Source of the DNA: Nitrosopumilus sp.
Lineage (GTDB): Archaea > Thermoproteota > Nitrososphaeria > Nitrososphaerales > Nitrosopumilaceae
Assembly (NCBI GenBank): GCA_965223425.1
Contig: OZ245003.1
Span: 2,176,001-2,240,000 of the forward strand
DNA: 64,000 nucleotides
Direction of reading: 5' to 3'
Notes under the pieces: generated by a model
Databases searched by the model: none
Told to the model about the DNA's origin: nothing
Seen by the model: the letters and a program-made list of their open reading frames with translations, nothing else
Part shown: positions 1 through 64,000 of the stretch, piece by piece
How the letters are laid out: each line of letters opens with the position of its first letter
Position numbering within the stretch: the first letter of the stretch is position 1
Position numbers and translations under genes: made by a program

Positions 1-808
1 ATTTTCTGCAAATGGTGCTGTTATAGTTTCTGATGGAGAAGACGACGAAAGTGTTATTCCAGTAATTCAAAATGTTCTACCAGTTGTTTCTGTACAACGT
101 GTTGTAATGAAAGTAAGCAGAAGTGTTGAATATTCATACGCAGTTTTTGGAAAATACCTAAAGATGATTGCCTATGATTCACGATACTCAAAATTCTTCT
201 TAGGAGTTCCAGGAATGCTTTTGTTAATTGGCGGAATTGCAAGTGTGTTTGATTTAACCACAGAAATATTTGCAGTTCTTGTAAGTATTTTGGGCGGGGC
301 ATTCATGATTAGAGCATTTGACGTTGATAGGGCATGGTCAAGTTGGTCAAAACCAACTCCGATGGGTTTTATCAGATTTTTTACTATGGTTGCAGGAGTA
401 CTACTAATTCTTTCATCAATACCGGCTGGTGTTAGTACAGTTGATGTAAAATTAATTGAGGCTGATGTAGAAGTTATTGCAAAGATTACAGACAAAGTAA
501 TTATTGGCCAATTTGTTGCAGGGGCATTACCAATTTTATGGATTGGAATGGGCGCCATATTTGCCGGAACACTGCTCAGTAATTGGATTGGAGGAGTTCC
601 AAGACAGATAAGTGACATTTTAAGAATTATTGTTTTAATTGCGCTTTATCCTACCATATCTCAATTTACCAACATAATGATTTATGACGAAAGTTCATTT
701 ACTCTAATTCCGCCGCTGTTAGGAGGATTAGCAGCAACTTTAATCTCAGCTACAATTCTCTTTAAAAAGTACAGAAAGCACAAAGATCAAGAGATGGTTT
801 CAGATTAA
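1..808 (+). CDS. DUF373-family membrane protein (5' partial; frame is open from the window start)
   Basis: Frame upstream of 107 reads ...VIVSDGEDDESVIPVIQ...VQRVVMK, the DUF373 motif, followed by several TM helices. Confidence 0.8.
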   Translation, partial: FSANGAVIVSDGEDDESVIPVIQNVLPVVSVQRVVMKVSRSVEYSYAVFGKYLKMIAYDSRYSKFFLGVPGMLLLIGGIASVFDLTTEIFAVLVSILGGAFMIRAFDVDRAWSSWSKPTPMGFIRFFTMVAGVLLILSSIPAGVSTVDVKLIEADVEVIAKITDKVIIGQFVAGALPILWIGMGAIFAGTLLSNWIGGVPRQISDILRIIVLIALYPTISQFTNIMIYDESSFTLIPPLLGGLAATLISATILFKKYRKHKDQEMVSD

Positions 809-909
809 ATTTGTCTGAATTATCACAAAAATGAATTTCTGAAAACACTGATATCTGCAACGGGATATTAATCATCAAAAGGTGACAAGATATTAGCAAA
901 ATAAAAGAA

Positions 910-1683
910 GTGGTTTTTCAATTATCAGGCCTCTACAGGATCTATGGAAAAAGACTTGAAAATGAGATTCAGAATGGAGATATCCCAAATCATGTCGCTC
1001 TGATTTTAGATGGGAATAGAAGATGGGCCAAAAGACACCTAACAATACCAAAAACAGGGCATTGGAAAGGGGCCGATGCAGTTGAAAACCTTCTTGATTG
1101 GTGTGAAGAATTTGATATTAAAATTGTCACATTGTATGCGCTTTCGGCAGAAAATTTGGACAGAAATGATGATGAATTAGAGCAACTCTATGAACTAATT
1201 CGTATGAGACTTGAAAAGTTGTATAATGATCCTAGAATTCATAGATGCAAAATGAGAGTAAAAGCTATTGGAAGAATTGAATTATTGCCAGACTCAATAA
1301 AGGAGATTTTAAAGCAACTAGACGATGTTACAAGAAATTATGACAGACATTTTCTAAACATAGCCTTAGCATATGGAGGACAATATGAGTTAGTAGATGC
1401 AGTAAAGAAGATTGGAGAAAAAATCAAAGATGGCTCTCTAAATGTTAATGATATTGACAAAAAAGAAATCGAATCGAATCTTTACACATCGCATTTACCA
1501 CAATCATCTCCAGACATGATTTTACGAACATCAGGGGAAAAAAGATTGAGTGGATTTCTAATGTGGCAAAGTGCATATAGTGAACTAGTCTTTATGGACA
1601 TATTTTGGCCCGAGTTTAGAAAAATAGATTTGATGAGGGCAATCAGAACTTTTCAAGAAAGAAAAAGAAGGCTAGGAAAATGA
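910..1683 (+). CDS. uppS: Polyprenyl (undecaprenyl-type) diphosphate synthase, cis-prenyltransferase
   Basis: HVALILDGNRRWA, LYALSAEN and RTSGEKRLSGFLMWQ motifs. Confidence 0.95.
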   Translation: MVFQLSGLYRIYGKRLENEIQNGDIPNHVALILDGNRRWAKRHLTIPKTGHWKGADAVENLLDWCEEFDIKIVTLYALSAENLDRNDDELEQLYELIRMRLEKLYNDPRIHRCKMRVKAIGRIELLPDSIKEILKQLDDVTRNYDRHFLNIALAYGGQYELVDAVKKIGEKIKDGSLNVNDIDKKEIESNLYTSHLPQSSPDMILRTSGEKRLSGFLMWQSAYSELVFMDIFWPEFRKIDLMRAIRTFQERKRRLGK

Positions 1684-2099
1684 TTGAAGAAACTTCAGCA
1701 GGTGTTGTATTATTTAGAAAGGAAGACTCAAAAACTTTATTCCTACTCTTGCATTACCCTTCTGGGCATTGGGATTTTGTAAAAGGGAAAATGGACAAAG
1801 GGGAATCAACACGTGAAACAGCAGTTAGAGAAACAAAGGAAGAAACTGGCATTGCAGACATTACATTTTTGGAAGATTTTGAAGAATGGATTAAATATGA
1901 TTTTCAATATCGGGGGGAATTGGTTCACAAAAAAGTAGTGTTTTTCTTAGCTGAAACAAAAACTAAAGAAGTGGCTATTTCACATGAACATCTTAATTAT
2001 ACATGGATGGATTATAACACATCAATGGGGAAAATTACATTTGATAATGCAAAAACTGTGTTAACAAAAGCGCAGATGCTACTTACCAAGGCTCTGTGA
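1680..2099 (+). CDS. NUDIX hydrolase (Ap4A hydrolase-like)
   Basis: HWDFVKG followed by Nudix box GESTRETAVRETKEETG. Confidence 0.9.
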   Translation: MIEETSAGVVLFRKEDSKTLFLLLHYPSGHWDFVKGKMDKGESTRETAVRETKEETGIADITFLEDFEEWIKYDFQYRGELVHKKVVFFLAETKTKEVAISHEHLNYTWMDYNTSMGKITFDNAKTVLTKAQMLLTKAL

Positions 2100-2825
2100 T
2101 TGCAATTCTTTTACTACGCTAACAGGGTTTTTAGCATTTAGAATGGTTCTGCCAACAATCAGATAATTTGTTCCAGCCGAAATCACTTTATTTGCACTTC
2201 CGCCTTGGGTGCCAACGCCGGGGGAAAAAATGCTTAGTTTTTTTCCTGCTTTTTTAGAACAATATTGTATAATGTTTGGAAAAGTAGCTCCTACCACAAT
2301 TCCATCAACTTTTGAGGTCAGAGCCCAGTCCAGAAATAGTTGATACAGTTGTTGTTTTTTTCTCATTTTTACCTCCATATCATACGATAATTTAGCCTCA
2401 GGCGCGCTCATATGGCATAAAGCTATGACACCTTTCCCATTTTTATGGGCAGATTTTGCTAAATTTTTCAAACTGTCAAGTCCCATTATTGGATTTGCAA
2501 TAACTGCATCAAATCCTAAATTCCAAAGATTTTCAACAGTTGCTCTATTAGTATTTCCAATATCGTTAAGTTTGATGTCTGCAATAGTTTGTAAACCATA
2601 TCTATGAGCTGTCTTGTTGATTTTTAGAATCTCTTTACCACACAAAGGAAGAAGCAGATGAAAATTTAATTTAATTCCACAAAGAAAGGAATGCAGTTGT
2701 TTGATATTTTTGATAGTTTTTGCTTCTAAATTTTTAACAGAAGGATCATAATCATTAGCAAGAATTACGTTTCCATGCGTTTTTGATAGCTTTGCTAATC
2801 TAGTTTTGAAGGTGACCATAATCAA
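2079..2825 (-). CDS. pyrF: Orotidine 5'-phosphate decarboxylase
   Basis: ADIKLNDIGNT, VVGAT, SPGVGTQGG and IVGRTI motifs. Confidence 0.95.
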   Translation of the reverse strand: MIMVTFKTRLAKLSKTHGNVILANDYDPSVKNLEAKTIKNIKQLHSFLCGIKLNFHLLLPLCGKEILKINKTAHRYGLQTIADIKLNDIGNTNRATVENLWNLGFDAVIANPIMGLDSLKNLAKSAHKNGKGVIALCHMSAPEAKLSYDMEVKMRKKQQLYQLFLDWALTSKVDGIVVGATFPNIIQYCSKKAGKKLSIFSPGVGTQGGSANKVISAGTNYLIVGRTILNAKNPVSVVKELQSQSLGK

Positions 2826-3486
2826 CTAAAGGATGAGTGTCTTTTAATTTTATTATTTTGATGTAAGAATAACCGTGTTCGGAGGGATTTTCTACAAAAA
2901 GAGGTTCAGAACCATTAGTTGATGAGAATTTCATAAAGGGTTTTTTTGGATCGCTATTTAGCACTACATGGCAAAAATAAGAGGTTCCTTCTTCATTGAA
3001 GTTCATGAAAACTCCAATAAGCCATTTGTCATTGCGTGGGAACAAAAATAGTGGAAAAGGAACTTCATCAAAACCCCAAGTAAGTTTTGCAAGACTAGAC
3101 ATATCTTCTAACTCAATTGGCTGATATCTATCAAGGGTTCCATTACCAGGCCTCAAGGTTTTTGGAAGCGATTTGATTCTAACGATAGGTGAATAGAGCT
3201 TGCTTGTATCAGAAGTAGAATCAACAATTTCAGATTCTTCCTTTCCTCCTTTTAATCCATAACAAAGATAATGACCGTTATGTTCTAAAGGGGTATAGTA
3301 CACAATGGGTTTTTCCTTGAGAATGTCCATTTGTACTGATAAGATTTTTTGTCCATCATGATCATGTAAAAAAGATACACGTGGTACACGCTCAAGTGCA
3401 CAAACGAGCCTAGAGAACTCTAATGTTGAATTTACTTGAATGTAGCGCGGTAATTTATCACTAGAGGGATTTTTTAATTTGTCCAC
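2800..3486 (-). CDS. Conserved hypothetical protein
   Basis: 228-aa ORF packed between purA and pyrF on the same strand; host-like composition. Confidence 0.7.
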   Translation of the reverse strand: MDKLKNPSSDKLPRYIQVNSTLEFSRLVCALERVPRVSFLHDHDGQKILSVQMDILKEKPIVYYTPLEHNGHYLCYGLKGGKEESEIVDSTSDTSKLYSPIVRIKSLPKTLRPGNGTLDRYQPIELEDMSSLAKLTWGFDEVPFPLFLFPRNDKWLIGVFMNFNEEGTSYFCHVVLNSDPKKPFMKFSSTNGSEPLFVENPSEHGYSYIKIIKLKDTHPLVDYGHLQN

Positions 3487-3535
3487 AAAGATTTCTTGTA
3501 TAGTGTCAAATTAAACTTATCCAAAACTTTGGAGC

Positions 3536-4537
3536 CTAGCTTCTTTTATCAACAACATCATTGATATCCGGGCCAGTACCAATAATTGTCACAGGCGTGT
3601 TTAATTCATCTTCAACGCTTTTTATGAAGGATTTTGCATCATCAGTTAGTTCAGCAAAAGAAGTTTTGCCTGCACAGTCGGGAAAAAGAACATCTAATTT
3701 TGTTATAGAAATTTGTGTTGCGCCATTAAGCATGACTGCACGGCGTGCTAAATCAAAATCAAAGTCAGCCGCACGCCTCTGACGCCCAGTCACAGTACCA
3801 AATTCAGACCATCCTTTTTTTTCAGCCTCATCAAGTGAAAGCTCTTTCTCAAGAGGACCAGTTCCAACACGCGTAACATATGATTTGAAAACAACAATTA
3901 CCTCGTCAACCTTAGTAGGACCAAGACCAACATCGGCACATATTCCAGACGCAGTAACATCTTTTGAGGTCACAAATGGATAGGTTCCATGCCATAAAGA
4001 AAGAAAAGTACCTTGTGTACCTTCAACTAGAACATTCTCATTGGCAGAAAGTGCTGAATTTATCTCCTCTGGAACATCTTTGATAAGTGAAGATAGCGAA
4101 TCAATATCTTTTGCCAATTTTAAAACTCTCATAGCTCTATCTGCATTGGCAGGCCCTGTACCAGAACCGGTGCTTCCAATTTTTTCTTTTAATTCACCTT
4201 TAGAATCTCGTATCAGATGGGTTTCTTCAATAACACCGCAGTGTTTATCAATAAATGAACGTCCCGATGCGTTAAAATCTTGAATTTCTTTTTTTAGGAC
4301 ATCAGGGTTAATAACTACTCCAGGGCCAATCATTACTTTGGCATTCTTGTTAAGAAATCCACTGGGAAGCATTCGAACTTTGTAAGTTTTATCACCGTCT
4401 CTAATTGTATGACCTGCATTTGGACCGGCTCCACCACGTACAATAATTTTTGGATTGTCTTTGATTGCCAAATAGGAGATGATTTTTCCTTTACCTTCAT
4501 CTCCAAAAAATCCGCCAACAACCACAGTAGATGTCAT
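3536..4537 (-). CDS. purA: Adenylosuccinate synthetase
   Basis: GDEGKGK, GPNAGHT, EGTQG and GTVTGRQRR motifs. Confidence 0.97.
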   Translation of the reverse strand: MTSTVVVGGFFGDEGKGKIISYLAIKDNPKIIVRGGAGPNAGHTIRDGDKTYKVRMLPSGFLNKNAKVMIGPGVVINPDVLKKEIQDFNASGRSFIDKHCGVIEETHLIRDSKGELKEKIGSTGSGTGPANADRAMRVLKLAKDIDSLSSLIKDVPEEINSALSANENVLVEGTQGTFLSLWHGTYPFVTSKDVTASGICADVGLGPTKVDEVIVVFKSYVTRVGTGPLEKELSLDEAEKKGWSEFGTVTGRQRRAADFDFDLARRAVMLNGATQISITKLDVLFPDCAGKTSFAELTDDAKSFIKSVEDELNTPVTIIGTGPDINDVVDKRS

Positions 4538-4613
4538 GCTGTTGAGATTTTATTTCGTTTATTTAAGCTAAAGTGTTTGTATATGATTTTTATCCAACAG
4601 TAATTCTTTTAGA

Positions 4614-5078
4614 TTGATGGTTGAAGAAAATTTTGCTGGAAATATCATAATTAGTTTGGCCAGCCTTCCAGATTTTCTTAGAAATCCTATTTTGAAAAAA
4701 AGAATGGTAGAATTTTTTTCAATGTCTGAATCTGAAAGAGATGAGGTCATTAACAATGCATTGGAAGCAGGGCCAACTGTTCCGTTTCCCAACTTTTCCA
4801 AATTGTTTAAAACGTGGCTTAAAATTTTAACAACTCTTTCAGAAGATCAAAGGGAAGGACTGTTTTTAGCATATATTAATAAGGTGTCACAATCCCCACA
4901 AAAATTAATTACCTTCAATCTAGATGGAATTCTTGAAATCTTTTTAACATTAGAGGAAAATGAGAAAGAAATTCTTGCCACCACAATTAAAAAAATCATC
5001 CATAATCTTGATGAAGAGAGAAAAAGGAAGATTATGTTAGTTATACCAAATAACGCCAAACAACACTTGAAATTTTAG
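4614..5078 (+). CDS. Conserved hypothetical helical protein
   Basis: 154-aa ORF divergent from purA. Confidence 0.7.
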   Translation: MMVEENFAGNIIISLASLPDFLRNPILKKRMVEFFSMSESERDEVINNALEAGPTVPFPNFSKLFKTWLKILTTLSEDQREGLFLAYINKVSQSPQKLITFNLDGILEIFLTLEENEKEILATTIKKIIHNLDEERKRKIMLVIPNNAKQHLKF

Positions 5079-5359
5079 GCATCAGCAGGTGGTTCGTCAG
5101 GCTTTCTATTATCCTCATTTGTATAATCAATTATTTCTCCTTCAGGAGACATTACACCAACGAAGATTTTTTCATGTTTTTTCAATAATTTTCTATGATC
5201 AGGCATGGACATGTCAAGTTTCATTTCGTTCATCACCATCACTTGGTATTCTTTCCATTCAGCCCAGCATTTGTTGCAAGTGGGATATTTTTCAGCAACA
5301 ACACCAAGTGCTTCATCATCAGGAATAGCATTCTTACATTTTGTGCAAGTACGACTCAT
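5075..5359 (-). CDS. Fe(II)-trafficking / YggX-like oxidative damage protection protein
   Basis: MSRTCTKC...CWAEWKEYQVMVMNEMKLDM resembles YggX; start re-assigned to the ATG at 5359. Confidence 0.7.
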   Translation of the reverse strand: MSRTCTKCKNAIPDDEALGVVAEKYPTCNKCWAEWKEYQVMVMNEMKLDMSMPDHRKLLKKHEKIFVGVMSPEGEIIDYTNEDNRKPDEPPADA

Positions 5360-5436
5360 AGAAACTAGCAATAAGAAACTCCTTTTATCTTTTTTTGAAG
5401 ACAAAGTAATAATAATTATCAGGAACAGAATTCTAT

Positions 5437-5646
5437 ATGAAGATAAAATGCCCAAAATGCAAGGAAGATGCAGAATTGACAATGGATTTCTCTTTAGTAA
5501 AATGCAGTTCTTGTGATTTGGAAATGAGTTATGGGGAATATGTAAAATTTGTGGCGCACAATGAATCCAAATATTCAGATATTCTCGGAGACTATGCGGG
5601 CAGCACAGAAGGCCAATCTTCAGGCTCATTGGATGAATGGGATTAA
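5437..5646 (+). CDS. Small zinc-finger protein
   Basis: CPKC...CSSC pair and acidic tail. Confidence 0.7.
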   Translation: MKIKCPKCKEDAELTMDFSLVKCSSCDLEMSYGEYVKFVAHNESKYSDILGDYAGSTEGQSSGSLDEWD

Positions 5647-6189
5647 CAACATAGTCAAATAAAAAGTGATGTGATTATATACAAATTCAGCATTATTTTG
5701 TTTTATCTTGTACAAAAAGTAGTTCACCCCTTCTCCGAGTATGCAAGGTCGATAAAGAGCAGGCGCACCGACCTTACTGTCACTGGAAACAAGGGTGTGT
5801 GGGTCTGGAAGAAAAGGCTAGGAAGATACACAAGCCTGGAGCATCCAGACACAGTAGATGAAAATGTACTCTTGACTCGCCCGGGATCCAAGTTTTAGAC
5901 CAACTGTGAAAACAATTCGGACAGAAAAAGCAATTGATCAGTGCCCCTGTCATTCCTTATGCTTTACCAAAAAGATCAACTGGGACACCGTCTTGATACG
6001 GCAGGCAAGGCATTTAAAATGTTGCCTGACATTGTAGACGCGGTAGGCCTCAGCTTCTCTGGGAGACACAACGCGCTATACGGCATGGAGGATTTTATAC
6101 GGGCAGTCATATCGATGTGCAAGTCAGGCTCGTATGCCTCCGGCATCACACAGATGCTCTCAGTACGCCACGCCGCGAGCCGCATACCG

Positions 6190-7320
6190 TAGTGACTAGG
6201 ATAAATAACCGCTCATCCTTGTTATCCTGACCTCACGTCTATACAGCATTGTCCATATGGATTCCTTCATCACCTTTGTGCTTTCATACATCACGTTTGC
6301 AGTGGCCCTTCTTAACAGCCTCCACTGCCCCTCCGTGGTATTCAGCTCCGGGGTGTACACGGGCAAGTAAACAAGGACTATGTCGCCGTCATACGAGTCG
6401 ACAAAATCATTGACCATCTTTGACTTGTGGTATGATGCGTTATCAAGAAAGACGATGATCTTGCCGTGCTTGAGATGCAGGTGTCCGAGCATGTCCACAA
6501 AGCTGTAGCTGTTGGCCTTGGCATAGAACCTGCAGTCAAAGCCGCCGTCGTACAGCGCCCCAAACGAGTAGAACCTTTTGCGCGACAGGCTGACTGGAGT
6601 GGTGACGGGCCTGCCCTTGAGGTACCACCCGTTCTTGGTATTCCACCCAATGATAAAGGAGGCCTCATCAACTGTAATCACCGTATGGTCTGGATGGCTC
6701 CGGATTATCTCCCCTGCTTTTTTTTTAAACTCTTTTTTCTCTGATTCTGAGGCTGACTTGGGTGCTTTGGACGCGGCTTTCTGCACGAAAAGCCCATCCT
6801 GTGCAGTATGTCATATATGCTGACAGTGGCATACTGCACGCCGAACTTTTTTCTGATGTGTACGGCCAGCAGCGGTGCCGTCCACACTCCGGACTCGAAC
6901 CCGCAACTGCGCGGGCCTGCCAGCAGGTCTGCGCGCAGCTGTTCTATCTGTTCCGGATCGAGCTTGTTTGGCGCGCCTTTGTTTTTGATGTCGTACCTGC
7001 CGCAGGTGCCAAGCTGTGCGGCGCGCACAAGCCAGTCCCGTACTGTAGAGTATGACCTGTTGAGGGCCCTGCATATCTGGCGTATGGACATGCCCTCCTT
7101 GCGCATGGCATATGCCAGCAGCCTTGCTGCGGCCCTGGGATCTGTCTCCTTTTTTTGCATGCTGCGCAGGCGCGCACTGGAGACGCCGGACAGGAACCTT
7201 CTGTCTGCCGGTATTGCAGAATTGTTGTATTTCATGCGGATTCTGCCATACACTGGGATCTAGATCTTGTGGTTGAATAATGTTGTCTGTTTTGTGAGCG
7301 ATTGTTAATCCAATTCACTA
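6190..7320 (-). mobile_element. IS630-family element, copy 1
   Basis: Ends TAGTGACTAGGAT / ATCCAATTCACTA; near-identical to 42007..43138. Confidence 0.92.
6196..7253 (-). CDS. IS630 transposase split into HTH (6705-7253) and DDE (6196-6786) frames
   Basis: HTH domain, then VDEA...LDNASYH...YTPELN; 1-nt deletion relative to copy 2. Confidence 0.85.
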
Positions 7321-8437
7321 CGTCATCGGTGTGGGTTCTGGGGAAGATAAGGGACGCATGTTCTGACAGGCACATCATGGAGAAGAGGTGCCGGGAGATG
7401 GTGCGCAAGACCGTACTGTGCGCAACACAGGCAGGCCTCCTGCGCAGAACCCCGCATGTCATGGCAATTGACACGCACAACATACCGCGGTACGACAGGA
7501 GCTCCGATACCAGAGAAAAACAGCTGGTGCGCTCAAAACACAGGAATGGAACCACCAGGTTTGAGGGATACGCCACGATGCAGTGCGTGGACAGGCCCAA
7601 CCTTGATGTGGCATGCAGGCCCCTCAAAAAGGGGTACAAACCTGCCTGTATCGTGCGTGATCTGCTGCAGGACTGCGCCGATGTGGGGGTTCGGTGCAAA
7701 CTGCTGCTGCTGCTTGACCGCGGATTCTTTTCAAGCGATGTCACAAGGGAGATCCGGCAGGCAGATCACAGATTCATCATGCCGGCATCAAAAACTTTTG
7801 CAATAAAAAGGGCAATACTGGATCACCACGACGGCAAGAGGGATGCAGTCTCCACGCACACGCTTATGACACGCAAGCACAAGCAGGGCCAGTCGTTTCG
7901 GCTGGTCATTGTGGCAAAAAAGAAGGGAGATAGGGGGGGGATGGGATTCGGAGAACACACCGGACAGATATTTGGCGTATGCCACCAACCTTGACTGCCG
8001 TAACCCGCTCTTTGAGACAGAAGGAATTCCAGAGGAGTACAAAAAGAGGCGGGGCATAGAAACGGGGTACCGGGACGCAGAGAGATCAAGGCCCAAAACC
8101 ACCAGCCAGAACGCAGTCATCAGAATATTTCTGTTCTTTATGGCACTTGTAATGTATAATTTGTGGGTAATATCGGCTGCAAGATCCAGGAGATGCAATG
8201 GAGGGCGGCGTGATGTTGCCGTTATTCCTCTGCTGATAATGTTCGAGCTGATGGAAAAATTTTCTGCTGATGTGATTCCTGGCAGGGGGATTTGGCCAGA
8301 ACAGCCGTCTGCCGGCTAGTACATTTTCATCTACTGATGAAATACACGATAATCAAAGCCACTTTTCACATTTTTAACAACATAGTAAAATCATTCATCA
8401 GATTAAAATAATTAGTTTAACAAGTTTCTAAACATCA

Positions 8438-9082
8438 TTGGAATTTTTATTAGAAAATATACTTAATCTGATAGGATTTTTGGTAGGACTTGCAATAGGA
8501 ATAATGTCAATTGTTGGATTTCGAAATACTGGCAGTCCTACATTATTTAGACTAACAATTGCATTTTTTTCAATCAGTTTAGGATTTTTTGTTATATGGG
8601 CAGGATATATGGCAGAAGATTTTGTTTTAAAGTCAGGAAACATAGAGAGGTGGGTTCAAACTTTAGGAATCGGAATTCAAACAGTCGGATATTTTTTCAT
8701 TGCATTCTCACACAGCATAAAATCATTTTTTCCAAAATCAAGATATTTTAGATCAATTGGAATTTTTCCATTATTCCTAGTGTCCTCTGTTCAGTTAGAA
8801 CATATCTTTAGATCAGTTTCATTTGTTTTGTTAACGTATGGTGCTATTGAGACAATGTTATCTTATTTTGAAAATAAAAACAGAGGTGCAATTTCAGTAG
8901 CTTTTGGATTAGGACTGTTAGCATTTGGGGAATTTTTAGGATGGTACTCATTTTTATTTCCAGAATCAATCCTCTATTCTGCATCAATGACAATCAAAAT
9001 TGGGGGATTGATTGCATTATTCATTCCTGTAAGCAAAGTGCCACTAACTAAGATAAAATTTGATGAAGATGGATTAGAATAA
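8438..9082 (+). CDS. Multi-pass membrane protein
   Basis: About 7 hydrophobic segments. Confidence 0.75.
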   Translation: MEFLLENILNLIGFLVGLAIGIMSIVGFRNTGSPTLFRLTIAFFSISLGFFVIWAGYMAEDFVLKSGNIERWVQTLGIGIQTVGYFFIAFSHSIKSFFPKSRYFRSIGIFPLFLVSSVQLEHIFRSVSFVLLTYGAIETMLSYFENKNRGAISVAFGLGLLAFGEFLGWYSFLFPESILYSASMTIKIGGLIALFIPVSKVPLTKIKFDEDGLE

Positions 9083-9203
9083 TTTCAACGTAGGCTCAAA
9101 ATTTAGAGTGGGTAAAAAGTTGTCAATTTCTTTTATCTTTTTAGTATATTGGAAAATATCACTGCCCTATCATAGAAATTAGAAGAATAACCAAATAGAG
9201 AAA

Positions 9204-9491
9204 ATGGCAGAATATAGAACTCATATGAAAATTATTGGCGACATTCTAGCAACAACTCGAGACGATCTACAAGATGCAGATGGGGCATCAGTTACTTATC
9301 TAATCAGAAAGGCAAACATTTCTCATTCCAGAATTTCGAGAATTTTGAAAACACTAGTGTCACAAGGACTATTAGAACAAGTAGACACTCAAGGTTCAAA
9401 CAAATACAGAATTAGTCAATCGGGTAGAGAATTTCTTCAGGCATATTATACATTTACAAATTTTGCAGATAACTTTGGACTAAGTATCTAG
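9204..9491 (+). CDS. Winged-helix transcriptional regulator (DUF4364/ArnR1-like)
   Basis: YRTHMKII.DIL...KANISHSR...YRISQSGREFL; paralog at 27876. Confidence 0.85.
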   Translation: MAEYRTHMKIIGDILATTRDDLQDADGASVTYLIRKANISHSRISRILKTLVSQGLLEQVDTQGSNKYRISQSGREFLQAYYTFTNFADNFGLSI

Positions 9492-9568
9492 TCATCAGTT
9501 TCTTCAAATTCATCATCAAAATCATCTTCAAAATCTCTATTTTCATAATCAGAAGATGATTCAAACAT
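9488..9568 (-). CDS. Putative 26-aa highly acidic micropeptide
   Basis: MFESSSDYENRDFEDDFDDEFEETDD*; stop overlaps the stop of the convergent gene. Confidence 0.45.
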   Translation of the reverse strand: MFESSSDYENRDFEDDFDDEFEETDD

Positions 9569-9726
9569 GCTTTACAAATGAAAATTCATCATTATTAAAA
9601 ACTTGTTCAAAAGTAAAGTATGAGGTCACCTCCCCTACACTATCTTTGAGACATCATCTGCCAGTGGTTTCGGGGTTGTCGCCAAATTCACATCAAGCTG
9701 CCACCACCTGAATATTTCGCCTTGCG

Positions 9727-11406
9727 GTAACAATTCGGATTTCTGGAGTGAATTTTGGGGTGCCGAAAGAGATAAAGATCACGGCTAGAACACACATGTG
9801 ATGCCGGCGGAGTTTGATCCTACCCGCGTAGACTGGGACAACCAAGACACAAACTATCTCTTTAAGCATTTCAAATCAGTGTTTGATCAGGAGAGAAGAG
9901 AGAGAAAGTCGTTGGAAGAAAAAGTCAAGCAGCAAAATGATACAATCAAGCAGCAAAATGACACAATCAGGCAGCTGGAAGAAGAGAACAGGCAGCTAAG
10001 GACAGGATCCGCAACCCAAAAGCCGGCCAGGAAGGCAAGAAGCTACAATGTGAGAAAATTCAAGGAATATCCGCGGCCAAAAAGCGACAAAAATACCGGG
10101 ATGCGCGGCAGGGAACAGAAGACTGACATCCCAGTCACAGATCACAGGGACGCAGACATTTCATATTGTCCCGGATGCGGTCTCAGACTTGCAGACAGCA
10201 GTACCGATTACGACCGTGACATAACAGACATACAGGACGGCAGGGCGCGCCGCATCAGATGGAGCGTGGCGCGCCGCTACTGCAGGAACTGTAAAACGTC
10301 ACACTCCGCACGCATACCCGGCACCCTGTCCGGCTCTCAGTATGGAATCACGATAATCTCCCAGGTAGTGCTGATGCGTTGCATGGGCATACCGTTTGAA
10401 AGGATAACTGACCTATTTGACATGATATACGGGATACAAATCCCGGGTTCAACGCTGGTCTCCATGTGCGAAAAGGCGGCATGCCAGATGAGGCCCGTCT
10501 ACGACGGACTGCTTGCAGGGATGATTCACAGGGCTCGCGCCATATACGGGGACGAGACCGGATGGTTTCTCAACGGACTGCATTACTGGGTATGGGTTCT
10601 AGTCTCCACGCACGGCGTGATATACCACATATCATCGACGCGCAGCAAGCAGGTGGCAGAGGCACTGGCAGGTGAGTTTGACGGAATTGTAATATCGGAC
10701 TCGTATCTGGCATGGAGTGGAGTAGGCCTGCTACACCAAAAGTGCCTGCTGCACTATTTCAGGGACATGTACAAGACCCTGGAGGAGAGCTGCAGTAACG
10801 AGTTTGCCACATTCTTCAAGAGACTGCACGGCATACTCAAGGATGCCATAGACGCACGGGAAAAGTACGACAGTAATGCGGTTCCAGCAGACGTCACACA
10901 AAGGCTGCAGGACAGGATAGACGCGCTGGCACGGCAGTCATACGACGATGCGGACTGCCGGAGGTACGCAAAAAGGCTCAAAAGGGAGGGGGATCAGCTG
11001 CTGACGTTTCTAGAGCACGGCGTGGAATACCACAACAACAAAAGCGAGAGGGCCCTGAGGATGTTTGCCACCATGCGCAAGGTCAGCTACGGCAGCAGAT
11101 CCGAGAAGGGCATGTACATCACAGAGACGCTGGCAAGCATATACGCCACATGCAGGATGCGCGGTGCAAACCCGTACAGTTTTATCCTGGAATGCCTTGA
11201 CGGCCGCAGAACCGACGGGATTCCCATGGCTTGTCCGGACAAAGCTGCGGCAGTAAAGTGTGTCTGTGCCTAAAACGCCGCAACATCGCGCACACATGTA
11301 TGGGGCTGAGCGGCGTTTTTGCCGATTTTGAACTGTCACTATATAACGGGGCGTGATTTGTCTGTCAAAATAAATCCCCCACAACTCCACAAATCCGAAT
11401 AGTTAC
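9727..11406 (+). mobile_element. IS66-family single-ORF element (ISBst12-group-like)
   Basis: IR GTAAC(A/T)ATTCGGATTT; 8-bp TSD GCCTTGCG at 9719-9726 and 11407-11414. Confidence 0.92.
9798..11273 (+). CDS. IS66-family transposase (TnpC-like)
   Basis: Coiled coil, CPGCG...CRNC zinc finger, GDETGW, ISDSY, HQKCLLH, NNKSERALR. Confidence 0.92.
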   Translation: MMPAEFDPTRVDWDNQDTNYLFKHFKSVFDQERRERKSLEEKVKQQNDTIKQQNDTIRQLEEENRQLRTGSATQKPARKARSYNVRKFKEYPRPKSDKNTGMRGREQKTDIPVTDHRDADISYCPGCGLRLADSSTDYDRDITDIQDGRARRIRWSVARRYCRNCKTSHSARIPGTLSGSQYGITIISQVVLMRCMGIPFERITDLFDMIYGIQIPGSTLVSMCEKAACQMRPVYDGLLAGMIHRARAIYGDETGWFLNGLHYWVWVLVSTHGVIYHISSTRSKQVAEALAGEFDGIVISDSYLAWSGVGLLHQKCLLHYFRDMYKTLEESCSNEFATFFKRLHGILKDAIDAREKYDSNAVPADVTQRLQDRIDALARQSYDDADCRRYAKRLKREGDQLLTFLEHGVEYHNNKSERALRMFATMRKVSYGSRSEKGMYITETLASIYATCRMRGANPYSFILECLDGRRTDGIPMACPDKAAAVKCVCA

Positions 11407-12233
11407 GCCTTGCGGCGCACTCTAGACGGTTTAGCACCTCAAGGTTCCATCCTATTGTCTTGCACAGTCCAAACCGCCTTCTTGTGGATGTCTTTCTGAA
11501 CCTGCACAGCAGCCGGTGGCCCTCTGTCTCCTCTGCTCCAAATATTCCCTCTATCATGCCTCGTTTTTTGTAGATCTCCCCGTCAAACAGCCCTGCGGCC
11601 TTTTTCCTGAACTTTTTTGTTCTGTTCACGGCATTGCCCCTCTGCTTTATGTTCGGGGTCATGCCGGCACCAAAGACAAGCCTGCAGTTCCTATCAGAAT
11701 CATACCCCCTGTCTGCGTTGAACCTGCCTGCAAAGGCAATGCCTGTCTTTTTGATCTTCTTTAGCAGCGAGGCAAAGACTGTAGTGTCTGCCATCCTGTT
11801 GGATGTGATGCGGCAGGAGAGTATGACCTGCAGGCCCAGTACCGAGGCCACGTGCCATTTCAGGTATTTCTTTTGACGCTTTGCCTCCGGTTTGTGCCTG
11901 TTTCTGGCCTTTTTTTGCACCCTTTCATACCTGTCAGTGGCAACGCCGCTGCTGTCTGATGCCAGCGTGAGATCAGAGGCATCAAATCCTGCAAGGCACG
12001 ATGCTGCCGTGACGGCAATCATGTCCTCAAGCCACGCAACAGGAATCTTTTGCATGAACCTGGCAATGGTGCTGTGATCCGGCAGGGGTTCGTTCCACGG
12101 CATCCTCAGCAGGGCTGCAAGATTCTCCATGTCCCTGAATGTAAAGTCAAGGCACACCGTGAGTATGCAGAGAAATGCAAGCTTGTTTTTGTCATGTACC
12201 GGTTTGCGCCCCGCACCAGACCTTCTGGCATGT

Positions 12234-13602
12234 CAGTAGTTCCCAGATGTAGATTTACCGCAACCGCAACTGGCATCGGTTCTACTTGCCTCGATCATTG
12301 ACAAACAACTCGTTTCTGCTTGTAATGTACACGATAAACAACGCCATGGTGAGTTTTTTTCCCGCAGAAGACACTCTTCCATGCCTCTTTCCCGCATCAA
12401 GGCAGAACCTGGCAATCCTCCACAGGTTGTACAGCAGCAGCGGCAGGTAAAACATCAGCAGCCTCACAGACAGGGAGTTGCTGCATGTCCTGCCCATGAT
12501 CTCCTTTATGACGCGAAACCCCGTCTCGATGCCCCATCTCTTGCGGTACTGCTCCGGTATGATGCCTGTCATGGCTCTGGCGCTCCTGATGGGAATGTTT
12601 GTTGCAAACGCAATGTATTGCTCCTCCCCCTCCTCTTCCCCCTCCTTTTTCTTCTTCTTCTTCCTGTCTCTTTTGACAATTACAAGGTTGTAGGTCACAG
12701 TTACGCCGTCTTTGTTGGTCATTGACTGCTGCGATACCTGGCTTGCCTTTCCGTCCTTGTACATCTTGACTATCCTCTTGATCTTGGAGTTCATGATGAC
12801 AGGCATGATGTAGCGGCACCCGCCCTTTCCTGCCTCTGTCATGCAGTCAACGTTGTAAAAGGCGCGGTCGTACAGGAACACAGTCTTTGAGTGTGCGCCC
12901 CCTCTGAGGATTTTCGTGCGTGTTTTGGCTATAAAATCGGCCAGTTTTTCCTTTGCCGGCAGCAGCTGCGATTCCAGGACAATCTGCGAGGAGTCCCTGC
13001 CGACTCCGTGCACTGCGACATACGAGAGAAACGTGGATGTTCCTGCCCTTGGACGCGACTTTCTTGTATGCTCCTGCAGCTGCTCCCCATGGTATGGTAT
13101 GTCCGTAACGTCTATTGCAATGGCGTCGATGTCCTGCAGCATTCCTGCACGGCAGGCGTGCCGCACCGTGCGTGCTAATGTCTTTGCACACCAGGCCTGC
13201 ACGTCTGCCGGTTTGACGCCACGGACTGCAGACATGACCAGGTCTGCATCAGGCGTACGTGCACCCGTGTCTTGAAGCCTGTTGTGCCGTACGAGGGATT
13301 CTACAAACGTGTTTCTCTCAGACGCCTTGATTAGCACGTCCAGTATGTCATTGCATCCGTATACGGCGTTGTGCCTCTCAGACATTGGCATGCCAAGCTT
13401 TTGAAACGACGAGCGCAAGATTTTAAACCGGTTTGATGTTATATTGTACTGGCGTGCGATCAGTTCGTCATGTAATTCGACTTTCATGACATATTGCACG
13501 CCGTAGCCTAATCTGGATCTTTGCATTGCAGTTATGCGGTAACGCACCGGCATCTGGGCATAAACCTACATCTGGGCACAAATCTACATCTGGGAACTAC
13601 TG
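12234..13602 (-). mobile_element. ISH3-family IS
   Basis: 23-bp IR CAGTAGTTCCCAGATGTAGATTT; 4-bp TSD ATGT at 12230-12233 and 13603-13606; 18-bp subterminal repeats at 13551-13595. Confidence 0.92.
12282..13553 (-). CDS. ISH3-family transposase
   Basis: AIDVTDIPY, YDRAFY and YRKRWGIETGFR motifs. Confidence 0.92.
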   Translation of the reverse strand: MPVRYRITAMQRSRLGYGVQYVMKVELHDELIARQYNITSNRFKILRSSFQKLGMPMSERHNAVYGCNDILDVLIKASERNTFVESLVRHNRLQDTGARTPDADLVMSAVRGVKPADVQAWCAKTLARTVRHACRAGMLQDIDAIAIDVTDIPYHGEQLQEHTRKSRPRAGTSTFLSYVAVHGVGRDSSQIVLESQLLPAKEKLADFIAKTRTKILRGGAHSKTVFLYDRAFYNVDCMTEAGKGGCRYIMPVIMNSKIKRIVKMYKDGKASQVSQQSMTNKDGVTVTYNLVIVKRDRKKKKKKEGEEEGEEQYIAFATNIPIRSARAMTGIIPEQYRKRWGIETGFRVIKEIMGRTCSNSLSVRLLMFYLPLLLYNLWRIARFCLDAGKRHGRVSSAGKKLTMALFIVYITSRNELFVNDRGK

Positions 13603-13954
13603 ATGTACGGGACACGGATTTTTCACAATCAAAGAAACTATATGGGACGTGAGAAAATCCAGTTCTTGGGTGTGGGCATCGTGATAGTACTTCCAGTACT
13701 GATCACGTCTCTTATGACAATTCATTAGAGAACTCACATCCTCCCTGATCAATATGCGTGAAAAATCACAAAATTAGATCATTTGGTCGAATTTGGCGAC
13801 AACCCCAGTGGTTTCTATGATTATCTGAACTTACTGAAATTTGCTACAGATGCCACCGTTTCAGCCTGCCTGTGCCAAAAAGATGATCAGATTCACGGCG
13901 GGCAGGTCTTTCCTGCCTGTTGTCTGCGCCGTGCACGCCAGCATTGCCGGACGG

Positions 13955-16900
13955 CTATTGCGTCTGGTATATGTCGCCGTACTCCGCATCGCGCAGCTGC
14001 TCCATGAGCGCCGTGTGCCCTGCCATCTTTGCGGCAAACGCGTCGCACAGCCTGTTGTTGACGTCAGTGCAGGCAGTGCCGGTGCTGTGTGCGGGGCCCT
14101 CAAGGTAGTGCCACGTGCCGTACGAGTTTTTCGTCCAGGTGTAACCTAACTGGTCAGTCCACACGTCATTTATCTTGTCTGTCCGCACCAGCTCGTGGGT
14201 TATGATATCAGACTGGGAGGAGTACTTTGTCTGTAGCAGGATGACCATTGGCGGGTTAAGCGACTCCCCTGATATTGCCAGCCCGTCGTTCATGTAGTGG
14301 TTTGTGACGCGGCGCTTGGAGTCCACTGCCTGGATCATGAATGGCTCGTCGTATGTCTGCTCCAGGAACAGGACGCCAGATATCAGGACGGAGATGCAGT
14401 CGTAGTCGTTGTTGCTGTTGTTGTTGTTCTCCTCTCCTTTTGTGGCCGTCGTCGCTGCTGCTCCCGGCTTGACATCGGACATGCACGCCGCAGAATCAAC
14501 AGAGGCTGTGATGCCTGACGCGTCTATTACGGAGCTTGTGCTTCCGCGGCGGACATCATGCGATATTCCTGCCACCTCGTAGGTGGAGTCTGTGGTGTAG
14601 TTGCGTCCCAGATGGACGGTTATGGAGGCCTCTGCGTCAGAGAACGGGGATCCCACTGAGGGCACGCCAAAGCCTACTGCCACCCTGTCAAGGCCCTTTT
14701 CTGCGTATGCCTTTAGCGCAAAGTCGTGCGTGGAGCCGGTCCGTATCTCTGCGCGCTGATAGTCGACGTGGTATGCCAGCACGTCGTGGCACGACCCGTC
14801 CATGGAGTAGCCGCAGGAGACCAGCTTCTGGTTGGTGCTCCAAGAGTTTCCAAAGGTTGGGCGGGTCTTGTGCTCGTTGTCGTCATCGCTGGTGGTGTCA
14901 GGCGCAGAAAGGTTCAGGACAACCCGGAGGTATACGGTGTTGTTGTCTGAGTCAGTACACGAGTATAGGATGGACTGACTGTCTTCTGTGGTTGGATCAT
15001 ACAGGTTCTCATTCTCACTCACGGGCGTAATGTCGCCGTCCTCCGGGTCAGAGCACGTCACGCCCAGATCGGCAAGATCAAAGCCGGTATCGCGGTCCAG
15101 CGTGATGCTGTCAGGCCCGCTTGAGTCGGGGTTTACCGTATACGAGATGACGGGAGGCTCGTTGGGTGGAGGTGGCGTGGTGCCGTCCGGTGGCTGGTTT
15201 GTGTCAGTTATGGTCATGTTGTGCTGTGCAGAGCCTGTGGCGCCGTAGTCGTCAGTTACCTTCAGCGTGATGAGCAGAGAAGTGTCTTCTGCGACCTGGG
15301 GCGCCGTAAATGATGCAGTTTCCTGGTTGCCGCCGGTGATGGTTACTGCCGGGTTGCCGGCAGTCCAGTTGTATGATTGTATGGTGCCGTCAGTGTCAGC
15401 AGAGCCGGTCCCGTCAAGGGTTACCTGCGTTCCCTCTGCTGCCCGGGAAGGCGCGCTGATTGACGCAGTGGGGGGAACGTTGCCGTCCGGTGGTGGTGGT
15501 GGTGGCATTATCGCAGGTTCCGTAACAGTTACGGTCCTGGTTACCGGATCCGGGCTGTTGTACCCGTCTGAGCAGGCATACACCACATCGTACTGGCCTG
15601 CTGCATCCGTGTTCACCGCATCAAGGCCGCTGACTGTGACGGTAATGGGACGGCCAGAGTCAGTGCAGGTTGCCCCGTCATCTGTGTATGTGTCGCCCAC
15701 TGTCAGCGATACGGATGACAAGCCGTTAAGGGAAAGCACGGGTGTCACGGTATCCTCCACATGGACTGCTCTGGTCACGTTTTGCGCGGCAAGCCCGTGT
15801 TGGTCTGTACACGAGTAGGTGTACAAGTACGGAGCTAACGGGATCGTGTCTGTATCCACATTGGAGGAGTTGGTAAGCGTCACGTCATCGCCGTCAGGAT
15901 CGGCGCAGGCTGCCCCGGCATCTGTATACGTGACGTACCTTTCTGCAGTTGCAGGATCCTCGCCGTTTAGGGTGATTGTTGGGGGCCGGTTTACGTCATT
16001 TATGGTCATGGTGTGGTTTGCAGAGCCGGTAGCGCCGTCATCATCAGTTACCACCAGCTTGATGGCCAGCGTGGTGTCCTCTGTGACCGGGGGTGCCGTA
16101 AATGATGCTTCTGCCTTGTCAGCATCAGTTATTGTGATGGACGTGTTGTTGGCAGTCCACGCGTAGAGTGATATGGTGCCGTCATTATCTGTCGAGCCGG
16201 TTCCGTTAAGTGATACCGTTGCTCCCTCTGCTGCCCGGACAGGCGCGCTGATTCTCGCAGTCGGTGGGACGTTGACGTCCGGTAGCGTTGGCGTGACTGT
16301 TGAGGGCTGGTTTATTTCTGTGATCTGTAGGTCAACGGCCTCTGCTATCTTGTTGCCAGAAGCGTCGGCGACTGCGCCATGCCCTATGTCAAGCTGCGGC
16401 GGCGCGGGCGAGAGCTCCGAGTATGCCGTCTTTTGCGCGGAGTCTAGGGTGGCCGTGACGGTTTTACCCACGGTGGATCTTGTGGTTATATCAGAGAATG
16501 TTATGCCCGCCGTGTCTGAGCCTGTTGCGCGGATGTGGATCTTCGTGTAGTTAGTCTCAGTTGCAACCAGTTCCTCGCTGAATGTCATCGTTATGACGCC
16601 CGAGTCTTTGTTGTACGTGGCCGAAGAGAACAGAAGCGCCGCACTGTCAGACGTTGCATTGATGCTGTAGGACGGGCCTATGTTGTACTCGCTCACACGG
16701 TCGCGCAGACTGTCCATCATGAACATCTTGGTGCCGTCAGGCGAGAAGGCGATGTCTTCCGGCACGTTGTCCTGGTTTCGGACCCGGGTGGACTTGTCGC
16801 TGTAGGAGGCAGTGGTGATATCAAAGGCTGTGGAGAGCGCGTACTGGCGCACGGCGCCGAACTCATCGCCCAGCATGAACATCTTGGTGCCGTCAGGCGA

Positions 16901-19900
16901 GAAGGCGATGTTTGCCGGCAGATTGTCCTGGTCTCTGACCACTAAGAACTTGCTGCTGTAGGAGGCGGTGCTGATATCAAAGGCTGTGGAGAGCGCGTAC
17001 TGGCGCACGGCGTCGTGCTCAGTGCCCAGCATGAACATCTTGGTGCCGTCAGGCGAGAAGGCGATGCCTATCGGATCGTTGTCCTGGTCTTTGACCACTA
17101 AGAACTTGCTGCTGTAGGAGCCGGTGCTGACATCAAAGGGTGTGGAGAGCGCGTACTGGCGCACGGCGTCGTGCTGAGTGCCCATCATGAACATCTTGGT
17201 GCCGTCAGGCGAGAAGGCGATGCCTATCTGCGCGTTGTCCTGGCCTTCGACCACTAAGAACTTGCTGCTGTAGGAGGCGGTGCTGACATCAAAGGGTGTG
17301 GAGAGCGCGTACTGGCGCACGGCGCCGTGCTGAGTGCCCATCATGAACATCTTGGTGCCGTCAGGCGAGAAGGCGATGCCTATCGGCTTGTTGTCCTGTG
17401 ACGCGATGAAGGATCTCAAGAACGATGTGCCGTTGGTCAGGTCAAAGGGCTCCGTTATGAAGTTACCTGACCTGTCAGATATCGCGGTGGCGGCTATCTC
17501 TAGGTGCGGGCTGTTCATCGCGATGACTGCCTGTTTGTCTGCTTCTGCCAGCCTGAGGGTAATTGAGCTGGCGGTGACCCCGACAACGGAGTCGCCGGAC
17601 AGGGCCACGACACCCGTGGTGGATCCGGGCTCCCTTATGTATAACTTGAATTTGTTTAGGCTGGAGGAGTCAATGCTCTCGTTGAAGGTGAGGGTCAGTT
17701 GGCCGGTGTCCTTGTCTAGTCCTGCCGAGACCAACCTAGGCCTCATGGAATCCGTAACAGTTACAGTCTGGGTTACCGGATCCGCGCTGTTGTACCCGTC
17801 TGAGCAAGTATACACCACATTGTACTTGGCGGCAACAGCCGTGTTCACCGTATCGCCACTGACTGTGTGAACAATGGTATACTGAAGGCGAGTAAAGAAG
17901 GTGGAAGGTTCACCCAGACCGTCGAGAACGGGACGGCCCGAGTCAACGCATCTTGCCCCTTCCGGGTACGTGTCGCCCACTGCCACTGATACGGATGCCG
18001 AACCGTGAAGGGTAATCACAGGTTTTATGGTATCCACCACAGAGACTGATCTGACCACGTCTTGCGCGGCAAGCCCGTGTTGGTCCGTACACGAGTAGGT
18101 GTACGAGTATGGAGTGCCTGGGATTGTGTCCGTGTCCACAGTGGAGGTGCTGGTAAGCGTTGTATCATCGCCGTGAGGATCGGTGCAGACTGCCCCGGCA
18201 TCTTCATACTCGAAGTACCTTTCTGCCGTTGCAGGGTTGGTGCCGATCAGGGTGATTGTCGGGGGCCGGTTTTCTGTAGCCAAGATGCTGACTATCTGGA
18301 CGCCGTCGTCAACGTTTGCAGCTACCAGGGCGTAGGTGCTGGAGCCCATCTTTACCGTGGTGATGCCCAGTGCGCCGTCAAGCACGTCAAATCTCTCAGT
18401 TTTCCCGTCGACTGTGACGGTTTCCCCGTCAGTAATGGAGGCAGTCGGGAAGGGGGTTGTGGGATTGGTAATGTCGATTATCTGGACGCCGTCGTCAGCG
18501 TTTGCAGTTACCAGGGCGTAGGTGCTGTTGCCTATCTTTACCGTGGTGATGCCCCGTGCGCCGTTAAGCTCGTCAAATCTCTCAGTTTCCCCGTCAGTAA
18601 TGGAGGCAGTCGGGAAGGGGGTTGCGGGATTGGTAATGTCGATTATCTGGACGCCGTTGTCATCTTTTGCTGCAACCAGGGCGTAGGTACTGGAGTCTAT
18701 CTCTACCGTGGTAATGTCCCATGCGCCGTCAAGCTCGTCAAATGTCTTGTTTGTACCGCCGACTGGGACGGTTTCCCCGTCAGTAATGGAGGCAGTCGGG
18801 AAGGGGGTTGCGGGATTGGTAATGTTGATTATCTGGACGCCGTCGTCAGCGTTTGCAGCTACCAGGGCGTAGGTGCTGTTGCCTATCTTTACCGTGGTGA
18901 TGCCCAGTGCGCCGTCAAGCACGTCAAATGTCTTGTTTGTACCGCCGACTGGGACGGTTTTCCCGTCAGTAATGGAGGCAGTCGGGAAGGGGGTTGCGGG
19001 ATTGGTAATGTCGATTATCTGGACGCCGTCGTCAGCGTTTGCTGCAACCAGGGCGTAGGTACTGGAGTCTATCTCTACTGTGGTAATGTCCCATGCGCCG
19101 TCAAGCACGTCAAATGTCTTGTTTGTACCGCCGACTGGGACGGTTTCCCCGTCAGTAATGGAGGCAGTCGGGAAGGGGGTTGTGGGATTGGTAATGTCGA
19201 TTATCTGGACGCCGTCGTCACGGAATGATGAGACCAGGGCGTAGGTACTGGAGTCTATCTCTACCGTGGTGATGCCCCGTGCGCCGTCAAGCTCGTCAAA
19301 TGTCTTGTTTGTACCGCCGACTGGGACGGTTTCCCCGTCAGTAATGGAGGCAGTCGGGAAGGGGGTTGCGGGATTGGTAATGTCGATTATCTGGACGCCG
19401 TCGTCAGCGTTTGCTGCAACCAGGGCGTAGGTACTGGAGTCTATCTCTACCGTGGTGATGCCCCGTGCGCCGTCAAGCTCGTCAAATGTCTTGTTTGTAC
19501 CGCCGACTGGGACGGTTTCCCCGTCAGTAATGGAGGTGATCGGAGCAACGTCGAGGTACTGTAGTGGTTTTACGTCAGTTATGGTGATGTTTTCTACCTG
19601 AAATACAGGTGAGATGCCGTAAAACGGATGCGTGTCACTTTTTAGATCCTGTATAGGACTGGTGAGCGGGCCATTATCAGCATTGTTTGGAAGTCCAGCT
19701 CGCACCATGTCAGCGCCAAGGGGTGCGGTGCCGTGTTTTGTCCCATCTGCATTAGAACCAGTAAACACGGCTGATGTAGCATCAGAACCAAACAGGAATA
19801 CGTTTCCGTTCTCGTCCCGCGCGGATCTCTCCTCATTCCATGATCCGTCGTAAAAGTCCTGATAGTTGTCTGCCACCTTTGCGCCGCCTAGCCAGTAGAT

Positions 19901-20281
19901 TGGGGGGCCCTTGTCTGTACTGTTATAGGTGGTACCGGTGTGGTCGCGCGCACTGACTGCACCTGTACTGCCCACCACCTTGAATGACGAGCTGTGTTCT
20001 TGGATGTCTGTATGGCCTGCCGCTACGAGGCCTTGGATGTACGTGTCATATACTGTAATGTCAGTAGGTACGGCGTTGTGTTTAGTTGATGTCGCGATAA
20101 GCAGCCTGAACTGGTCCCCCTCACCAAGGCCCGAGGGTATCAGGCCCCAGTCTGTCGGAACAGACGTTGCATCCGTCGCAGCATCTGCAAGGGGGATGCA
20201 AAGTGGAATCAAAAGAACAAGTGCCGCTATTGCTACTGCTGTCGTTGTTGCAGGCAACGGCGGTTTTATCAATCGTTGCAA
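13955..20281 (-). CDS. Giant secreted/surface protein (2108 aa): signal peptide, lectin-like N-domain, LVIVD-type propeller, DUF5011/Ig-like, second propeller, PKD-like modules, C-terminal domain
   Basis: Hydrophobic N-terminal signal; seven ~62-aa repeats (YALVAA..DDGVQIIDITNP); 52-aa IAFSPDGTKMF repeats; PTITL.G...GA.C.D...Y.CTD Ig repeats. Confidence 0.9.
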   Translation of the reverse strand: MQRLIKPPLPATTTAVAIAALVLLIPLCIPLADAATDATSVPTDWGLIPSGLGEGDQFRLLIATSTKHNAVPTDITVYDTYIQGLVAAGHTDIQEHSSSFKVVGSTGAVSARDHTGTTYNSTDKGPPIYWLGGAKVADNYQDFYDGSWNEERSARDENGNVFLFGSDATSAVFTGSNADGTKHGTAPLGADMVRAGLPNNADNGPLTSPIQDLKSDTHPFYGISPVFQVENITITDVKPLQYLDVAPITSITDGETVPVGGTNKTFDELDGARGITTVEIDSSTYALVAANADDGVQIIDITNPATPFPTASITDGETVPVGGTNKTFDELDGARGITTVEIDSSTYALVSSFRDDGVQIIDITNPTTPFPTASITDGETVPVGGTNKTFDVLDGAWDITTVEIDSSTYALVAANADDGVQIIDITNPATPFPTASITDGKTVPVGGTNKTFDVLDGALGITTVKIGNSTYALVAANADDGVQIINITNPATPFPTASITDGETVPVGGTNKTFDELDGAWDITTVEIDSSTYALVAAKDDNGVQIIDITNPATPFPTASITDGETERFDELNGARGITTVKIGNSTYALVTANADDGVQIIDITNPTTPFPTASITDGETVTVDGKTERFDVLDGALGITTVKMGSSTYALVAANVDDGVQIVSILATENRPPTITLIGTNPATAERYFEYEDAGAVCTDPHGDDTTLTSTSTVDTDTIPGTPYSYTYSCTDQHGLAAQDVVRSVSVVDTIKPVITLHGSASVSVAVGDTYPEGARCVDSGRPVLDGLGEPSTFFTRLQYTIVHTVSGDTVNTAVAAKYNVVYTCSDGYNSADPVTQTVTVTDSMRPRLVSAGLDKDTGQLTLTFNESIDSSSLNKFKLYIREPGSTTGVVALSGDSVVGVTASSITLRLAEADKQAVIAMNSPHLEIAATAISDRSGNFITEPFDLTNGTSFLRSFIASQDNKPIGIAFSPDGTKMFMMGTQHGAVRQYALSTPFDVSTASYSSKFLVVEGQDNAQIGIAFSPDGTKMFMMGTQHDAVRQYALSTPFDVSTGSYSSKFLVVKDQDNDPIGIAFSPDGTKMFMLGTEHDAVRQYALSTAFDISTASYSSKFLVVRDQDNLPANIAFSPDGTKMFMLGDEFGAVRQYALSTAFDITTASYSDKSTRVRNQDNVPEDIAFSPDGTKMFMMDSLRDRVSEYNIGPSYSINATSDSAALLFSSATYNKDSGVITMTFSEELVATETNYTKIHIRATGSDTAGITFSDITTRSTVGKTVTATLDSAQKTAYSELSPAPPQLDIGHGAVADASGNKIAEAVDLQITEINQPSTVTPTLPDVNVPPTARISAPVRAAEGATVSLNGTGSTDNDGTISLYAWTANNTSITITDADKAEASFTAPPVTEDTTLAIKLVVTDDDGATGSANHTMTINDVNRPPTITLNGEDPATAERYVTYTDAGAACADPDGDDVTLTNSSNVDTDTIPLAPYLYTYSCTDQHGLAAQNVTRAVHVEDTVTPVLSLNGLSSVSLTVGDTYTDDGATCTDSGRPITVTVSGLDAVNTDAAGQYDVVYACSDGYNSPDPVTRTVTVTEPAIMPPPPPPDGNVPPTASISAPSRAAEGTQVTLDGTGSADTDGTIQSYNWTAGNPAVTITGGNQETASFTAPQVAEDTSLLITLKVTDDYGATGSAQHNMTITDTNQPPDGTTPPPPNEPPVISYTVNPDSSGPDSITLDRDTGFDLADLGVTCSDPEDGDITPVSENENLYDPTTEDSQSILYSCTDSDNNTVYLRVVLNLSAPDTTSDDDNEHKTRPTFGNSWSTNQKLVSCGYSMDGSCHDVLAYHVDYQRAEIRTGSTHDFALKAYAEKGLDRVAVGFGVPSVGSPFSDAEASITVHLGRNYTTDSTYEVAGISHDVRRGSTSSVIDASGITASVDSAACMSDVKPGAAATTATKGEENNNNSNNDYDCISVLISGVLFLEQTYDEPFMIQAVDSKRRVTNHYMNDGLAISGESLNPPMVILLQTKYSSQSDIITHELVRTDKINDVWTDQLGYTWTKNSYGTWHYLEGPAHSTGTACTDVNNRLCDAFAAKMAGHTALMEQLRDAEYGDIYQTQ
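16678..17397 (-). repeat. About 4.5 x 156-bp tandem coding repeat (beta-propeller blades)
   Basis: Near-identical ATGAACATCTTGGTGCCGTCAGGCGAGAAGGCGATG units every 156 bp. Confidence 0.9.
18285..19545 (-). repeat. 7 x ~186-bp tandem coding repeat (LVIVD-like blades)
   Basis: Near-identical units; one carries an in-frame 8-aa shortening. Confidence 0.9.
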
Positions 20282-20500
20282 CTGTCAGACTCTCCTGTCC
20301 TCTCCTTCTCCCAATACCATTACTGCTGCTAATCCTTCCTCCACCCCCCCCCCCCCCCGATGTCAGGCAACATTGTGGCAGGGAAGGCAAGATTACTGCA
20401 GGAATGACAGAGGCGCAATACGGCTAGCGACGGCTTCTTGAAAGCAGATAACTGAAAGGTGTGACTCAACAACTTGATGCTTTTGTTTTGATATTTATGT
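20282..20500 (-). promoter_or_regulatory. Conserved long 5' leader of giant gene 1 with G15 tract; TATA-like box near 20492-20499
   Basis: Near-identical to 51763..51975; C15 on + strand at 20344-20358; GGAGAG SD-like motif before the TTG start. Confidence 0.7.
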
Positions 20501-20515
20501 ATTTTTTTCAGATTC

Positions 20516-20655
20516 CAGTCTTCCCAGAAGTACTTCGTAGAGATTACCAAGAGGAGAAACTTTCTACTACAAAGAATCACACGCACCCAGAATCTGTAGA
20601 ATCACGGATTACTGGTTATAGTTCAGAGGAAAACTTGGTACTTCTGGGAAGACTG
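20516..20655. mobile_element. 140-bp MITE-like unit A with ISH3-type ends
   Basis: 18-bp perfect IR CAGTCTTCCCAGAAGTAC, similar to the IR of the ISH3 at 12234. Confidence 0.75.
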
Positions 20656-20660
20656 AACCC

Positions 20661-20756
20661 CAGTTAAGCGAAATGCCTCAAATCTGAGATCAGATCAGCG
20701 GTTTGGTTCTGCACATGAGAGTGGTTTCCTTAATCAGGGTACATTTCGCTTAGCTG
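20661..20756. mobile_element. 96-bp MITE-like unit B with ISH3-type ends
   Basis: IR CAGTTAAGCGAAATG / CATTTCGCTTAGCTG (14 of 15 match). Confidence 0.65.
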
Positions 20757-20765
20757 ACTTGCAGC

Positions 20766-20856
20766 GTATGAGGTCACCTGTTCCCCTATCCAAGCACGAG
20801 TTTGTATCATCAGAAACATTTCCACGCCTGACTTCAGGGGGCAGGTGACCTCATAC
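20766..20856. mobile_element. 91-bp MITE-like unit C forming the right end of the cargo transposon
   Basis: 15-bp perfect IR GTATGAGGTCACCTG / CAGGTGACCTCATAC. Confidence 0.75.
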
Positions 20857-20863
20857 AAAGTAA

Positions 20864-21493
20864 ATGGTAATAAAACAAAAAAGAATAGAATATGTGTTGA
20901 AAGTAAGTTGTAACGAAAAAGGAATTGAAAAAGCATTTCAAATTATTGATCAGGGGGGAATTGCAGTTTTTCCAACAGATACGGTGTATGGAATAGGATG
21001 TAACCCATACAACAAAGATTCAATAAAAAAAATTTACGAAATTAAATCCAGAGATATATCAAAACCATTACCAGTTTTAGCATATTCAAAAGAGGTTGCA
21101 GAACAAATTGTCTTTTTTGATGAATTTTCTAAAAAAATTGTAGAAAAATTTTGGCCTGGATCATTGACAATTATTTTGAAACTAAAAGATCAAAATTTAA
21201 AAGAATCATTAAATTTAATTGATAAAATTGCTATAAGAGTTCCCAACCATGACTGTACATTAGAATTATTGAAAAAGTGTAATTTTCTGGTAGGTACTAG
21301 TGCAAATATTTCAGGACAGCCACCATTTACAGATCCTGATGAGTGTTCGAATAATCTTCAAAAATATGATATTCTGGTAGATGGTGGCATAATCGAAAGT
21401 AAAACAGAATCAACAATAATTGAAATAGAAAATGACGAAATCAAAATCATTCGAGAAGGTTCATTGAGTAGAGAAGAAATCTTAGAAAAATGA
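20864..21493 (+). CDS. sua5: L-threonylcarbamoyladenylate synthase (Sua5/TsaC); true start probably ~20894-20897
   Basis: FPTDTVYGIGC, IYEIKSR, FWPGSLT and TSANISG motifs. Confidence 0.93.
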   Translation: MVIKQKRIEYVLKVSCNEKGIEKAFQIIDQGGIAVFPTDTVYGIGCNPYNKDSIKKIYEIKSRDISKPLPVLAYSKEVAEQIVFFDEFSKKIVEKFWPGSLTIILKLKDQNLKESLNLIDKIAIRVPNHDCTLELLKKCNFLVGTSANISGQPPFTDPDECSNNLQKYDILVDGGIIESKTESTIIEIENDEIKIIREGSLSREEILEK

Positions 21494-22011
21494 ATTTAAT
21501 CATCACTTGTGCCAGACATCTTGAACCTGAAACTGAAGAAGAAATAAAAGCAATTCTAGAAAAATTTGGAGATTCTGATGCAATAATTTCAATTACAAAA
21601 ATGTCGGGGATTTTAACTGCTGAAACAAAGCTTGAGCCAATAAAAGTTGTAAGAGAAATTAAAGAGACGCTACTTGATGAACCCTGGAGTATTAGATACT
21701 GTCTAAGAATAATACCAATTCAAAAAATCATTGAAACAAAAGTTGAAGGGATAGAAAAAGCCGTTATGGACATATCCAAACAAATTTCAGACAAAGAGAC
21801 ATACCGAATATCCATAGAAAAAAGAAATTCAGACTTGTCTAGTCAAGAAATTATTTCAAAAATAGCAAATAAATTAAAAAATAAAGTATCACTTGAATTT
21901 CCTGACAAGATTATCTTAATTGAAATATTAGGCAATAAAACAGGGGTTTCAATATTAAAAAAATCAGATGTGCTAAGTGTTGAAAAGACTAAACGAAGTA
22001 TCTCAGAGTAA
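21490..22011 (+). CDS. THUMP-domain RNA-binding protein
   Basis: RIIPIQ...YRISIEKR...KVSLEFPDKIILIEI pattern. Confidence 0.85.
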   Translation: MNLIITCARHLEPETEEEIKAILEKFGDSDAIISITKMSGILTAETKLEPIKVVREIKETLLDEPWSIRYCLRIIPIQKIIETKVEGIEKAVMDISKQISDKETYRISIEKRNSDLSSQEIISKIANKLKNKVSLEFPDKIILIEILGNKTGVSILKKSDVLSVEKTKRSISE

Positions 22012-22776
22012 AATTGTAGCTTTTTCTATCAAAATATCTTCCAATGGATGGTTTGAATAAATTGAATCAAGTTGTTTTTTTCTAATTTTAAAATATTTTT
22101 TAAGAAACAAATCATTATTTTTTGAGAATAAATTTACAGATTTAGGTAACAATTCCTCGTATAATGAATTTAGTGATTTTTTGTTTCCAACTGCAACTAA
22201 AATAAAATTAGTTTTTGGTTTAATTCCAGCATTTTTTATTGCATCAGAAATTTGCTGTGTTAATGCAAAACGCATCAAAATGTCAGTTTCAAGCTTGTTA
22301 GAAAGTAAAACCTGGTTTTTTTCGGATTCTAATGATAATGATAGGATTTTTTTTAAATGATAGTTATTTAAGATAAAATTACTCGATATTGCCTGAAGTT
22401 TGATTTTTGGGTATTTTTTTCTTAAATCATCAAGAAATTTTATATCGATTGTTTTTTGGCCTGTAATCTCAAGTGCTTGGATTTGTTTTTTCAGTACCTG
22501 CATAGTCAGTTTTTTAGCAGACCCGCCATGAATTACAGGAATAATACTTACTAGATCATTGTTTTTTATCTTAGTGGACTTTCCTTCCATAGCAGAAGAA
22601 TCTACTCCATTGATTGCAATCAATAGGTTTTCTACATCCAGTTTAGGAGTATCGACGGGTTTTATTTTTAATAATAAATCAAACAGATCTTGAATTGATA
22701 TATCAGACTGGTCAATTTCTAATTGTTCTGTTGAAAAAGATTTTTTTGCACCGCCAACGAGTTTTACAGTAATCAT
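22003..22776 (-). CDS. cgi121: Ubiquitin-like (MoaD/ThiS/Urm1) - KEOPS Cgi121 fusion
   Basis: MITVKLVGG...IIPVIHGG beta-grasp domain followed by LETDILMRFALTQQISDAIKNAG. Confidence 0.8.
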   Translation of the reverse strand: MITVKLVGGAKKSFSTEQLEIDQSDISIQDLFDLLLKIKPVDTPKLDVENLLIAINGVDSSAMEGKSTKIKNNDLVSIIPVIHGGSAKKLTMQVLKKQIQALEITGQKTIDIKFLDDLRKKYPKIKLQAISSNFILNNYHLKKILSLSLESEKNQVLLSNKLETDILMRFALTQQISDAIKNAGIKPKTNFILVAVGNKKSLNSLYEELLPKSVNLFSKNNDLFLKKYFKIRKKQLDSIYSNHPLEDILIEKATILL

Positions 22777-22817
22777 GATAATCTAATTTAAGAGTTAGAA
22801 AATTAATATTTTACCAA

Positions 22818-23420
22818 TTATTCAGTTTTTTCTTCTGTAGCTTCGGTTGCTTTGTCTTCAGTGGTTTCTACAACTTCGGCAGTAGTTTCTTCAGAAGGGG
22901 TGACAGATTCAGGAGTTTCTACAACTTCGGCAGTAGTTTCTTCAGAAGGGGTGACAGATTCAGGAGTTTCTACAACTTCGGCAGTAGTTTCTTCAGAAGG
23001 TGTGACAGATTCGGTGGTATCTACAACTTCGGCAGTAGTTTCTTCAGAAGGTGTGACAGATTCGGTGGTATCTACAACTTCGGCAGTAGTTTCTTCAGAA
23101 GGTGTGACAGATTCGGTGGTATCTACAACTTCGGCAGTAGTTTCTTCAGAAGGTGTGACAGATTCGGCGGCATCTACTTGAACTTCTTGTTCCGCTAATT
23201 CCTCAGATTGTAGTGATTCTATTTGTGCCTGTTTAGCTTTTTCATCACGAACTTCTTTTTTGATAAATTTAGTGATATATCCTGCCACCTCATTTTTTAG
23301 ACCTTTAGAACGTATGATAGAAATTTGATCCAAGACTTTTTTGTTATCGGCAAAATCTTCACCAAATTTAGACTTGTGTACATCTAGAACCTCATATGAG
23401 AGACGTTTTATTCTATCCAC
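22818..23420 (-). CDS. rps17e: 30S ribosomal protein S17e with acidic repeat tail
   Basis: FGEDFADNKK...SKGLKNEVAGYIT motif. Confidence 0.9.
   Translation of the reverse strand: MDRIKRLSYEVLDVHKSKFGEDFADNKKVLDQISIIRSKGLKNEVAGYITKFIKKEVRDEKAKQAQIESLQSEELAEQEVQVDAAESVTPSEETTAEVVDTTESVTPSEETTAEVVDTTESVTPSEETTAEVVDTTESVTPSEETTAEVVETPESVTPSEETTAEVVETPESVTPSEETTAEVVETTEDKATEATEEKTE
22861..23166 (-). repeat. 6 x 51-bp tandem repeat encoding ESVTPSEETTAEVV(D/E)T(T/P)
   Basis: Directly visible in DNA and protein. Confidence 0.95.
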
Positions 23421-23452
23421 TGTTCGCTTAAAGAATGGGGGGTATTTTATAC

Positions 23453-24208
23453 CTATATTCCAAGAAATGAATTCGAATTATTTTCTAATAGTACTCCCAT
23501 TTCATCAAATGTTTTTCCTAGAATTTTTGAAGCACTAAAAACCACACTAGGGATAAAGCTGATTTGTCCAGATTTCATTTCAAAGCATCTAGAAAATCTA
23601 ACAGGTCCATCAGTCTCTACAAGAATTTTTGACTCGTCTGTTTTGGATAACAAGACTTGCTTATCATTTGCATAAACCATTACAGGTCCATATGATACAA
23701 AAAATCCCATGTCCATGGCTTTTTGAAGTTGTTTTTTACTACCATCAAACCAATGAAGTAAAGCATGTTTAGTATTATACGAAGTCATTATTTGAAAAAC
23801 ATCGTCAACACTTTTTCTTGAATGAATAGATACTGGTTTGTCAAATTTTTCAGCTAGTGACAATAATGTTTCAAATACACGGATTTGTGTTTTAGAATCT
23901 TCATCAGTATTAACAAAGGTTGGATCCAATCCTATTTCTCCTATTCCAGAAAGATTTTGGCGATTCTCTTCAATCATAACTGTCATTTGCTCAAGGTTGT
24001 CACTTGCACATTCAGGATGAATACCAATAAATGGTAAAATTAGATCACTTTGTTTTGCCAGTTTTAAAGTTTGTAAAGAATTTTCATTATCCATTGAAAC
24101 ACAACATGCTTTAATTTTCAGATACTCCATTCCTTGTAAGATAAATTTCATATCAGAGGAATATGCAGGATCAGACAAGTGTATATGGGAATCAAAAAAC
24201 CACGTCAT
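23453..24208 (-). CDS. tatD: TatD-family DNase/hydrolase
   Basis: DSHIHL, GIHPE, GEIGLD, SIHSR and LVETDGP motifs; start set at MTWFF. Confidence 0.92.
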   Translation of the reverse strand: MTWFFDSHIHLSDPAYSSDMKFILQGMEYLKIKACCVSMDNENSLQTLKLAKQSDLILPFIGIHPECASDNLEQMTVMIEENRQNLSGIGEIGLDPTFVNTDEDSKTQIRVFETLLSLAEKFDKPVSIHSRKSVDDVFQIMTSYNTKHALLHWFDGSKKQLQKAMDMGFFVSYGPVMVYANDKQVLLSKTDESKILVETDGPVRFSRCFEMKSGQISFIPSVVFSASKILGKTFDEMGVLLENNSNSFLGI

Positions 24209-24289
24209 TTCTTTATCAATTCTTGAAATAGTCTGTATAAATCGATCCCTTAGTGATATTTTTTCACTCATTATCTTTTTTCGGGAAAA

Positions 24290-24526
24290 ATGAAAATGAA
24301 ATTCATGAAGTCATCAGAATTAGGATTATCTGCAATGTACAGAATTTTGAAAAAAGCAGGGGCTGAGAGAGTGAGCGACGAATCAGCAGATGAATTAAGA
24401 AGAGTTATTGAGGAACTTGCAAATAGCATTGCTAAAAGTGCAGTAGATATGACATCTCATGCAGGTAGAAAAACTGTAAAAGGAGAAGATGTAAAGTTGG
24501 CATCAAAACCATTTAACAAATTCTAA
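24290..24526 (+). CDS. Archaeal histone
   Basis: RILKKAGAERVS...HAGRKTVKGEDVKLA histone fold. Confidence 0.93.
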   Translation: MKMKFMKSSELGLSAMYRILKKAGAERVSDESADELRRVIEELANSIAKSAVDMTSHAGRKTVKGEDVKLASKPFNKF

Positions 24527-24565
24527 TCTAAAGGGTTTAATTATTCACTTTGCGTTTTTCAGAAC

Positions 24566-24637
24566 GGTACTCTGGCAGAACGGTTATGCGTGGGCCTGCA
24601 AAGCCTATACAAGGGGGTTCGACTCCCTCGGGTACCT
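24566..24637 (+). tRNA. tRNA-Cys(GCA)
   Basis: Acceptor GGTACTC/GGGTACC, anticodon loop CTGCAAA, GGTTCGA T-loop. Confidence 0.93.
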
Positions 24638-25011
24638 TACTCAACAATAACTTGTCCTTGCATCCAAGGATGAAGGGTACAAAAATAATCAAAAATTCCT
24701 GCTTCATCAAAAGTCAGAGTATAGGATTCAAACGGATCCAAAAATCCGCTATCAAAAAGTTCAGTAGGTGAATCATAAAAACCAGAAGTCACACTATGAA
24801 AAGCTGAGTCTTCATTAGTCCATGTTACCTGTTTTCCTTTTTCAACAACAATTTTTGACGGAACATAACATCTATCTTCTTCTTCACATCCTGGACGAGA
24901 AACTTTTGTGGGCATGACAATATCACTTTGAATAATTAAATCTAGCTCCTCAATATTTTCTTCCTCAGAACTATTTGAAAATGCTAACCCAATAACCACT
25001 AAAATCGTCAA
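24637..25011 (-). CDS. Cupredoxin/plastocyanin-like blue copper protein (start uncertain)
   Basis: WTNEDSAFHSVTSG and YFCTLHPWM type-1 copper ligands. Confidence 0.9.
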   Translation of the reverse strand: MTILVVIGLAFSNSSEEENIEELDLIIQSDIVMPTKVSRPGCEEEDRCYVPSKIVVEKGKQVTWTNEDSAFHSVTSGFYDSPTELFDSGFLDPFESYTLTFDEAGIFDYFCTLHPWMQGQVIVE

Positions 25012-25122
25012 TGTAGTTACGCCTATTCCAATTATTTTTTTAAACAGATCACATCACATCCAAAACTGAGTTATTACATAATTACCAAATTCTCTAAATA
25101 TATAACATATTAGAAAAATAAA

Positions 25123-26874
25123 TTGTCACAAAATGGAAATGGATTATTAGAGTACATACCAGGTTCACACGCATTATTAGTACAAAAAAATTCTAGTCTT
25201 CCTCTAGAAGGATTTGCAGAAAATATTCGAGGAAGCATTAAAGAATATTCTGAAAATGCTAAAAATGAAGTTGAAAAAGGAAATAATTTTCTTCAATGGG
25301 TATTAACTAGAGTTTTTGAGGCCACAGAAGATGATGCAGCAGATGCAATAGTTGATGGTGCAAACGATCTTGGAATTGATGCATATCTTCCAGTAGATTT
25401 TTCAGAGAATACAATTAGATTATTCCAGTCAAAATATGCTACATCACATTCACTAGAAGCAATTGCTAAATTCAAGGAAGATGCAAAAAGATTACTTACA
25501 AAAGATGTTACAAAAATGAGACCAGAGTTGGCCCAACTTGTAACAAAAATTAAAGAAAAAAATCTTAAGATAAAATGCTGTTATGTTACAGATCAGAAAG
25601 TAGAATATCAGGATGAATTGGTTGAAGTCATAGATGGCGAAAAAATAATTCAAAGATTATGGGACAGAATTAAAAAACCTGCAGCAGGTAAAAAATCATC
25701 AATCAAACTAGAGAGAATGCTTAAACATGAAAATACCATACTAGGGATTTTGAAATTACGTGAACTAACTGAATTTGTAAGTAAGAACAGGGATTACGTT
25801 TTTGAATCAAATATCAGACAATGGATGCAATTCAAAACAACAGTCAACAAAGGATTACGTGAGACGCTTCAGGGAAATCCAGGTAAATTCTTCTATTATA
25901 ACAATGGAATTACGATTGTTGTTAGTGATTTTGAAGAATTAGGAGAGAATTTGATTGAATTATGTGCTCCACAAATTGTTAACGGTGCACAAACATCGAA
26001 TTCCATTCTTGATCATTCAAAGAGAACAAAAAACATGGAGGGCTCTATGACAGTTACAATAATCAAAGCAGACGGCGAGCAAGAGCAAAATAACATCACA
26101 AAGTATAGGAATTCTCAAAATTCAGTAAGAGGAAAAGATCTGGTTTCATTAATGGATTTTCATAAATCAATCAAATCACAGTTAAAAAATTGTGGCTATT
26201 TTTATGAAATTCAGGCAGGATCTTTTGACACTAAAACAAAATCAAAACAATGCGAATACGAAGGGGATGCAACATACAACAGTTATCTTCCAGATAACCA
26301 CAAAAAAGTTATCGTTGCTAAAGACGCAATACAATCTTTAGTTGCAGGAATCGAACAAAGGCCAACTGAGGCATATAGTTCACCAGCTCAGTTTCTTCCA
26401 AGAGGAAGTAAATATGATGATATTTTCAATGACAATCTAAAAGATGATTATAGAATCTTGCTATACCCGTATCTTGTTAAGGAATTTGCCAAAAAATCAT
26501 TAAAGTATGGAAAACAAGGCGGTCATAAAACAAAAAGATATGCAACATTATTTTTTGTAGCAGTTTATTTTAGAATATTACACAAAAAAATTCTTGAATC
26601 AAAGGGGGATTTCAAGAGAGATATAAGAAAAATAGAACCCATCTTTCGCAGCTTCAAACTCAATTCCAGAATTTTAAAACTCACAGACGTAATAGTAACA
26701 AAATTTCTTGAAGATACAGTAGTTGATGATGAAATTGAATTAGCAAATACTAAACATAATTTCTTTTCTCAACATGTTTGGAATGATATGATGCTTCGCG
26801 TAATTGATAAGAAAGTCAGACAGGAAGAAGAAGAGATTCTAGCACTGAAAAAACTAACAAGTAATTTATTTTAA
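25123..26874 (+). CDS. AIPR-family protein
   Basis: DLGIDA...FQSKY N-domain; FESNIR, FFYYNNGITIV, QIVNGAQT and NSQNSV motifs. Confidence 0.9.
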   Translation: MSQNGNGLLEYIPGSHALLVQKNSSLPLEGFAENIRGSIKEYSENAKNEVEKGNNFLQWVLTRVFEATEDDAADAIVDGANDLGIDAYLPVDFSENTIRLFQSKYATSHSLEAIAKFKEDAKRLLTKDVTKMRPELAQLVTKIKEKNLKIKCCYVTDQKVEYQDELVEVIDGEKIIQRLWDRIKKPAAGKKSSIKLERMLKHENTILGILKLRELTEFVSKNRDYVFESNIRQWMQFKTTVNKGLRETLQGNPGKFFYYNNGITIVVSDFEELGENLIELCAPQIVNGAQTSNSILDHSKRTKNMEGSMTVTIIKADGEQEQNNITKYRNSQNSVRGKDLVSLMDFHKSIKSQLKNCGYFYEIQAGSFDTKTKSKQCEYEGDATYNSYLPDNHKKVIVAKDAIQSLVAGIEQRPTEAYSSPAQFLPRGSKYDDIFNDNLKDDYRILLYPYLVKEFAKKSLKYGKQGGHKTKRYATLFFVAVYFRILHKKILESKGDFKRDIRKIEPIFRSFKLNSRILKLTDVIVTKFLEDTVVDDEIELANTKHNFFSQHVWNDMMLRVIDKKVRQEEEEILALKKLTSNLF

Positions 26875-26881
26875 ATTCAAA

Positions 26882-26943
26882 AGGTAGTAGCCCAACCAAG
26901 TAAAAATCTTGCAGGAGGTTTACATTGGTCAGACTGCCTACCT
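26882..26943 (-). ncRNA. Candidate ~62-nt hairpin small RNA
   Basis: Long stem with G-U pairs on the minus strand, followed by a U-tract; TTAAATA box ~25 nt upstream. Confidence 0.45.
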
Positions 26944-27037
26944 AAATTCAATGCAAGCAAGGCATATTTAACATAATTTTTTGGATATGATTTGTTCCAG
27001 AATGTTTTTTATATTGATTAAAAAGAGCAGAGATACC

Positions 27038-27205
27038 TTGAAGGTAAAAGAGAAATGTGCAGTTTGTAGTGAAAAAATTGGGCTTCGTTATAATCCGATG
27101 GAGAAATGGGGGATAGAAGGCCCAATATGTGGAAAATGCTATTCAAGAAAAGTCAGCGAGCATTATCCAGGAGAGCACGTAAGAGTAAACAAACATTTGG
27201 ACTAG
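27038..27205 (+). CDS. Small zinc-binding protein
   Basis: CAVC...CGKC; TTG start inferred. Confidence 0.65.
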   Translation: MKVKEKCAVCSEKIGLRYNPMEKWGIEGPICGKCYSRKVSEHYPGEHVRVNKHLD

Positions 27206-27792
27206 TTTTGTTTTAATTTAGAATATTGATTAACATTAAGACAGTTCCATGCAAGCGGATCATCTTTTACGTCTTTTTCCTCTAAAAATTTAATATCAGT
27301 AATTGTTTTTTTTCTTTTCAGCAAGTTTACCTGAAAACTAGTAAATTTTTTACAGTCACATTTGTTGTAGAGACACATATCACAATCTCCCTCATCATGG
27401 TCTACAGCCTCATGACCACAATTACATATAGCATTTTTTTTAACCTCATCAAGTGATTTTTTTGTATATACTCCTAGTCTAAGATACGCTTCTCCGCCGT
27501 GACCTTTCTTGAATCGTTCATAGTTTTCAGATTTTTGTAATACTTTGAAAAAAGATAGATTGGTGTCAGGTCTTTGGGAATCAGAACCCATGACAAACCA
27601 GTACTTGTCACCAGTCTCTACAAATCGAATTTTTATTGATGGATCCAACCACCAATGAATAGTATCATGCCAAAGATATGCAGATTCCTTTCTGTCTGTA
27701 ATTAACGGGACAACGTTCATTCTAAGGTCATAGTATCTGTATGCAACGCCCAAAAAGTCATCAAACCATGGTATTGATGATTGAGCAGACAT
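27202..27792 (-). CDS. Conserved hypothetical protein with CxCGH..H...C..C metal motif
   Basis: CNCGHEAVDH...CLYNKCDC. Confidence 0.75.
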   Translation of the reverse strand: MSAQSSIPWFDDFLGVAYRYYDLRMNVVPLITDRKESAYLWHDTIHWWLDPSIKIRFVETGDKYWFVMGSDSQRPDTNLSFFKVLQKSENYERFKKGHGGEAYLRLGVYTKKSLDEVKKNAICNCGHEAVDHDEGDCDMCLYNKCDCKKFTSFQVNLLKRKKTITDIKFLEEKDVKDDPLAWNCLNVNQYSKLKQN

Positions 27793-27875
27793 TACTGAAA
27801 AATCAGACCAGAGCTTATTTATCTGATCTGAATTAATGGTAATACCCTTATATCTGAGTTTTAGAGTGAGTACGT

Positions 27876-28157
27876 ATGGTTTCGTATAGAACTAGCATGC
27901 AGATTGTTGCAGACTTGCTAACTGTCACTGAACAGTCTGGACAAGAAGGAATCAAAACAACATCTCTTCTAACAAAGGCAAATTTATCACATTCAAGATT
28001 ATCAAAATTCCTAGAAAATTTAACCGGTGCGGGCCTCATTAACAAAATTGAGTTTGACGGTAAGAACACCTTTGTAATTACTGCAAAAGGTAGACAGTAC
28101 TTGGATTCTTATATAAAATTTGCAGGCATTGTAGAGTCATTTGGATTAGAACTTTAG
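27876..28157 (+). CDS. Winged-helix transcriptional regulator (DUF4364-like)
   Basis: YRTSMQIV...KANLSHSRL...ITAKGRQYL. Confidence 0.85.
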   Translation: MVSYRTSMQIVADLLTVTEQSGQEGIKTTSLLTKANLSHSRLSKFLENLTGAGLINKIEFDGKNTFVITAKGRQYLDSYIKFAGIVESFGLEL

Positions 28158-28160
28158 AAA

Positions 28161-28373
28161 CTATTTTTTAGATCTTCTTCGAGCATTGGCTTTTTGCCGT
28201 TCCTTTCTTTCTTTGTAAGAGCTGTAAACAACAATAATTGCTATTCCTCCGATTGACCCATAAAATAATTCAAGCCTTGGTTGCTCTCGAAAGTCCCCCG
28301 TGGCCACATCTACAAATGCTATCGGTATACCTACAACCATAAAAATTAAGATTACAGTAAGATATTTGTCCAC
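28161..28373 (-). CDS. Small 2-TM membrane protein
   Basis: Two hydrophobic segments and basic tail. Confidence 0.65.
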   Translation of the reverse strand: MDKYLTVILIFMVVGIPIAFVDVATGDFREQPRLELFYGSIGGIAIIVVYSSYKERKERQKANARRRSKK

Positions 28374-28434
28374 AAACTAGGTGATTTACAAAACCATATA
28401 TCTTTTTGACTTTTATGAACTATAGTAAAAAATT

Positions 28435-28620
28435 ATGGCAAAAATGCTTGAAATATTAGGACTGGGTTTTGTGGCAGTAATGTTTTTAGGTTTTGTGGGA
28501 TTTCTACAACCAACAGTTGAACCAGGATTATCGCCATTATTTTGGGGATGTGCAGGTGCCACTTTAATGATAATAGTGTATAGAAAAATGAAAAGAAAAC
28601 AAGAAGCAAAAGAAAACTAG
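28435..28620 (+). CDS. Small 2-TM membrane protein
   Basis: Two hydrophobic segments and basic tail. Confidence 0.6.
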   Translation: MAKMLEILGLGFVAVMFLGFVGFLQPTVEPGLSPLFWGCAGATLMIIVYRKMKRKQEAKEN

Positions 28621-28830
28621 TACTTTAGAATGCACTGCCATATGATCAAACGTAATTCAATCGACAGATCTATAAGGGAGAATTCTACGTAAAGTATGAG
28701 GGGAGTATGACGGGACAAACTAAACAATGGTGGAAAGGTTTAGGGAAGGAATTGGAAACAGATATTGAAACCTTCGATGAATTAAACTCTCAATAATTTC
28801 CCAGATAATTTTGAAAATTTTACAGGATAA

Positions 28831-28904
28831 AGCCTCGGACGGGATCTGAACCCGTGACCTAACGCTTACGAGGCGTTCGCTCTACCAGGCTGAGCTACCA
28901 AGGC
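28831..28904 (-). tRNA. tRNA-Thr(CGT)
   Basis: GCCTTGGTAGCTCAG...AACGC-CTCGTAA-GCGTT...GGTTCAGATCC. Confidence 0.93.
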
Positions 28905-28956
28905 ACGTTTGGATAAATCCATCAGAGTTAATAAAAAGCCTTTCCGAGTGGATTAA

Positions 28957-30255
28957 TTGAAGAAGACAATTTCTGGAATTAGGGGAATATTTGGAGAGGA
29001 TCTGAATCTAAAAGATGTGCTAGAGTTTTGTAATAATTTTTCATCTTTAATTAAATCACAAAAATGTGTTATTGGAAAAGACACCAGACCTTCAGGTTCT
29101 ATGATGAAAGACGTTGCTAGTGCTGCATTGATGAAAAATGGAATTGATGTGTTTAATTTGGGGACAGCGCCAACTCCTGTGGTTTTCAGAGATGCAAGAA
29201 AGTATGGTGCAGGAATTGTAATTTCTTCGTCTCACAATCCAATTAATTGGAATGGGATGAAATTCATTATTGAAGGTAGAGGAATAAATGAAGAAGAGTT
29301 ACCACAAATTGTCGAGCATCAAGAAATTTTAAAATCAAAAATTGGAGTCGAACACGACATATCATCATCATACATTGATGATGCAGAAAAGATCATAGGA
29401 AATGTCGAAAATCAGCCAGAAATAGCAGTAGATATTGGAGGAGGTGCTGCTAAAGGCTTTGCACCGGACTTGTTGAAAAAAATAGGATGCAGGGTTGATG
29501 TTCTAAATGAAGAACTATCAGGGTGTTCAAGAGGACCTGATCCTACATCTGATGAGCTGTCTGAATTGATCCTAGCATCTAACAAAAAAGAAATTGGGTT
29601 TGCATTTGACTTGGATGGAGATCGCTTAGTGGTGGTCAGAAAAGGAAAGAAACAGACTCCAGATGTGACACTAGGGCTGGGTGTTGCGAAATCTTTGGAG
29701 TTAGGTTACAAGAAATTTGTTCTAAGTATCGATACAAGTGTATCAGTTGAAAAATTCATCTTGGAAAAAGGCGGCACTGTTCAAAGATCAAAAGTGGGGG
29801 AAGCAAATGTGATGGATCTCATGCTAAAAAACGATGCTCAAGCAGGCGGAGAAGGAAGCAGTGCAGGTTTTATTTTGCCAGAATTTAATTATTGTAGAGA
29901 GGGAATTCTTACTAGCGGTTTGATAGCTTCCATGTTGGGAAGCTCAAAATTTGATGAAATTCTGGATTATATGGAAAGTTACTGTCAAATAAGGGGGAAA
30001 GCCGAAGTTGATTCAACTTTTCATGATAAGGTAATACAAGAAGTCAGTTCTAAGATTTCAAAACAATATTCAGAAGTAATCACACTAGATGGAATCAAAG
30101 GAATTATTGATGAGAACAGCTGGGTTTTGATTAGAAAATCAAACACTGAGGACAGCATAAGAGTTTCAGCAGAATCAAATAACGAAGAAAAATGTAAAAA
30201 AAATGTGAGGGAGGCATTAGAATTAGTGAAACAAAGCTATGACAAAGTTAGATGA
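28957..30255 (+). CDS. Phosphohexomutase (phosphomannomutase/phosphoglucomutase family)
   Basis: SGIRG, DTRPSG, SSSHNP, FDLDGDR and GGEGS motifs. Confidence 0.93.
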   Translation: MKKTISGIRGIFGEDLNLKDVLEFCNNFSSLIKSQKCVIGKDTRPSGSMMKDVASAALMKNGIDVFNLGTAPTPVVFRDARKYGAGIVISSSHNPINWNGMKFIIEGRGINEEELPQIVEHQEILKSKIGVEHDISSSYIDDAEKIIGNVENQPEIAVDIGGGAAKGFAPDLLKKIGCRVDVLNEELSGCSRGPDPTSDELSELILASNKKEIGFAFDLDGDRLVVVRKGKKQTPDVTLGLGVAKSLELGYKKFVLSIDTSVSVEKFILEKGGTVQRSKVGEANVMDLMLKNDAQAGGEGSSAGFILPEFNYCREGILTSGLIASMLGSSKFDEILDYMESYCQIRGKAEVDSTFHDKVIQEVSSKISKQYSEVITLDGIKGIIDENSWVLIRKSNTEDSIRVSAESNNEEKCKKNVREALELVKQSYDKVR

Positions 30256-31189
30256 ATCTTCAATAATCAAAATTTTTCAGAACAAGTTAGGAAACAAGAA
30301 ATTTGTTTCTGAAGATGTAGAAATTTTCAATTTGGGCAAGACCAAAATTGTAGCTAAAACAGATACGCTAGTAGAAAGTACTGATATTCCATCTAAAATG
30401 AAGTTGGCAGATGCTGCAAGAAAAAGTGTTGTTGCATGTGTAAGTGATTTTGCTGCAAAAGGAATCAAACCTCAATATGGAATCATTTCTGTGAATCTGC
30501 CAAAAACAATCTCACACTCACAAATTAATGAGATTACAGGAGGTTTTAGAAAAGCGTGTGATGAATATGGCATCTCAATACTAGGCGGCGATACTAATTC
30601 AGGCAGAGAGATTGTTTTCAATGTATGTGTTTTTGGAAAAACTGACAAAATAGTCAGTAGAAAAGGGGCCAAAATCAAGGATTTGATATTTGTAACAGGG
30701 CCATTTGGCTATACTGCTGCAGGATTGAATATGCTTCTTGGTAAAAAGAATGGAAAAGGTAATTTTGTTAAAAAATCAATCAGATCAGTAACAAAACCCG
30801 AACCAAAACTCAATTTTGGAATAAAAAATAAAAAATATTTTTCATCATCAATGGATTCTAGTGATGGGTTATCTACTACTTTAAATGAAATGTCAAAGCA
30901 GAGTAAAAAAAAATTCATAATTAACAATACTCCTTCAATGAAAGATCTACAAGAATATGCCAAATCTCGCAAATTTAATTTAAACAAGTTAGTTTTTCAT
31001 GGAGGAGAAGAATATGAGATTGTGTTTACGATATCACCAAAATATAGGCAAATAATTAAAAAAAATGCCAAATTGCTTAAAATACCAATTATTGAGATTG
31101 GATATGTTACATCGGGAAGAGGGGTTTTTGTACAAGAGAAAAACAGCCAGATTCGTTTGAAGGGCCTGGGATGGAAGCATTTTAGGTGA
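30239..31189 (+). CDS. thiL: Thiamine-monophosphate kinase
   Basis: SDFAAKG, GGDT, MDSSDGL and GGEEYE motifs. Confidence 0.92.
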   Translation: MTKLDESSIIKIFQNKLGNKKFVSEDVEIFNLGKTKIVAKTDTLVESTDIPSKMKLADAARKSVVACVSDFAAKGIKPQYGIISVNLPKTISHSQINEITGGFRKACDEYGISILGGDTNSGREIVFNVCVFGKTDKIVSRKGAKIKDLIFVTGPFGYTAAGLNMLLGKKNGKGNFVKKSIRSVTKPEPKLNFGIKNKKYFSSSMDSSDGLSTTLNEMSKQSKKKFIINNTPSMKDLQEYAKSRKFNLNKLVFHGGEEYEIVFTISPKYRQIIKKNAKLLKIPIIEIGYVTSGRGVFVQEKNSQIRLKGLGWKHFR

Positions 31190-31510
31190 CTATTCGCCAT
31201 AAGAGAAATCTCTATCCACATTATTTGCAATATTGATTATAGAATCAGCTGGAAGTATTGCAACACATTCATTCATCCATTTCTCATCCAGATACAACAT
31301 TCGTTTCATGTCATCTTCAGGTAGTTCATCAGGATTTGATTCTGGATAAGTTGCATGAATTTTGTATCCCTCATTGGCAATCAGCTGGCATTTTTCTTCC
31401 AATGGAGCCAAAACCAAATCATTGATCGGTAGTTGAAGCTGAAAGGCCAAAGAGCCAAGCAAGGCAGCAGCAACCCCAATTCCAATAGCCAACAAAAGAA
31501 TCGATGCCAT
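31190..31510 (-). CDS. Hypothetical membrane-anchored protein
   Basis: N-terminal TM/signal segment. Confidence 0.65.
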   Translation of the reverse strand: MASILLLAIGIGVAAALLGSLAFQLQLPINDLVLAPLEEKCQLIANEGYKIHATYPESNPDELPEDDMKRMLYLDEKWMNECVAILPADSIINIANNVDRDFSYGE

Positions 31511-31626
31511 TAGAAAATCCAGTTTAACAAAGTATATGAATAATCACTAATTTTGTGCCAAGTAAATAAATTAAGACGGGGCTAGAAAATCAATGTTTTT
31601 TAAACCCTTTAAGATGTGAGTAGTCA

Positions 31627-32178
31627 TTGTCAGAAACTGAAATCAAAGTTGAGGAAGCGCCAGTTGAGCAAGTAAAATCTGAGGCCGAAGCGCCAGTTGA
31701 GCAAGTAAAATCTGAGGCCGAAGCGCCAGTTGAGCAAGTAAAATCTGAGGCCGAAGCTGAAACAAAATCTCAACCAGAGGTAAAAAAGGAAGGTCCTGAA
31801 AAATGGGGAATCGTCCATATTTACAGCAGTTACAATAATACAATTATTCACATGACTGATCTTACCGGCGGAGAAACTGTTGCCATCAGTTCTGGGGGAA
31901 TACATGTCAATGCTGACAGATACGAATCATCACCATTTGCTGCAATGAAAGCTGCAAATGCAGTAGTCGAATCTGCAAAAACAAAAGGATTCACTGGATT
32001 TCATATCAGAGTTCGTGCAGTAGGCGGGGTTGGTTCTAGAGTACCGGGCCCAGGTGCACAAGCTGCTATCAGAGCATTAGCAAGAGGCGGATTTAAGATT
32101 GGAAGAATTGATGATGTTACACCTATTCCTCATGACACCACTAGAAAGAAAGGTGGAAAAAGAGGAAGAAGAGTCTAG
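31627..32178 (+). CDS. rps11: 30S ribosomal protein S11 with acidic N-terminal repeats
   Basis: [18 protein letters not shown] and DVTPIPHD...GGKRGRRV motifs. Confidence 0.97.
31654..31752 (+). repeat. 3 x 33-bp perfect tandem repeat ([11 protein letters not shown])
   Basis: GAAGCGCCAGTTGAGCAAGTAAAATCTGAGGCC three times. Confidence 0.95.
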
Positions 32179-32486
32179 TCTGCTTTCTTTACTTTTACAT
32201 TACAATCCCTAGAATCAAAATAATCTGCCATAAATTTTGTAAATTTTTCTGGTTGATCACACCACCTGTATTTTTCTAACATATCAGAAAATTTTTCTTC
32301 TATGCCGGTTCGTAGATCAGATTTGAAGGCTAGTTTGAAAAATGTCCATCCAAATTTTGTTGAAGGCTCACTGAGCGCATATCCATTATGACACCCTACA
32401 AGACTCTCCATGTGCGAAAGTGCTTTTTTGACTGATAACAAATCATCGGCATAATTTTTTGTTCCAATTTCCAAGGTTATACTCAT
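32175..32486 (-). CDS. Conserved hypothetical protein
   Basis: Last ORF of the rtcB operon. Confidence 0.7.
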
Positions 32487-32492
32487 GATTCA

Positions 32493-32903
32493 TCAACCAT
32501 CATCAGAGGATTTACTACCAAGTTTATCACTCAGGGATACAAACTTTCCATCTTGCTCAACATTGATTTTTGTCGCCATTCTGATATTTAGGCCAACGGA
32601 TCTAAATAATGTCAATAACTTTCCCCCATCAATAATTTCATTAATTTCACCTGTCTTAATTAATTCAGATAATTTTTCTACAATAATTTTAGTTTCGTTT
32701 GGAAATTGAGATTCTGCATTTTCCAAAACTTCCAATCCTCTAAATCCCAGTCTAGCAACAAGTAAATTTCGCGTATTTTCAGGCTGTTTTTCTTTGTCAG
32801 GTTCTTGGGCTTGTTTAATATCTTGTTTTGAAGAGATATTTTTTTGCATTTCAGCTAGTCTTTTTGCCTTTAGTCGTTCAAGTTCAGAATTCTCCTCGCT
32901 CAA
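32493..32903 (-). CDS. PDCD5/TFAR19-like DNA-binding protein
   Basis: ELERLKAKRLAEMQ N-terminus; overlaps the rtcB stop. Confidence 0.7.
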   Translation of the reverse strand: MSEENSELERLKAKRLAEMQKNISSKQDIKQAQEPDKEKQPENTRNLLVARLGFRGLEVLENAESQFPNETKIIVEKLSELIKTGEINEIIDGGKLLTLFRSVGLNIRMATKINVEQDGKFVSLSDKLGSKSSDDG

Positions 32904-34348
32904 CCCTTAATCACACCCATAGGCACCAATTTGGCAACTTTTGTAGCAATCCCGAGATTATGAGATACGTCAACTACAGCATCAACGTCTTTGTATGCTT
33001 GAGGAGTTTCTTCCACAACCCCATCTCTTGTTAGTGCCTTGATAAATATGCCCTTGTCATTGAGGGATTTTTTAACATCATCTTCAGTATAGTTTCTCCT
33101 GGCTTTTGATCTGGACATTGTCCTTCCGGCCCCATGTGCAGTTGAGCCAAAACTCAAATCCATAGAACTAGGCTGTCCAAGCAGAATCCAGCTTGCCGTA
33201 CCCATTGAACCTGGAACCAAGACAGGTTGTCCTAAATCTCGATATTTTGAGGGGACTTCGTCACGATTTGCAGGAAATGCTCTTGTTGCACCTTTTCTAT
33301 GAACAACAAGTTTTCGTTCTTGTCCGTCAACTTTGTGCTTTTCTACTTTTGCAATATTGTGAGCAACATCATAGACTAGCTTCATGTCAAGATCAGATTC
33401 TGTTTGATTAAATACACGCTCAAAAGATTTGCGAGTCCAATGAGTAATCATTTGCCTGTTACTCCATGCAAAATTTAGTGCTGAAAACATTGCTTTTCTG
33501 TAAGATTCACCCTCTTCAGAAGTGTTAGGAACACATGCAAGTTCCCTGTCCGGTAAGTTGATATCATATTTTTCCATTGCTTGTTCGGAAATCCTAAGAT
33601 AATCACTACATACTTGATGACCGAATCCTCTAGAACCACAATGAATTAAAATTGTAATAGATCCTTCTTTAATTCCCATTCTATTTGCTGCTTGTTCATC
33701 ATGAACTTCAGCAACTTTTTGTACTTCAAGGAAATGATTTCCAGAACCTAAACTTCCAAGTTGTGGTGCACCTCTTTTTCTTGCTTTATCAGAAACTTTG
33801 TTAGGATCAGCATTTTGAATTTGACCATTCTCTTCGCAAACATCAGAGTCATTTGGTGAACCATAGCCATGTTCAATTGCCCAATTGACACCATTGACCA
33901 AAACTTCGTCAAGTTCTGAGTGAGTGAGTTTGACTGCACCTTTTGAACCAACGCCTGAAGGAATAGAGCCAAAGAGATCAGTAACAAGATCTTTTAGTTT
34001 TGAGCGAACTGTCTTTTCAGTTAAATTTGAGCAAAGTAATCGGACTCCGCAATTGATATCATATCCAACGCCACCGGGACTAATCATTCCTTCTTCTGCA
34101 TCCATAGCTGCAACTCCACCTACGGGAAAGCCATAACCTTCATGACCATCAGGCAAAACAACACTATGACCAACTATGCCAGGAATAGAAGAAACATTTC
34201 GTGCCTGCATAATTGTTCTATCAGACAACATTTTCTGTAGCAGTGGTTCATCAGCATAGATTCGTACAGGAACCCTCATTCCGAGATTAGAATCAGCGTC
34301 AATTTGATATTGATTTTCCCCAATTTTTTTTGGAGTGCTAGCAGACAT
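32900..34348 (-). CDS. rtcB: RNA-splicing ligase RtcB
   Basis: PDGHEGYGFPVGG, GYDINCG, GSGNHF, HRKGAT and HGAGR motifs. Confidence 0.97.
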   Translation of the reverse strand: MSASTPKKIGENQYQIDADSNLGMRVPVRIYADEPLLQKMLSDRTIMQARNVSSIPGIVGHSVVLPDGHEGYGFPVGGVAAMDAEEGMISPGGVGYDINCGVRLLCSNLTEKTVRSKLKDLVTDLFGSIPSGVGSKGAVKLTHSELDEVLVNGVNWAIEHGYGSPNDSDVCEENGQIQNADPNKVSDKARKRGAPQLGSLGSGNHFLEVQKVAEVHDEQAANRMGIKEGSITILIHCGSRGFGHQVCSDYLRISEQAMEKYDINLPDRELACVPNTSEEGESYRKAMFSALNFAWSNRQMITHWTRKSFERVFNQTESDLDMKLVYDVAHNIAKVEKHKVDGQERKLVVHRKGATRAFPANRDEVPSKYRDLGQPVLVPGSMGTASWILLGQPSSMDLSFGSTAHGAGRTMSRSKARRNYTEDDVKKSLNDKGIFIKALTRDGVVEETPQAYKDVDAVVDVSHNLGIATKVAKLVPMGVIKG

Positions 34349-34437
34349 GAGTATCGGTAAAGTTTCCTTTCAATCCAATTTAAATCATCAGAAGAGTTGT
34401 AAAAAAATTTTAAATGAATTGGGATTTATTCAAATGC

Positions 34438-34593
34438 ATGTTAGACGAGGCGGCCATCACACACAAGGCAAATCAATTACTTGCAGAATTGAGAGACAAT
34501 CCTGATTGGGCAATTGATGAAAAAAATTTTAAACAAGGTTATCTCAAAGCTTTAGAGTGGGTGTTATCAGAAACTGGAATTGAACAAAATTAG
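34438..34593 (+). CDS. Small hypothetical protein (51 aa)
   Basis: MLDEAAITHK...GYLKALEWVL; below the ORF-track size cutoff. Confidence 0.55.
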   Translation: MLDEAAITHKANQLLAELRDNPDWAIDEKNFKQGYLKALEWVLSETGIEQN

Positions 34594-34634
34594 TTTACAG
34601 AATGAAAACTTTCCACGTCTGGAAAGAACAATGC

Positions 34635-34660
34635 GTTCTGTAACGTTATCGTTACGGAAC
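34635..34660. promoter_or_regulatory. 26-bp palindrome, copy 1 (putative operator)
   Basis: GTTCTGTAACGTTATCGTTACGGAAC. Confidence 0.65.
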
Positions 34661-34704
34661 CATTGAATAGGTACTATTATAAGATTGTGAGAAACACTAC
34701 AAAT

Positions 34705-35137
34705 ATGGAAGTAAGAAATTATATTGATTTTGAGGTAATCAAGGAAAGATGGAATGTATACAATTTGCACGACGGTACTAAAGTGAAAATAAGAAACATG
34801 CTACATTCAGCATGGTACACAGAAGACTCTCAAGGAAATAAAATATTCAACTGACATCAACAGTACGACTGTTTTGATGTGTGACACTAACCTGCAGGGA
34901 GAAAAAAATCAAACCCAATACACGCCAAAACAATTACAAGAAGACATAGAAGTTGAAAATTGCAGATATGACACCTTGCAGTATGAACCAGCAGAGTACC
35001 TGTTAGATGAAGGAACCAAGATCTTAATTCATTCCAATCTTACAGCAATTTCAAGGACAAAACTGTTTGATAGAAAAGGTGACAGGATCTACATAATTAG
35101 CAATGCGATATCTGCAACTGTGACTCCACTACAGTAG
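34705..35137 (+). pseudogene. Frameshifted hypothetical gene with two related W/Y-x-L-x-D/E-G-T-K halves
   Basis: Frame 34705-34854 continues in another frame as TDINSTTVLMCD... to 35137; single-base shift near 34850. Confidence 0.6.
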
Positions 35138-35142
35138 AAAAA

Positions 35143-35280
35143 TCAGTCAAATTCTATGATCGTAGACTCGTTTGGTTTAGGACTAAAGAATACAGTTTGT
35201 ATAGTCCTACTCTTTGGAGCACTAGACATCAATACTGTTTTGGACTGCCCATCTTCAAGAACAACACTGTTTTCATCCAT
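35143..35280 (-). CDS. Small hypothetical protein (45 aa)
   Basis: MDENSVVLEDGQSK...; TTATATAA box upstream. Confidence 0.45.
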   Translation of the reverse strand: MDENSVVLEDGQSKTVLMSSAPKSRTIQTVFFSPKPNESTIIEFD

Positions 35281-35324
35281 AATCATTCTTGCCAGAGTCG
35301 TTATATAAGATTTATCTCTGCAAG

Positions 35325-35350
35325 GTTCTGTAACGTTAACGTTACGGAAC
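35325..35350. promoter_or_regulatory. 26-bp palindrome, copy 2
   Basis: GTTCTGTAACGTTAACGTTACGGAAC. Confidence 0.65.
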
Positions 35351-35395
35351 CGAACAATGATCTAATTTATCTAGGATAAAATAGATTCGGTATGC

Positions 35396-35593
35396 GTGGT
35401 TAGAAAAAAATTAACGGATGAGGAAAAAGAAGAGCAGAAAAAACAGCAAAAAATGAGAGCAGGTATTTCTCGAGCTGCTCGAAGAAGTGGAAAGCCTACC
35501 AAAAAAGAAGGCAAAGTAAACAAGGCCAAGGCAAAGACAAAAGAAGCCAGATCACAAAAGAAGATAGCCACTGTAAAAAAATCCCGATATTAA
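35396..35593 (+). CDS. Small very basic (Lys/Arg-rich) protein
   Basis: 65-aa K/R-rich ORF. Confidence 0.55.
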   Translation: MVRKKLTDEEKEEQKKQQKMRAGISRAARRSGKPTKKEGKVNKAKAKTKEARSQKKIATVKKSRY

Positions 35594-35703
35594 ACAGGCA
35601 GATCTTAAAAAAGTAATTTTTTGAGGCCAGATTGCAACAAAATAACTTCAGACACGCAAACAGGACAAGAAGTAGATTTATTTTCTCATGAATACAGGTC
35701 ATA

Positions 35704-37068
35704 ATGTTGGCAATTTTACCCATAGACAGCGGTCGTTATGGCACTAAGGAGATGATGGAGGTTTTCAGTGAGCAAAACAAAGTGAATTATCAGTTAGAGA
35801 TCGAAGGTGCAGCTGCTGTTTCACAAAGTGAGATAGGATTGATCCCAAAGACTGCTGGAAAGAAAATTCTCAAAGTTGCAACATCTGGAAAAATTACTGC
35901 AAAAAGAATCAAACAGCTTGAAGCAAAAAGTGATCATGACACTGCAGCATTAGTTGAATCACTAAGTGAAAAATGTACAAAGGATGCCAGACCGTGGATT
36001 CATTATGGACTAACAAGCAACGACTTGGTAGACACTAGTAATTCTATGCAAATGCGTGACTCGTTGAAAATAATTGAACCAAAAGTTGCAAAGATGGCAT
36101 CAATTCTTGCACAAAAAGCTGTAAAATACGAAAATACTCCAGCTGTGGGCAGAACTCATGGACAACATGCAAGTATCATTTCATTTGGATTAAAATTTGC
36201 AAACTGGGCCGCAGAGATGGCAAAACATGTAGAAAGAATTGAAGAGATTAAGAAAAGAATCCTAATTTGTAAGACACTCGGTGTTGTAGGTACCGGTTCT
36301 TTAATGGGTGCAAAATCACTTGAAGTACAAAAAAGAGTCGCAAGGCGCTTGAATCTTTATCCGGCAGAAGTTACTACTCAAATCGTCCCAAGAGAGAGAT
36401 ACGCAGAATATGTCTTTGAGTTAGCGCTGATTGGCTCAACTTTGGAAAAAATTGCAGTAGAGGTCAGAAACTTGCAGAGAACAGAGATTGGGGAGGTTGC
36501 CGAACAGTTCAAGAAGGGGCAGATGGGCAGCAGTGCAGTTCCTGTAAAAAGAAATCCAATCAAAAGCGAGAGGGTTTCATCATTATCTAAAATGGTAAGA
36601 GGTCAAGTGGGTATTTCCTTTGAAAATATTCCTTTATGGCATGAACGAGATCTTTCAAATTCAGCAAATGAAAGATTTGTGATGCCAACTGCAGCTATCC
36701 TAGTTGATGAAATGTTAGAAACCATGACTGGAATTGTTTCAAACTTGATGGTAAACGAGAAAAAAATTGCAGAAAACCTCTGCATTACAAAGGGGCAAAT
36801 ATTTGCAGAATTTGTTTTAGAGGCACTAATCAAAAAAGGCGTACCAAGATTTGAGGCGTACAGAGATGTTCAAAGAGTTGCATTTGAGGCAAACGGCAAA
36901 GGGATTCAGTACATCGATGCCATTAAAAAAGATAAAGCATTTTCTTCAAAGTTGACAGACAAAGAGATTGATTCGATATTTTCACCAGAAAAACATCTTG
37001 GTGCATCACCTGCAATCATCAGTAATGTAAAAAAGTCTGTCCAAAATACAGTTAAAAAATTCATCTAG
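35704..37068 (+). CDS. purB: Adenylosuccinate lyase
   Basis: HYGLTSND, GRTHGQHA and GSSAVPVKRNP motifs. Confidence 0.97.
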   Translation: MLAILPIDSGRYGTKEMMEVFSEQNKVNYQLEIEGAAAVSQSEIGLIPKTAGKKILKVATSGKITAKRIKQLEAKSDHDTAALVESLSEKCTKDARPWIHYGLTSNDLVDTSNSMQMRDSLKIIEPKVAKMASILAQKAVKYENTPAVGRTHGQHASIISFGLKFANWAAEMAKHVERIEEIKKRILICKTLGVVGTGSLMGAKSLEVQKRVARRLNLYPAEVTTQIVPRERYAEYVFELALIGSTLEKIAVEVRNLQRTEIGEVAEQFKKGQMGSSAVPVKRNPIKSERVSSLSKMVRGQVGISFENIPLWHERDLSNSANERFVMPTAAILVDEMLETMTGIVSNLMVNEKKIAENLCITKGQIFAEFVLEALIKKGVPRFEAYRDVQRVAFEANGKGIQYIDAIKKDKAFSSKLTDKEIDSIFSPEKHLGASPAIISNVKKSVQNTVKKFI

Positions 37069-37816
37069 TTTTTAGCAGGGCTTTATGGATTTTAGACCCG
37101 TATTGTAAGGCCTTTTTTCTTTTTGTACAGGATATTTCTGGAACGCTGATTTGACTTGCCAATTTTCTTATGATATGTTTACGATGCAAATCCTCAGAGT
37201 CATGAATTTTTTCAGATAAAGGAATTGTTTTTGCATATTCAATGAATTTTGTAGAAAGTAAGGGCTGAAGTATTTCCACTCCAAACTCAGACGCAATTAG
37301 ATTTATGGCCCTCATCATTTTTAGCTCATTATCTAGCTTGGAGGACATTACCTCATGAATTTTAGATTCTCCTTCAGAAAATGCTTCCCTATATGCATTG
37401 TAGCCGCAAAACAATTCATCAATTCCATTTGCAGTAACCACAATATCAAGTTCTAAGCTTTTTGCTAGTTTAGACACATAGTAAAATGCGATACAGTTTT
37501 CATTCCAGGATAGATTCTCAGTGTTTATTGTTTGATAAATTTTTGATGAGACATCAGAAAAAGAATCTGGATCAATTTCTAGAACATGATGAGGATAATT
37601 CAGGTGTTCGTTGACTTGTTTTGCAAACAAAACATCATGAGATTCATTAAAACCAATTGTCAATAATGTAATATCATAATCCATATCTGAGCAAATTTTT
37701 GAGATTAGTGTGCTATCAACACCACCAGAAAAAGCAATTCCAATTTTCTTTTCTGGAACAGTTTCAGAAATGGAGTTTTTAATATTCTCAAGTAATTCTT
37801 TGTTAATCTTGTCCAT
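37061..37816 (-). CDS. Asparagine synthase C-terminal-domain (PP-loop) protein
   Basis: AFSGGVDS, GIDELFCGY and RKKALQYGS motifs. Confidence 0.88.
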   Translation of the reverse strand: MDKINKELLENIKNSISETVPEKKIGIAFSGGVDSTLISKICSDMDYDITLLTIGFNESHDVLFAKQVNEHLNYPHHVLEIDPDSFSDVSSKIYQTINTENLSWNENCIAFYYVSKLAKSLELDIVVTANGIDELFCGYNAYREAFSEGESKIHEVMSSKLDNELKMMRAINLIASEFGVEILQPLLSTKFIEYAKTIPLSEKIHDSEDLHRKHIIRKLASQISVPEISCTKRKKALQYGSKIHKALLKTR

Positions 37817-37898
37817 AGTCGCTCACGTGATAGATTCTATACAAACAGTAATGAATCAAACCCTTTAACTATTAGTTTAACATTCTATCTAAAACAGT

Positions 37899-38177
37899 AT
37901 GATGCGATTATCACAGACTGACATTGACGAGGAGCTAAAGAATCTCCCGGGCTGGAGTGTTGTAAATGAAAAGCTTCGCAAGGAATTTCAGTTTGATGAC
38001 TTTGACCAGGCATTCGGGTTTATGACTAGGGCAGCTATGGAAATTGAGAAAATGAACCATCATCCAGAATGGTTTAATGTATACAACAGAGTCACCGTAG
38101 AATTAACAACTCACGATGCTGGAGGCATTACAAAAAATGACGTCAATCTTGCCAAAATTCTAAATTCTCTGGCATAG
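37899..38177 (+). CDS. Pterin-4-alpha-carbinolamine dehydratase
   Basis: [21 protein letters not shown]. Confidence 0.95.
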
Positions 38178-38245
38178 CACAAAAGAGAAATTTTAGGCAC
38201 AGACATTATAGAATTTATATTATGATCCAAGTCAGATGATTTCAC

Positions 38246-39061
38246 ATGACTACAAATCCCACAATTCTGGATTCAGATTTTAGATATATCGATAAAAAGG
38301 GAAATTTGCTCAGAACAAGAACAGAGTTAACAGTAGCACAAATGCTTACTTTTCTTGAGGAGGAATATCAATACAACCACAAATTCATTTTAAAGAACGG
38401 AAGTGAAGTGACAGTTGATTTTAAGACAGAGAAGGGATTGATTGAAGTAATTGATGGTGATGATGACATTGAAAAATACAAACAAATCAAAGAAAACTTT
38501 CCTCAAGACAAAGTAATGGCAATTGGACATGGAAAATATGTTGCACAAATTAAAGAGTTGCAAGACATTGTATTTTATGATAAAACGCCACAGACAGGCT
38601 CTATATTTTTAGAAGACGCATCGTTTTCATTTGATTATGCACACATACTTCCTTTAGTCGAAAAATGTTCTATCTTACATGGGCATACATCCTCTGTAAT
38701 GGTAGAGCTGATAGGACAAATGAAAGACAATTTACTCTTGGACTTTAGTGTAGCAAAAAAAATTATCAAAGAAGTCGTAAACATATTTGATCATAAGTTT
38801 TTCATTAACAGAAAATATCTAAAATCCGAAGATGAATCACATTATCTAATTCAGTTTGAAGGTCCGAAAGGGATGTTTGAATTGCAGGTTCCAAAAAATA
38901 CAACTTATCTTTTAGAGGGCGAGGCTACTGTTGAGAATCTTTCAAGTGAAATTATCAAGCTATTAGCGCCAAAAATGCCATCAAACGTAGAGGCAGTAGG
39001 AGTATACATCTACGAAGGATATAACAAAGGCTCTCATATCATCTCAAATATCTCAAGATAG
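38246..39061 (+). CDS. 6-pyruvoyl-tetrahydropterin synthase / QueD-like protein with N-terminal extension
   Basis: FDYAH...CSILHGH, LDF...FDH and TVENL motifs. Confidence 0.85.
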   Translation: MTTNPTILDSDFRYIDKKGNLLRTRTELTVAQMLTFLEEEYQYNHKFILKNGSEVTVDFKTEKGLIEVIDGDDDIEKYKQIKENFPQDKVMAIGHGKYVAQIKELQDIVFYDKTPQTGSIFLEDASFSFDYAHILPLVEKCSILHGHTSSVMVELIGQMKDNLLLDFSVAKKIIKEVVNIFDHKFFINRKYLKSEDESHYLIQFEGPKGMFELQVPKNTTYLLEGEATVENLSSEIIKLLAPKMPSNVEAVGVYIYEGYNKGSHIISNISR

Positions 39062-39068
39062 TTAAGAA

Positions 39069-41396
39069 ATGGAACCAAAAATATCAGAAAAAGCATGGAA
39101 TCCAGAGTTAGAAAAAAAAATACTCAAGCAATGGGAGGAAGATAAAATTTATGACTTTGTTCCACAAGAAAGCAATTTTACCATAGATACGCCGCCACCT
39201 TATCCTTCAGGCAGGCCATGGCACATTGGAGCGGCAGCACATTATTCACAGATTGATATGATTGCAAGAACGGCAAGAATGGCGGGGAAAAATGTCTATT
39301 TTCCAATAGGAATCGACAGAAACGGACTCCCGGTAGAGCTGTACACTGAAAAAAAACACAAAATCAGAATGAGGGAGACAGACAGGGGAGAATTTCTGAA
39401 TCTATGTAAAGAAGCATTAGACGGTTTGGAAGATGAAATGATCCTAATTATGAAAAACCTGGGAATTAGCGGGGATTTTTCAAACTACTACAGAACAGAT
39501 TCAGAAGAATACAGAACGCTAACACAATCAACATTCATCGAGTTATGGAAAAAAGATCAGGTGTATCTAGCAAACAGACCTAACAACTATGATTGGGTGT
39601 CAGGGACAACAATTGCAGATGCAGAGATAACATACGAAGATCGGGCGACAAAGTTAGTCTATATGAAATTCAAAATAAAAGACACAGATCAGGAAATTAT
39701 TATTGCAAGTACGAGACCCGAACTAATTTGTGCATGTAAAACAGTTATTGTGAATCCAGAAGACAGGAGATACACAAAACATATCGGAAAAAAGATAATT
39801 GTTCCAATAATGAATGCGGAAGTAGAACTAAGAACACATCATTCTGCTCAACAAGAATTCGGATCAGGGGCAGTAATGGTATGTAGTTATGGTGATCAAA
39901 ACGACGTAGCATTATTCAGAGAGTTAGGATTAGAAGAAATCGTTGCAATTGGATTAGATGGTAAAATGACAGAAGTTGCAGGGGAATATGCAGGATTAAA
40001 GCCAAAACAGGCAAGAACAAGGATCACCGAAGATCTAGAAACAAACGGATTTGTAGAAAAAATTGAAGACATTGTTCACAGAACCCCGGTTTCAGAGAGA
40101 AGTAAAAATCCAATTGAGATCATTCCAATGGAGGAATATTATATTAAACAAAAAGAATCAATTGGAAAAATGAAAAAGTTGGGACAGGAAATTACATTTC
40201 ATCCTAGCATGCACAAACAAATTCTAATGAATTGGCTGGAATCTATCAACATTGACTGGCCCATATCAAGAAGAAGATACTATGGTACTGAAATCCCAAT
40301 ATGGTACTGCAAAAATTGCTCAGAGCCTTACGTTCCTGAGCCAGGAAAGTACTACAAACCATGGAATGAAAAATGCCCTATTACTAATTGCCCAAAATGT
40401 GGTTCCGGCGAATTTGTTGGCGAGGAGAGAACATTTGACACGTGGATGGATTCTAGTGTATCACCACTTTTTGTTAGTAAGTTTAACAAAGATGATGGCT
40501 TTTTCAAAAAGGTCTATCCTGCTTCAATCAGACCTCAAGCAAAAGATATTGTTAGAACATGGTTGTATTATACACTTTTGAGATGTGAGCAGCTCACGGG
40601 AAAGAAACCATGGTCTGAAGCTTGGATTATGGGATATGGCCTTGATGAGAAAGGGACGAAGATGAGCAAGAGCAAGGGAAATGCGATAGATCCTTTGCCG
40701 GTCATTGAAAAACTAGGTGCGGACACTTTTAGATTTTGGAGCGCAAGCGAAACTAATCACGGATATGACTTTAGGTGCAACGAACAAAAAATCGAATCTA
40801 CAAAAAAATTCCTCAGCAAGTTGTGGAATGTGTCAAGATTCCTGTCTGGTTTTCCTGTAATTGAGTCAGGAACGCCTAGTGGCGCATCAGACAGGTGGAT
40901 ACTAGCAGAGCTGGACTGCCTGGTAAAAGAATGCAACAGGGGATATAACGAATACAACTTTTTCATTCCTGCAATTGCAATTAGAGAGTTTACGTGGAAT
41001 GTATTTGCAGCCCACTATATCGAAATGATCAAAGCAAGGGCTTGTGGAATTAATTTTTCTGATGAGGAAAGAGACGGGGCGATCTATACCCTGCACAAAA
41101 CATTATCAACAATTTTAAAATTATTAGCGCCGATAACCCCGTTTATCACTGAACACCTCTGGAGAATCCTGTATTCAGAACAAAGCATTCACAAGCAAAA
41201 GCGTGTGGAAGCTGAAAATATCGAGGCTCAGGGCAACATCACAAAAGAGATTACGGGGTTTAATTCCAAAGTATGGAACAAGAAAAGATCCCGGAGTTTG
41301 TCACTGAAAGATCCAATTGAAATTGAAATTCCTGAAAGCATGGAACCGTTCAAAAAAGACCTAAAAGCTATGCATAATTTGGCAGACTGGGCCTAA
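39069..41396 (+). CDS. valS: Valine--tRNA ligase
   Basis: DTPPPYPSG..HIG, DWPISRRRYYG and KMSKSKGN motifs. Confidence 0.95.
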   Translation: MEPKISEKAWNPELEKKILKQWEEDKIYDFVPQESNFTIDTPPPYPSGRPWHIGAAAHYSQIDMIARTARMAGKNVYFPIGIDRNGLPVELYTEKKHKIRMRETDRGEFLNLCKEALDGLEDEMILIMKNLGISGDFSNYYRTDSEEYRTLTQSTFIELWKKDQVYLANRPNNYDWVSGTTIADAEITYEDRATKLVYMKFKIKDTDQEIIIASTRPELICACKTVIVNPEDRRYTKHIGKKIIVPIMNAEVELRTHHSAQQEFGSGAVMVCSYGDQNDVALFRELGLEEIVAIGLDGKMTEVAGEYAGLKPKQARTRITEDLETNGFVEKIEDIVHRTPVSERSKNPIEIIPMEEYYIKQKESIGKMKKLGQEITFHPSMHKQILMNWLESINIDWPISRRRYYGTEIPIWYCKNCSEPYVPEPGKYYKPWNEKCPITNCPKCGSGEFVGEERTFDTWMDSSVSPLFVSKFNKDDGFFKKVYPASIRPQAKDIVRTWLYYTLLRCEQLTGKKPWSEAWIMGYGLDEKGTKMSKSKGNAIDPLPVIEKLGADTFRFWSASETNHGYDFRCNEQKIESTKKFLSKLWNVSRFLSGFPVIESGTPSGASDRWILAELDCLVKECNRGYNEYNFFIPAIAIREFTWNVFAAHYIEMIKARACGINFSDEERDGAIYTLHKTLSTILKLLAPITPFITEHLWRILYSEQSIHKQKRVEAENIEAQGNITKEITGFNSKVWNKKRSRSLSLKDPIEIEIPESMEPFKKDLKAMHNLADWA

Positions 41397-41485
41397 CATG
41401 CCTGCAAAATGCCATTTGTGATCAGATATCAGGCTCTTCTGCAAAGATAGTCACTGTTTTGTTCCCTCTCTTTCCCCTTTTCCTA

Positions 41486-41750
41486 CTACTTGCCATACAC
41501 GTCAGCACCGTACTCCGCATCGCGCAGCTGCTCCATGAGCGCCGTGTGCCCTGCCATCTTTTCGGCAAACGCGTTGCACAGCCTGTTGTTGACGTCAGTG
41601 CAGGCAGTGCCGGTGCTGTGTGCGGGACCCTCAAGGTAGTACCACGTGCCGTACGAGTTTTTCGTCCAGGTGTAACCGAACTGGTCAGTCCACACGTCGC
41701 TTGTCTTGTATGTCCGCACCAGCTCGTGGGTTACGGTGTCAGATGGGAGG
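41486..41750 (-). pseudogene. Orphan 3' end of a giant-gene-1-type surface protein
   Basis: High nucleotide identity to 13955-14220 (THELVRT...DVWTDQ.GYTWTKNSYGTW...EQLRDAEYG). Confidence 0.85.
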
Positions 41751-42006
41751 ACGGCTTGTTTCTTTGGCATTAAATTCAGGATATGGCAAGAGGGTTCCCG
41801 AATCATTCTCATTTGAGATGTGTCATCGCCTCCAGGCACATTGAAGACAACAATACTGTCATGACCGACTGCGAAAGCTATAACACCAAGCCCTGGCCGC
41901 AATTGCAGGATCCGGATACGTTGAAGATTCTCCAATCTCACCTGGCAGTTAGCCGTGCAGCTGGCCGTTCTGTCCTTGATTGGGCGGGGTGTCGTTGTTA
42001 TTGGCG

Positions 42007-43138
42007 TAGTGAATTGGATTAACAATCGGTCACAAAACAGACAACATTGTTTTATCACAAGATCTAGATCCCAGTGTATGGCAGAATCCGCATGAAATAC
42101 AACAATTCTGCAATACCGGCAGACAGAAGGTTCCTGTCCGGCGTCTCCAGTGTGCGCCTGCGCAGCATGCACAAAAAGGAGACAGATCCCAGGGCCGCAG
42201 CAAGGCTGCTGGCATATGCCATGCGCAAGGAGGGCATGTCCATACGCCAGATATGCAGGGCCCTCAACAGGTCATATTCCACAGTACGGGACTGGCTTGT
42301 GCGCGCCGCACAGCTTGGCACCTACGGCAGGTACGACATCAAAAACAAAGGCGCGCCAAACAAGCTCGATCCGGAACAGACAAAGCAGCTGCGCGCAGAC
42401 CTGCTGGCAGGCCCGCGCAGTTGCGGGTTCGAGTCCGGAGTGTGGACGGCACCGCTGCTGGCCGCACACATCAGAAAAAAGTTCGGCGTGCAGTATGCCA
42501 CTGTCAGCATATATGACATACTGCACAGGATGGGCTTTTCGTGCAGAAAGCCGCGTCCAAAGCACCCAAAATCAGCCTCAGAATCAGAGAAAAAAGAGTT
42601 TAAAAAAAAAGCAGAGGAGATAATCCGGAGCCATCCAGACCATACGGTGATTACAGTTGATGAGGCCTCCTTTATCATTGGGTGGAATACCAAGAACGGG
42701 TGGTACCTCAAGGGCAAGCCCGTCACCACTCCAGTCAGCCTGTCGCGCAAAAGGTTCTACTCGTTTGGGGCGCTGTACGACGGCGGCTTTGACTGCAGGT
42801 TCTATGCCAAGGCCAACAGCTACAGCTTTGTGGACATGCTCGGACACCTGCATCTCAAGCACGGCAAGATCATCGTCTTTCTTGATAACGCATCATACCA
42901 CAAGTCAAAGATGGTCAATGATTTTGTCGACTCGTATGACGGCGACATAGTCCTTGTTTACTTGCCCGTGTACACCCCGGAGCTGAATACCACGGAGGGG
43001 CAGTGGAGGCTGTTAAGAAGGGCCACTGCAAACGTGATGTATGAAAGCACAAAGGTGATGAAGGAATCCATATGGACAATGCTGGATAGACGTGAGGTCA
43101 AGATAACAAGAATGAGCGGTTATTTATCCTAGTCACTA
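42007..43138 (+). mobile_element. IS630-family element, copy 2
   Basis: Ends TAGTGAATTGGAT / ATCCTAGTCACTA, flanked by CG on both sides. Confidence 0.92.
42074..43132 (+). CDS. IS630-family transposase (intact, 352 aa)
   Basis: HTH plus DDE (VDEA, LDNASYH, PELNTTE). Confidence 0.95.
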   Translation: MYGRIRMKYNNSAIPADRRFLSGVSSVRLRSMHKKETDPRAAARLLAYAMRKEGMSIRQICRALNRSYSTVRDWLVRAAQLGTYGRYDIKNKGAPNKLDPEQTKQLRADLLAGPRSCGFESGVWTAPLLAAHIRKKFGVQYATVSIYDILHRMGFSCRKPRPKHPKSASESEKKEFKKKAEEIIRSHPDHTVITVDEASFIIGWNTKNGWYLKGKPVTTPVSLSRKRFYSFGALYDGGFDCRFYAKANSYSFVDMLGHLHLKHGKIIVFLDNASYHKSKMVNDFVDSYDGDIVLVYLPVYTPELNTTEGQWRLLRRATANVMYESTKVMKESIWTMLDRREVKITRMSGYLS

Positions 43139-43143
43139 CGTCC

Positions 43144-46100
43144 CTAGTTTAGCAGCCCGCGCTGCCCGAGGTACGACAGCGCTGCGACAAACTCCTGCGC
43201 AGTCAGGCCATCACCGCCGTCATCTGCATCGAGGAACCACTTTGCTGTCTGCTTAAAGTATGGGGGGATGCTGGTGCCCTCTATTCCGAACTGGGCTAAA
43301 AGCTGCGAGTCAGATGCGGACTGGGACGCAAATCCGCCCCACTGCTTTAGGGTGTCAAGCTGTTCTGCGGTAAAGCCCTGTCGTGGTTGTTGTGGTTGTG
43401 GTTGCTGCTTGTCTGCAGTGTCAGCTGCGGTGCCGTTGCCAGCGGTGGTGGTGGTTGTTGTGGTTGTGCCGTTGCCGCTACCAGTGGCTGGGGTGGCAGT
43501 ACTGCTGCTGCTACTGCTGCCGCCGCCTCCGCCTCCGCCACTGCTGCCGCTGCCGCCACTGCTGCTGCCGCCTTTCCTTCCCTCAGACACCACAAGGGCG
43601 TCCTCAAGGTGGATGTAAAGCGCGTTTCTGCTGGTGTCCCACAGGCGGTACAGCACGTCAGAGAGCGGGACCTTCTTGGCAAAGGTTATGGCAAACTCAA
43701 ACTGCGCCTTTGTGGCGTCGATGGCAGACGCATCCACAGTGGCGCTGGCAATAAGGCCGTGCGGATCAGTTATCCGGACGTTGCCCGAATCGTATGTCAC
43801 GTGGGTTTCCGTGCCGTCGTTGTGTATTGTCCTGCCGTTGTGGGCGACAAACATGTCGACGTGCCGCACGTTTTGCGCCCCGCCGTTCTCGTATACTGTG
43901 AGGGTGCTGAGAAGCCTCTCGCCGCTGCCTGCGCGTATCGTGGCAGTGTGGGGCGAGTCAATCGTGTCAGGGCCGTACTTTACTCCGTCGTATACCAGGG
44001 GGTACTGGCCCGCATCAAAGCCCGTGCGGATTGAGGGGGCAGAGACGTCTCCGCTGCTGCCACCGCCGGATCTGCCCACCTCGACTTTTATGATGGCAGG
44101 TTCGGCTGAGCGTCCGTCGTTGCGATCTGTGCAGGAGTACTTTATCTCGTAGGTGACGCGCTGGTCGGTCTTGATTTGGTTCCGTATATCCGATATGTCA
44201 TTTATCGTATCAATTGACGTTTGGTTGTTGCCGAACAGCAGTTGCACCTCGATTCTGTCATTAATGGTGCCTTCCTGCGGATCCGTGCAGGTGGCGTTCA
44301 AGTTTATGTTATTGATCATGTCAGATGACGCCCCAATTGGCAGGGATACGAGGTTAGGGCCGTCAAGTGCGAGCTTGGGCTTTTCTTCTGTGACTGTGAC
44401 TTCCCTGGTCAGGGTCTCTGACGTGTCTCCGTCAGAGTCCAGGCAGTGGTACGTGATGGCGTATGTGCCGGGGACGGAGGTGCGTACGGTGTCGCCGCCT
44501 GTCTTCAGTTCAGGATAGCCTTCAGCGTCGGCGTCCTCGCTGTCCGTGCAGGTGGCACCGGGATCATCGTACAGTGGATCCTCCTCCCCCGGTAGACTCT
44601 CTTTTACCGTTACTGTGGAATTGCCGTTAAGCGTAATGGTTGGTGGCGTGTTGGAAGGAGGAGAAGGTGGTGGAGGTGGTGCAATCACTGATGCCTCACC
44701 CACAGTTACCGTCTCTGTGATTGTGTGGGTGTTTGGCGGAACGGCCGAGTCAGAGACGCTGTACTGTACGGTGTAGCTTCCGACTGCAGGCTGGGTGTTG
44801 TCAATGGAGTCGATCTCGTTTTCGGCAGTGATGATGGTGGCAGCATCGCCGGTGCCGTTATAGTACCTTGTCCCCTGGTCGGTCGGAGGGCTGTCAGCCT
44901 CTATGATGTTGCCTATCGTGCCCTCCGTGTAGGTCTGGCCTTCTGTTAGGGACGTCGCAAAGTCGACTGCGTTGCCGTCTACCGTAAAGGTTGGAGGCGT
45001 GGTGTCAGGTGTACCGTCCGGTAGCTGGTTTACATTGGTTATGGTCATGGTGTGCTGTGCAGAGCCTGGAGCGTTTTTGTTGTCAGTTACATCCAGCGTG
45101 ATGACTAGCCGGGTGTCTTTTGTGACATTAGGCGCCGTAAATGATGCAGTTGCCTGAGAGGGGTTTGTTATTGTGATGGACGTGTCGTTGGTGGTCCATG
45201 CGTATGATGATATGGTGCCGTCAGTGTCTGTCGAGCCGGTCCCGTCAAGGGTTACTGTTGCTCCCTCGTCTGCGGTGGCAGGCGCGCTGATTCTCGCAGT
45301 CGGGGTGACGTTGTCATCCGGCGGTGCAGTCGCAGTAGCCACGGTTATGGTTTCCTCGATTTCAAAGTTGATCGGATTTGACACGTCGTCGCGGCCAGAG
45401 ACGGCATACGTCACGCTCCAGGTTCCCGCCTGGAGCGTTGTTCCGTTAAAGGGAACAGCAGTCTCTTGCCCTGTTGTATCGCGATACTTTGTGCTGTTGA
45501 CTGGATTCTTGATATTCGTAATGTCTAGGATTGCGTATGGCTCGTAGACATCAGAGGTGGTGATGTCAGTTGCAAAGTCGGCGATGTTCCCGTTTACGGT
45601 GAATCCGTACACGCTGACTGGCCTTGATATGGTGTCAGACCGGAGGCCGCCAGAATCCGTGCAGGAGTACGTCACCGTGTGGTTGCCAAGAACGGCCGTG
45701 TCAAGTGCGGTGGCATCCACGTCGATTCCCTCGTCTGTGCGTCCGTCCTGGCCATCAATGCAGAAGGCGCCGGGATCGGCATCTGCAAAGGCGGCTCCGG
45801 CCGGAACAAACAGTGTCAGGGGCGGCGACTTTAGCACTATGTGAGGCGGCGTGTTGTCAGTTGTGGCAGCCCGGATTGTGACTGTCACGTTGTGCTCTAC
45901 TGTGTTGCCGTCAGAGTCTGAGCAGGAGTACGTTATATCGTAGGTGCCTGCAGAGGAGGTGTCTATTTCGTCGACTGGCTGGCCTCCAGACGAGATGGCA
46001 GTTAGAATCCCGGTGTTGGTGATGTCGCCGTCTTTGTGGTCTGTGCAGGATGCTGCGGGGATGCTGTATGATGCGTTGATTGCAAGCGTGACTGCGGTGT

Positions 46101-49100
46101 CTGCGGGCGTTACTGCAAGCACGGGGGCTGCAGGACCGAAATCCCAGGTGACTGTGACGGTATTAGATGGATTGCCGGCAGCATCCGTGCAGGAGTACGT
46201 TATGGTATGGGTGCCAGCAGACGAGGTGTCCACCGTGGCAGGATCAAGGGTAATTGCAGGGGTATCGTCCCTGTTGTCCGTGCAGGATACTGCGGACTGC
46301 AGGCCGCCGCCGTCACCTGCTGCTGCAAAGCCGACATCCTGCCGTACGACATGCGTGCCGTTTGCCAGGGTGGTCACTATGCCGGGGTTTACTGCAAGCA
46401 CGGGTGGCGTGTTGTCAGGCGTGCCTACATGAAGCGTCCTGCTGGTTTCTGCGTCGTTGCCTTTAGAGTCCGAACATGTGTAGGTTATCGTGTGCTCTCC
46501 TGCGGTGTCTTGGTACCCGTCAGGGAGGGAAGAGTTGGTAAAAGTCAGATAAAATGCGGCGTTTAGAAGTTCCATCTGGGATTCGAGAGGAGCGTCAGTG
46601 CATGTGGCAGTATCATCAAATGTCTCGCCTATCTCCAGATCCACGTCGCGTGGCCCGTTTAGTCGGATTTCAGGAGGGGTTTCATCACGCAGGGCTACGG
46701 TCCTGCCCTCCTCTACGGATCCAAGCGGGGTGACACACCTGTATATTACCTCCTGCGGATCAAATGGGCGGTACTCGTTTTGGGATTGGTGGGTAAAATT
46801 AAGAACGGTATTTTCATGAAGGTTGACATCTACGCCTAGCCTCTCACCATCTACGGTCTGGTTTAGCTGCCGCAGGTACGGCAGGGTTTCATAGTCGCCG
46901 GTGTCAGTTATGTCGTTTCCGTCTGCGTCATGGCACAGGACGCCCTCGTCGGTGTACGGTTCCCCGTACGGGTGGTATAGGAAGGCATCGCCGATCAGGT
47001 GGATGTGAAGACCTGCAGGATGTCCCGCAGTAGCGGTGACAGTTGCAGTAGCTAACGCGTTGCCTGCCGCATCTGAGACGCTCCCTGCAGCGGCATCGTA
47101 CGTTACGTCAGGCGTTGCGTCACTGGGCATGACCGGTTTTTGCAGCGTCAGGGTTGCAGTGCTGCGGGTACCGTCAAGGCCGGTGACTGTAATGACTGTG
47201 TTGTAGTTGTCATTGTTGTCTCCCAGCGATACACTCCAGCCGACAAAGTCATCAGAGGCGCCGCTGCGGACAGCCTCAGAGAAGGTGACGTCTATCTGGT
47301 TTGAGGCAGGACCCGTCCTGGCAGAGACCAGCGTAGGGGCAACGCCGTCAGACAGCGTTTGGCCGACAACTGGAACCAGCGAGATGTCAGGCACGTGGGC
47401 ATCGGTAATTCCCGCGCCGATATCCACGGTGCCTGTCGCATCAGTCGCTGTTGTTGCTGTTGTTGTTGCCGTTGTATCAGAGGGGGAATATGAGACGGTG
47501 TGAGTTGCAGTCCCGGTGCCGGCCACCACACCGACTGTCTGCCCCCTGCCGTCAATTACAAGGTTGGTGTAATCGGTGCTGTTTCCGTGTACTGCCTTGT
47601 TATACACTATTTCAAACTGCGTCGCGCTGACCACGCTGGCAGACACTATAGCAGGCGTACCCACGCCTGCAAGCACCGTTACTGCCACCGTGTCACGGTC
47701 TGCGTTGCCTGTTTCGTCACTTACCGTCAGCGTGAACTCCAGTACGATGGGGGGCCCCGAGTCTGCCACTGCAGGTGCTATGAACGCCGGTTTTTGCAGG
47801 GTGTGATCATCCAGTGCCACGTTCCCCGGGCCTCCAGTCTGCTCCCACAGGTATGCCAGGGTGTCGCCGTTTGCGTCATACGAGCCGGTGCCGTCAAGGG
47901 ACACTGCCGTGTTCGTATATGCAAAGACGTCAGGGCCTGCCCTTGCCACAGGCAGGGTGTTTTGGACCTCACGCAGCCCAAATGACCCGAGCTGGTTTGG
48001 GAGGGCCCCGGGATCAAAGGGTTTGGCAGGGGGCGCCAGAGCGTACCCTTTTACTGCGGGCGTCAGGCCGGATACCGAATCAGGAAAGTCATCGCCTGCG
48101 CTCTCATCTAGCACGAACATGCTGGTGCCGTCAGCGGAGAAGGCCACGTCAGAGGGCTCAAACGGCAGTTCCACGTCAACAAAGGACAGGGAACCGGGGG
48201 GGAGGACGCTGAATACGGACGGCCCTGGGCTGAATGATCCCGCGTGTGCGGCACTTGAGATGTTCCAGGCCTCTGAAAGCGCAAACTCGTTTATGAGGTT
48301 TTTATCAGGCACTGCCACGAACATGCGGGAGCCGTCAGCGGAGAAGGCGATGCCTGCAGTGACATCTGCAGCGTCTGCCCGGGGGCCCTGCGCAGAGATG
48401 CTGTGCGGCGTCAGGAAGGCAGAGGAGGCGTTCCACGCATCAGTAAGGGAGAACTCGTGTATCTGGTCGTTGCGGTCACTTGCGATGTACATGGTGGTAC
48501 CGTCCGGCGAGAAGGCAATGCCGCGCAGATCCGTGTTGGGCCCGATGCCGGACAGGGATAAAGAGTGGGCAGTGTACGAGGAAAAGGATTCAGCAGAGGC
48601 GTTCCACGGGGAGGAGAACGCAAACTCGTGGATGACAGAGCCGTCCAGCGCGTCTGTGGCAAACAGCCTGGTGCCGTCATCAGAGAAGGCCAGGCCCGCC
48701 ATGTAAGTTTCGGGGTTCACCGTGACGGTGCTGTTGACTGGAATGGGAGGTATCAGCGATGACAGCGGGGTGGTGTATGCGTGGGATGCGCCGGATGTGT
48801 CCCACGGGGCAGGCAAACCGTATGCGTGCAGGTTGTTAAAAAAGTCAAGCACAAAAATTGTTGTGCCGTCCTTGGAGAGGGTCATGGCGACTGGAAAGTC
48901 TGCCTGCTGGCCGATCGGAACAGAGCCGGCAAGCGTGGTGCCCCCTGAGAGGTCGTTTATGGTGCCGCCTGAACCGGTGCCCGAGCCGATGGAGCCGCCC
49001 TTTTGGTATGAGACCTTTACGTCCTGGTTTCCGTGCAGCGTGCCGTTTAGGAGGAGCGTGATGCGGGAGCCGTCAACTGACACGGAGGCAGCATGCGGGG

Positions 49101-51762
49101 CAGCGTGGAGATTGTCGTCGTTATCACCTGCATGCACAGTAGCATTAACAGGCGTTACTGCTGAGGGGGCCACAGACAGCGCAAAGTCGCCGGGAGCGAC
49201 ACCGGCGTCAGCTACTGCCTCTGAAAGCCCGATGTGAATGGCAGTGGAGTTGGACGTGCGGGCAGACTTTGGTATGGGGGGCGCCATATCTATGGTTCCA
49301 TCAAAGGTCCCCGTGTGCGCGGCGTTCCCGTTGGTGTCCTCCACGCTTCCTCCGGATTCAGAATCATACGTGATGTCAGGCGGATCGGCAGTGAAGCCGT
49401 TACGCCCGGAGATGCCAAGCGTTATCTGGTTGGCGGCGCCTGCGGGATCCGAGTTGAAATGTACTGTTCCACCTCCGGCAGACAGCCCGAACCCGGAGCC
49501 GTCAGTCGCATCAGACTTTACGTCGACTGGCTCGCTGTAGGTCAGGACTATGGTGCCTGCCCCGAGCAGGGCGGCATCAACAATTACGGGTGACACCGTA
49601 TCGCGGACTGTAACCGGGCGGACCACGGGGCCTGTGTGAATGTTGGTGTCTGGATCAGTACAGTAGTAGCTGACCTCGTAGAAGCCCACGGTGAGTGCGT
49701 CAACTGGTGCGGTAAAGTTTATCACGAGGTTCTCCGGGGAGAGCGTGTCATCGCCTGCACCGTCAATGCATACGGCGCCCGGCTCGTCGTATCCGGAGCC
49801 CCACTCCACAAAGTACGGGCTGTCGCCGTTTAGCGTGATTGCGGGGGGCCTTGGATCAAATATTATTACGGTCTCAGTTATTGTGTGCGAGTTGCCAGAG
49901 GCATCAGTGACGGTGTATGTGACGTAGTAGGTTCCAGGACTGTCCGTATCTACTGCGTCGGCGTTCTCTGTGCTCTGGGTGGTCTGGTCGCGGTCAGTCA
50001 CGTTTAGGATCGTGCCTGCAACGTATATGCCCCCAAGGTTTATGGTGGTGGTATAGTCTGCGTCGTGCTCATCGACTACAAATGCGGGCTTTACGGTGTC
50101 GCGGACTGCGACTTTGCGGATCATGGTGTCGGCCCTGCTGCTGTCGCTGCCGCTGTCATCTGCTGCACAGTCGTAGATAACTTGGTACTCCCCCACGGCA
50201 AGCCTGTTGACACTGCCGCTGTTTATGATGACTTTGCTTGTTAGGTCGGTGCCGTCTGCATCATTACACGTGGCCCCGGACTCTATGTCTGTATAGTTGG
50301 CGCCGCCAAGCTCCATCTGCTGCGGGTTCACACCGAAAAGTTTGATTACTGGCGTGGTCTGGCCTGCAACAGAACTTGCCGAGATGTCTATTATCTGGAC
50401 GCCGTTGTCACCTTGTGACGCGACCAGGGCGTAGATACTGGTGCCGATAGTTACTGTGGTGATGCCTCGTGGGGCGTCAAGCACGTCAAATGTCCTGTTT
50501 GCACCGGCGATTGGAACAGTATCTCCGTCACCAAAGGAGGCTGTCGGGAAGGGGTTTGAGGAATTGGTAATGTTGATTATCTGGACGCCGTCGTCACTGG
50601 TTCCTGTAGCCAGGGCGTACGTGCTGGTGCCTATCTCTACTGTAGTGATACTATCTACGCGGTTAAGCTCGTCATATGTCCTGGTTGCATTGCCGACCAT
50701 GACGGTTTCCCCCTCACCAAAGGAGGCTGTCGGGACGGGGTTTGCGGGATCTGTAATGTCGACTATCTGAACGCCTAAGTCATTCCATGCTGCGACTAGG
50801 GCGTACGTGCTGGTACCGATAGTTACTGCGGTGATGTCATTTGCAAATGCAAGCTTGTCAAATTTCTTGGTTACATTGCCGACCATGACGGTGTCCCCTT
50901 TATCAAAGGAGGCAGTCGGAACGGGGTTTGCGGGATCTGTAATGTCGATTATCTGGACGCCGTTGTCAAGGAATGCTGCGACCAGGGCGTACGTGCTGGA
51001 GTCTATATCCACTGTGGTGATGCCTCGTGCATAGCTAAGCTCGTCAAATGTCTTGGTTGCATTGCCGACCATGACGCGATCCCCGTCACTAATGGAGGCT
51101 GTCGGGACGGGGTTTGCTGGATCTGTAATGTCGATTATCTGGACGCCGCTGTCTTCGTTTGCTGCGACCAAGGCGTACGTGCTGGAGTCTATCTTTACTG
51201 TGGTGATGTCATATCCGCCATGAAGCTCGTCAAATGTCTTGGTTTCTCCGTCGACTGTGACGGTGTCCCCGTCATCAAAGGAGGCAGTCGGAACGGGGTT
51301 TGCGGGATCTGTAATGTCGATTATCTGGACGCCTCTGCCAAAGGATGTTACGACCAGAGCGTACATGCTGGAGTCTATATCCACTGTGGTGATGCCTCGT
51401 GGGGAGTCAAGCTCGTCAAATGTCCTAGTTTCCCCGTCGACTGTGACGGTGTCCCCGTCATCAAAGGAGGCAGTCGGAACGGGGTTTGCGGGATCTGTAA
51501 TGTCGATTATCTGGACGCCTTGGTCAGTGGTTGCTACGACCAGGGCATACGTGCTGGTGCCTATCTTTACTGTGGTGATGTCATATGCTTCATCAAGCTC
51601 GTCAAATGTCTTCCCGTTGGAATGTCTCTGATCTTCAGTGATAGAGGCTACTGGAACAGGCGAATCTATCGTGGCTTCCGCAAAGGGGATGCAAAGGGGA
51701 ATCAGAAGAACAAGTGCTGTTGCTGCTGTTGCAAGCAATGGCGGTTTTATCAATCGTCGCAA
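43144..51762 (-). CDS. Giant secreted/surface protein (2872 aa): signal peptide, LVIVD-type propeller, many DUF5011/Ig-like and PKD-like domains, second propeller, low-complexity linker, thaumarchaeal-type C-terminal domain
   Basis: Repeats YALV...GVQIIDITDPANP; AFS.DGT blades; TITY.C.D modules; IPPYFKQTAKW...EFVAALSYL C-terminus. Confidence 0.9.
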   Translation of the reverse strand: MRRLIKPPLLATAATALVLLIPLCIPFAEATIDSPVPVASITEDQRHSNGKTFDELDEAYDITTVKIGTSTYALVVATTDQGVQIIDITDPANPVPTASFDDGDTVTVDGETRTFDELDSPRGITTVDIDSSMYALVVTSFGRGVQIIDITDPANPVPTASFDDGDTVTVDGETKTFDELHGGYDITTVKIDSSTYALVAANEDSGVQIIDITDPANPVPTASISDGDRVMVGNATKTFDELSYARGITTVDIDSSTYALVAAFLDNGVQIIDITDPANPVPTASFDKGDTVMVGNVTKKFDKLAFANDITAVTIGTSTYALVAAWNDLGVQIVDITDPANPVPTASFGEGETVMVGNATRTYDELNRVDSITTVEIGTSTYALATGTSDDGVQIINITNSSNPFPTASFGDGDTVPIAGANRTFDVLDAPRGITTVTIGTSIYALVASQGDNGVQIIDISASSVAGQTTPVIKLFGVNPQQMELGGANYTDIESGATCNDADGTDLTSKVIINSGSVNRLAVGEYQVIYDCAADDSGSDSSRADTMIRKVAVRDTVKPAFVVDEHDADYTTTINLGGIYVAGTILNVTDRDQTTQSTENADAVDTDSPGTYYVTYTVTDASGNSHTITETVIIFDPRPPAITLNGDSPYFVEWGSGYDEPGAVCIDGAGDDTLSPENLVINFTAPVDALTVGFYEVSYYCTDPDTNIHTGPVVRPVTVRDTVSPVIVDAALLGAGTIVLTYSEPVDVKSDATDGSGFGLSAGGGTVHFNSDPAGAANQITLGISGRNGFTADPPDITYDSESGGSVEDTNGNAAHTGTFDGTIDMAPPIPKSARTSNSTAIHIGLSEAVADAGVAPGDFALSVAPSAVTPVNATVHAGDNDDNLHAAPHAASVSVDGSRITLLLNGTLHGNQDVKVSYQKGGSIGSGTGSGGTINDLSGGTTLAGSVPIGQQADFPVAMTLSKDGTTIFVLDFFNNLHAYGLPAPWDTSGASHAYTTPLSSLIPPIPVNSTVTVNPETYMAGLAFSDDGTRLFATDALDGSVIHEFAFSSPWNASAESFSSYTAHSLSLSGIGPNTDLRGIAFSPDGTTMYIASDRNDQIHEFSLTDAWNASSAFLTPHSISAQGPRADAADVTAGIAFSADGSRMFVAVPDKNLINEFALSEAWNISSAAHAGSFSPGPSVFSVLPPGSLSFVDVELPFEPSDVAFSADGTSMFVLDESAGDDFPDSVSGLTPAVKGYALAPPAKPFDPGALPNQLGSFGLREVQNTLPVARAGPDVFAYTNTAVSLDGTGSYDANGDTLAYLWEQTGGPGNVALDDHTLQKPAFIAPAVADSGPPIVLEFTLTVSDETGNADRDTVAVTVLAGVGTPAIVSASVVSATQFEIVYNKAVHGNSTDYTNLVIDGRGQTVGVVAGTGTATHTVSYSPSDTTATTTATTATDATGTVDIGAGITDAHVPDISLVPVVGQTLSDGVAPTLVSARTGPASNQIDVTFSEAVRSGASDDFVGWSVSLGDNNDNYNTVITVTGLDGTRSTATLTLQKPVMPSDATPDVTYDAAAGSVSDAAGNALATATVTATAGHPAGLHIHLIGDAFLYHPYGEPYTDEGVLCHDADGNDITDTGDYETLPYLRQLNQTVDGERLGVDVNLHENTVLNFTHQSQNEYRPFDPQEVIYRCVTPLGSVEEGRTVALRDETPPEIRLNGPRDVDLEIGETFDDTATCTDAPLESQMELLNAAFYLTFTNSSLPDGYQDTAGEHTITYTCSDSKGNDAETSRTLHVGTPDNTPPVLAVNPGIVTTLANGTHVVRQDVGFAAAGDGGGLQSAVSCTDNRDDTPAITLDPATVDTSSAGTHTITYSCTDAAGNPSNTVTVTWDFGPAAPVLAVTPADTAVTLAINASYSIPAASCTDHKDGDITNTGILTAISSGGQPVDEIDTSSAGTYDITYSCSDSDGNTVEHNVTVTIRAATTDNTPPHIVLKSPPLTLFVPAGAAFADADPGAFCIDGQDGRTDEGIDVDATALDTAVLGNHTVTYSCTDSGGLRSDTISRPVSVYGFTVNGNIADFATDITTSDVYEPYAILDITNIKNPVNSTKYRDTTGQETAVPFNGTTLQAGTWSVTYAVSGRDDVSNPINFEIEETITVATATAPPDDNVTPTARISAPATADEGATVTLDGTGSTDTDGTISSYAWTTNDTSITITNPSQATASFTAPNVTKDTRLVITLDVTDNKNAPGSAQHTMTITNVNQLPDGTPDTTPPTFTVDGNAVDFATSLTEGQTYTEGTIGNIIEADSPPTDQGTRYYNGTGDAATIITAENEIDSIDNTQPAVGSYTVQYSVSDSAVPPNTHTITETVTVGEASVIAPPPPPSPPSNTPPTITLNGNSTVTVKESLPGEEDPLYDDPGATCTDSEDADAEGYPELKTGGDTVRTSVPGTYAITYHCLDSDGDTSETLTREVTVTEEKPKLALDGPNLVSLPIGASSDMINNINLNATCTDPQEGTINDRIEVQLLFGNNQTSIDTINDISDIRNQIKTDQRVTYEIKYSCTDRNDGRSAEPAIIKVEVGRSGGGSSGDVSAPSIRTGFDAGQYPLVYDGVKYGPDTIDSPHTATIRAGSGERLLSTLTVYENGGAQNVRHVDMFVAHNGRTIHNDGTETHVTYDSGNVRITDPHGLIASATVDASAIDATKAQFEFAITFAKKVPLSDVLYRLWDTSRNALYIHLEDALVVSEGRKGGSSSGGSGSSGGGGGGGSSSSSSTATPATGSGNGTTTTTTTTAGNGTAADTADKQQPQPQQPRQGFTAEQLDTLKQWGGFASQSASDSQLLAQFGIEGTSIPPYFKQTAKWFLDADDGGDGLTAQEFVAALSYLGQRGLLN
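43380..43575 (-). repeat. Trinucleotide-rich low-complexity G/S, T and Q/P linker
   Basis: GGSSSGGSGSSGGGGGGGSSSSSST...TTTTTTT...QQPQPQQ. Confidence 0.8.
50385..51660 (-). repeat. 7 x ~186-bp LVIVD-like coding repeats
   Basis: Homologous to 18285-19545 but more diverged from one another. Confidence 0.88.
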
Positions 51763-51975
51763 CTGTCAGACTCTCCTGTCCTCTTCTTCTTCTCTTACCA
51801 TTACTGCTGCTAATCCTTCCACCCCCCCCCCCGATGTCAGGCAACATTGTGGCAGGGAAGGCAAGACTACAGCAGGAATGACAGAGGCGCAATACGGCTA
51901 GCGACGGCTTCTTGAAAGCAGATAACTGAAAGGTGTGGTTCAACAACAAGATGTTTTTAAGATCGTATTTATAAA
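51763..51975 (-). promoter_or_regulatory. Conserved long 5' leader of giant gene 2 with G11 tract; TTTATAAATA box near 51966-51975
   Basis: Near-identical to 20282-20500; C11 on + strand at 51822-51832. Confidence 0.7.
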
Positions 51976-51995
51976 TTTGGTTTGGCTTGAGATCG

Positions 51996-52634
51996 TCAGG
52001 CATGGTACGAGGCGTGGCTGTGCCTTGAGGCATTGACAAGGTTAACAAAATACACGTGTAATGAAATATCCTCGGTGAGTTCGGGATGAAAGGAAGTACC
52101 AATCACATTTCCCTTTTTGACGGCAACTATTCTTTCATTAAATTTTGAGAGGACTTTGACATCAGGACCGACATCAGAAACAGACGGCGCCCTGATAAAG
52201 ACTCCAGCAAATTTTGGAATGCCAATCGAGTCCATTGACACGTCGGCCTCAAAGGATTCGCGCTGTCGTCCAAAGGAATTCCTTTCTAGTTTGATGTCAA
52301 GGATGCCCAACAGGGGCTGACCGGTTTTTCCCATTACACGATCATCGGCAGTCTTTGATAGCATGATCATGCCGGCACAAATTCCAAGCGTAGGCATTCC
52401 GTTCTCGATCTTCTCTTTTAAAACCCTCAACGAGCCGTTTACCAAAGAAAGTTGTCCGATAGTGGTACTTTCACCACCAGGCATTATCAACCCATCTAGC
52501 TGAGAGATTTCTTCAGGAGTTTTTACATCAGTTACTTTTCCATCGATACCTAGATCATTGAGGGCAGAGCGAGTAGACCGGAGATTTTCTTGAACGTCAC
52601 CCTGAATAGATAAAACTCCAACGTTAAGACTCAT
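51996..52634 (-). CDS. pdxT: PLP synthase glutaminase subunit
   Basis: PGGESTT, GICAGMI, RNSFGRQ and FHPEL motifs. Confidence 0.96.
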
Positions 52635-53599
52635 GAAGATCCGCCACGTTCTTGCATACGCAATTCTAAGGTATCTACATCCAATCCCAGCATAGACTGT
52701 CTTTCGTCAATCATTTTTTGGGCTTCTTTAACTTTGTCAGATTCGTTCCAAAAAGTGGTAGCCAGAACTATTGCCCGTGCCCTTTCCTTTGCATCATCAG
52801 CATTAAAAATTCCAGAGCCGACGAAAATTCCGTCACATCCAAGAGACATAAGATATGCCGCATCTGCAGGGGTTGCAATTCCGCCTGCAGCAAAATTTAC
52901 AACAGGCAATCTTCCAAGTTTTGCAGTTTGTTCAACAATATCATATGACACTTTGAATTCTCTTGCCGTTCTTACCAAATCTTGATTATCTCCAGAATCA
53001 TAAATTGATTTTATTGTTCTTAGTTCGTCATTAACTTTTTTGATATGAGTAACAGCTTCTGCAACATTTCCTGTTCCGGGTTCTCCCTTTGTTCTAATCA
53101 TGGCTGCACCTTCTTCGATTCTTCGCAAAGCTTCGGCCAAGGATCTTGCACCATTTACAAAGGGCGTTGTAAAATCCCATTTCCAAATGTGATGAGACTC
53201 GTCAGCGGGAGTTAAAACCTCAGATTCATCAATCATGTCAACGCCAGTTTCCTGTAGAACTAGCGCCTCATTGACGTGGCCAATTCTACATTTAGCCATG
53301 ACGGGTATTGTTACTGAGCTCATAATTTCTTCAATAATTCTAATACTTGCAGTACGCGCAACGCCTCCTGCTTTTCTAACTTCAGATGGGAGTTTGTCCA
53401 AAACCATTACAGAGACTGCTCCGGCCTCCTCGGCAGTTTGAGCTTGTTCTACAGTTGTAACATCCATTACTACCCCGTTCTTCAACATATGGGCAAGACC
53501 ACGTTTAACAGTAGATGAACCACGCAGGATATCAGCAGAGTCTGCCTTTTCAGAAACTATACCTTTAGCATCATCTCGTTCACCAGATAATGGAAGCAT
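52631..53599 (-). CDS. pdxS: PLP synthase lyase subunit
   Basis: [24 protein letters not shown] and [12 protein letters not shown] motifs. Confidence 0.97.
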
Positions 53600-53629
53600 G
53601 TTCTAATTTTCACTAGAGGCTATTTGTAC

Positions 53630-54163
53630 CTATTCACCAATGTTAGATACGATTTGATCTAGTTCGGATTCAACCATAGTGATTATTGGCGGAATGAATT
53701 GTGCTGTAGCGTTTTGTTCAGGCCAGTGGATTTGGTTGACTCGTCCGTTAAGAGTTACCTTAACATTTGATTTTTGATAGTCAGTAACATTGTCTAGAAT
53801 CAGAAACGATTCTGATGGAATTGATATGAAGCCAGTTTCTTTGATTAACGCCTTTATTTTGTTAAGCTTTGTTTCATCTAATTTAGAACGAATATCAGGT
53901 TGGAGATATCCTTGTTCAGTTACAGAGTATTTCAAATCACCATTGTTTTTGATAAAAAGAATTTCGGTTTGTTGAGCACCTACTCGTTCTGTAATACCAT
54001 AAGAAATTTTCTTTAACTGGTGTTTGGTATATTCAATTTCAATATTATCGTAAGAATTTGCCGCAGAGATTGGAATTTCGTTTTTTGTAAGCAATGGAAC
54101 TGAAATTAAAAGTGCCACAATTACCGGAATGGCGCCTAACGCAAGATGAATTTTTTTTACCAT
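53630..54163 (-). CDS. Hypothetical membrane-anchored/secreted protein
   Basis: N-terminal hydrophobic segment. Confidence 0.7.
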   Translation of the reverse strand: MVKKIHLALGAIPVIVALLISVPLLTKNEIPISAANSYDNIEIEYTKHQLKKISYGITERVGAQQTEILFIKNNGDLKYSVTEQGYLQPDIRSKLDETKLNKIKALIKETGFISIPSESFLILDNVTDYQKSNVKVTLNGRVNQIHWPEQNATAQFIPPIITMVESELDQIVSNIGE

Positions 54164-54253
54164 GATTGATGATCAAGTGCAAATTCATGCTAATCTCAAT
54201 TAAATCTTGGTTAAAAATAACTTAAAATTCGAGTCTATTTCATTCTTGTTCGT

Positions 54254-54406
54254 GGGGTCGTAGCCTAGCCTGGTAGGGCGACAGTGTCTACGAATAGATC
54301 ACCGCTAAGGGCTCCAGAGGTAAACTAAGCTAAGCTGACTCACGGATGATGTAAGTTTGGAGCTGTAGTGACCCGTAGGTCGCCGGTTCGATTCCGGTCG
54401 GCCCCA
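54254..54406 (+). tRNA. tRNA-Trp(CCA) with two introns (~54283-54308 and ~54318-54370)
   Basis: Removing both inserts gives anticodon arm ACGGG-CTCCAGA-CCCGT; acceptor GGGGTCG/CGGCCCC; GGTTCGATTCC T-arm. Confidence 0.85.
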
Positions 54407-54417
54407 CGTTAAAAATT

Positions 54418-56685
54418 CTATTGATTATTTCTCAAAACATTCAGTGCAGAACCGGCTTTGAACCATTCAACTTGAGGTTTGTTGTATGAGTGGCTTAACA
54501 AAATTTCTTCTTTGGTTCCATCACTATGTGAGACAACACATTTGACTTGCCTGTGTGGTTCCAATCCATTCAAACCAAGTAAGCTGATTTTATCGTCTTC
54601 AAGAATTTTGTTGTAGTCTTCTGGATCACTGAAGGTTAGCGCCAAGATTCCCTGTTTCTTTAGATTAGTTTCATGTATTCTAGCCAGGCTTTTTGCAATA
54701 ACTGCAACGCATCCCAAATATCTTGGAGTCATTGCAGCATGCTCTCTGCTACTGCCCTCACCATAATTATTGTCGCCGATAATCCCCCATTTCATTTGTT
54801 TTTCTTTGTACTGTCTTGCAGTTTTTGAAAACGGCTCAAGTTGGTCGGTTAGAATATTCTTGCCATGGCCTACTTTATCGCTGAATGCATTAACTGCTCC
54901 TAATAACATATTATCGCTTAGATTATCCAGATGTCCTCGCAGAGACAGCCATGCACCTGCAGGAGAAATATGATCCGTGGTACATTTGCCACTAGCCTTT
55001 ACCATGATTGGTATTTCTTCATGGTCTTTTCCATCCCATTTTGGAAAAGGTTCCAAACGTTGCAGTCTCTTACTGTTAGGATCAATGATAACGTCAACAT
55101 CATCGGAATTCTCAGGCGGCGCAACAAAAATTCCTTCAGGTCTTACAAACCCCTCTTCAGGCACTTCTGGCGCAGGTTTTGGTGGTTCAAGTTTGAATGC
55201 TGTTCCATCAGATGCAGTTAACTCGTCTTTCAATGGATTAAAGGAGAGTTTTCCTCCCAAAGCTAAGGCAATGATCATTTCAGGACTTCCAATAAAATTC
55301 AAAGTACTTCGATGGCCGTCATTACGTCCAGGAAAATTTCTGTTAAATGTCGTGACAATGGTATTTGTTTGGTCTTCACCTAACTCAGGTCTGCTCCATT
55401 GGCCAATACAAGGACCGCAAGCATTTGCCAAAACAGTTGCGCCAATTTCTTTTAGAGAATCCATTTGGCCATCTCGCTCAATAGTCCCTCGAATTTGTTC
55501 AGAACCAGGAGTCACCAATAGAGGAATCTTAGCTTTGATTCCTTTTGCTTTTGCTTGTTCGGCCAAGTTTGCTGCCCGTGACATGTCTTCATAAGATGAA
55601 TTTGTGCAACTGCCAATTAGTGCAACAGAGATTGGATCAACATAGTCATTGGATTTTACATCATCAGCTAATTCGGAAATCGTTCTTGCCAAATCAGGAG
55701 TATGAGGTCCGACAATACGGGGTTCTAATTTTGAAAGGTTGATTTCAATAACTTGATCAAAGAAATTTTCAGGGTTTGTTTCTACTTTGGGATCGGCAAC
55801 AAGCGATTCTTTATTTTGGTTTGCTAACTCAGCTATGTCCCCTTTGTTGGTATATCTTAGATAGGTTTCCATTCTTTTGTCATAAGGGAAGACTGAACAA
55901 GTTGCACCAATTTCAGCCCCCATGTTGGTAACTGTGGCCTTGCCAGTACAGCTGATAGACTCGGTTCCAGGTCCGAAATACTCAACTATAGAATTAGTAC
56001 CGCCTGAAACTGTTAGTTCTTCGGCAACTTTGAGTATGATATCTTTTGGAGCTGTCCATCCATTTAGTTCTCCAGTCAGTTTTACACCGATTCGTTTGGG
56101 ATAAAGTAGCTCCCAAGGCATGCCTGCCATAGTTTCAGCTGCATCTAGTCCACCAACTCCAATGGCAATCATTCCAAGGCCACCAGCGTTTGGGGTATGA
56201 GAATCAGTACCAATCATCAATCCACCAGGAAATGCATAGTTTTCAAGAACCACTTGATGGATGATTCCAGCACCAGGCTTCCAAAAACCACATCCAAATT
56301 TTGCTGCAGCAGATTGCAGGAATTTGAAAACTTCGCTATTTTCATCAAGAGAAACTTTCATGTCAGCATCACCTTGAACTTCAGCTCTAATGAGATGATC
56401 ACAGTGTACAGTTGTTGGCAAAGCTGTTTGTTTAAGACCGGCCTGCATGAATTGAAGCATTACCATTTGACCTGTAACATCTTGTAATGCAACTCTATCA
56501 GGTTTGAGAAAAACATAGTCTTTTCCACCAACAAAACTTTTGTCAGTCATTTCGTTAAAATGGCCAGATAAAATTTTCTCAGTAAGTGTAAGTGGTTTTC
56601 CAACAATGTTTCTATATTTTACAATATTTTCTTTTAATTTCAGATATACTTTTGAAACAAGTTCAGAAGTAGTGTCAATTTCCAT
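54418..56685 (-). CDS. acnA: Aconitate hydratase
   Basis: HCDHL, GTDSHT, IGSCTNSS, ACGPCIG, TTDHISPAG and GSSREHAA motifs. Confidence 0.95.
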   Translation of the reverse strand: MEIDTTSELVSKVYLKLKENIVKYRNIVGKPLTLTEKILSGHFNEMTDKSFVGGKDYVFLKPDRVALQDVTGQMVMLQFMQAGLKQTALPTTVHCDHLIRAEVQGDADMKVSLDENSEVFKFLQSAAAKFGCGFWKPGAGIIHQVVLENYAFPGGLMIGTDSHTPNAGGLGMIAIGVGGLDAAETMAGMPWELLYPKRIGVKLTGELNGWTAPKDIILKVAEELTVSGGTNSIVEYFGPGTESISCTGKATVTNMGAEIGATCSVFPYDKRMETYLRYTNKGDIAELANQNKESLVADPKVETNPENFFDQVIEINLSKLEPRIVGPHTPDLARTISELADDVKSNDYVDPISVALIGSCTNSSYEDMSRAANLAEQAKAKGIKAKIPLLVTPGSEQIRGTIERDGQMDSLKEIGATVLANACGPCIGQWSRPELGEDQTNTIVTTFNRNFPGRNDGHRSTLNFIGSPEMIIALALGGKLSFNPLKDELTASDGTAFKLEPPKPAPEVPEEGFVRPEGIFVAPPENSDDVDVIIDPNSKRLQRLEPFPKWDGKDHEEIPIMVKASGKCTTDHISPAGAWLSLRGHLDNLSDNMLLGAVNAFSDKVGHGKNILTDQLEPFSKTARQYKEKQMKWGIIGDNNYGEGSSREHAAMTPRYLGCVAVIAKSLARIHETNLKKQGILALTFSDPEDYNKILEDDKISLLGLNGLEPHRQVKCVVSHSDGTKEEILLSHSYNKPQVEWFKAGSALNVLRNNQ

Positions 56686-56835
56686 ATGATGCGATAAATT
56701 TATCCCGAATTTAATATTTACAATTTAAAAATTAGAAAAAACATTCCAATAGGCATGCAAATTTCTTAACAATTATAAGCCAAAAGTAGCTTTCCAAGTG
56801 AGTGTTGTGGAGTTACAAGTTTTCTAAAGTGAGGT

Positions 56836-57474
56836 TTGAGTATGGTCAATAAGGGTTTTCCAAAATTTGGCATGTCACAAGCAGGAGCATTTGTTGCTGC
56901 GCTAAAAAACTACAATTTACCTGATTTTATTCTGGTATTAATTGCAAAAGAGTGCAAATCAGATCTTCTTGAAAGGGGCAGAATTGATGACAGATTACAG
57001 AGTATGAATGACGGGGCTTTGGAACTGTTACACAAAGTTTTTGTCGGGTGTGAAGAAGACAGCGCAGGAAAATACGCACAGTACAGATTCTATGCATACG
57101 TTTCAAGCATGTATCATAAATGCGAAGTTCTAGTAAATGAAACAATTCCAGGTGCAAAAGGTAAAAATCATAAAATTCCTGTTGCAGTAAAAAATAATGG
57201 AATGTACATTGCAGTTGCATATAACAAGGCAACTGGAAACCCTGTTAACAAAAAAGAGACAACCAGATTTTATGAAATGGTAGATGATATCAAGAAAGGT
57301 GAACATGGAACAATGCTTACTGATGCAATTTATGGCGCTTCAGTAGGTTTTAGAGGCGATGCGTTAGTAGAGCTTGAAAACTTGAGTAAATCAAGAAATG
57401 ATGATCCTGAAAATATGTTAAATTTTAAAACAGCAAACTTTGAAAATAATATTTATTCTGTCACAAAGTGTTAG
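56836..57474 (+). CDS. Conserved hypothetical protein
   Basis: 212-aa ORF with host-like composition. Confidence 0.7.
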   Translation: MSMVNKGFPKFGMSQAGAFVAALKNYNLPDFILVLIAKECKSDLLERGRIDDRLQSMNDGALELLHKVFVGCEEDSAGKYAQYRFYAYVSSMYHKCEVLVNETIPGAKGKNHKIPVAVKNNGMYIAVAYNKATGNPVNKKETTRFYEMVDDIKKGEHGTMLTDAIYGASVGFRGDALVELENLSKSRNDDPENMLNFKTANFENNIYSVTKC

Positions 57475-57480
57475 TTAGGA

Positions 57481-58050
57481 TTATTTTAGATTTAGCTGTG
57501 ATGTATCCATTGCCAAAAACATAGGCTTGCCATCAGTTTTTTGAAAGTTTTCATCAAACTGTTCAAATTCTAACTGTTCAAACAGGTGCTTTGTCCAAAT
57601 GTCATGAACTACCTGAATGAATTTTTTATGTCCGGCAATCCGTAACATCTCATGAAGCAATTCATGGGATACTGTAGTGCAGTTTTTTTCTGCAAGAAAT
57701 AACGTATCATGTGATTCTTTAAGTGGCTGCCAAAACACCATTCCAAAATTTTCAGCGTGATATCCCTCACAAGTACAATCAGTCCACAATGGTCGGAAAT
57801 GAGTCAGATAGAAATGGTAAATGTCTTTTCCTCGTTGTTCATGATCACGTACAAGAGTATTGGTATCAAGTCTTTGAAGAATGCTTCCAGGCTTTGTGAT
57901 TAATTCATCACATTGAATTTCATAGTCTTTTCCAAACTTTTCTTTAATCCATGCCTTGTAAAACTGGCCCATTTTTTTAACGTATTCAAATTCAAACTGA
58001 CGTTTTTCTCGATCTTCTTCTTTTACAACGAAAATAAAATGTAAAATCAT
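57481..58050 (-). CDS. Putative zinc metalloprotease-like protein
   Basis: SHELLHE (HExxH). Confidence 0.65.
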   Translation of the reverse strand: MILHFIFVVKEEDREKRQFEFEYVKKMGQFYKAWIKEKFGKDYEIQCDELITKPGSILQRLDTNTLVRDHEQRGKDIYHFYLTHFRPLWTDCTCEGYHAENFGMVFWQPLKESHDTLFLAEKNCTTVSHELLHEMLRIAGHKKFIQVVHDIWTKHLFEQLEFEQFDENFQKTDGKPMFLAMDTSQLNLK

Positions 58051-58068
58051 AGTAAGAAAAAGTGGGGT

Positions 58069-58308
58069 TTATGTTTGGCCTTCAATACCCATCAGGGTAA
58101 GGGTTGAACGAATCTTTTCAATTTTTCTGATCTTCCAAGTAATGGTTTCTCTAAGTTTTTCCACGGTATCAGACTCTATCTTGGCCAAAATATCGTATGC
58201 GCCAAAAGTTCCATGAACTTCTTTAACACCGTCCAGGCTCTTTAGTTGCTGAATTATAGCTTCTTCTGAACCTAGTTCACAGTTTATTAAAACATAAGCT
58301 GTTGCCAT
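58069..58308 (-). CDS. Lrp/AsnC ligand-binding (RAM) domain protein
   Basis: AYVLINCELG...GAYDILAKI...IRSTLTL. Confidence 0.9.
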   Translation of the reverse strand: MATAYVLINCELGSEEAIIQQLKSLDGVKEVHGTFGAYDILAKIESDTVEKLRETITWKIRKIEKIRSTLTLMGIEGQT

Positions 58309-58423
58309 GAATTAATTAAACAAATCGACTATATCAATGTGAAGACAGAGGCTCGAATCAGAAAAAGGCTGTTTGAGGAAGATGCAGTAAGGACAATAGC
58401 TGCATTGCCTGAAAAGTTGTTTT

Positions 58424-58682
58424 ATGGAAGCCTGCACTAAAGACAGTTAATGTCTCAGAGAAGGGGCAGATTACAATTCCTCGGGAAATTCAAACGTTGT
58501 TGGGAATAAAAAAAGGAGACAGGCTTGTACTTGCAACAAAAAACAAAAAGCTTTTGATTCAAAAGGCTGCAAATTTGGAAAAACAGATGGAATCTGATTT
58601 CAAGGACTTGTTAAAACTATCTGAGGAGACTGCAAAAGAAATGTGGGGCAATAAAGATGACAAAATATGGAATAAGGTTTAG
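58424..58682 (+). pseudogene. AbrB/MazE/SpoVT-type antitoxin-like gene, apparently frameshifted at the 5' end
   Basis: LKTVNVSEKGQITIPREIQTLLGIKKGDRL is out of frame with ATG 58424 and has no in-frame upstream start. Confidence 0.7.
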
Positions 58683-58745
58683 GCTAGTGTAAAACATACA
58701 ACAGGCATTGCAATTAATAAAAAAACACTACAAAAATCCCAATAA

Positions 58746-59899
58746 TAGTGATGCCATAGTTAGCACATTAAATAATTGAACATTTTCACAGGCAGGATCT
58801 CCTTTCTGGCAAACAGCTTGCGTACTGACTGCTCCATCTCATCTAGCGTGCCAAACACCTTTGCAGACAGTACCCGTTTTATCACCCTCCACTGCATCTC
58901 AATGGGATTAAGCTCCGGCGTGTACGGCAGCAGGTACTCCAGAACTATCTCGCCGTTGTATCTTTCCAGAAACTCCTTTACCTTTTTGGATTTGTGATAT
59001 GACGCATTGTCTACAAACAGCAGCACCTTGCCGAATCTTTTGTGAACCCGTTCCAAAAAGTTGCAAAAGCTGTCGCTGTTTGACTTTTCATAAAACATAA
59101 AGTAAAATGCGTTTGCCGCCAAAGCTCCAAAGATGTATCTTCTTTCGCGTGACAAAACAGAGGGGGATGTGGCGCGCTTGCCGCGCCTTCTCCACCCGTA
59201 GCCGGGCCTGTTTGATGCCTTTTGAATCGAGGATGCATCGCCGGCCAGTACGGTGTATCCCTGCGCCGACTTTTCTGCAACGAGTTTTTTTGCCCGCTCC
59301 TGAAACTCTTTTTGCTTTCTTTTTGAGGCTGATCTTGGGTTTTTTGGACGCGCCTTGCTCCACGAAAAGCCCATCTCCCTGACCAGCTGCAGCGCGCCTG
59401 TCTTGCTGTACTGCACGCCGAACTTTTTCTTGATGTGCAGCCTTACCAGGTTGGAATCCCACAGGCTGCTCTCAAAGCCGCATGATTCCGGCCCCGCATC
59501 CAGGTCTGCTGCAAGCTGTCTTGCCTGCGGCCCGCCTATCAGGTGCTTTCGTCCCCTGCCGCTGCGCTCGAACCTTGCGCGTATTCCCTCGTCCTGTGCG
59601 CGGTTGAGCCATGCAGATATGGTGGACTTGGGCCTTCCCAGCATCCTTCCAATCCTGTCTAGCGGCACGCCGTCCTTGCGCTGCATGTACGCAAGCAGCC
59701 TGTCGCGCCTTCTGGGATCGGTCTCTTTTTTGTATGCCCTTTTGAGGTCTGCAACGGCCGGTGTTTGGCAGAAATTTTGCCCCCCTTGCAACCTGTCTCT
59801 TTTTTTGTTTGTACATGCAGTGTGTGCGGTATGGCCGGTCTTGGATCTTTTGGCCAAAAATAATTGTCAAAATGGTTCAGGTTTTTTATGTACTTACTA
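58746..59899 (-). mobile_element. Second type of IS630-family element (ends approximate, TA-flanked)
   Basis: Imperfect ends TAGTGATGCCATA / TATGTACTTACTA; GC-rich interior. Confidence 0.75.
58760..59857 (-). CDS. IS630-family transposase
   Basis: HTH, GDASS, VDNASYH and YTPELNPIE motifs. Confidence 0.93.
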   Translation of the reverse strand: MAKRSKTGHTAHTACTNKKRDRLQGGQNFCQTPAVADLKRAYKKETDPRRRDRLLAYMQRKDGVPLDRIGRMLGRPKSTISAWLNRAQDEGIRARFERSGRGRKHLIGGPQARQLAADLDAGPESCGFESSLWDSNLVRLHIKKKFGVQYSKTGALQLVREMGFSWSKARPKNPRSASKRKQKEFQERAKKLVAEKSAQGYTVLAGDASSIQKASNRPGYGWRRRGKRATSPSVLSRERRYIFGALAANAFYFMFYEKSNSDSFCNFLERVHKRFGKVLLFVDNASYHKSKKVKEFLERYNGEIVLEYLLPYTPELNPIEMQWRVIKRVLSAKVFGTLDEMEQSVRKLFARKEILPVKMFNYLMC

Positions 59900-59916
59900 C
59901 AGTAAACCGATTGTAC

Positions 59917-60336
59917 TTAGTTTTGAGAAATCTTCAAGATTGCATCCCAGATTTGTTTTGGCACTGGCATCACAGATAATCTTGAAATTCTAATTAATTC
60001 CCAATCTCTGAATTTTTTTTCTTTTTTCATTTCATCAAGTGTCACTGGACGTTTCAATGTTTTTTTGTATTTAACGTCCACAACAATAAAGCGTTCATTG
60101 TCTTCCTTTGGATTTGGATAGGGTTTTGAAGTAACTTGCATAATGCCAACAGCTTGTCTTTCATCACCGGTATGATAAAACAAGACAAGATCTCCAGGTT
60201 TCATTTCTCTCATGTGTTTTAATGCAAGATTATTGTGGATTCCGTCCCAAACTGTTGTTTTTTCTTTTTTTAGTCGTTCAAAATTATATCCTCTGGGTCC
60301 GCTAGGTTCTTGTTTTGCTAACCAGTAATTTGCCAT
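59917..60336 (-). CDS. EVE-domain protein
   Basis: MANYWLAKQEP...WDGIHN...MKPGDLVLFYH...SRLSVMPV. Confidence 0.92.
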   Translation of the reverse strand: MANYWLAKQEPSGPRGYNFERLKKEKTTVWDGIHNNLALKHMREMKPGDLVLFYHTGDERQAVGIMQVTSKPYPNPKEDNERFIVVDVKYKKTLKRPVTLDEMKKEKKFRDWELIRISRLSVMPVPKQIWDAILKISQN

Positions 60337-60569
60337 TTTCAGTTTTCTGTATTTGCATGGATGTTTTATGTTTTTGAATTGTCCCCCGGTTCTGACTCGC
60401 ACAAGATCATTGGTATTTAGCCAAAACCTCCTTGGGTTCTAAAACCGGGGCGCCCTCAATGTGCCATGCCTGGGTGAATTGGAAATCATTGGTATCATTA
60501 CGATCGACATCATCCCAATCCGTCTGCATGGTTGCTCTTAGGGCATACAGTATTCTACTTGGTCAAATA

Positions 60570-62198
60570 TTAATCAGGTAGTTTCACTTCAAAAGAAACT
60601 ATTGGCTCTCTAAGCTTAAAGTTGTCTTTGGTGGACTTGCTGATTTTGCCAACGATTCCGACAGCCTTTCCATCAATGGTGATGCTGGCAACGTGTCCCT
60701 TTTCAAAAGTTGGGTGAGCGGCAGTTTTAGTCTCGCAGGTTTTTCCAAATATTGATTGGACGGCAGACTGTAAGACAGATTTTATTTCACTAAAGTTTGC
60801 ATCTTTATGTGAACTTGCTGCACAAAGATGCGCTTCTTCGGCAATAGGATCGGATTTAGCAAAAACAGTTCCTATCTCAAACAATTTTTGCGGATATGAT
60901 TCATGAATATTTTTTGCCAGACTGTCAACTATTCCCGGAAGTAACGAATCTCTAAGAATCGTATGCTCAAGACTCTTAGAGTCCAAGACTGAGATAATTT
61001 TTGACGGGTCTCTTTGCGTATTGTCATAAAGGGTTCGCTTGCTTGCCAAGCTGGAGTTTAGTGCTTCCATGTAGCCTAACCCAGTCATCATAGAAGAGAT
61101 TGATTCCAGAGTAATCGAGTTTGGATGCTTTTGTCCAAGTGTTTGAGAAGGAGATAATGTGGGTTCAAGATTCTGAATTCCATAACCCAACGCAACTTCT
61201 TCTACCAAGTCCATTGGTCCAAAAATATCAAATCTATATGCGGGAATTGTGCAAATGATGCTGTTCTTGCCTTTGACTGATGCATCTAACCTAGATTTTT
61301 TCAGCGATGAAGCAATCTTAGAAGTGCTGAGATTCAAGCCCAGAGTTTGGTTGATCAGGACAGGATTTACAGACATTTTGTTTTGTTCAAGTTTTGGTGA
61401 AGAGTTCTTTGCACCAGAAATTCTAACTGATTCTAAAGTAAAACCTGCGCTTTGTAAAATAGTTGCAACGACTGAAAGCATGTCTTCAGCGTCCCCTTTA
61501 TTGATGCCAGTTACCTCAACGAACAGGTTTTTTGTTTTAGTTGTAACAGCAGTTACTGCTGCGTTAATTATTGGGGGAAAAGAGACGGCGTTTTGCTTTG
61601 CATCTAAAATTATAGGTACCTGGGCAGAATTTCCAAGTATAGAGCCATAATCCTTTCCCACATCAGTATTTTTTAGGATCTCAGATATTGAAAGTTCTTT
61701 GCCAGAGTTTAATGGAGTGAATTTGTAATTCCTATTAGTGGTTTTGTAAACTAGAGGAAAAGCAATCTTGTCTAAATCATGAATCCCTATTGATGATTTC
61801 TTTCTCTTTCTTCCCATTCCAAAATGAAGATCTTCCTGCAGAGTCATAAACTGGCTGATTGTTTTATCATCAATTTTTCCATTTTTAGCTACAATGCCAG
61901 TTACAAAGGGACGGATTTTCGATACATCGGACTTGACAGATATCAGATATTGGTTTGATTTTTTGACGTTGAGTTTAATTGCTCCGGTTTTGACTCGTAG
62001 CAATCCTTGCAATCCGAGTGCAATTCCAAAATCAGTTGAATAGTCAGGTCTGTTTGGACTGTATTCAATTCGGACCAGGTCTTTGTCTTCAGATTCGATA
62101 TCCAATCCAAGAAATGGCAGCATGTCAGAAATTTCTTTTTTTGTGACTCTGCCGACCAGTTTTTGAAGTCTGGTGTAAGATAATTCAACTACTGGCAT
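60570..62198 (-). CDS. pheT: Phenylalanine--tRNA ligase beta subunit
   Basis: PNRPDY, QEDLH, DLVEEVALGYG and LRDSLLPG motifs; start set at MPVV. Confidence 0.95.
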   Translation of the reverse strand: MPVVELSYTRLQKLVGRVTKKEISDMLPFLGLDIESEDKDLVRIEYSPNRPDYSTDFGIALGLQGLLRVKTGAIKLNVKKSNQYLISVKSDVSKIRPFVTGIVAKNGKIDDKTISQFMTLQEDLHFGMGRKRKKSSIGIHDLDKIAFPLVYKTTNRNYKFTPLNSGKELSISEILKNTDVGKDYGSILGNSAQVPIILDAKQNAVSFPPIINAAVTAVTTKTKNLFVEVTGINKGDAEDMLSVVATILQSAGFTLESVRISGAKNSSPKLEQNKMSVNPVLINQTLGLNLSTSKIASSLKKSRLDASVKGKNSIICTIPAYRFDIFGPMDLVEEVALGYGIQNLEPTLSPSQTLGQKHPNSITLESISSMMTGLGYMEALNSSLASKRTLYDNTQRDPSKIISVLDSKSLEHTILRDSLLPGIVDSLAKNIHESYPQKLFEIGTVFAKSDPIAEEAHLCAASSHKDANFSEIKSVLQSAVQSIFGKTCETKTAAHPTFEKGHVASITIDGKAVGIVGKISKSTKDNFKLREPIVSFEVKLPD

Positions 62199-63577
62199 TT
62201 TCTGGCACTCCTCAGCCAACTCAGGTTGTTATTGTAAAATTCCCTAACATCATCAAGGCCATACTTTAACATGGCGATTCTTTCAATACCGCCACCCCAT
62301 GCCAGAACAGGTTTGGCGATACCAAGGGGTTGGGTCACTTCGGGTCTAAAAATTCCCATTCCAAATAATTCTACCCACTTTCCCAGTCTTTCATTGTACA
62401 CCATAGTTTGCAGTGATGGTTCTGTATACGGAAAAAATGTTGGCCAGAATTTTATTTTTGTAATTCCAATTCGTTTATAGAACTCCCGTTGAATTCCCAT
62501 TAAATTTCTCAAGTTAGCATCCTTTCCTGCAACAACCCCTTCAATTTGATTAAATTCCACAAGATGCTTGTAGCTGACTTTTTCATTTCTAAACACACGA
62601 CCCAATGAAAAAACTCTGGCCTCATCAGGTTTGGCTTCAGCCAGATGTTTGATGGTGACACAGGTTGTATGTGTTCGTAGAACCATCTTTTGCGCCTCAT
62701 TGATATCCCAATGATATCTCCAACTGCTTTTGTGGGATTCTGAAACTTTTCTAATCTGCGCAGGGGTCGCAATTTTTTTGGCAGACATGCCATCAAGATA
62801 AAATGTATCTTGTAATTCTCTTGCAGGGTGATCTTGGGGGGTAAATAGCGCATCAAAATTCCAAAAGCTCGGTTGAGCCAGATTGCCATTGATTTCAGAG
62901 AATCCCAACGTAACAAATATTTCACGAATTTCCTCAATAGTGTCTTTTAATGGATGGGTTCTTGCAACAAAAACTTCAGGTACCTTTGCTTCAACGTCTA
63001 TTGCCCCGGTAGATTCTAAAAGTTTTATTGATTTTGCAGAATCAGTTAGAGTGATTTCTTTGGTCTTTACAATGTCTTCAGTTATAAAATCAGGTCTTTT
63101 CAAAAGTCCCGATAAATCACTCCTGTCAATTTTTTCTCGAGGAAGTTTATTTTCTCCAATTTGTTTGAGGGTTTTTTCGCCTGGAAGTTCTGATGGTGAA
63201 TTCTTAAGTGTGATTTGTTCTGACGATGCTTCAACCCAATTGTTTTTTCTAGCCAAACCCATAGCAGCTCCAAAAACAGGGCCCAGTTCTTTTTGCAAGT
63301 CAGATAATTTGCCAGGACTGTCTTTGAGTAAATCTAGCAGTCGTCTTTCAGGTAGTCCTTTTTGCAAAGATTCAAGACCGTTTTTGCCCAAGCTGATGAT
63401 ACTGGCTTTTGACTCGTTGACAATTGCCAGATCTTTTAGTTTTAGCCATTCAATTCCACGTCTAATCTGATCTGAGGAAAGTTTTGTAGATTTTTCAAGA
63501 GTTTCAGGTGTCTGTTTCGGATTATCCTTTAGCGAGGCGATAATTTTTTTTTCAATATCATGAAAAACTTGTGACAA
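62189..63577 (-). CDS. pheS: Phenylalanine--tRNA ligase alpha subunit
   Basis: HPARELQDTF, LRTHTT and FFPYTEPS motifs. Confidence 0.97.
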   Translation of the reverse strand: MSQVFHDIEKKIIASLKDNPKQTPETLEKSTKLSSDQIRRGIEWLKLKDLAIVNESKASIISLGKNGLESLQKGLPERRLLDLLKDSPGKLSDLQKELGPVFGAAMGLARKNNWVEASSEQITLKNSPSELPGEKTLKQIGENKLPREKIDRSDLSGLLKRPDFITEDIVKTKEITLTDSAKSIKLLESTGAIDVEAKVPEVFVARTHPLKDTIEEIREIFVTLGFSEINGNLAQPSFWNFDALFTPQDHPARELQDTFYLDGMSAKKIATPAQIRKVSESHKSSWRYHWDINEAQKMVLRTHTTCVTIKHLAEAKPDEARVFSLGRVFRNEKVSYKHLVEFNQIEGVVAGKDANLRNLMGIQREFYKRIGITKIKFWPTFFPYTEPSLQTMVYNERLGKWVELFGMGIFRPEVTQPLGIAKPVLAWGGGIERIAMLKYGLDDVREFYNNNLSWLRSARKCQ

Positions 63578-63627
63578 CAGTAAAAGTTCGAAAAAGACTT
63601 TTTAAACCTTAACCTAAGTCAATTTGA

Positions 63628-64000
63628 ATGTCATCTGATGACTTTATTGTAACCCCTTGGCATGTCGAAGGGGATATCGATTATGATAAATTGATCAAGA
63701 AATTCGGTACTGAAAAGATTTCGTCAGGGCTGCAAGACAGGATCAGGAAAAGTGCCGGCGAGGACCATTTCATGCTGAGGAGAGGCATTTTCTTCTCCCA
63801 CAGAGAAATGAACAGGATTCTTGATGATTATGAAAAAGGTGACAAATTCTTTCTATACACTGGAAGAGGGCCTTCTGGACATACTCATATTGGCCATTTG
63901 GTGCCATGGGTTTTTACAAAGTGGCTACAAGAAAAATTTGATGTCAACATGTATTTTCAAATAACAGATGATGAAAAATTTTATTCAAAACCCAATCTAA
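63628..64000 (+). CDS. trpS: Tryptophan--tRNA ligase (3' partial)
   Basis: VTPW..EGDIDYDKLI, YTGRGPSG.THIGH and QITDDEK motifs. Confidence 0.93.
   Translation, partial: MSSDDFIVTPWHVEGDIDYDKLIKKFGTEKISSGLQDRIRKSAGEDHFMLRRGIFFSHREMNRILDDYEKGDKFFLYTGRGPSGHTHIGHLVPWVFTKWLQEKFDVNMYFQITDDEKFYSKPNL

Follow-up and report, generated by a model that had tools for sequence, protein, structure and literature searches.

A probable transposase-less cargo transposon with IS66-type ends carrying a giant gene for a predicted surface protein in Nitrosopumilus

An 11-kb block of GC-rich DNA in a Nitrosopumilus sp. contig is very probably a non-autonomous cargo transposon belonging to a single-ORF IS66-family lineage; the corresponding bacterial terms are mobile insertion cassette and half-MITE-bounded pseudo-composite. 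The block occupies positions 9618-20856 of the window, the 64-kb stretch of DNA analysed here, in a genome that also encodes archaeal AmoA. The block separates two housekeeping genes, one for a winged-helix protein (wHTH; 9204-9491) and a neighbour at 20864-21493 that encodes Sua5/YciO/YrdC (PF01300, E 2e-53); the likely start of sua5 follows about 30 bp downstream of the insertion. All features of the locus are listed in Table 1.

Table 1. Features of the inserted block and its borders, in window positions (TSD, target-site duplication; a dot marks features without strand).
Feature	Position	Strand	Remarks
TSD, left copy	9610..9617	.	AAAGTAAA; abuts left end; single copy at relatives' empty site
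Left terminal inverted repeat	9618..9635	+	Solo IS66-type end: 14 nt perfect, 18 nt 94%, C-run
Unique left segment, first part	9636..9671	.	Last 9 nt are the left duplication of IS2
IS2	9672..13806	.	IS5-like; ~20 genome copies; 18-nt perfect inverted ends; interrupted by IS1 and IS3
IS1	9727..11406	+	IS66-family; sits inside IS2; ends GTAACAATTCGG...
IS2 transposase ORF	11339-12157	-	Inside IS2
IS3	12233..13603	-	ISH3-like; inside IS2; ~35-40 copies; 24-nt perfect inverted ends
Unique left segment, second part	13816-13863	.	After right duplication of IS2 (13807-13815); joins 9636-9671 once IS2 is removed
Giant gene 3' flank	13864..13954	-	96% identity to paralogue at C1:1344077-1346213; GC-rich hairpin within
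Cargo gene	13955..20281	-	Intact; 2108 aa; secreted or cell-surface repeat protein (predicted)
Conserved 5' region of giant-gene family	20282..20515	-	Presumed promoter and leader
MITE-B	20516..20655	.	140 bp; 18-nt perfect inverted ends CAGTCTTCCCAGAAGTAC
MITE-C	20661..20756	.	96 bp; ends CAGYTAAGCGAAATG
MITE-A	20766..20856	.	91 bp; both inverted ends present
TSD, right copy	20857..20864	.	AAAGTAAA; abuts right end

Results

Borders of the block and the empty site in relatives

The sequence GTATGAGGTCACCT is present exactly at 9618-9631 (+) and 20843-20856 (-), where it forms the outer ends of the block as a 14-bp perfect inverted pair. The inverted arms stretch to 18 nt with 94% complementarity and lead into a C-run on each side; the 8 bp immediately outside them are duplicated exactly. 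Between the two copies of this duplication are 11,239 bp with about 55% GC (0.50-0.60), set in flanks of about 33% (0.28-0.37). A first-pass annotation of this DNA had described these ends, C-runs, duplication and GC-rich block, and all were found as it described them; absent from it was a third exact copy of GTATGAGGTCACCT, at 20766-20779 (+). With up to two mismatches allowed, GTATGAGGTCACCT has three matches in the window against 0.32 expected, and three were reached in 0 of 100 shuffles. Inverted ends and an 8-bp duplication so far beyond chance support the transposon reading. All three exact ends at the locus have G at position 8, which is seen in no other copy in the genome.

The clean empty site that the annotation had proposed to look for was found in relatives. 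In all 11 same-genus loci compared, a single copy of the 8-mer lies where the wHTH and sua5 flanks meet; this copy is exactly AAAGTAAA in eight and carries one or two substitutions in the other three. The site is also clean in two longer syntenic comparisons (G021, G007). Insertion of the block is demonstrated against this empty site.

An assembly chimera, with DNA of a GC-rich organism joined into an AT-rich genome, or a coincidence of repeats, is an extremely improbable explanation of the locus. Composition does jump abruptly at both borders, the assembly's contamination is estimated at 2.12%, and its second contig looks compositionally different at 47% GC, but the borders are exact transposon junctions that match one 8-mer copy at the empty site of relatives. 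Moreover, the ISs nested inside the block, with their own duplications, recur over the same chromosome in 7-40 copies, and both junctions are bridged without differences by contigs of four public runs (two samples, two studies; the samples possibly include the source sample). The shuffles speak against chance. The contigs of these four runs were also searched for a joint skipping 9618-20856 and for a circle junction, two forms that the annotation had proposed to look for; none was seen, contigs being blind to rare forms. No RNA run was listed among the public runs with this locus. A 20-mer from the left end had 0 matches in public genome contigs and 0 in metagenome contigs, from which the window's own records were possibly excluded.

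Later insertions nested in the block

Three transposase ORFs lie in the block, and the first-pass annotation had taken them for later insertions. This was correct in that each belongs to an IS with its own ends and duplication (9, 8 and 2 bp), but the three elements are nested, not side by side. The outermost, IS2, is flanked by the 9-bp duplication AGTGGTTTC, with its left copy at 9663-9671 and its right copy at 13807-13815. Within it, IS1 is flanked by an 8-bp duplication, GCCTTGCG, and encodes a 491-aa transposase (9798-11273; PF03050, E 7e-34) with 25% identity to that of the partner IS described below. It begins GTAACAA and is an IS66-family element different from the one that supplies the ends of the unit. 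IS3 encodes a 423-aa transposase (12282-13553), and comparison with uninterrupted copies of IS2 gave a 2-bp duplication, TG. Two contig joints in the public runs that skip IS1 or IS3 are accounted for by other copies of IS2.

When IS2 and its duplication are subtracted, 11,239 - 4,135 - 9 = 7,095 bp remain, in line with the earlier estimate of about 7.1 kb, and the sole long ORF in this remainder is indeed the giant gene. The unit has no transposase of its own and its passenger is unrelated to transposition.

The giant gene and its relatives

The 2108-aa protein has an N-terminal signal-like leader, LVIVD repeats, beta-propeller repeats, and Ig-like and PKD domains. It belongs to a family of 12 paralogues in this genome (1484-7841 aa; GC 0.53-0.57), 11 of which have the leader in common. 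The stretch 20157-20515 is found in 8-12 further genome copies, every one of them adjoining a paralogue, and the 5' region with its presumed promoter travels along with the giant gene. On the other side, homology of the 3' flank to the paralogue at C1:1344077-1346213 stops at 13864. The cargo is a mosaic of resident paralogues, being 96% identical over 2.1 kb to this same paralogue and 80-91% identical to others elsewhere; recombination among members of the giant-gene family is therefore active. The unique left segment has no second copy in the genome. Nor is a donor copy of the unit left in the genome, which counts against the cargo-transposon reading.

The two ends differ in structure

As a correction to the first reading, the unit ends on the right in a whole 91-bp MITE (MITE-A) and on the left in a solo end. 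The outer end of MITE-A (20839-20856) doubles as the right end of the entire unit. MITE-A shares 74% identity with 93-bp MITEs found in a congener. It lacks a duplication of its own, its flanks being CTTGCAGC on the left and AAAGTAAA on the right. By contrast, the two free-standing MITEs of this end family in the genome each have their own 8-bp duplication (AATAAATT and ATTCACAC), as do three of the four free-standing family members checked in the congeners G159 and G161. This difference between the right MITE and its free-standing relatives supports movement of the unit as a whole. The annotation had regarded ends that occur only as independent MITEs as evidence against a cargo element; such MITEs exist, yet here the ends bracket cargo.

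At the left, beyond ~18-20 nt, none of the MITEs and IS ends compared showed a significant likeness to the sequence. Left-segment alignments (88-102 bp) were made locally, with shuffle controls, against seven A-type MITEs, 13 IS ends, four MITE-C copies, MITE-B, MITE-D and two paralogue 3' flanks. The best p was 0.03 (uncorrected) in a range up to 0.9, with most values above 0.1, and a decayed MITE or IS end at this position was rejected. An apparent 73-bp 'MITE' at the left, from one alignment, was also rejected. The absence of a recognisable MITE or IS body from the left end counts against the cargo-transposon reading.

Two other MITEs lie between the giant gene and MITE-A. MITE-B is an older passenger within the unit. 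The paralogues at C1:535292 and C1:2500592 each have a MITE-C copy upstream at the equivalent position, and the ends of MITE-C are those of a ~1.25-kb IS with a PF01609 transposase.

A resident IS with related ends

The annotation had proposed an autonomous IS66-like partner for these ends, and an intact one is resident. This IS (C1:1529633-1531158; 1,526 bp) has the ends GTATGAGTTCACCT and GTATGAATTCACCT and an 8-bp duplication, GATGATTG, and its end is identical to that of the unit at 13 of 14 positions. Its intact ORF (C1:1529709-1531136) encodes 476 aa and matches PF03050 DDE_Tnp_IS66 (E 1.1e-27; 97.6 bits against a cut-off of 23.1); against NF033517 it reaches E 5e-45, but its 154 bits are below the NCBIfam curated cut-off of 180 for IS66. 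The canonical IS66 organisation has three ORFs, tnpA-tnpB-tnpC. With one long ORF the partner IS does not have this layout and fits only the single-ORF subgroup, which we take to be ISBst12-like. IS66 terminal inverted repeats are about 15-30 bp long and begin GTAA, the usual end being GTAAGCG, and an 8-bp duplication is the rule. The ends of the unit are 14-18 nt long and begin GTATGAG. Judged by sequence, they are best placed in a single-ORF IS66-family lineage.

Elsewhere in the Nitrosopumilaceae, the exact end is carried on 1.5-1.8-kb ISs and 92-93-bp MITEs. One such IS, in G159, encodes a transposase that matches PF03050 with E 3.7e-24; the resident partner transposase is only 36% identical to it. 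This low identity, the mismatch in the resident end and the NCBIfam score below the cut-off count against the cargo-transposon reading. The unit was presumably mobilised in trans by a cognate enzyme. At other Nitrosopumilaceae loci we found 28 end pairs whose flanks match at 8 of 8 positions (pre-filter at least 7 of 8). These are MITEs or ISs bar one 254-bp element, and none carries cargo within the 8-kb loci searched, which larger units would escape. The annotation had also proposed a search for other cargos on such ends, and no second cargo-bearing pair of A-type ends was found in this genome. Both results count against the cargo-transposon reading.

Discussion

Proposed history of the locus

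We propose that the unit was about 7.1 kb long at insertion and began at the left with a solo end, followed by a segment of about 88 bp, the giant gene and the 91-bp MITE. It would have had aboard the complete giant gene with its 3' flank, the family-conserved 5' region and two older MITEs. An IS66-family DDE transposase made elsewhere would have bound the two outer inverted ends and moved everything between them into the wHTH-sua5 spacer in one event, duplicating AAAGTAAA. An IS5-like element later landed 45 bp in from the left end, and IS66-like and ISH3-like elements afterwards inserted into that IS5-like element. Both a hop within this genome and arrival from a relative would fit this history.

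Entry of the cargo in two steps is improbable. A small element with these ends, be it a MITE or a short IS derivative, would first have settled at AAAGTAAA, and the giant gene would have entered afterwards. Its entry could have been a second transposition into this element, or it could have come from a MITE-flanked copy elsewhere through recombination or gene conversion. Recombination in the giant-gene family is active, as the mosaic cargo indicates, and free-standing MITEs of this end family do exist; however, the locus has three ends, the right 91 bp being already a complete MITE, and a single resident MITE therefore cannot supply both outer ends. The left end also departs from the left end of the right MITE past 14 nt, which is unexpected for a crossover within a MITE. 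No inner second set of ends or duplication surrounds the gene (a C-type end is absent at 13807-13870), and elsewhere in the genome an independent unit bounded by MITE-C moved as a whole-gene unit (see below).

A variant of the single transposition, compatible with it, concerns the origin of the unit: assembly in a higher-GC congener rich in this IS and its MITEs, followed by horizontal transfer into this genome before or during transposition. We consider this origin rather unlikely. The exact GTATGAGGTCACCT has no further copies in this genome beyond the locus, and G159 has 22 exact copies and 137 at up to two mismatches against 16 for the control. The G159 regions have ~0.5-0.6 GC, like the cargo, and in three of four of them no more than ~220 bp separate a giant gene from a MITE or IS with these ends, in a selection biased towards regions with both features near. 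Yet the cargo has no close DNA match in G159, G156, G116, G101 or G161 (best 64-91% over repeats of ~35-420 bp), the giant protein compared from G159 is 30-40% identical in repeats only, and the cargo is most closely related to paralogues in the same genome. The unit's 55% GC against ~33% in its surroundings would also suit a foreign source, but composition fails to single out the unit, because high GC is common to every IS and giant gene of this genome.

Relation to known elements

The single transposition favoured here would place the unit among known kinds of element. In the account cited, a mobile insertion cassette consists of IS-type ends around one or more passenger genes, with no transposase inside (PMC3129680). 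MIC231 of the Bacillus cereus group, trans-mobilised by IS231, and the Xanthomonas and qnrD cassettes are described as further examples. Like these, the unit has IS-type inverted ends at both borders and a duplication of the parent's length, and its genome also harbours a cognate autonomous IS. Unlike the cassettes of bacteria, it has an archaeal host, an IS66-family parent and a single 6.3-kb surface-protein gene as cargo; one of its ends is a whole MITE and the other solo, and its mobilisation in trans is deduced from sequence.

MITE-bounded composites of bacteria include the Acinetobacter MITE-flanked integrons, TIME-COMPs and IR148 with mcr-5; as portrayed in the sources cited, they have noncoding miniature ends on which a related transposase acts in trans, and one duplication outside both MITEs (PMC3934969, PMC13367494, PMC10969869). 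Such a composite has a complete MITE at each end, whereas in the unit only the right end is a complete MITE and the left matches over ~18-20 nt only. Its cargo includes no resistance gene and its host is an ammonia-oxidising archaeon. It is not an IS-bounded composite either, as no IS lies at either border and the inner ISs are all nested near the left end. The unit resembles the IS66 family in the DDE_Tnp_IS66 transposase of its partner, in its 8-bp duplications and in ends that begin GTA; without a transposase, it counts as a derivative of the family rather than as one of its ISs.

The nearest thaumarchaeal case is an IS-bounded composite with two full IS copies proposed around amoAB on a soil fosmid (PMC3379541). 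According to that report, other genomes show synteny with the region between the IS copies, and transposition is hence undemonstrated there (PMC3379541). Both cases involve a thaumarchaeote and genes lying between transposable-element copies able to co-move them. In the unit described here, unlike in the fosmid as reported, the duplication and empty sites prove insertion, and the ends carry no transposase. This hypothetical composite was the only gene-carrying transposon of thaumarchaea that we found in the literature.

The 'possibly undescribed route' of the first-pass annotation can hold at most for archaea, since transposase-less cargo elements have been described in bacteria. The unit is an archaeal addition to a bacterial kind of element, and the mechanism itself is not new. 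Its ends, its duplication and the empty sites of relatives prove at the level of sequence that a thaumarchaeote harbours a transposon with a gene as cargo and no transposase, and the 476-aa IS66-type transposase together with the 14-18-nt ends makes a testable pair for archaeal transposition.

Further giant-gene units in the genome

Two further paralogues lie in similar units, bounded by a MITE family unrelated to MITE-A. At C1:535292-547957, the cargo is a 3912-aa paralogue with MITE-C at each end. Neither MITE has a duplication of its own, and the two share a 5-bp duplication, TTTAA; the empty site is present in all seven relatives that hold both flanks. This unit fully matches the definition of a MITE-bounded composite and shows that whole-gene units do move. 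Genes of 6-12 kb for secreted repeat proteins have thus moved as units with their upstream regions at least twice in this genome, by two transposition systems. Such movement is a candidate mechanism by which large Nitrosopumilaceae genomes laden with ISs expand and shuffle their giant surface proteins.

A broader reading can be offered only tentatively: all 12 paralogues may be kept mobile by MITE capture, through at least two unrelated IS families, IS66-type (8-bp duplications) and PF01609-type (5-6-bp). Complete 6-12-kb genes plus their promoters would then be inserted at new chromosomal sites, possibly after import from higher-GC cohabiting congeners. If true, MITE capture would be a general route of cell-surface remodelling in Nitrosopumilaceae. 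A second giant-gene island in the window (41381-52033) had no bracketing inverted repeat or duplication. In all, four of the 12 paralogue loci were examined, with relatives of 80-87% flank identity for the empty-site comparison.

Another paralogue locus, at C1:973, is a 91.7% identical copy of the unit at C1:535292-547957, with a full IS-C on one side and no shared duplication. It lies within a complex insertion of about 15 kb.

Borders of the unit and its empty site in relatives

The window contains three copies of the 14-nt end GTATGAGGTCACCT, at 9618 (+), 20766 (+) and 20856 (-). With up to two mismatches allowed there were 3 matches against 0.32 expected, and none of 100 shuffles gave as many. 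The outer ends are 94% complementary over 18 nt with a C-tract adjoining each arm, and the 8-mer AAAGTAAA abuts both (9610-9617 and 20857-20864). The bracketed 11,239 bp have a GC content of 0.50-0.60, compared with 0.28-0.37 in the surrounding DNA, confirming the bracketed cargo block described in the first-pass annotation. That annotation lacked the end copy at 20766, which together with the right end makes a complete 91-bp miniature element, MITE-A. Contigs of four public runs, from two samples and two studies that may include the source, span both unit junctions without differences.

A search of 40 relatives for the left flank gave matches in 23 of the 24 same-genus genomes. In all 11 fetched loci (L009-L019; flanks 76-87% identical to the source) the flanks were contiguous and overlapped by one copy of the 8-mer, which was exactly AAAGTAAA in eight and AATGTAAA or AATGAAAA in three. 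Two congeners with longer synteny, G021 and G007, showed an identical 8-bp overlap. The clean empty site with a single 8-mer, which the first-pass annotation had made its decisive test, is thus present in relatives. The block is an insertion.

Internal organisation and cargo

The three transposases inside the unit belong to nested elements with their own ends and duplications, bearing out the proposal that they are later insertions. The IS1 transposase matches PF03050 (E 7e-34), and the IS3 duplication was derived by comparison with uninterrupted IS2 copies. Once IS2 is taken out together with one of its two duplication copies, 7,095 bp remain.

Features inside the unit, in window coordinates; the three MITEs of the right part are in order from the left
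Feature	Coordinates	Description
Left segment	9632-9671 and 13816-13863	88 bp following the left end; single-copy in genome
IS2	9672-13806	IS5-like; ~20 genomic copies; 18-nt perfect ends; 9-bp duplication AGTGGTTTC
IS1	9727-11406	Within IS2; IS66-family; ends GTAACAATTCGG...; 8-bp duplication GCCTTGCG
IS3	12233-13603	Within IS2; ISH3-like; 24-nt perfect ends; ~35-40 copies; 2-bp duplication TG
3' flank + 2108-aa ORF	ORF 13955-20281	Minus strand
5' region	up to 20515	Repeated beside ~10 paralogues
MITE-B		140 bp
MITE-C		96 bp
MITE-A	20766-20856	

A hydrophobic signal-like leader, its last residues ADA, opens the 2108-aa protein. Its domain content comprises PKD domains and three Bact_surface_Ig-like domains, along with LVIVD repeats and PD40/SGL-type beta-propeller repeats. 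Together with the leader, this content suggests a surface protein, which may act as an adhesin. A six-frame scan found 12 genes of this giant-gene family in the source genome (1484-7841 aa, GC 0.53-0.57), with the leader common to 11. The cargo gene is a mosaic of resident paralogues. Over 2.1 kb, 3' flank included, it matches C1:1344077-1346213 (C1 and C2 being contigs of the source genome) at 96% identity, with the edge of homology exactly at 13864, and outside this stretch it is 80-91% identical to other paralogues.

The IS lineage supplying the ends

IS66 elements typically have 8-bp duplications and ends that begin GTAA. In the source genome, exact copies of the unit's end were found only at the unit locus. 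Four further copies have one mismatch, and three of the four open copies of one IS. The intact copy (C1:1529633-1531158; 1,526 bp) has ends GTATGAGTTCACCT and GTATGAATTCACCT, an 8-bp duplication GATGATTG and one ORF, whose 476-aa product matches PF03050 (E 1.1e-27) and, at 154 bits against a curated cut-off of 180 and hence under threshold, NF033517 (E 5e-45). This element is the autonomous IS66-like partner that the first-pass annotation had suggested looking for, its end off by one mismatch. Its transposase is only 25% identical to that of IS1, and the IS1 ends also differ. The genome also contains 80-bp MITEs with ends like those of MITE-A (A-type) and 8-bp duplications of their own, AATAAATT and ATTCACAC. 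Four more such 80-bp MITEs (C1:1160121, 1204072, 1501880 and 1804067) are each adjoined on one or both sides by TGGCACATGG, indicating that these copies sit within a larger repeat.

Of 151 genomes in the genus, six carry the exact end, the source included. In one congener, G159, exact copies number 22 and copies with up to two mismatches 137, versus 16 for the control. Its ends bound ISs of ~1.63 kb, with a PF03050 transposase 36% identical to that of the source genome, and also 93-bp MITEs. A gapped end pattern, searched in one genome per prokaryotic species, returned 46 loci, 44 of them in three Nitrosopumilaceae records. These loci and four G159 regions, filtered at 7 or more of 8 flank matches, gave 28 end pairs, all matching at 8/8: 20 MITEs (92-93 bp), 7 ISs (1.5-1.77 kb) and one 254-bp element. 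Since the IS and MITE copies in the source and other genomes show the ends, the transposase and the 8-bp flanks, the end lineage is an IS66-type IS that has a single ORF, MITE progeny and a constant 8-bp duplication. Such single-ORF elements form the ISBst12-like subgroup. The first-pass annotation had weighed its proposal against ends occurring only as independent MITEs; MITEs with their own 8-bp duplications do exist, but the ends also bracket cargo here.

The 254-bp element (L146:4368-4621; GC 39%) combines A-type ends with a perfect 8-bp duplication, GTGATTTT, and is larger than the 93-bp MITEs but smaller than the IS. In three regions of contig C1 of G159 (1854573-1866909, 1154541-1162499 and 2823744-2829646; L099, L100 and L102), a biased sample picked for nearness of both features, a giant repeat-protein gene has an exact-end 93-bp MITE or 1.63-kb IS at a distance of ~145-220 bp. 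One of these MITEs lacks its own duplication.

Origin of the unit

The flanks of MITE-A differ (left CTTGCAGC, right AAAGTAAA), so it has no duplication of its own whilst the whole block has one. Because of this, a one-event move by the paired outer ends is the simplest and most likely reading. On this view a transposase would have brought the solo left end and MITE-A's outer end together, moving all DNA between them at once. Later entry of the gene into a single resident MITE cannot account for the three ends at the locus, and the left end departs from MITE-A's own left end beyond 14 nt. Comparisons with MITEs and IS ends did not establish a decayed copy of either as the source of the left segment.

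No donor copy of the unit was found in the genome, which would fit cut-and-paste, donor loss or arrival from outside. A G at position 8 is common to all three unit ends; elsewhere in the source genome it is absent and in G159 it is standard. Yet neither G159 nor four other end-bearing congeners hold a close copy of the cargo, so that the acting transposase and the origin of the unit can only be inferred.

Further units in the source genome

A scan of the DNA flanking each of the 12 giant genes, for inverted 12-mers with adjacent direct repeats, returned the present unit and one more, C1:535292-547957 (12,666 bp), carrying a 3912-aa paralogue and no transposase. MITE-C (ends CAGCTAAGCGAAATG) stands at both borders in inverted orientation, each copy without its own duplication, and TTTAA is common to the outer flanks. 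Nine relatives' loci were fetched, and in all seven holding both flanks these were contiguous, overlapping by 5 bp, with TTTAA present once. Free-standing MITE-C copies and their cognate ~1.25-kb IS (split ORFs; PF01609, E 4e-5) have duplications of 5 or 6 bp.

A probable third unit, C1:728928-739403, carries a 3219-aa paralogue between ends like those of MITE-C, with TTGGTT on either side. All 9 relatives' loci are without the insert, and in them the flanks lie 2-10 bp apart and the target is too diverged for a single-copy call. An 84-bp MITE with ends CCGTAGTGTCTTTG directly adjoins it on the left.

With an IS66-type unit and one or more MITE-C-bounded units in one genome, two unrelated transposition systems have thus moved whole giant genes as transposase-less units. 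That the same gene family is again carried by the ends of a second IS family is the most interesting aspect of these results.

No bracketing signature was found at the C1:973 locus or at the second GC-rich island of the window (41381-52033), where neither inverted repeat nor duplication encloses the 2872-aa paralogue (43144-51762, minus). G021 has 1.9 kb (GC 30%) at this position, encoding two small proteins with signal-like N-termini, and the island therefore looks like a variable surface-protein locus.

Comparison with known systems

Taken together, the empty sites, nested ISs and cognate IS lineage support the first-pass reading of a non-autonomous cargo transposon, here a genuine IS66-type one with a giant, putative surface-protein gene. 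Mobile insertion cassettes consist of IS ends and passenger genes with no transposase, and, like MITEs and solo ends, are IS derivatives activatable by a cognate transposase (PMC3129680). Bacterial MITE-bounded composites move integrons and resistance genes (PMC3934969, PMC13367494, PMC10969869). The unit agrees with mobile insertion cassettes on all criteria tested and would work alike, agrees with MITE-bounded composites by half only, and is not itself an IS66 element. The kind of element is already known, and the unit adds an archaeal case.

One review gives archaeal MITEs only as MITEs (PMC10969869). An IS-bounded amoAB composite was proposed from a thaumarchaeal fosmid, no evidence of movement being given (PMC3379541). 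Our full-text literature search found no account of archaeal cargo units bounded by MITEs or solo ends, which does not prove absence. In a 2026 survey, the highest archaeal IS content is that of a Nitrosopumilus genome (PMC13343696).

Other blocks of distinct composition

Two further blocks in the window are missing from G021. The first, 5661-8373 (2.7 kb, GC 51%), is also missing from G007. A near-perfect direct repeat of 17 bp, TTAACAACATAGT[C/A]AAAT, brackets it; transposase duplications are usually shorter, and the repeat could be att-like and belong to an integrated element. The second, 58339-59899 (1.56 kb, GC 47%), is probably another IS. Contig C2 of the source genome (123,097 bp, GC 47%) is unlike the chromosome in composition and has large ORFs, one with a bacterial ECF sigma factor-like start; it could represent contamination or an extrachromosomal element.

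Follow-up and report, generated by a model that had tools for sequence, protein, structure and literature searches.

Phase variation by means of simple-sequence repeats is a textbook way in which host-adapted bacteria hedge their bets, and in Campylobacter, Helicobacter, Neisseria and Haemophilus poly-G/C contingency loci make up what is called the 'phasome'. The genome described here resembles these bacterial phasomes in that G/C runs lie far above chance in surface-protein, glycan-modification and restriction-modification genes, in that MutS/MutL repair of slippage loops is missing, and in that several genes stand one slip from being in frame; it differs in that the host is an archaeon and in that the run lies in a short upstream open reading frame (uORF) that is separated by a stop from the main ORF. 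The repeat of the Neisseria opa genes is a pentamer in the signal-peptide coding region. About 11 such genes are dispersed over the chromosome, each of them independently phase-variable, as described in PMC3745409. Our family is likewise a dispersed set: some dozen surface-protein genes share a conserved 5' cassette, each copy of which includes a repeat, and since each gene has its own repeat, a cell could show changing subsets of the proteins. Unlike the opa pentamer, which lies within the coding region of small outer-membrane proteins, the repeat here is a mononucleotide run in front of giant archaeal proteins.

Several bacterial systems place the repeat in a leader. In Moraxella catarrhalis, a poly-G tract upstream of the start of the large adhesin gene uspA1 sets the expression level (G9/G10, or G11/G12 in another strain; PMC7302503), and the position of that tract is like the one reported here; uspA1 differs in being bacterial, in its graded action at the level of the transcript and in having no uORF described in the excerpted text of that source. 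In the tlpB/RepG system of Helicobacter pylori, a variable G-repeat in the mRNA leader decides downstream output, but a C/U-rich trans-acting RNA is required (PMC8295292), whereas the only C/U-rich partner that we saw lies in cis. The transcribed leader of the very large adhesin gene hmw1A of Haemophilus influenzae contains a repeat that pairs with an arm of the same leader, and this 5'-UTR hairpin is processed by RNase III (PMC12721329). There the repeats are heptamers and expression is inverse to repeat number, in contrast to the present leader, which folds no more stably than shuffled sequence. Translational coupling by termination-reinitiation, in which an upstream stop adjoins a downstream start, offers another point of comparison (PMC6728339, PMC10666635). 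In Haloferax and E. coli, reinitiation is described as needing overlaps or very short gaps and as almost gone at ~20 nt (PMC10666635). In known cases the two genes form a fixed pair and mostly overlap by 4 nt or 1 nt, whereas the candidate junction described below has a 3-nt gap and would have its upstream frame set by a mutable tract.

In the literature searched, no archaeal poly-G contingency locus was described. Archaea appear in bulk homopolymer statistics (PMC2831843), a 2025 preprint cites a 1987 paper for them, a 2025 review names them as future work (PMC11868660), and a 2026 methyltransferase review contains no archaeal phase-variable case among those listed in its excerpted text (PMC13076061). 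Going by this literature, bacterial-style tract switching is hardly documented in archaea. Here we describe a family of giant archaeal genes in which a poly-G tract probably lets each gene switch on and off via copying slips.

The stretch of DNA analysed (the window) is 64,000 nucleotides long and corresponds to C1:2176001-2240000 of a 2.64-Mb genome, which is assembled in two contigs and is 99.99% complete. The window includes archaeal genes for KEOPS Cgi121, ribosomal protein S17e, archaeal PheT and archaeal GlmM, and the archaeal amoA family was detected in the genome; the host is an ammonia-oxidising, Nitrosopumilus-like archaeon. Two giant genes lie on the minus strand of the window, each an ORF with a TTG start: giant gene 1 (13955-20281), which encodes a secreted repeat protein of 2108 aa, and giant gene 2 (43144-51762), which encodes 2872 aa. 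Both ORFs matched bacterial-surface Ig-like, PKD and beta-propeller repeat families, and for giant gene 1 the matches were Bact_surface_Ig-like, K319L-like PKD, PKD_4 and the beta-propeller repeats SGL, PD40 and LVIVD. The N-termini of both proteins were read by us as signal-peptide-like. The records that hold their nearest homologues are labelled Nitrosopumilus sp., Cenarchaeum sp. or Nitrosopumilaceae archaeon.

Transposase genes of the IS66, IS5-like and ISH3-like kinds were found directly 3' of giant gene 1 (window 9798-13553), and an IS630 transposase gene directly 3' of giant gene 2 (42074-43132), with a second IS630 at 58760-59857. A 140-nt element whose ends are perfect 18-nt inverted repeats (20516-20655) adjoins the predicted promoter of locus 1 on its upstream side. 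About 16 further copies or pieces of this element, in either orientation, are scattered over the genome; four precede other family leaders, and the element looks like a miniature inverted-repeat transposable element.

The earlier note on this DNA had described near-identical leaders in front of the two giant genes, reaching from a TATA-like box to the TTG start and differing mainly in G15 versus G11 plus a GGA. Our comparison bore this description out. The conserved leader of giant gene 2 (51763..51950, minus strand) is 90% identical to that of giant gene 1 (20282..20472, minus strand) over query positions 17-219 of 219, and the likeness extends from the TATA-like boxes (20492-20498 and 51966-51975) to the TTG. 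The tracts, read directly from the sequence, are G15 at locus 1 (20344..20358, minus strand; C15 on the + strand) and G11 at locus 2 (51822..51832, minus strand; C11 on the + strand), with a 3-nt GGA difference just 3' of the tract. At locus 1, the predicted archaeal promoter (20492..20506, minus strand) is an ATAAATA box at 20492-20498 with an A-run on its upstream side and marks the onset of homology; the predicted box of locus 2 is TTTATAAATA (51966..51975, minus strand). Indeed, among the nine full-length leaders of the family, likeness starts at the TATA-like box, a motif found at -209 to -235 in 9/9. The leader length of ~190 nt assumes a predicted transcription start ~25 nt past the TATA box and is based on the predicted promoter alone. 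Inspection by eye revealed no A/T-rich box that would form a second promoter between the tract and the TTG at either window locus. An AGGAG, a Shine-Dalgarno-like core complementary to the 3' end of the genome's 16S rRNA, lies 10 nt before the TTG of locus 1 (20292..20296, minus strand), and with this core of its own the TTG may initiate independently. Two antisense ORFs on the + strand (19929-20441 and 51220-51813) were considered and rejected as by-products, because only the first of them spans a tract.

At both loci, an ATG situated 15 nt before the tract (20371-20373 at locus 1, 51845-51847 at locus 2) opens a putative uORF. The locus 1 uORF (20329..20373, minus strand), MLPDIGGGGGWRKD, runs from this ATG through the tract and ends at a TAG at 20329-20331, which we term the early-stop state (frame 1, stop at -50). 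The locus 2 uORF (51635..51847, minus strand, within the listed ORF 51635-52102) crosses the giant gene's TTG out of frame, the overlap state (frame 2). In the third frame, a TGA (20285-20287 and 51766-51768, respectively) closes the ORF 3 nt ahead of the TTG. These three outcomes had been claimed from the window sequence and all of them hold. The junction TGA-N3-TTG that results (20279..20287 at locus 1, with the TTG at 20279-20281, and 51760..51768 at locus 2, the latter read from the sequence; both minus strand) is unchanged in 11/11 loci that share the 3' part of the leader.

The same three states recur among the paralogs. In the nine leaders with an ATG, the uORF ends at the TGA beside the TTG in three (L004, L006 and L008), stops early, 41-53 nt upstream, in two (L001, which is window locus 1, and L009), and overlaps the TTG out of frame in four (L002, L003, L005 and L007, the last being window locus 2); a miscount of one in the assembled homopolymers is possible and would shift every one of these frame assignments. 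At L010 and L011, a TTG-led ORF also ends 3 nt before the main TTG. The toggling of the uORF by slippage that the earlier note proposed is supported in one part, in that the three frame outcomes are real and are all seen among nine paralogs, and is weakened in another: the uORF ATG, whose conservation had been named as a check, is present in 9/12 family loci and absent in three, two of which have a TTG instead.

In the mechanism that we propose, the poly-G run would act as a contingency tract, a hypermutable simple sequence carried in the transcribed leaders of a family of 12 giant secreted surface proteins. Replication slippage would alter the run by one or two G's, with no MutS or MutL found that would mend such slips, and a short ORF that begins 15 nt before the tract would be read through it. 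In one frame, the uORF would end at the TGA 3 nt before the TTG and terminating ribosomes could reinitiate there, turning the gene on; in a second, the uORF would stop 41-53 nt earlier, too far away for coupling; and in the third, it would cross the TTG out of frame, so that elongating ribosomes would occlude the start. Because reinitiation drops steeply with distance, the 3-nt state would allow coupling and the 41-53-nt state would not. If the coupling model applies, the assembly has captured each of the two window genes in a non-coupled state. We estimate the probability that tract length alters protein output at each locus at roughly 0.7. That the switch acts via the reading frame, through slipped-strand changes of the uORF frame and termination-reinitiation, is our tentative preference, held at just under even odds.

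Several features of the leader accord with this proposal. An uninterrupted G/C run of ~8 or more is the usual mark of a contingency locus, and the run is 11-16 long at 12 loci. In the predicted leaders of the nine ATG and two TTG loci it falls within an ORF that a start codon opens, a position that would suit a switch. A uORF end 3 nt before the TTG, a distance suited to coupling, is found in 3/9 of the ATG loci and in both TTG loci. Other features temper it. By our own chance estimates, an in-frame stop within two codons of the start has a probability of ~0.1 and an ATG within 20 nt of the tract one of ~0.3; thus neither the stop/start adjacency nor the ATG near the tract would be rare by chance. 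No Shine-Dalgarno-like motif was seen before the uORF ATG on reading the locus 1 leader sequence, and RNA polymerase slippage on long G runs could blur the frames.

To place the two window genes in their genome, we searched it with the 219-nt leader and found nine full-length copies (80-100% identity) and two copies of the last 50-70 nt, giving 11 loci. Among the 55 ORFs of at least 900 aa, the 12 with a G run of at least 8 within 400 nt upstream are exactly the paralogs of the window genes. All 12 carry G11-G16, 62-175 nt before the start, as opposed to 0/43 of the other ORFs of this size. Their tract lengths are 15, 11, 14, 13, 14, 13, 11, 14, 12, 14, 11 and 16; the proteins range from 1483 to 7840 aa, and the 12 genes sum to 44,429 codons. 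The long G run is kept at L010 and L011, where the 5' part of the leader is different, and in the distant twelfth paralog, which has an ATG start and its own G16. Within leader L011 (C1:1341530-1341617), a 25-nt pre-tract motif and G11 are present twice, 77 nt apart. The giant proteins are mosaics of one another with two kinds of conserved C-terminus, one of which ends in an acidic D/G-rich loop followed by LTAQEF (for example at window 43144-43330); by eye, this loop resembles a calcium-binding (EF-hand or dockerin-like) loop.

The leader was the best conserved segment among the nine full-length loci. Averaged over their 36 pairs, identity reached 81% in the leader; it was 77% for the signal-peptide region and 63-64% for the gene body, and it fell to 54% on the 5' side of the TATA box. 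Given intact giant ORFs and a leader that has diverged less than the coding body, we consider the stop-before-TTG arrangement to be in use. Of the five pairs with the most similar flanks (92-97 of 100 flank positions identical), four differ in tract length, which indirectly supports the view that the tract changes faster than its flanks.

At the DNA level, the leader had no match in 40 genomes of relatives, 24 from the same genus and 16 from the same order, and the comparison with relatives was therefore made through protein and G-run patterns. The relative G081 has 18 tracts of at least 10, eight of which precede ORFs still open at the end of the 3.2-kb locus. Two of its loci have an ATG just a few codons 5' of the run from which the frame continues into a clear signal peptide; two paralogs of one such ATG-polyG signal-peptide locus have the ATG out of frame, and at another locus the stop of a short ORF directly adjoins a GTG start. 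In G007, the TGA of a short ORF bearing G15 overlaps the TTG start of a giant ORF. In G118 and G017, we examined 40 of the 42 tracts of at least 11 and found twelve at the 5' end of ORFs open for ~880 codons or more; these twelve form families with common leaders and differing run lengths, and in G017 the run lies inside the N-terminal coding region. Since the ATG and poly-G of relatives are in frame with signal peptides or lead to a stop at the main start, these loci favour a mechanism that works through the reading frame. One relative with more than 30 paralogs had no G run of at least 8 at the gene starts examined (52 loci in several records), which indicates that the tract is not bound to the protein family as such.

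The fused forms also suggest that the uORF is a former N-terminus, and they raise the question of whether the tract is merely a relic of an ancestral in-gene switch, in which a stop has cut off the old N-terminus, the TTG initiates alone and slipping is immaterial. The AGGAG 10 nt before the TTG would serve such a solitary start, and the frame states (3, 2 and 4 of 9) are near equal, as under neutral drift. The short ORF lacks a coding signature, with variable columns by codon position of 11/12/8 before the tract and 8/7/1 after it, and no indel was seen on the five tracts compared below in run contigs, where the leader tracts were not spanned. Neutral runs, however, are expected to shorten or to be interrupted, and an uninterrupted run of at least 11 persists in 12/12 paralogs although their leaders differ by 4-36%. 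The position of the leader as the most conserved segment and the invariance of the junction speak against disuse as well, as does the rarity of Shine-Dalgarno-like cores in this genome, where they precede 89/863 long ORFs versus 51/863 in the control. We therefore regard a mere relic as unlikely and continue to favour a tract whose length matters for output.

Length could also matter without any reading frame. The earlier note had suggested a G-quadruplex or a structured cis-regulatory RNA, and a length-dependent rheostat, in which the run would act as RNA or as non-template DNA, could work through a quadruplex, through cis C/U-rich pairing or through the binding of a C/U-rich small RNA, with tract length tuning transcript level, stability or ribosome access. 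The G tracts and repeats of bacterial adhesin leaders, as described in PMC7302503, PMC8295292 and PMC12721329, are precedents for this. A quadruplex needs four G-runs that can stack two or more tetrads, and with the quadruplex option of RNAfold one was predicted in the tract of 12/12 leaders, with a lower folding energy (at locus 1, for example, -85.9 instead of -65.9 kcal/mol). Without that option, L001-L007 fold with the tract paired to CCUUCCCUGCC, which lies upstream of it. The twelfth paralog and two G081 loci, whose tracts lie 159-224 nt before the start with no nearby in-frame ATG, would also be easier to explain in this way.

The suggestion of a structured RNA fared poorly, however. 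The leader folds no better than its shuffled versions, 144/200 of which were at least as stable (z = +0.61); only 3/64 consensus pairs were compensatory, as against 21 with non-canonical cells; L008 and L009 do not preserve the small hairpin that covers the ATG; and Rfam held no match to the leader, even when hits with E up to 1 were admitted below the gathering score. The data thus do not support a leader fold of special stability. The C-rich partner is missing from the leaders of several relatives, a sliding G:C/U helix would barely be affected by a change of one G, and the tract of relatives is plainly coding. A rheostat of this kind we consider improbable, and the switch through the uORF frame remains our preferred account of how tract length would act.

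We then asked how the family tracts relate to the G/C runs of the genome as a whole. On the chromosome, 25 G/C runs of at least 11 were observed versus 0.15 expected under a first-order model. The length distribution is bimodal: there are 62 runs of 7, 16 of 8, 3 of 9, 6 of 10, 12 of 11, 5 of 12, 2 of 13, 4 of 14, one of 15 and one of 16, so that 34 are of at least 9. The excess falls in surface, glycan-modification and restriction-modification genes, as is typical of contingency loci. Outside the family, one cluster has tracts in three sulfotransferase genes; others occur in two Eco57I/MmeI-like restriction-modification genes and in a DNA methylase-HNH gene, where the tract is at codon 2. In both Eco57I/MmeI-like genes the split falls exactly at the G run (G10 and G12), and a run of n=11 would restore the frame. 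MutS_V and MutL domains were not found in the 99.99% complete genome, whereas a NucS_C (NucS-type) domain is present; in mycobacteria, NucS is described as leaving 1-2 nt indels unrepaired (PMC11551767). These tract genes and this repair set correspond to those of bacterial contingency loci.

The sulfotransferase cluster (C1:303000-333400) contains six G10-G12 runs, three of them inside the sulfotransferase genes, where all three are in frame in the assembly, and one in an alpha/beta-hydrolase gene with C on the sense strand. Contig C2 (123 kb) has 46.9% G+C, compared with 41.2% for C1, and carries 0 of the 34 runs. A CRISPR array of 74 repeats (C1:1357298-1362540) includes 2/73 spacers with G9 or G10 runs, and a CRISPR spacer of G081 (L092) holds G10; spacers with G runs mean that invading DNA may also carry such runs.

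Homopolymers of at least 10 are error-prone in long-read assemblies, and runs of this kind or their lengths might come from sequencing chemistry or assembly error. Some drafts of the genus do contain clear poly-G artefacts, at contig ends or with hundreds of matches (G062 and G103), and two restriction-modification genes that are both intact at n=11 are compatible with miscounts of one. The tracts described here, however, are interior to a 2.5-Mb contig and occupy equivalent sites of 12 paralogs in conserved context, and their lengths of 11-16 exceed a miscount of one. Complete genomes of relatives carry the same type of tract at the same type of gene. We also compared contigs of four runs (X1, X3, X5 and X6) over C1:1341000-1360500, a region picked for its two leader tracts and three further tracts; contig cover there was fragmented and spanned neither leader tract. 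The unique tract at C1:1350189 was reproduced as G11 without gaps in the independent contigs X1 and X5, from two runs of different studies, and on the five tracts of this region no indels were seen in these fragmented contigs, within which the leader tracts were not spanned. Of the 45 k-mers covering the G15 of the window, 25 were repeated elsewhere in the genome, a repetitiveness that predicts such gaps in spanning, and a metagenome pattern scan for the tract with its flanks gave 0 matches. Taken as a whole, an artefact is very hard to reconcile with these observations, and we treat the tracts as real.

The orientation of the runs followed a simple rule. In this genome, 33/34 runs have G on the + strand between 303 and 1623 kb and on the - strand between 1644 and 2500 kb. 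The same two-block pattern, for runs of at least 11, was seen without exception in five same-genus genomes (24 runs in G118, 18 in G017, 11 in G009, 19 in G082 and 25 on contig C1 of G131). Long ORFs, in contrast, show no bias of orientation in the two blocks, with 247/487 and 162/308 on the + strand. The cumulative GC skew turns at ~1.46 and ~2.32 Mb, and the runs sit on whichever strand is richer in C overall. Because run orientation tracks the chromosome half and not the orientation of the genes, it points to a replication-linked property of the DNA and suggests that slippage may be specific to one replication strand. A purely RNA-level role of the tract would leave the strand rule unexplained. 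The two Eco57I/MmeI-like genes (C1:1622205-1625242 and C1:1642054-1645072) are inverted paralogs that flank the point at which tract orientation flips.

Within the genus, a G11 occurred at least once in 50/120 sampled genomes. Among genomes at least 90% complete, it was found in 27/32 of those of at least 1.9 Mb versus 15/55 of the smaller ones, a comparison in which sizes are rounded, related genomes are not independent and a few drafts contain artefacts. We may be looking at the first worked-out archaeal 'phasome', with dozens of poly-G switches in giant adhesin-like families, surface sulfation and restriction-modification of a large-genome Nitrosopumilus-like lineage, a three-state uORF reinitiation design and an orientation locked to the chromosome half; this wider picture is possible, and we hold it somewhat less firmly than the frame mechanism itself. 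If it is true, ammonia-oxidising archaea would vary ~5% of their coding capacity stochastically, and cell-surface sulfation and DNA restriction would vary with it, which would bear on archaeal life with hosts and viruses. Any such switching in living cells is inferred, as are translation of the uORF and its coupling to the TTG. The junction would also offer a natural, testable case of uORF-dependent reinitiation in Thaumarchaeota, and annotators would be warned that genes that appear 'frameshifted' at G runs may be switches and not pseudogenes.

Two further tract arrangements were seen in G118. At nine loci (L174, L175, L178, L185-L189 and L191), G11-G15 is followed immediately by TAA, and this nine-copy repeat sits at the 3' end of frames open for 70-86 codons. 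At L171, L172, L182 and L190, which form a four-member family, G11-G14 is followed by (TG)4-5, also variable, and a large secreted protein has its ATG ~20 nt after the tract with its (TG)4-5.
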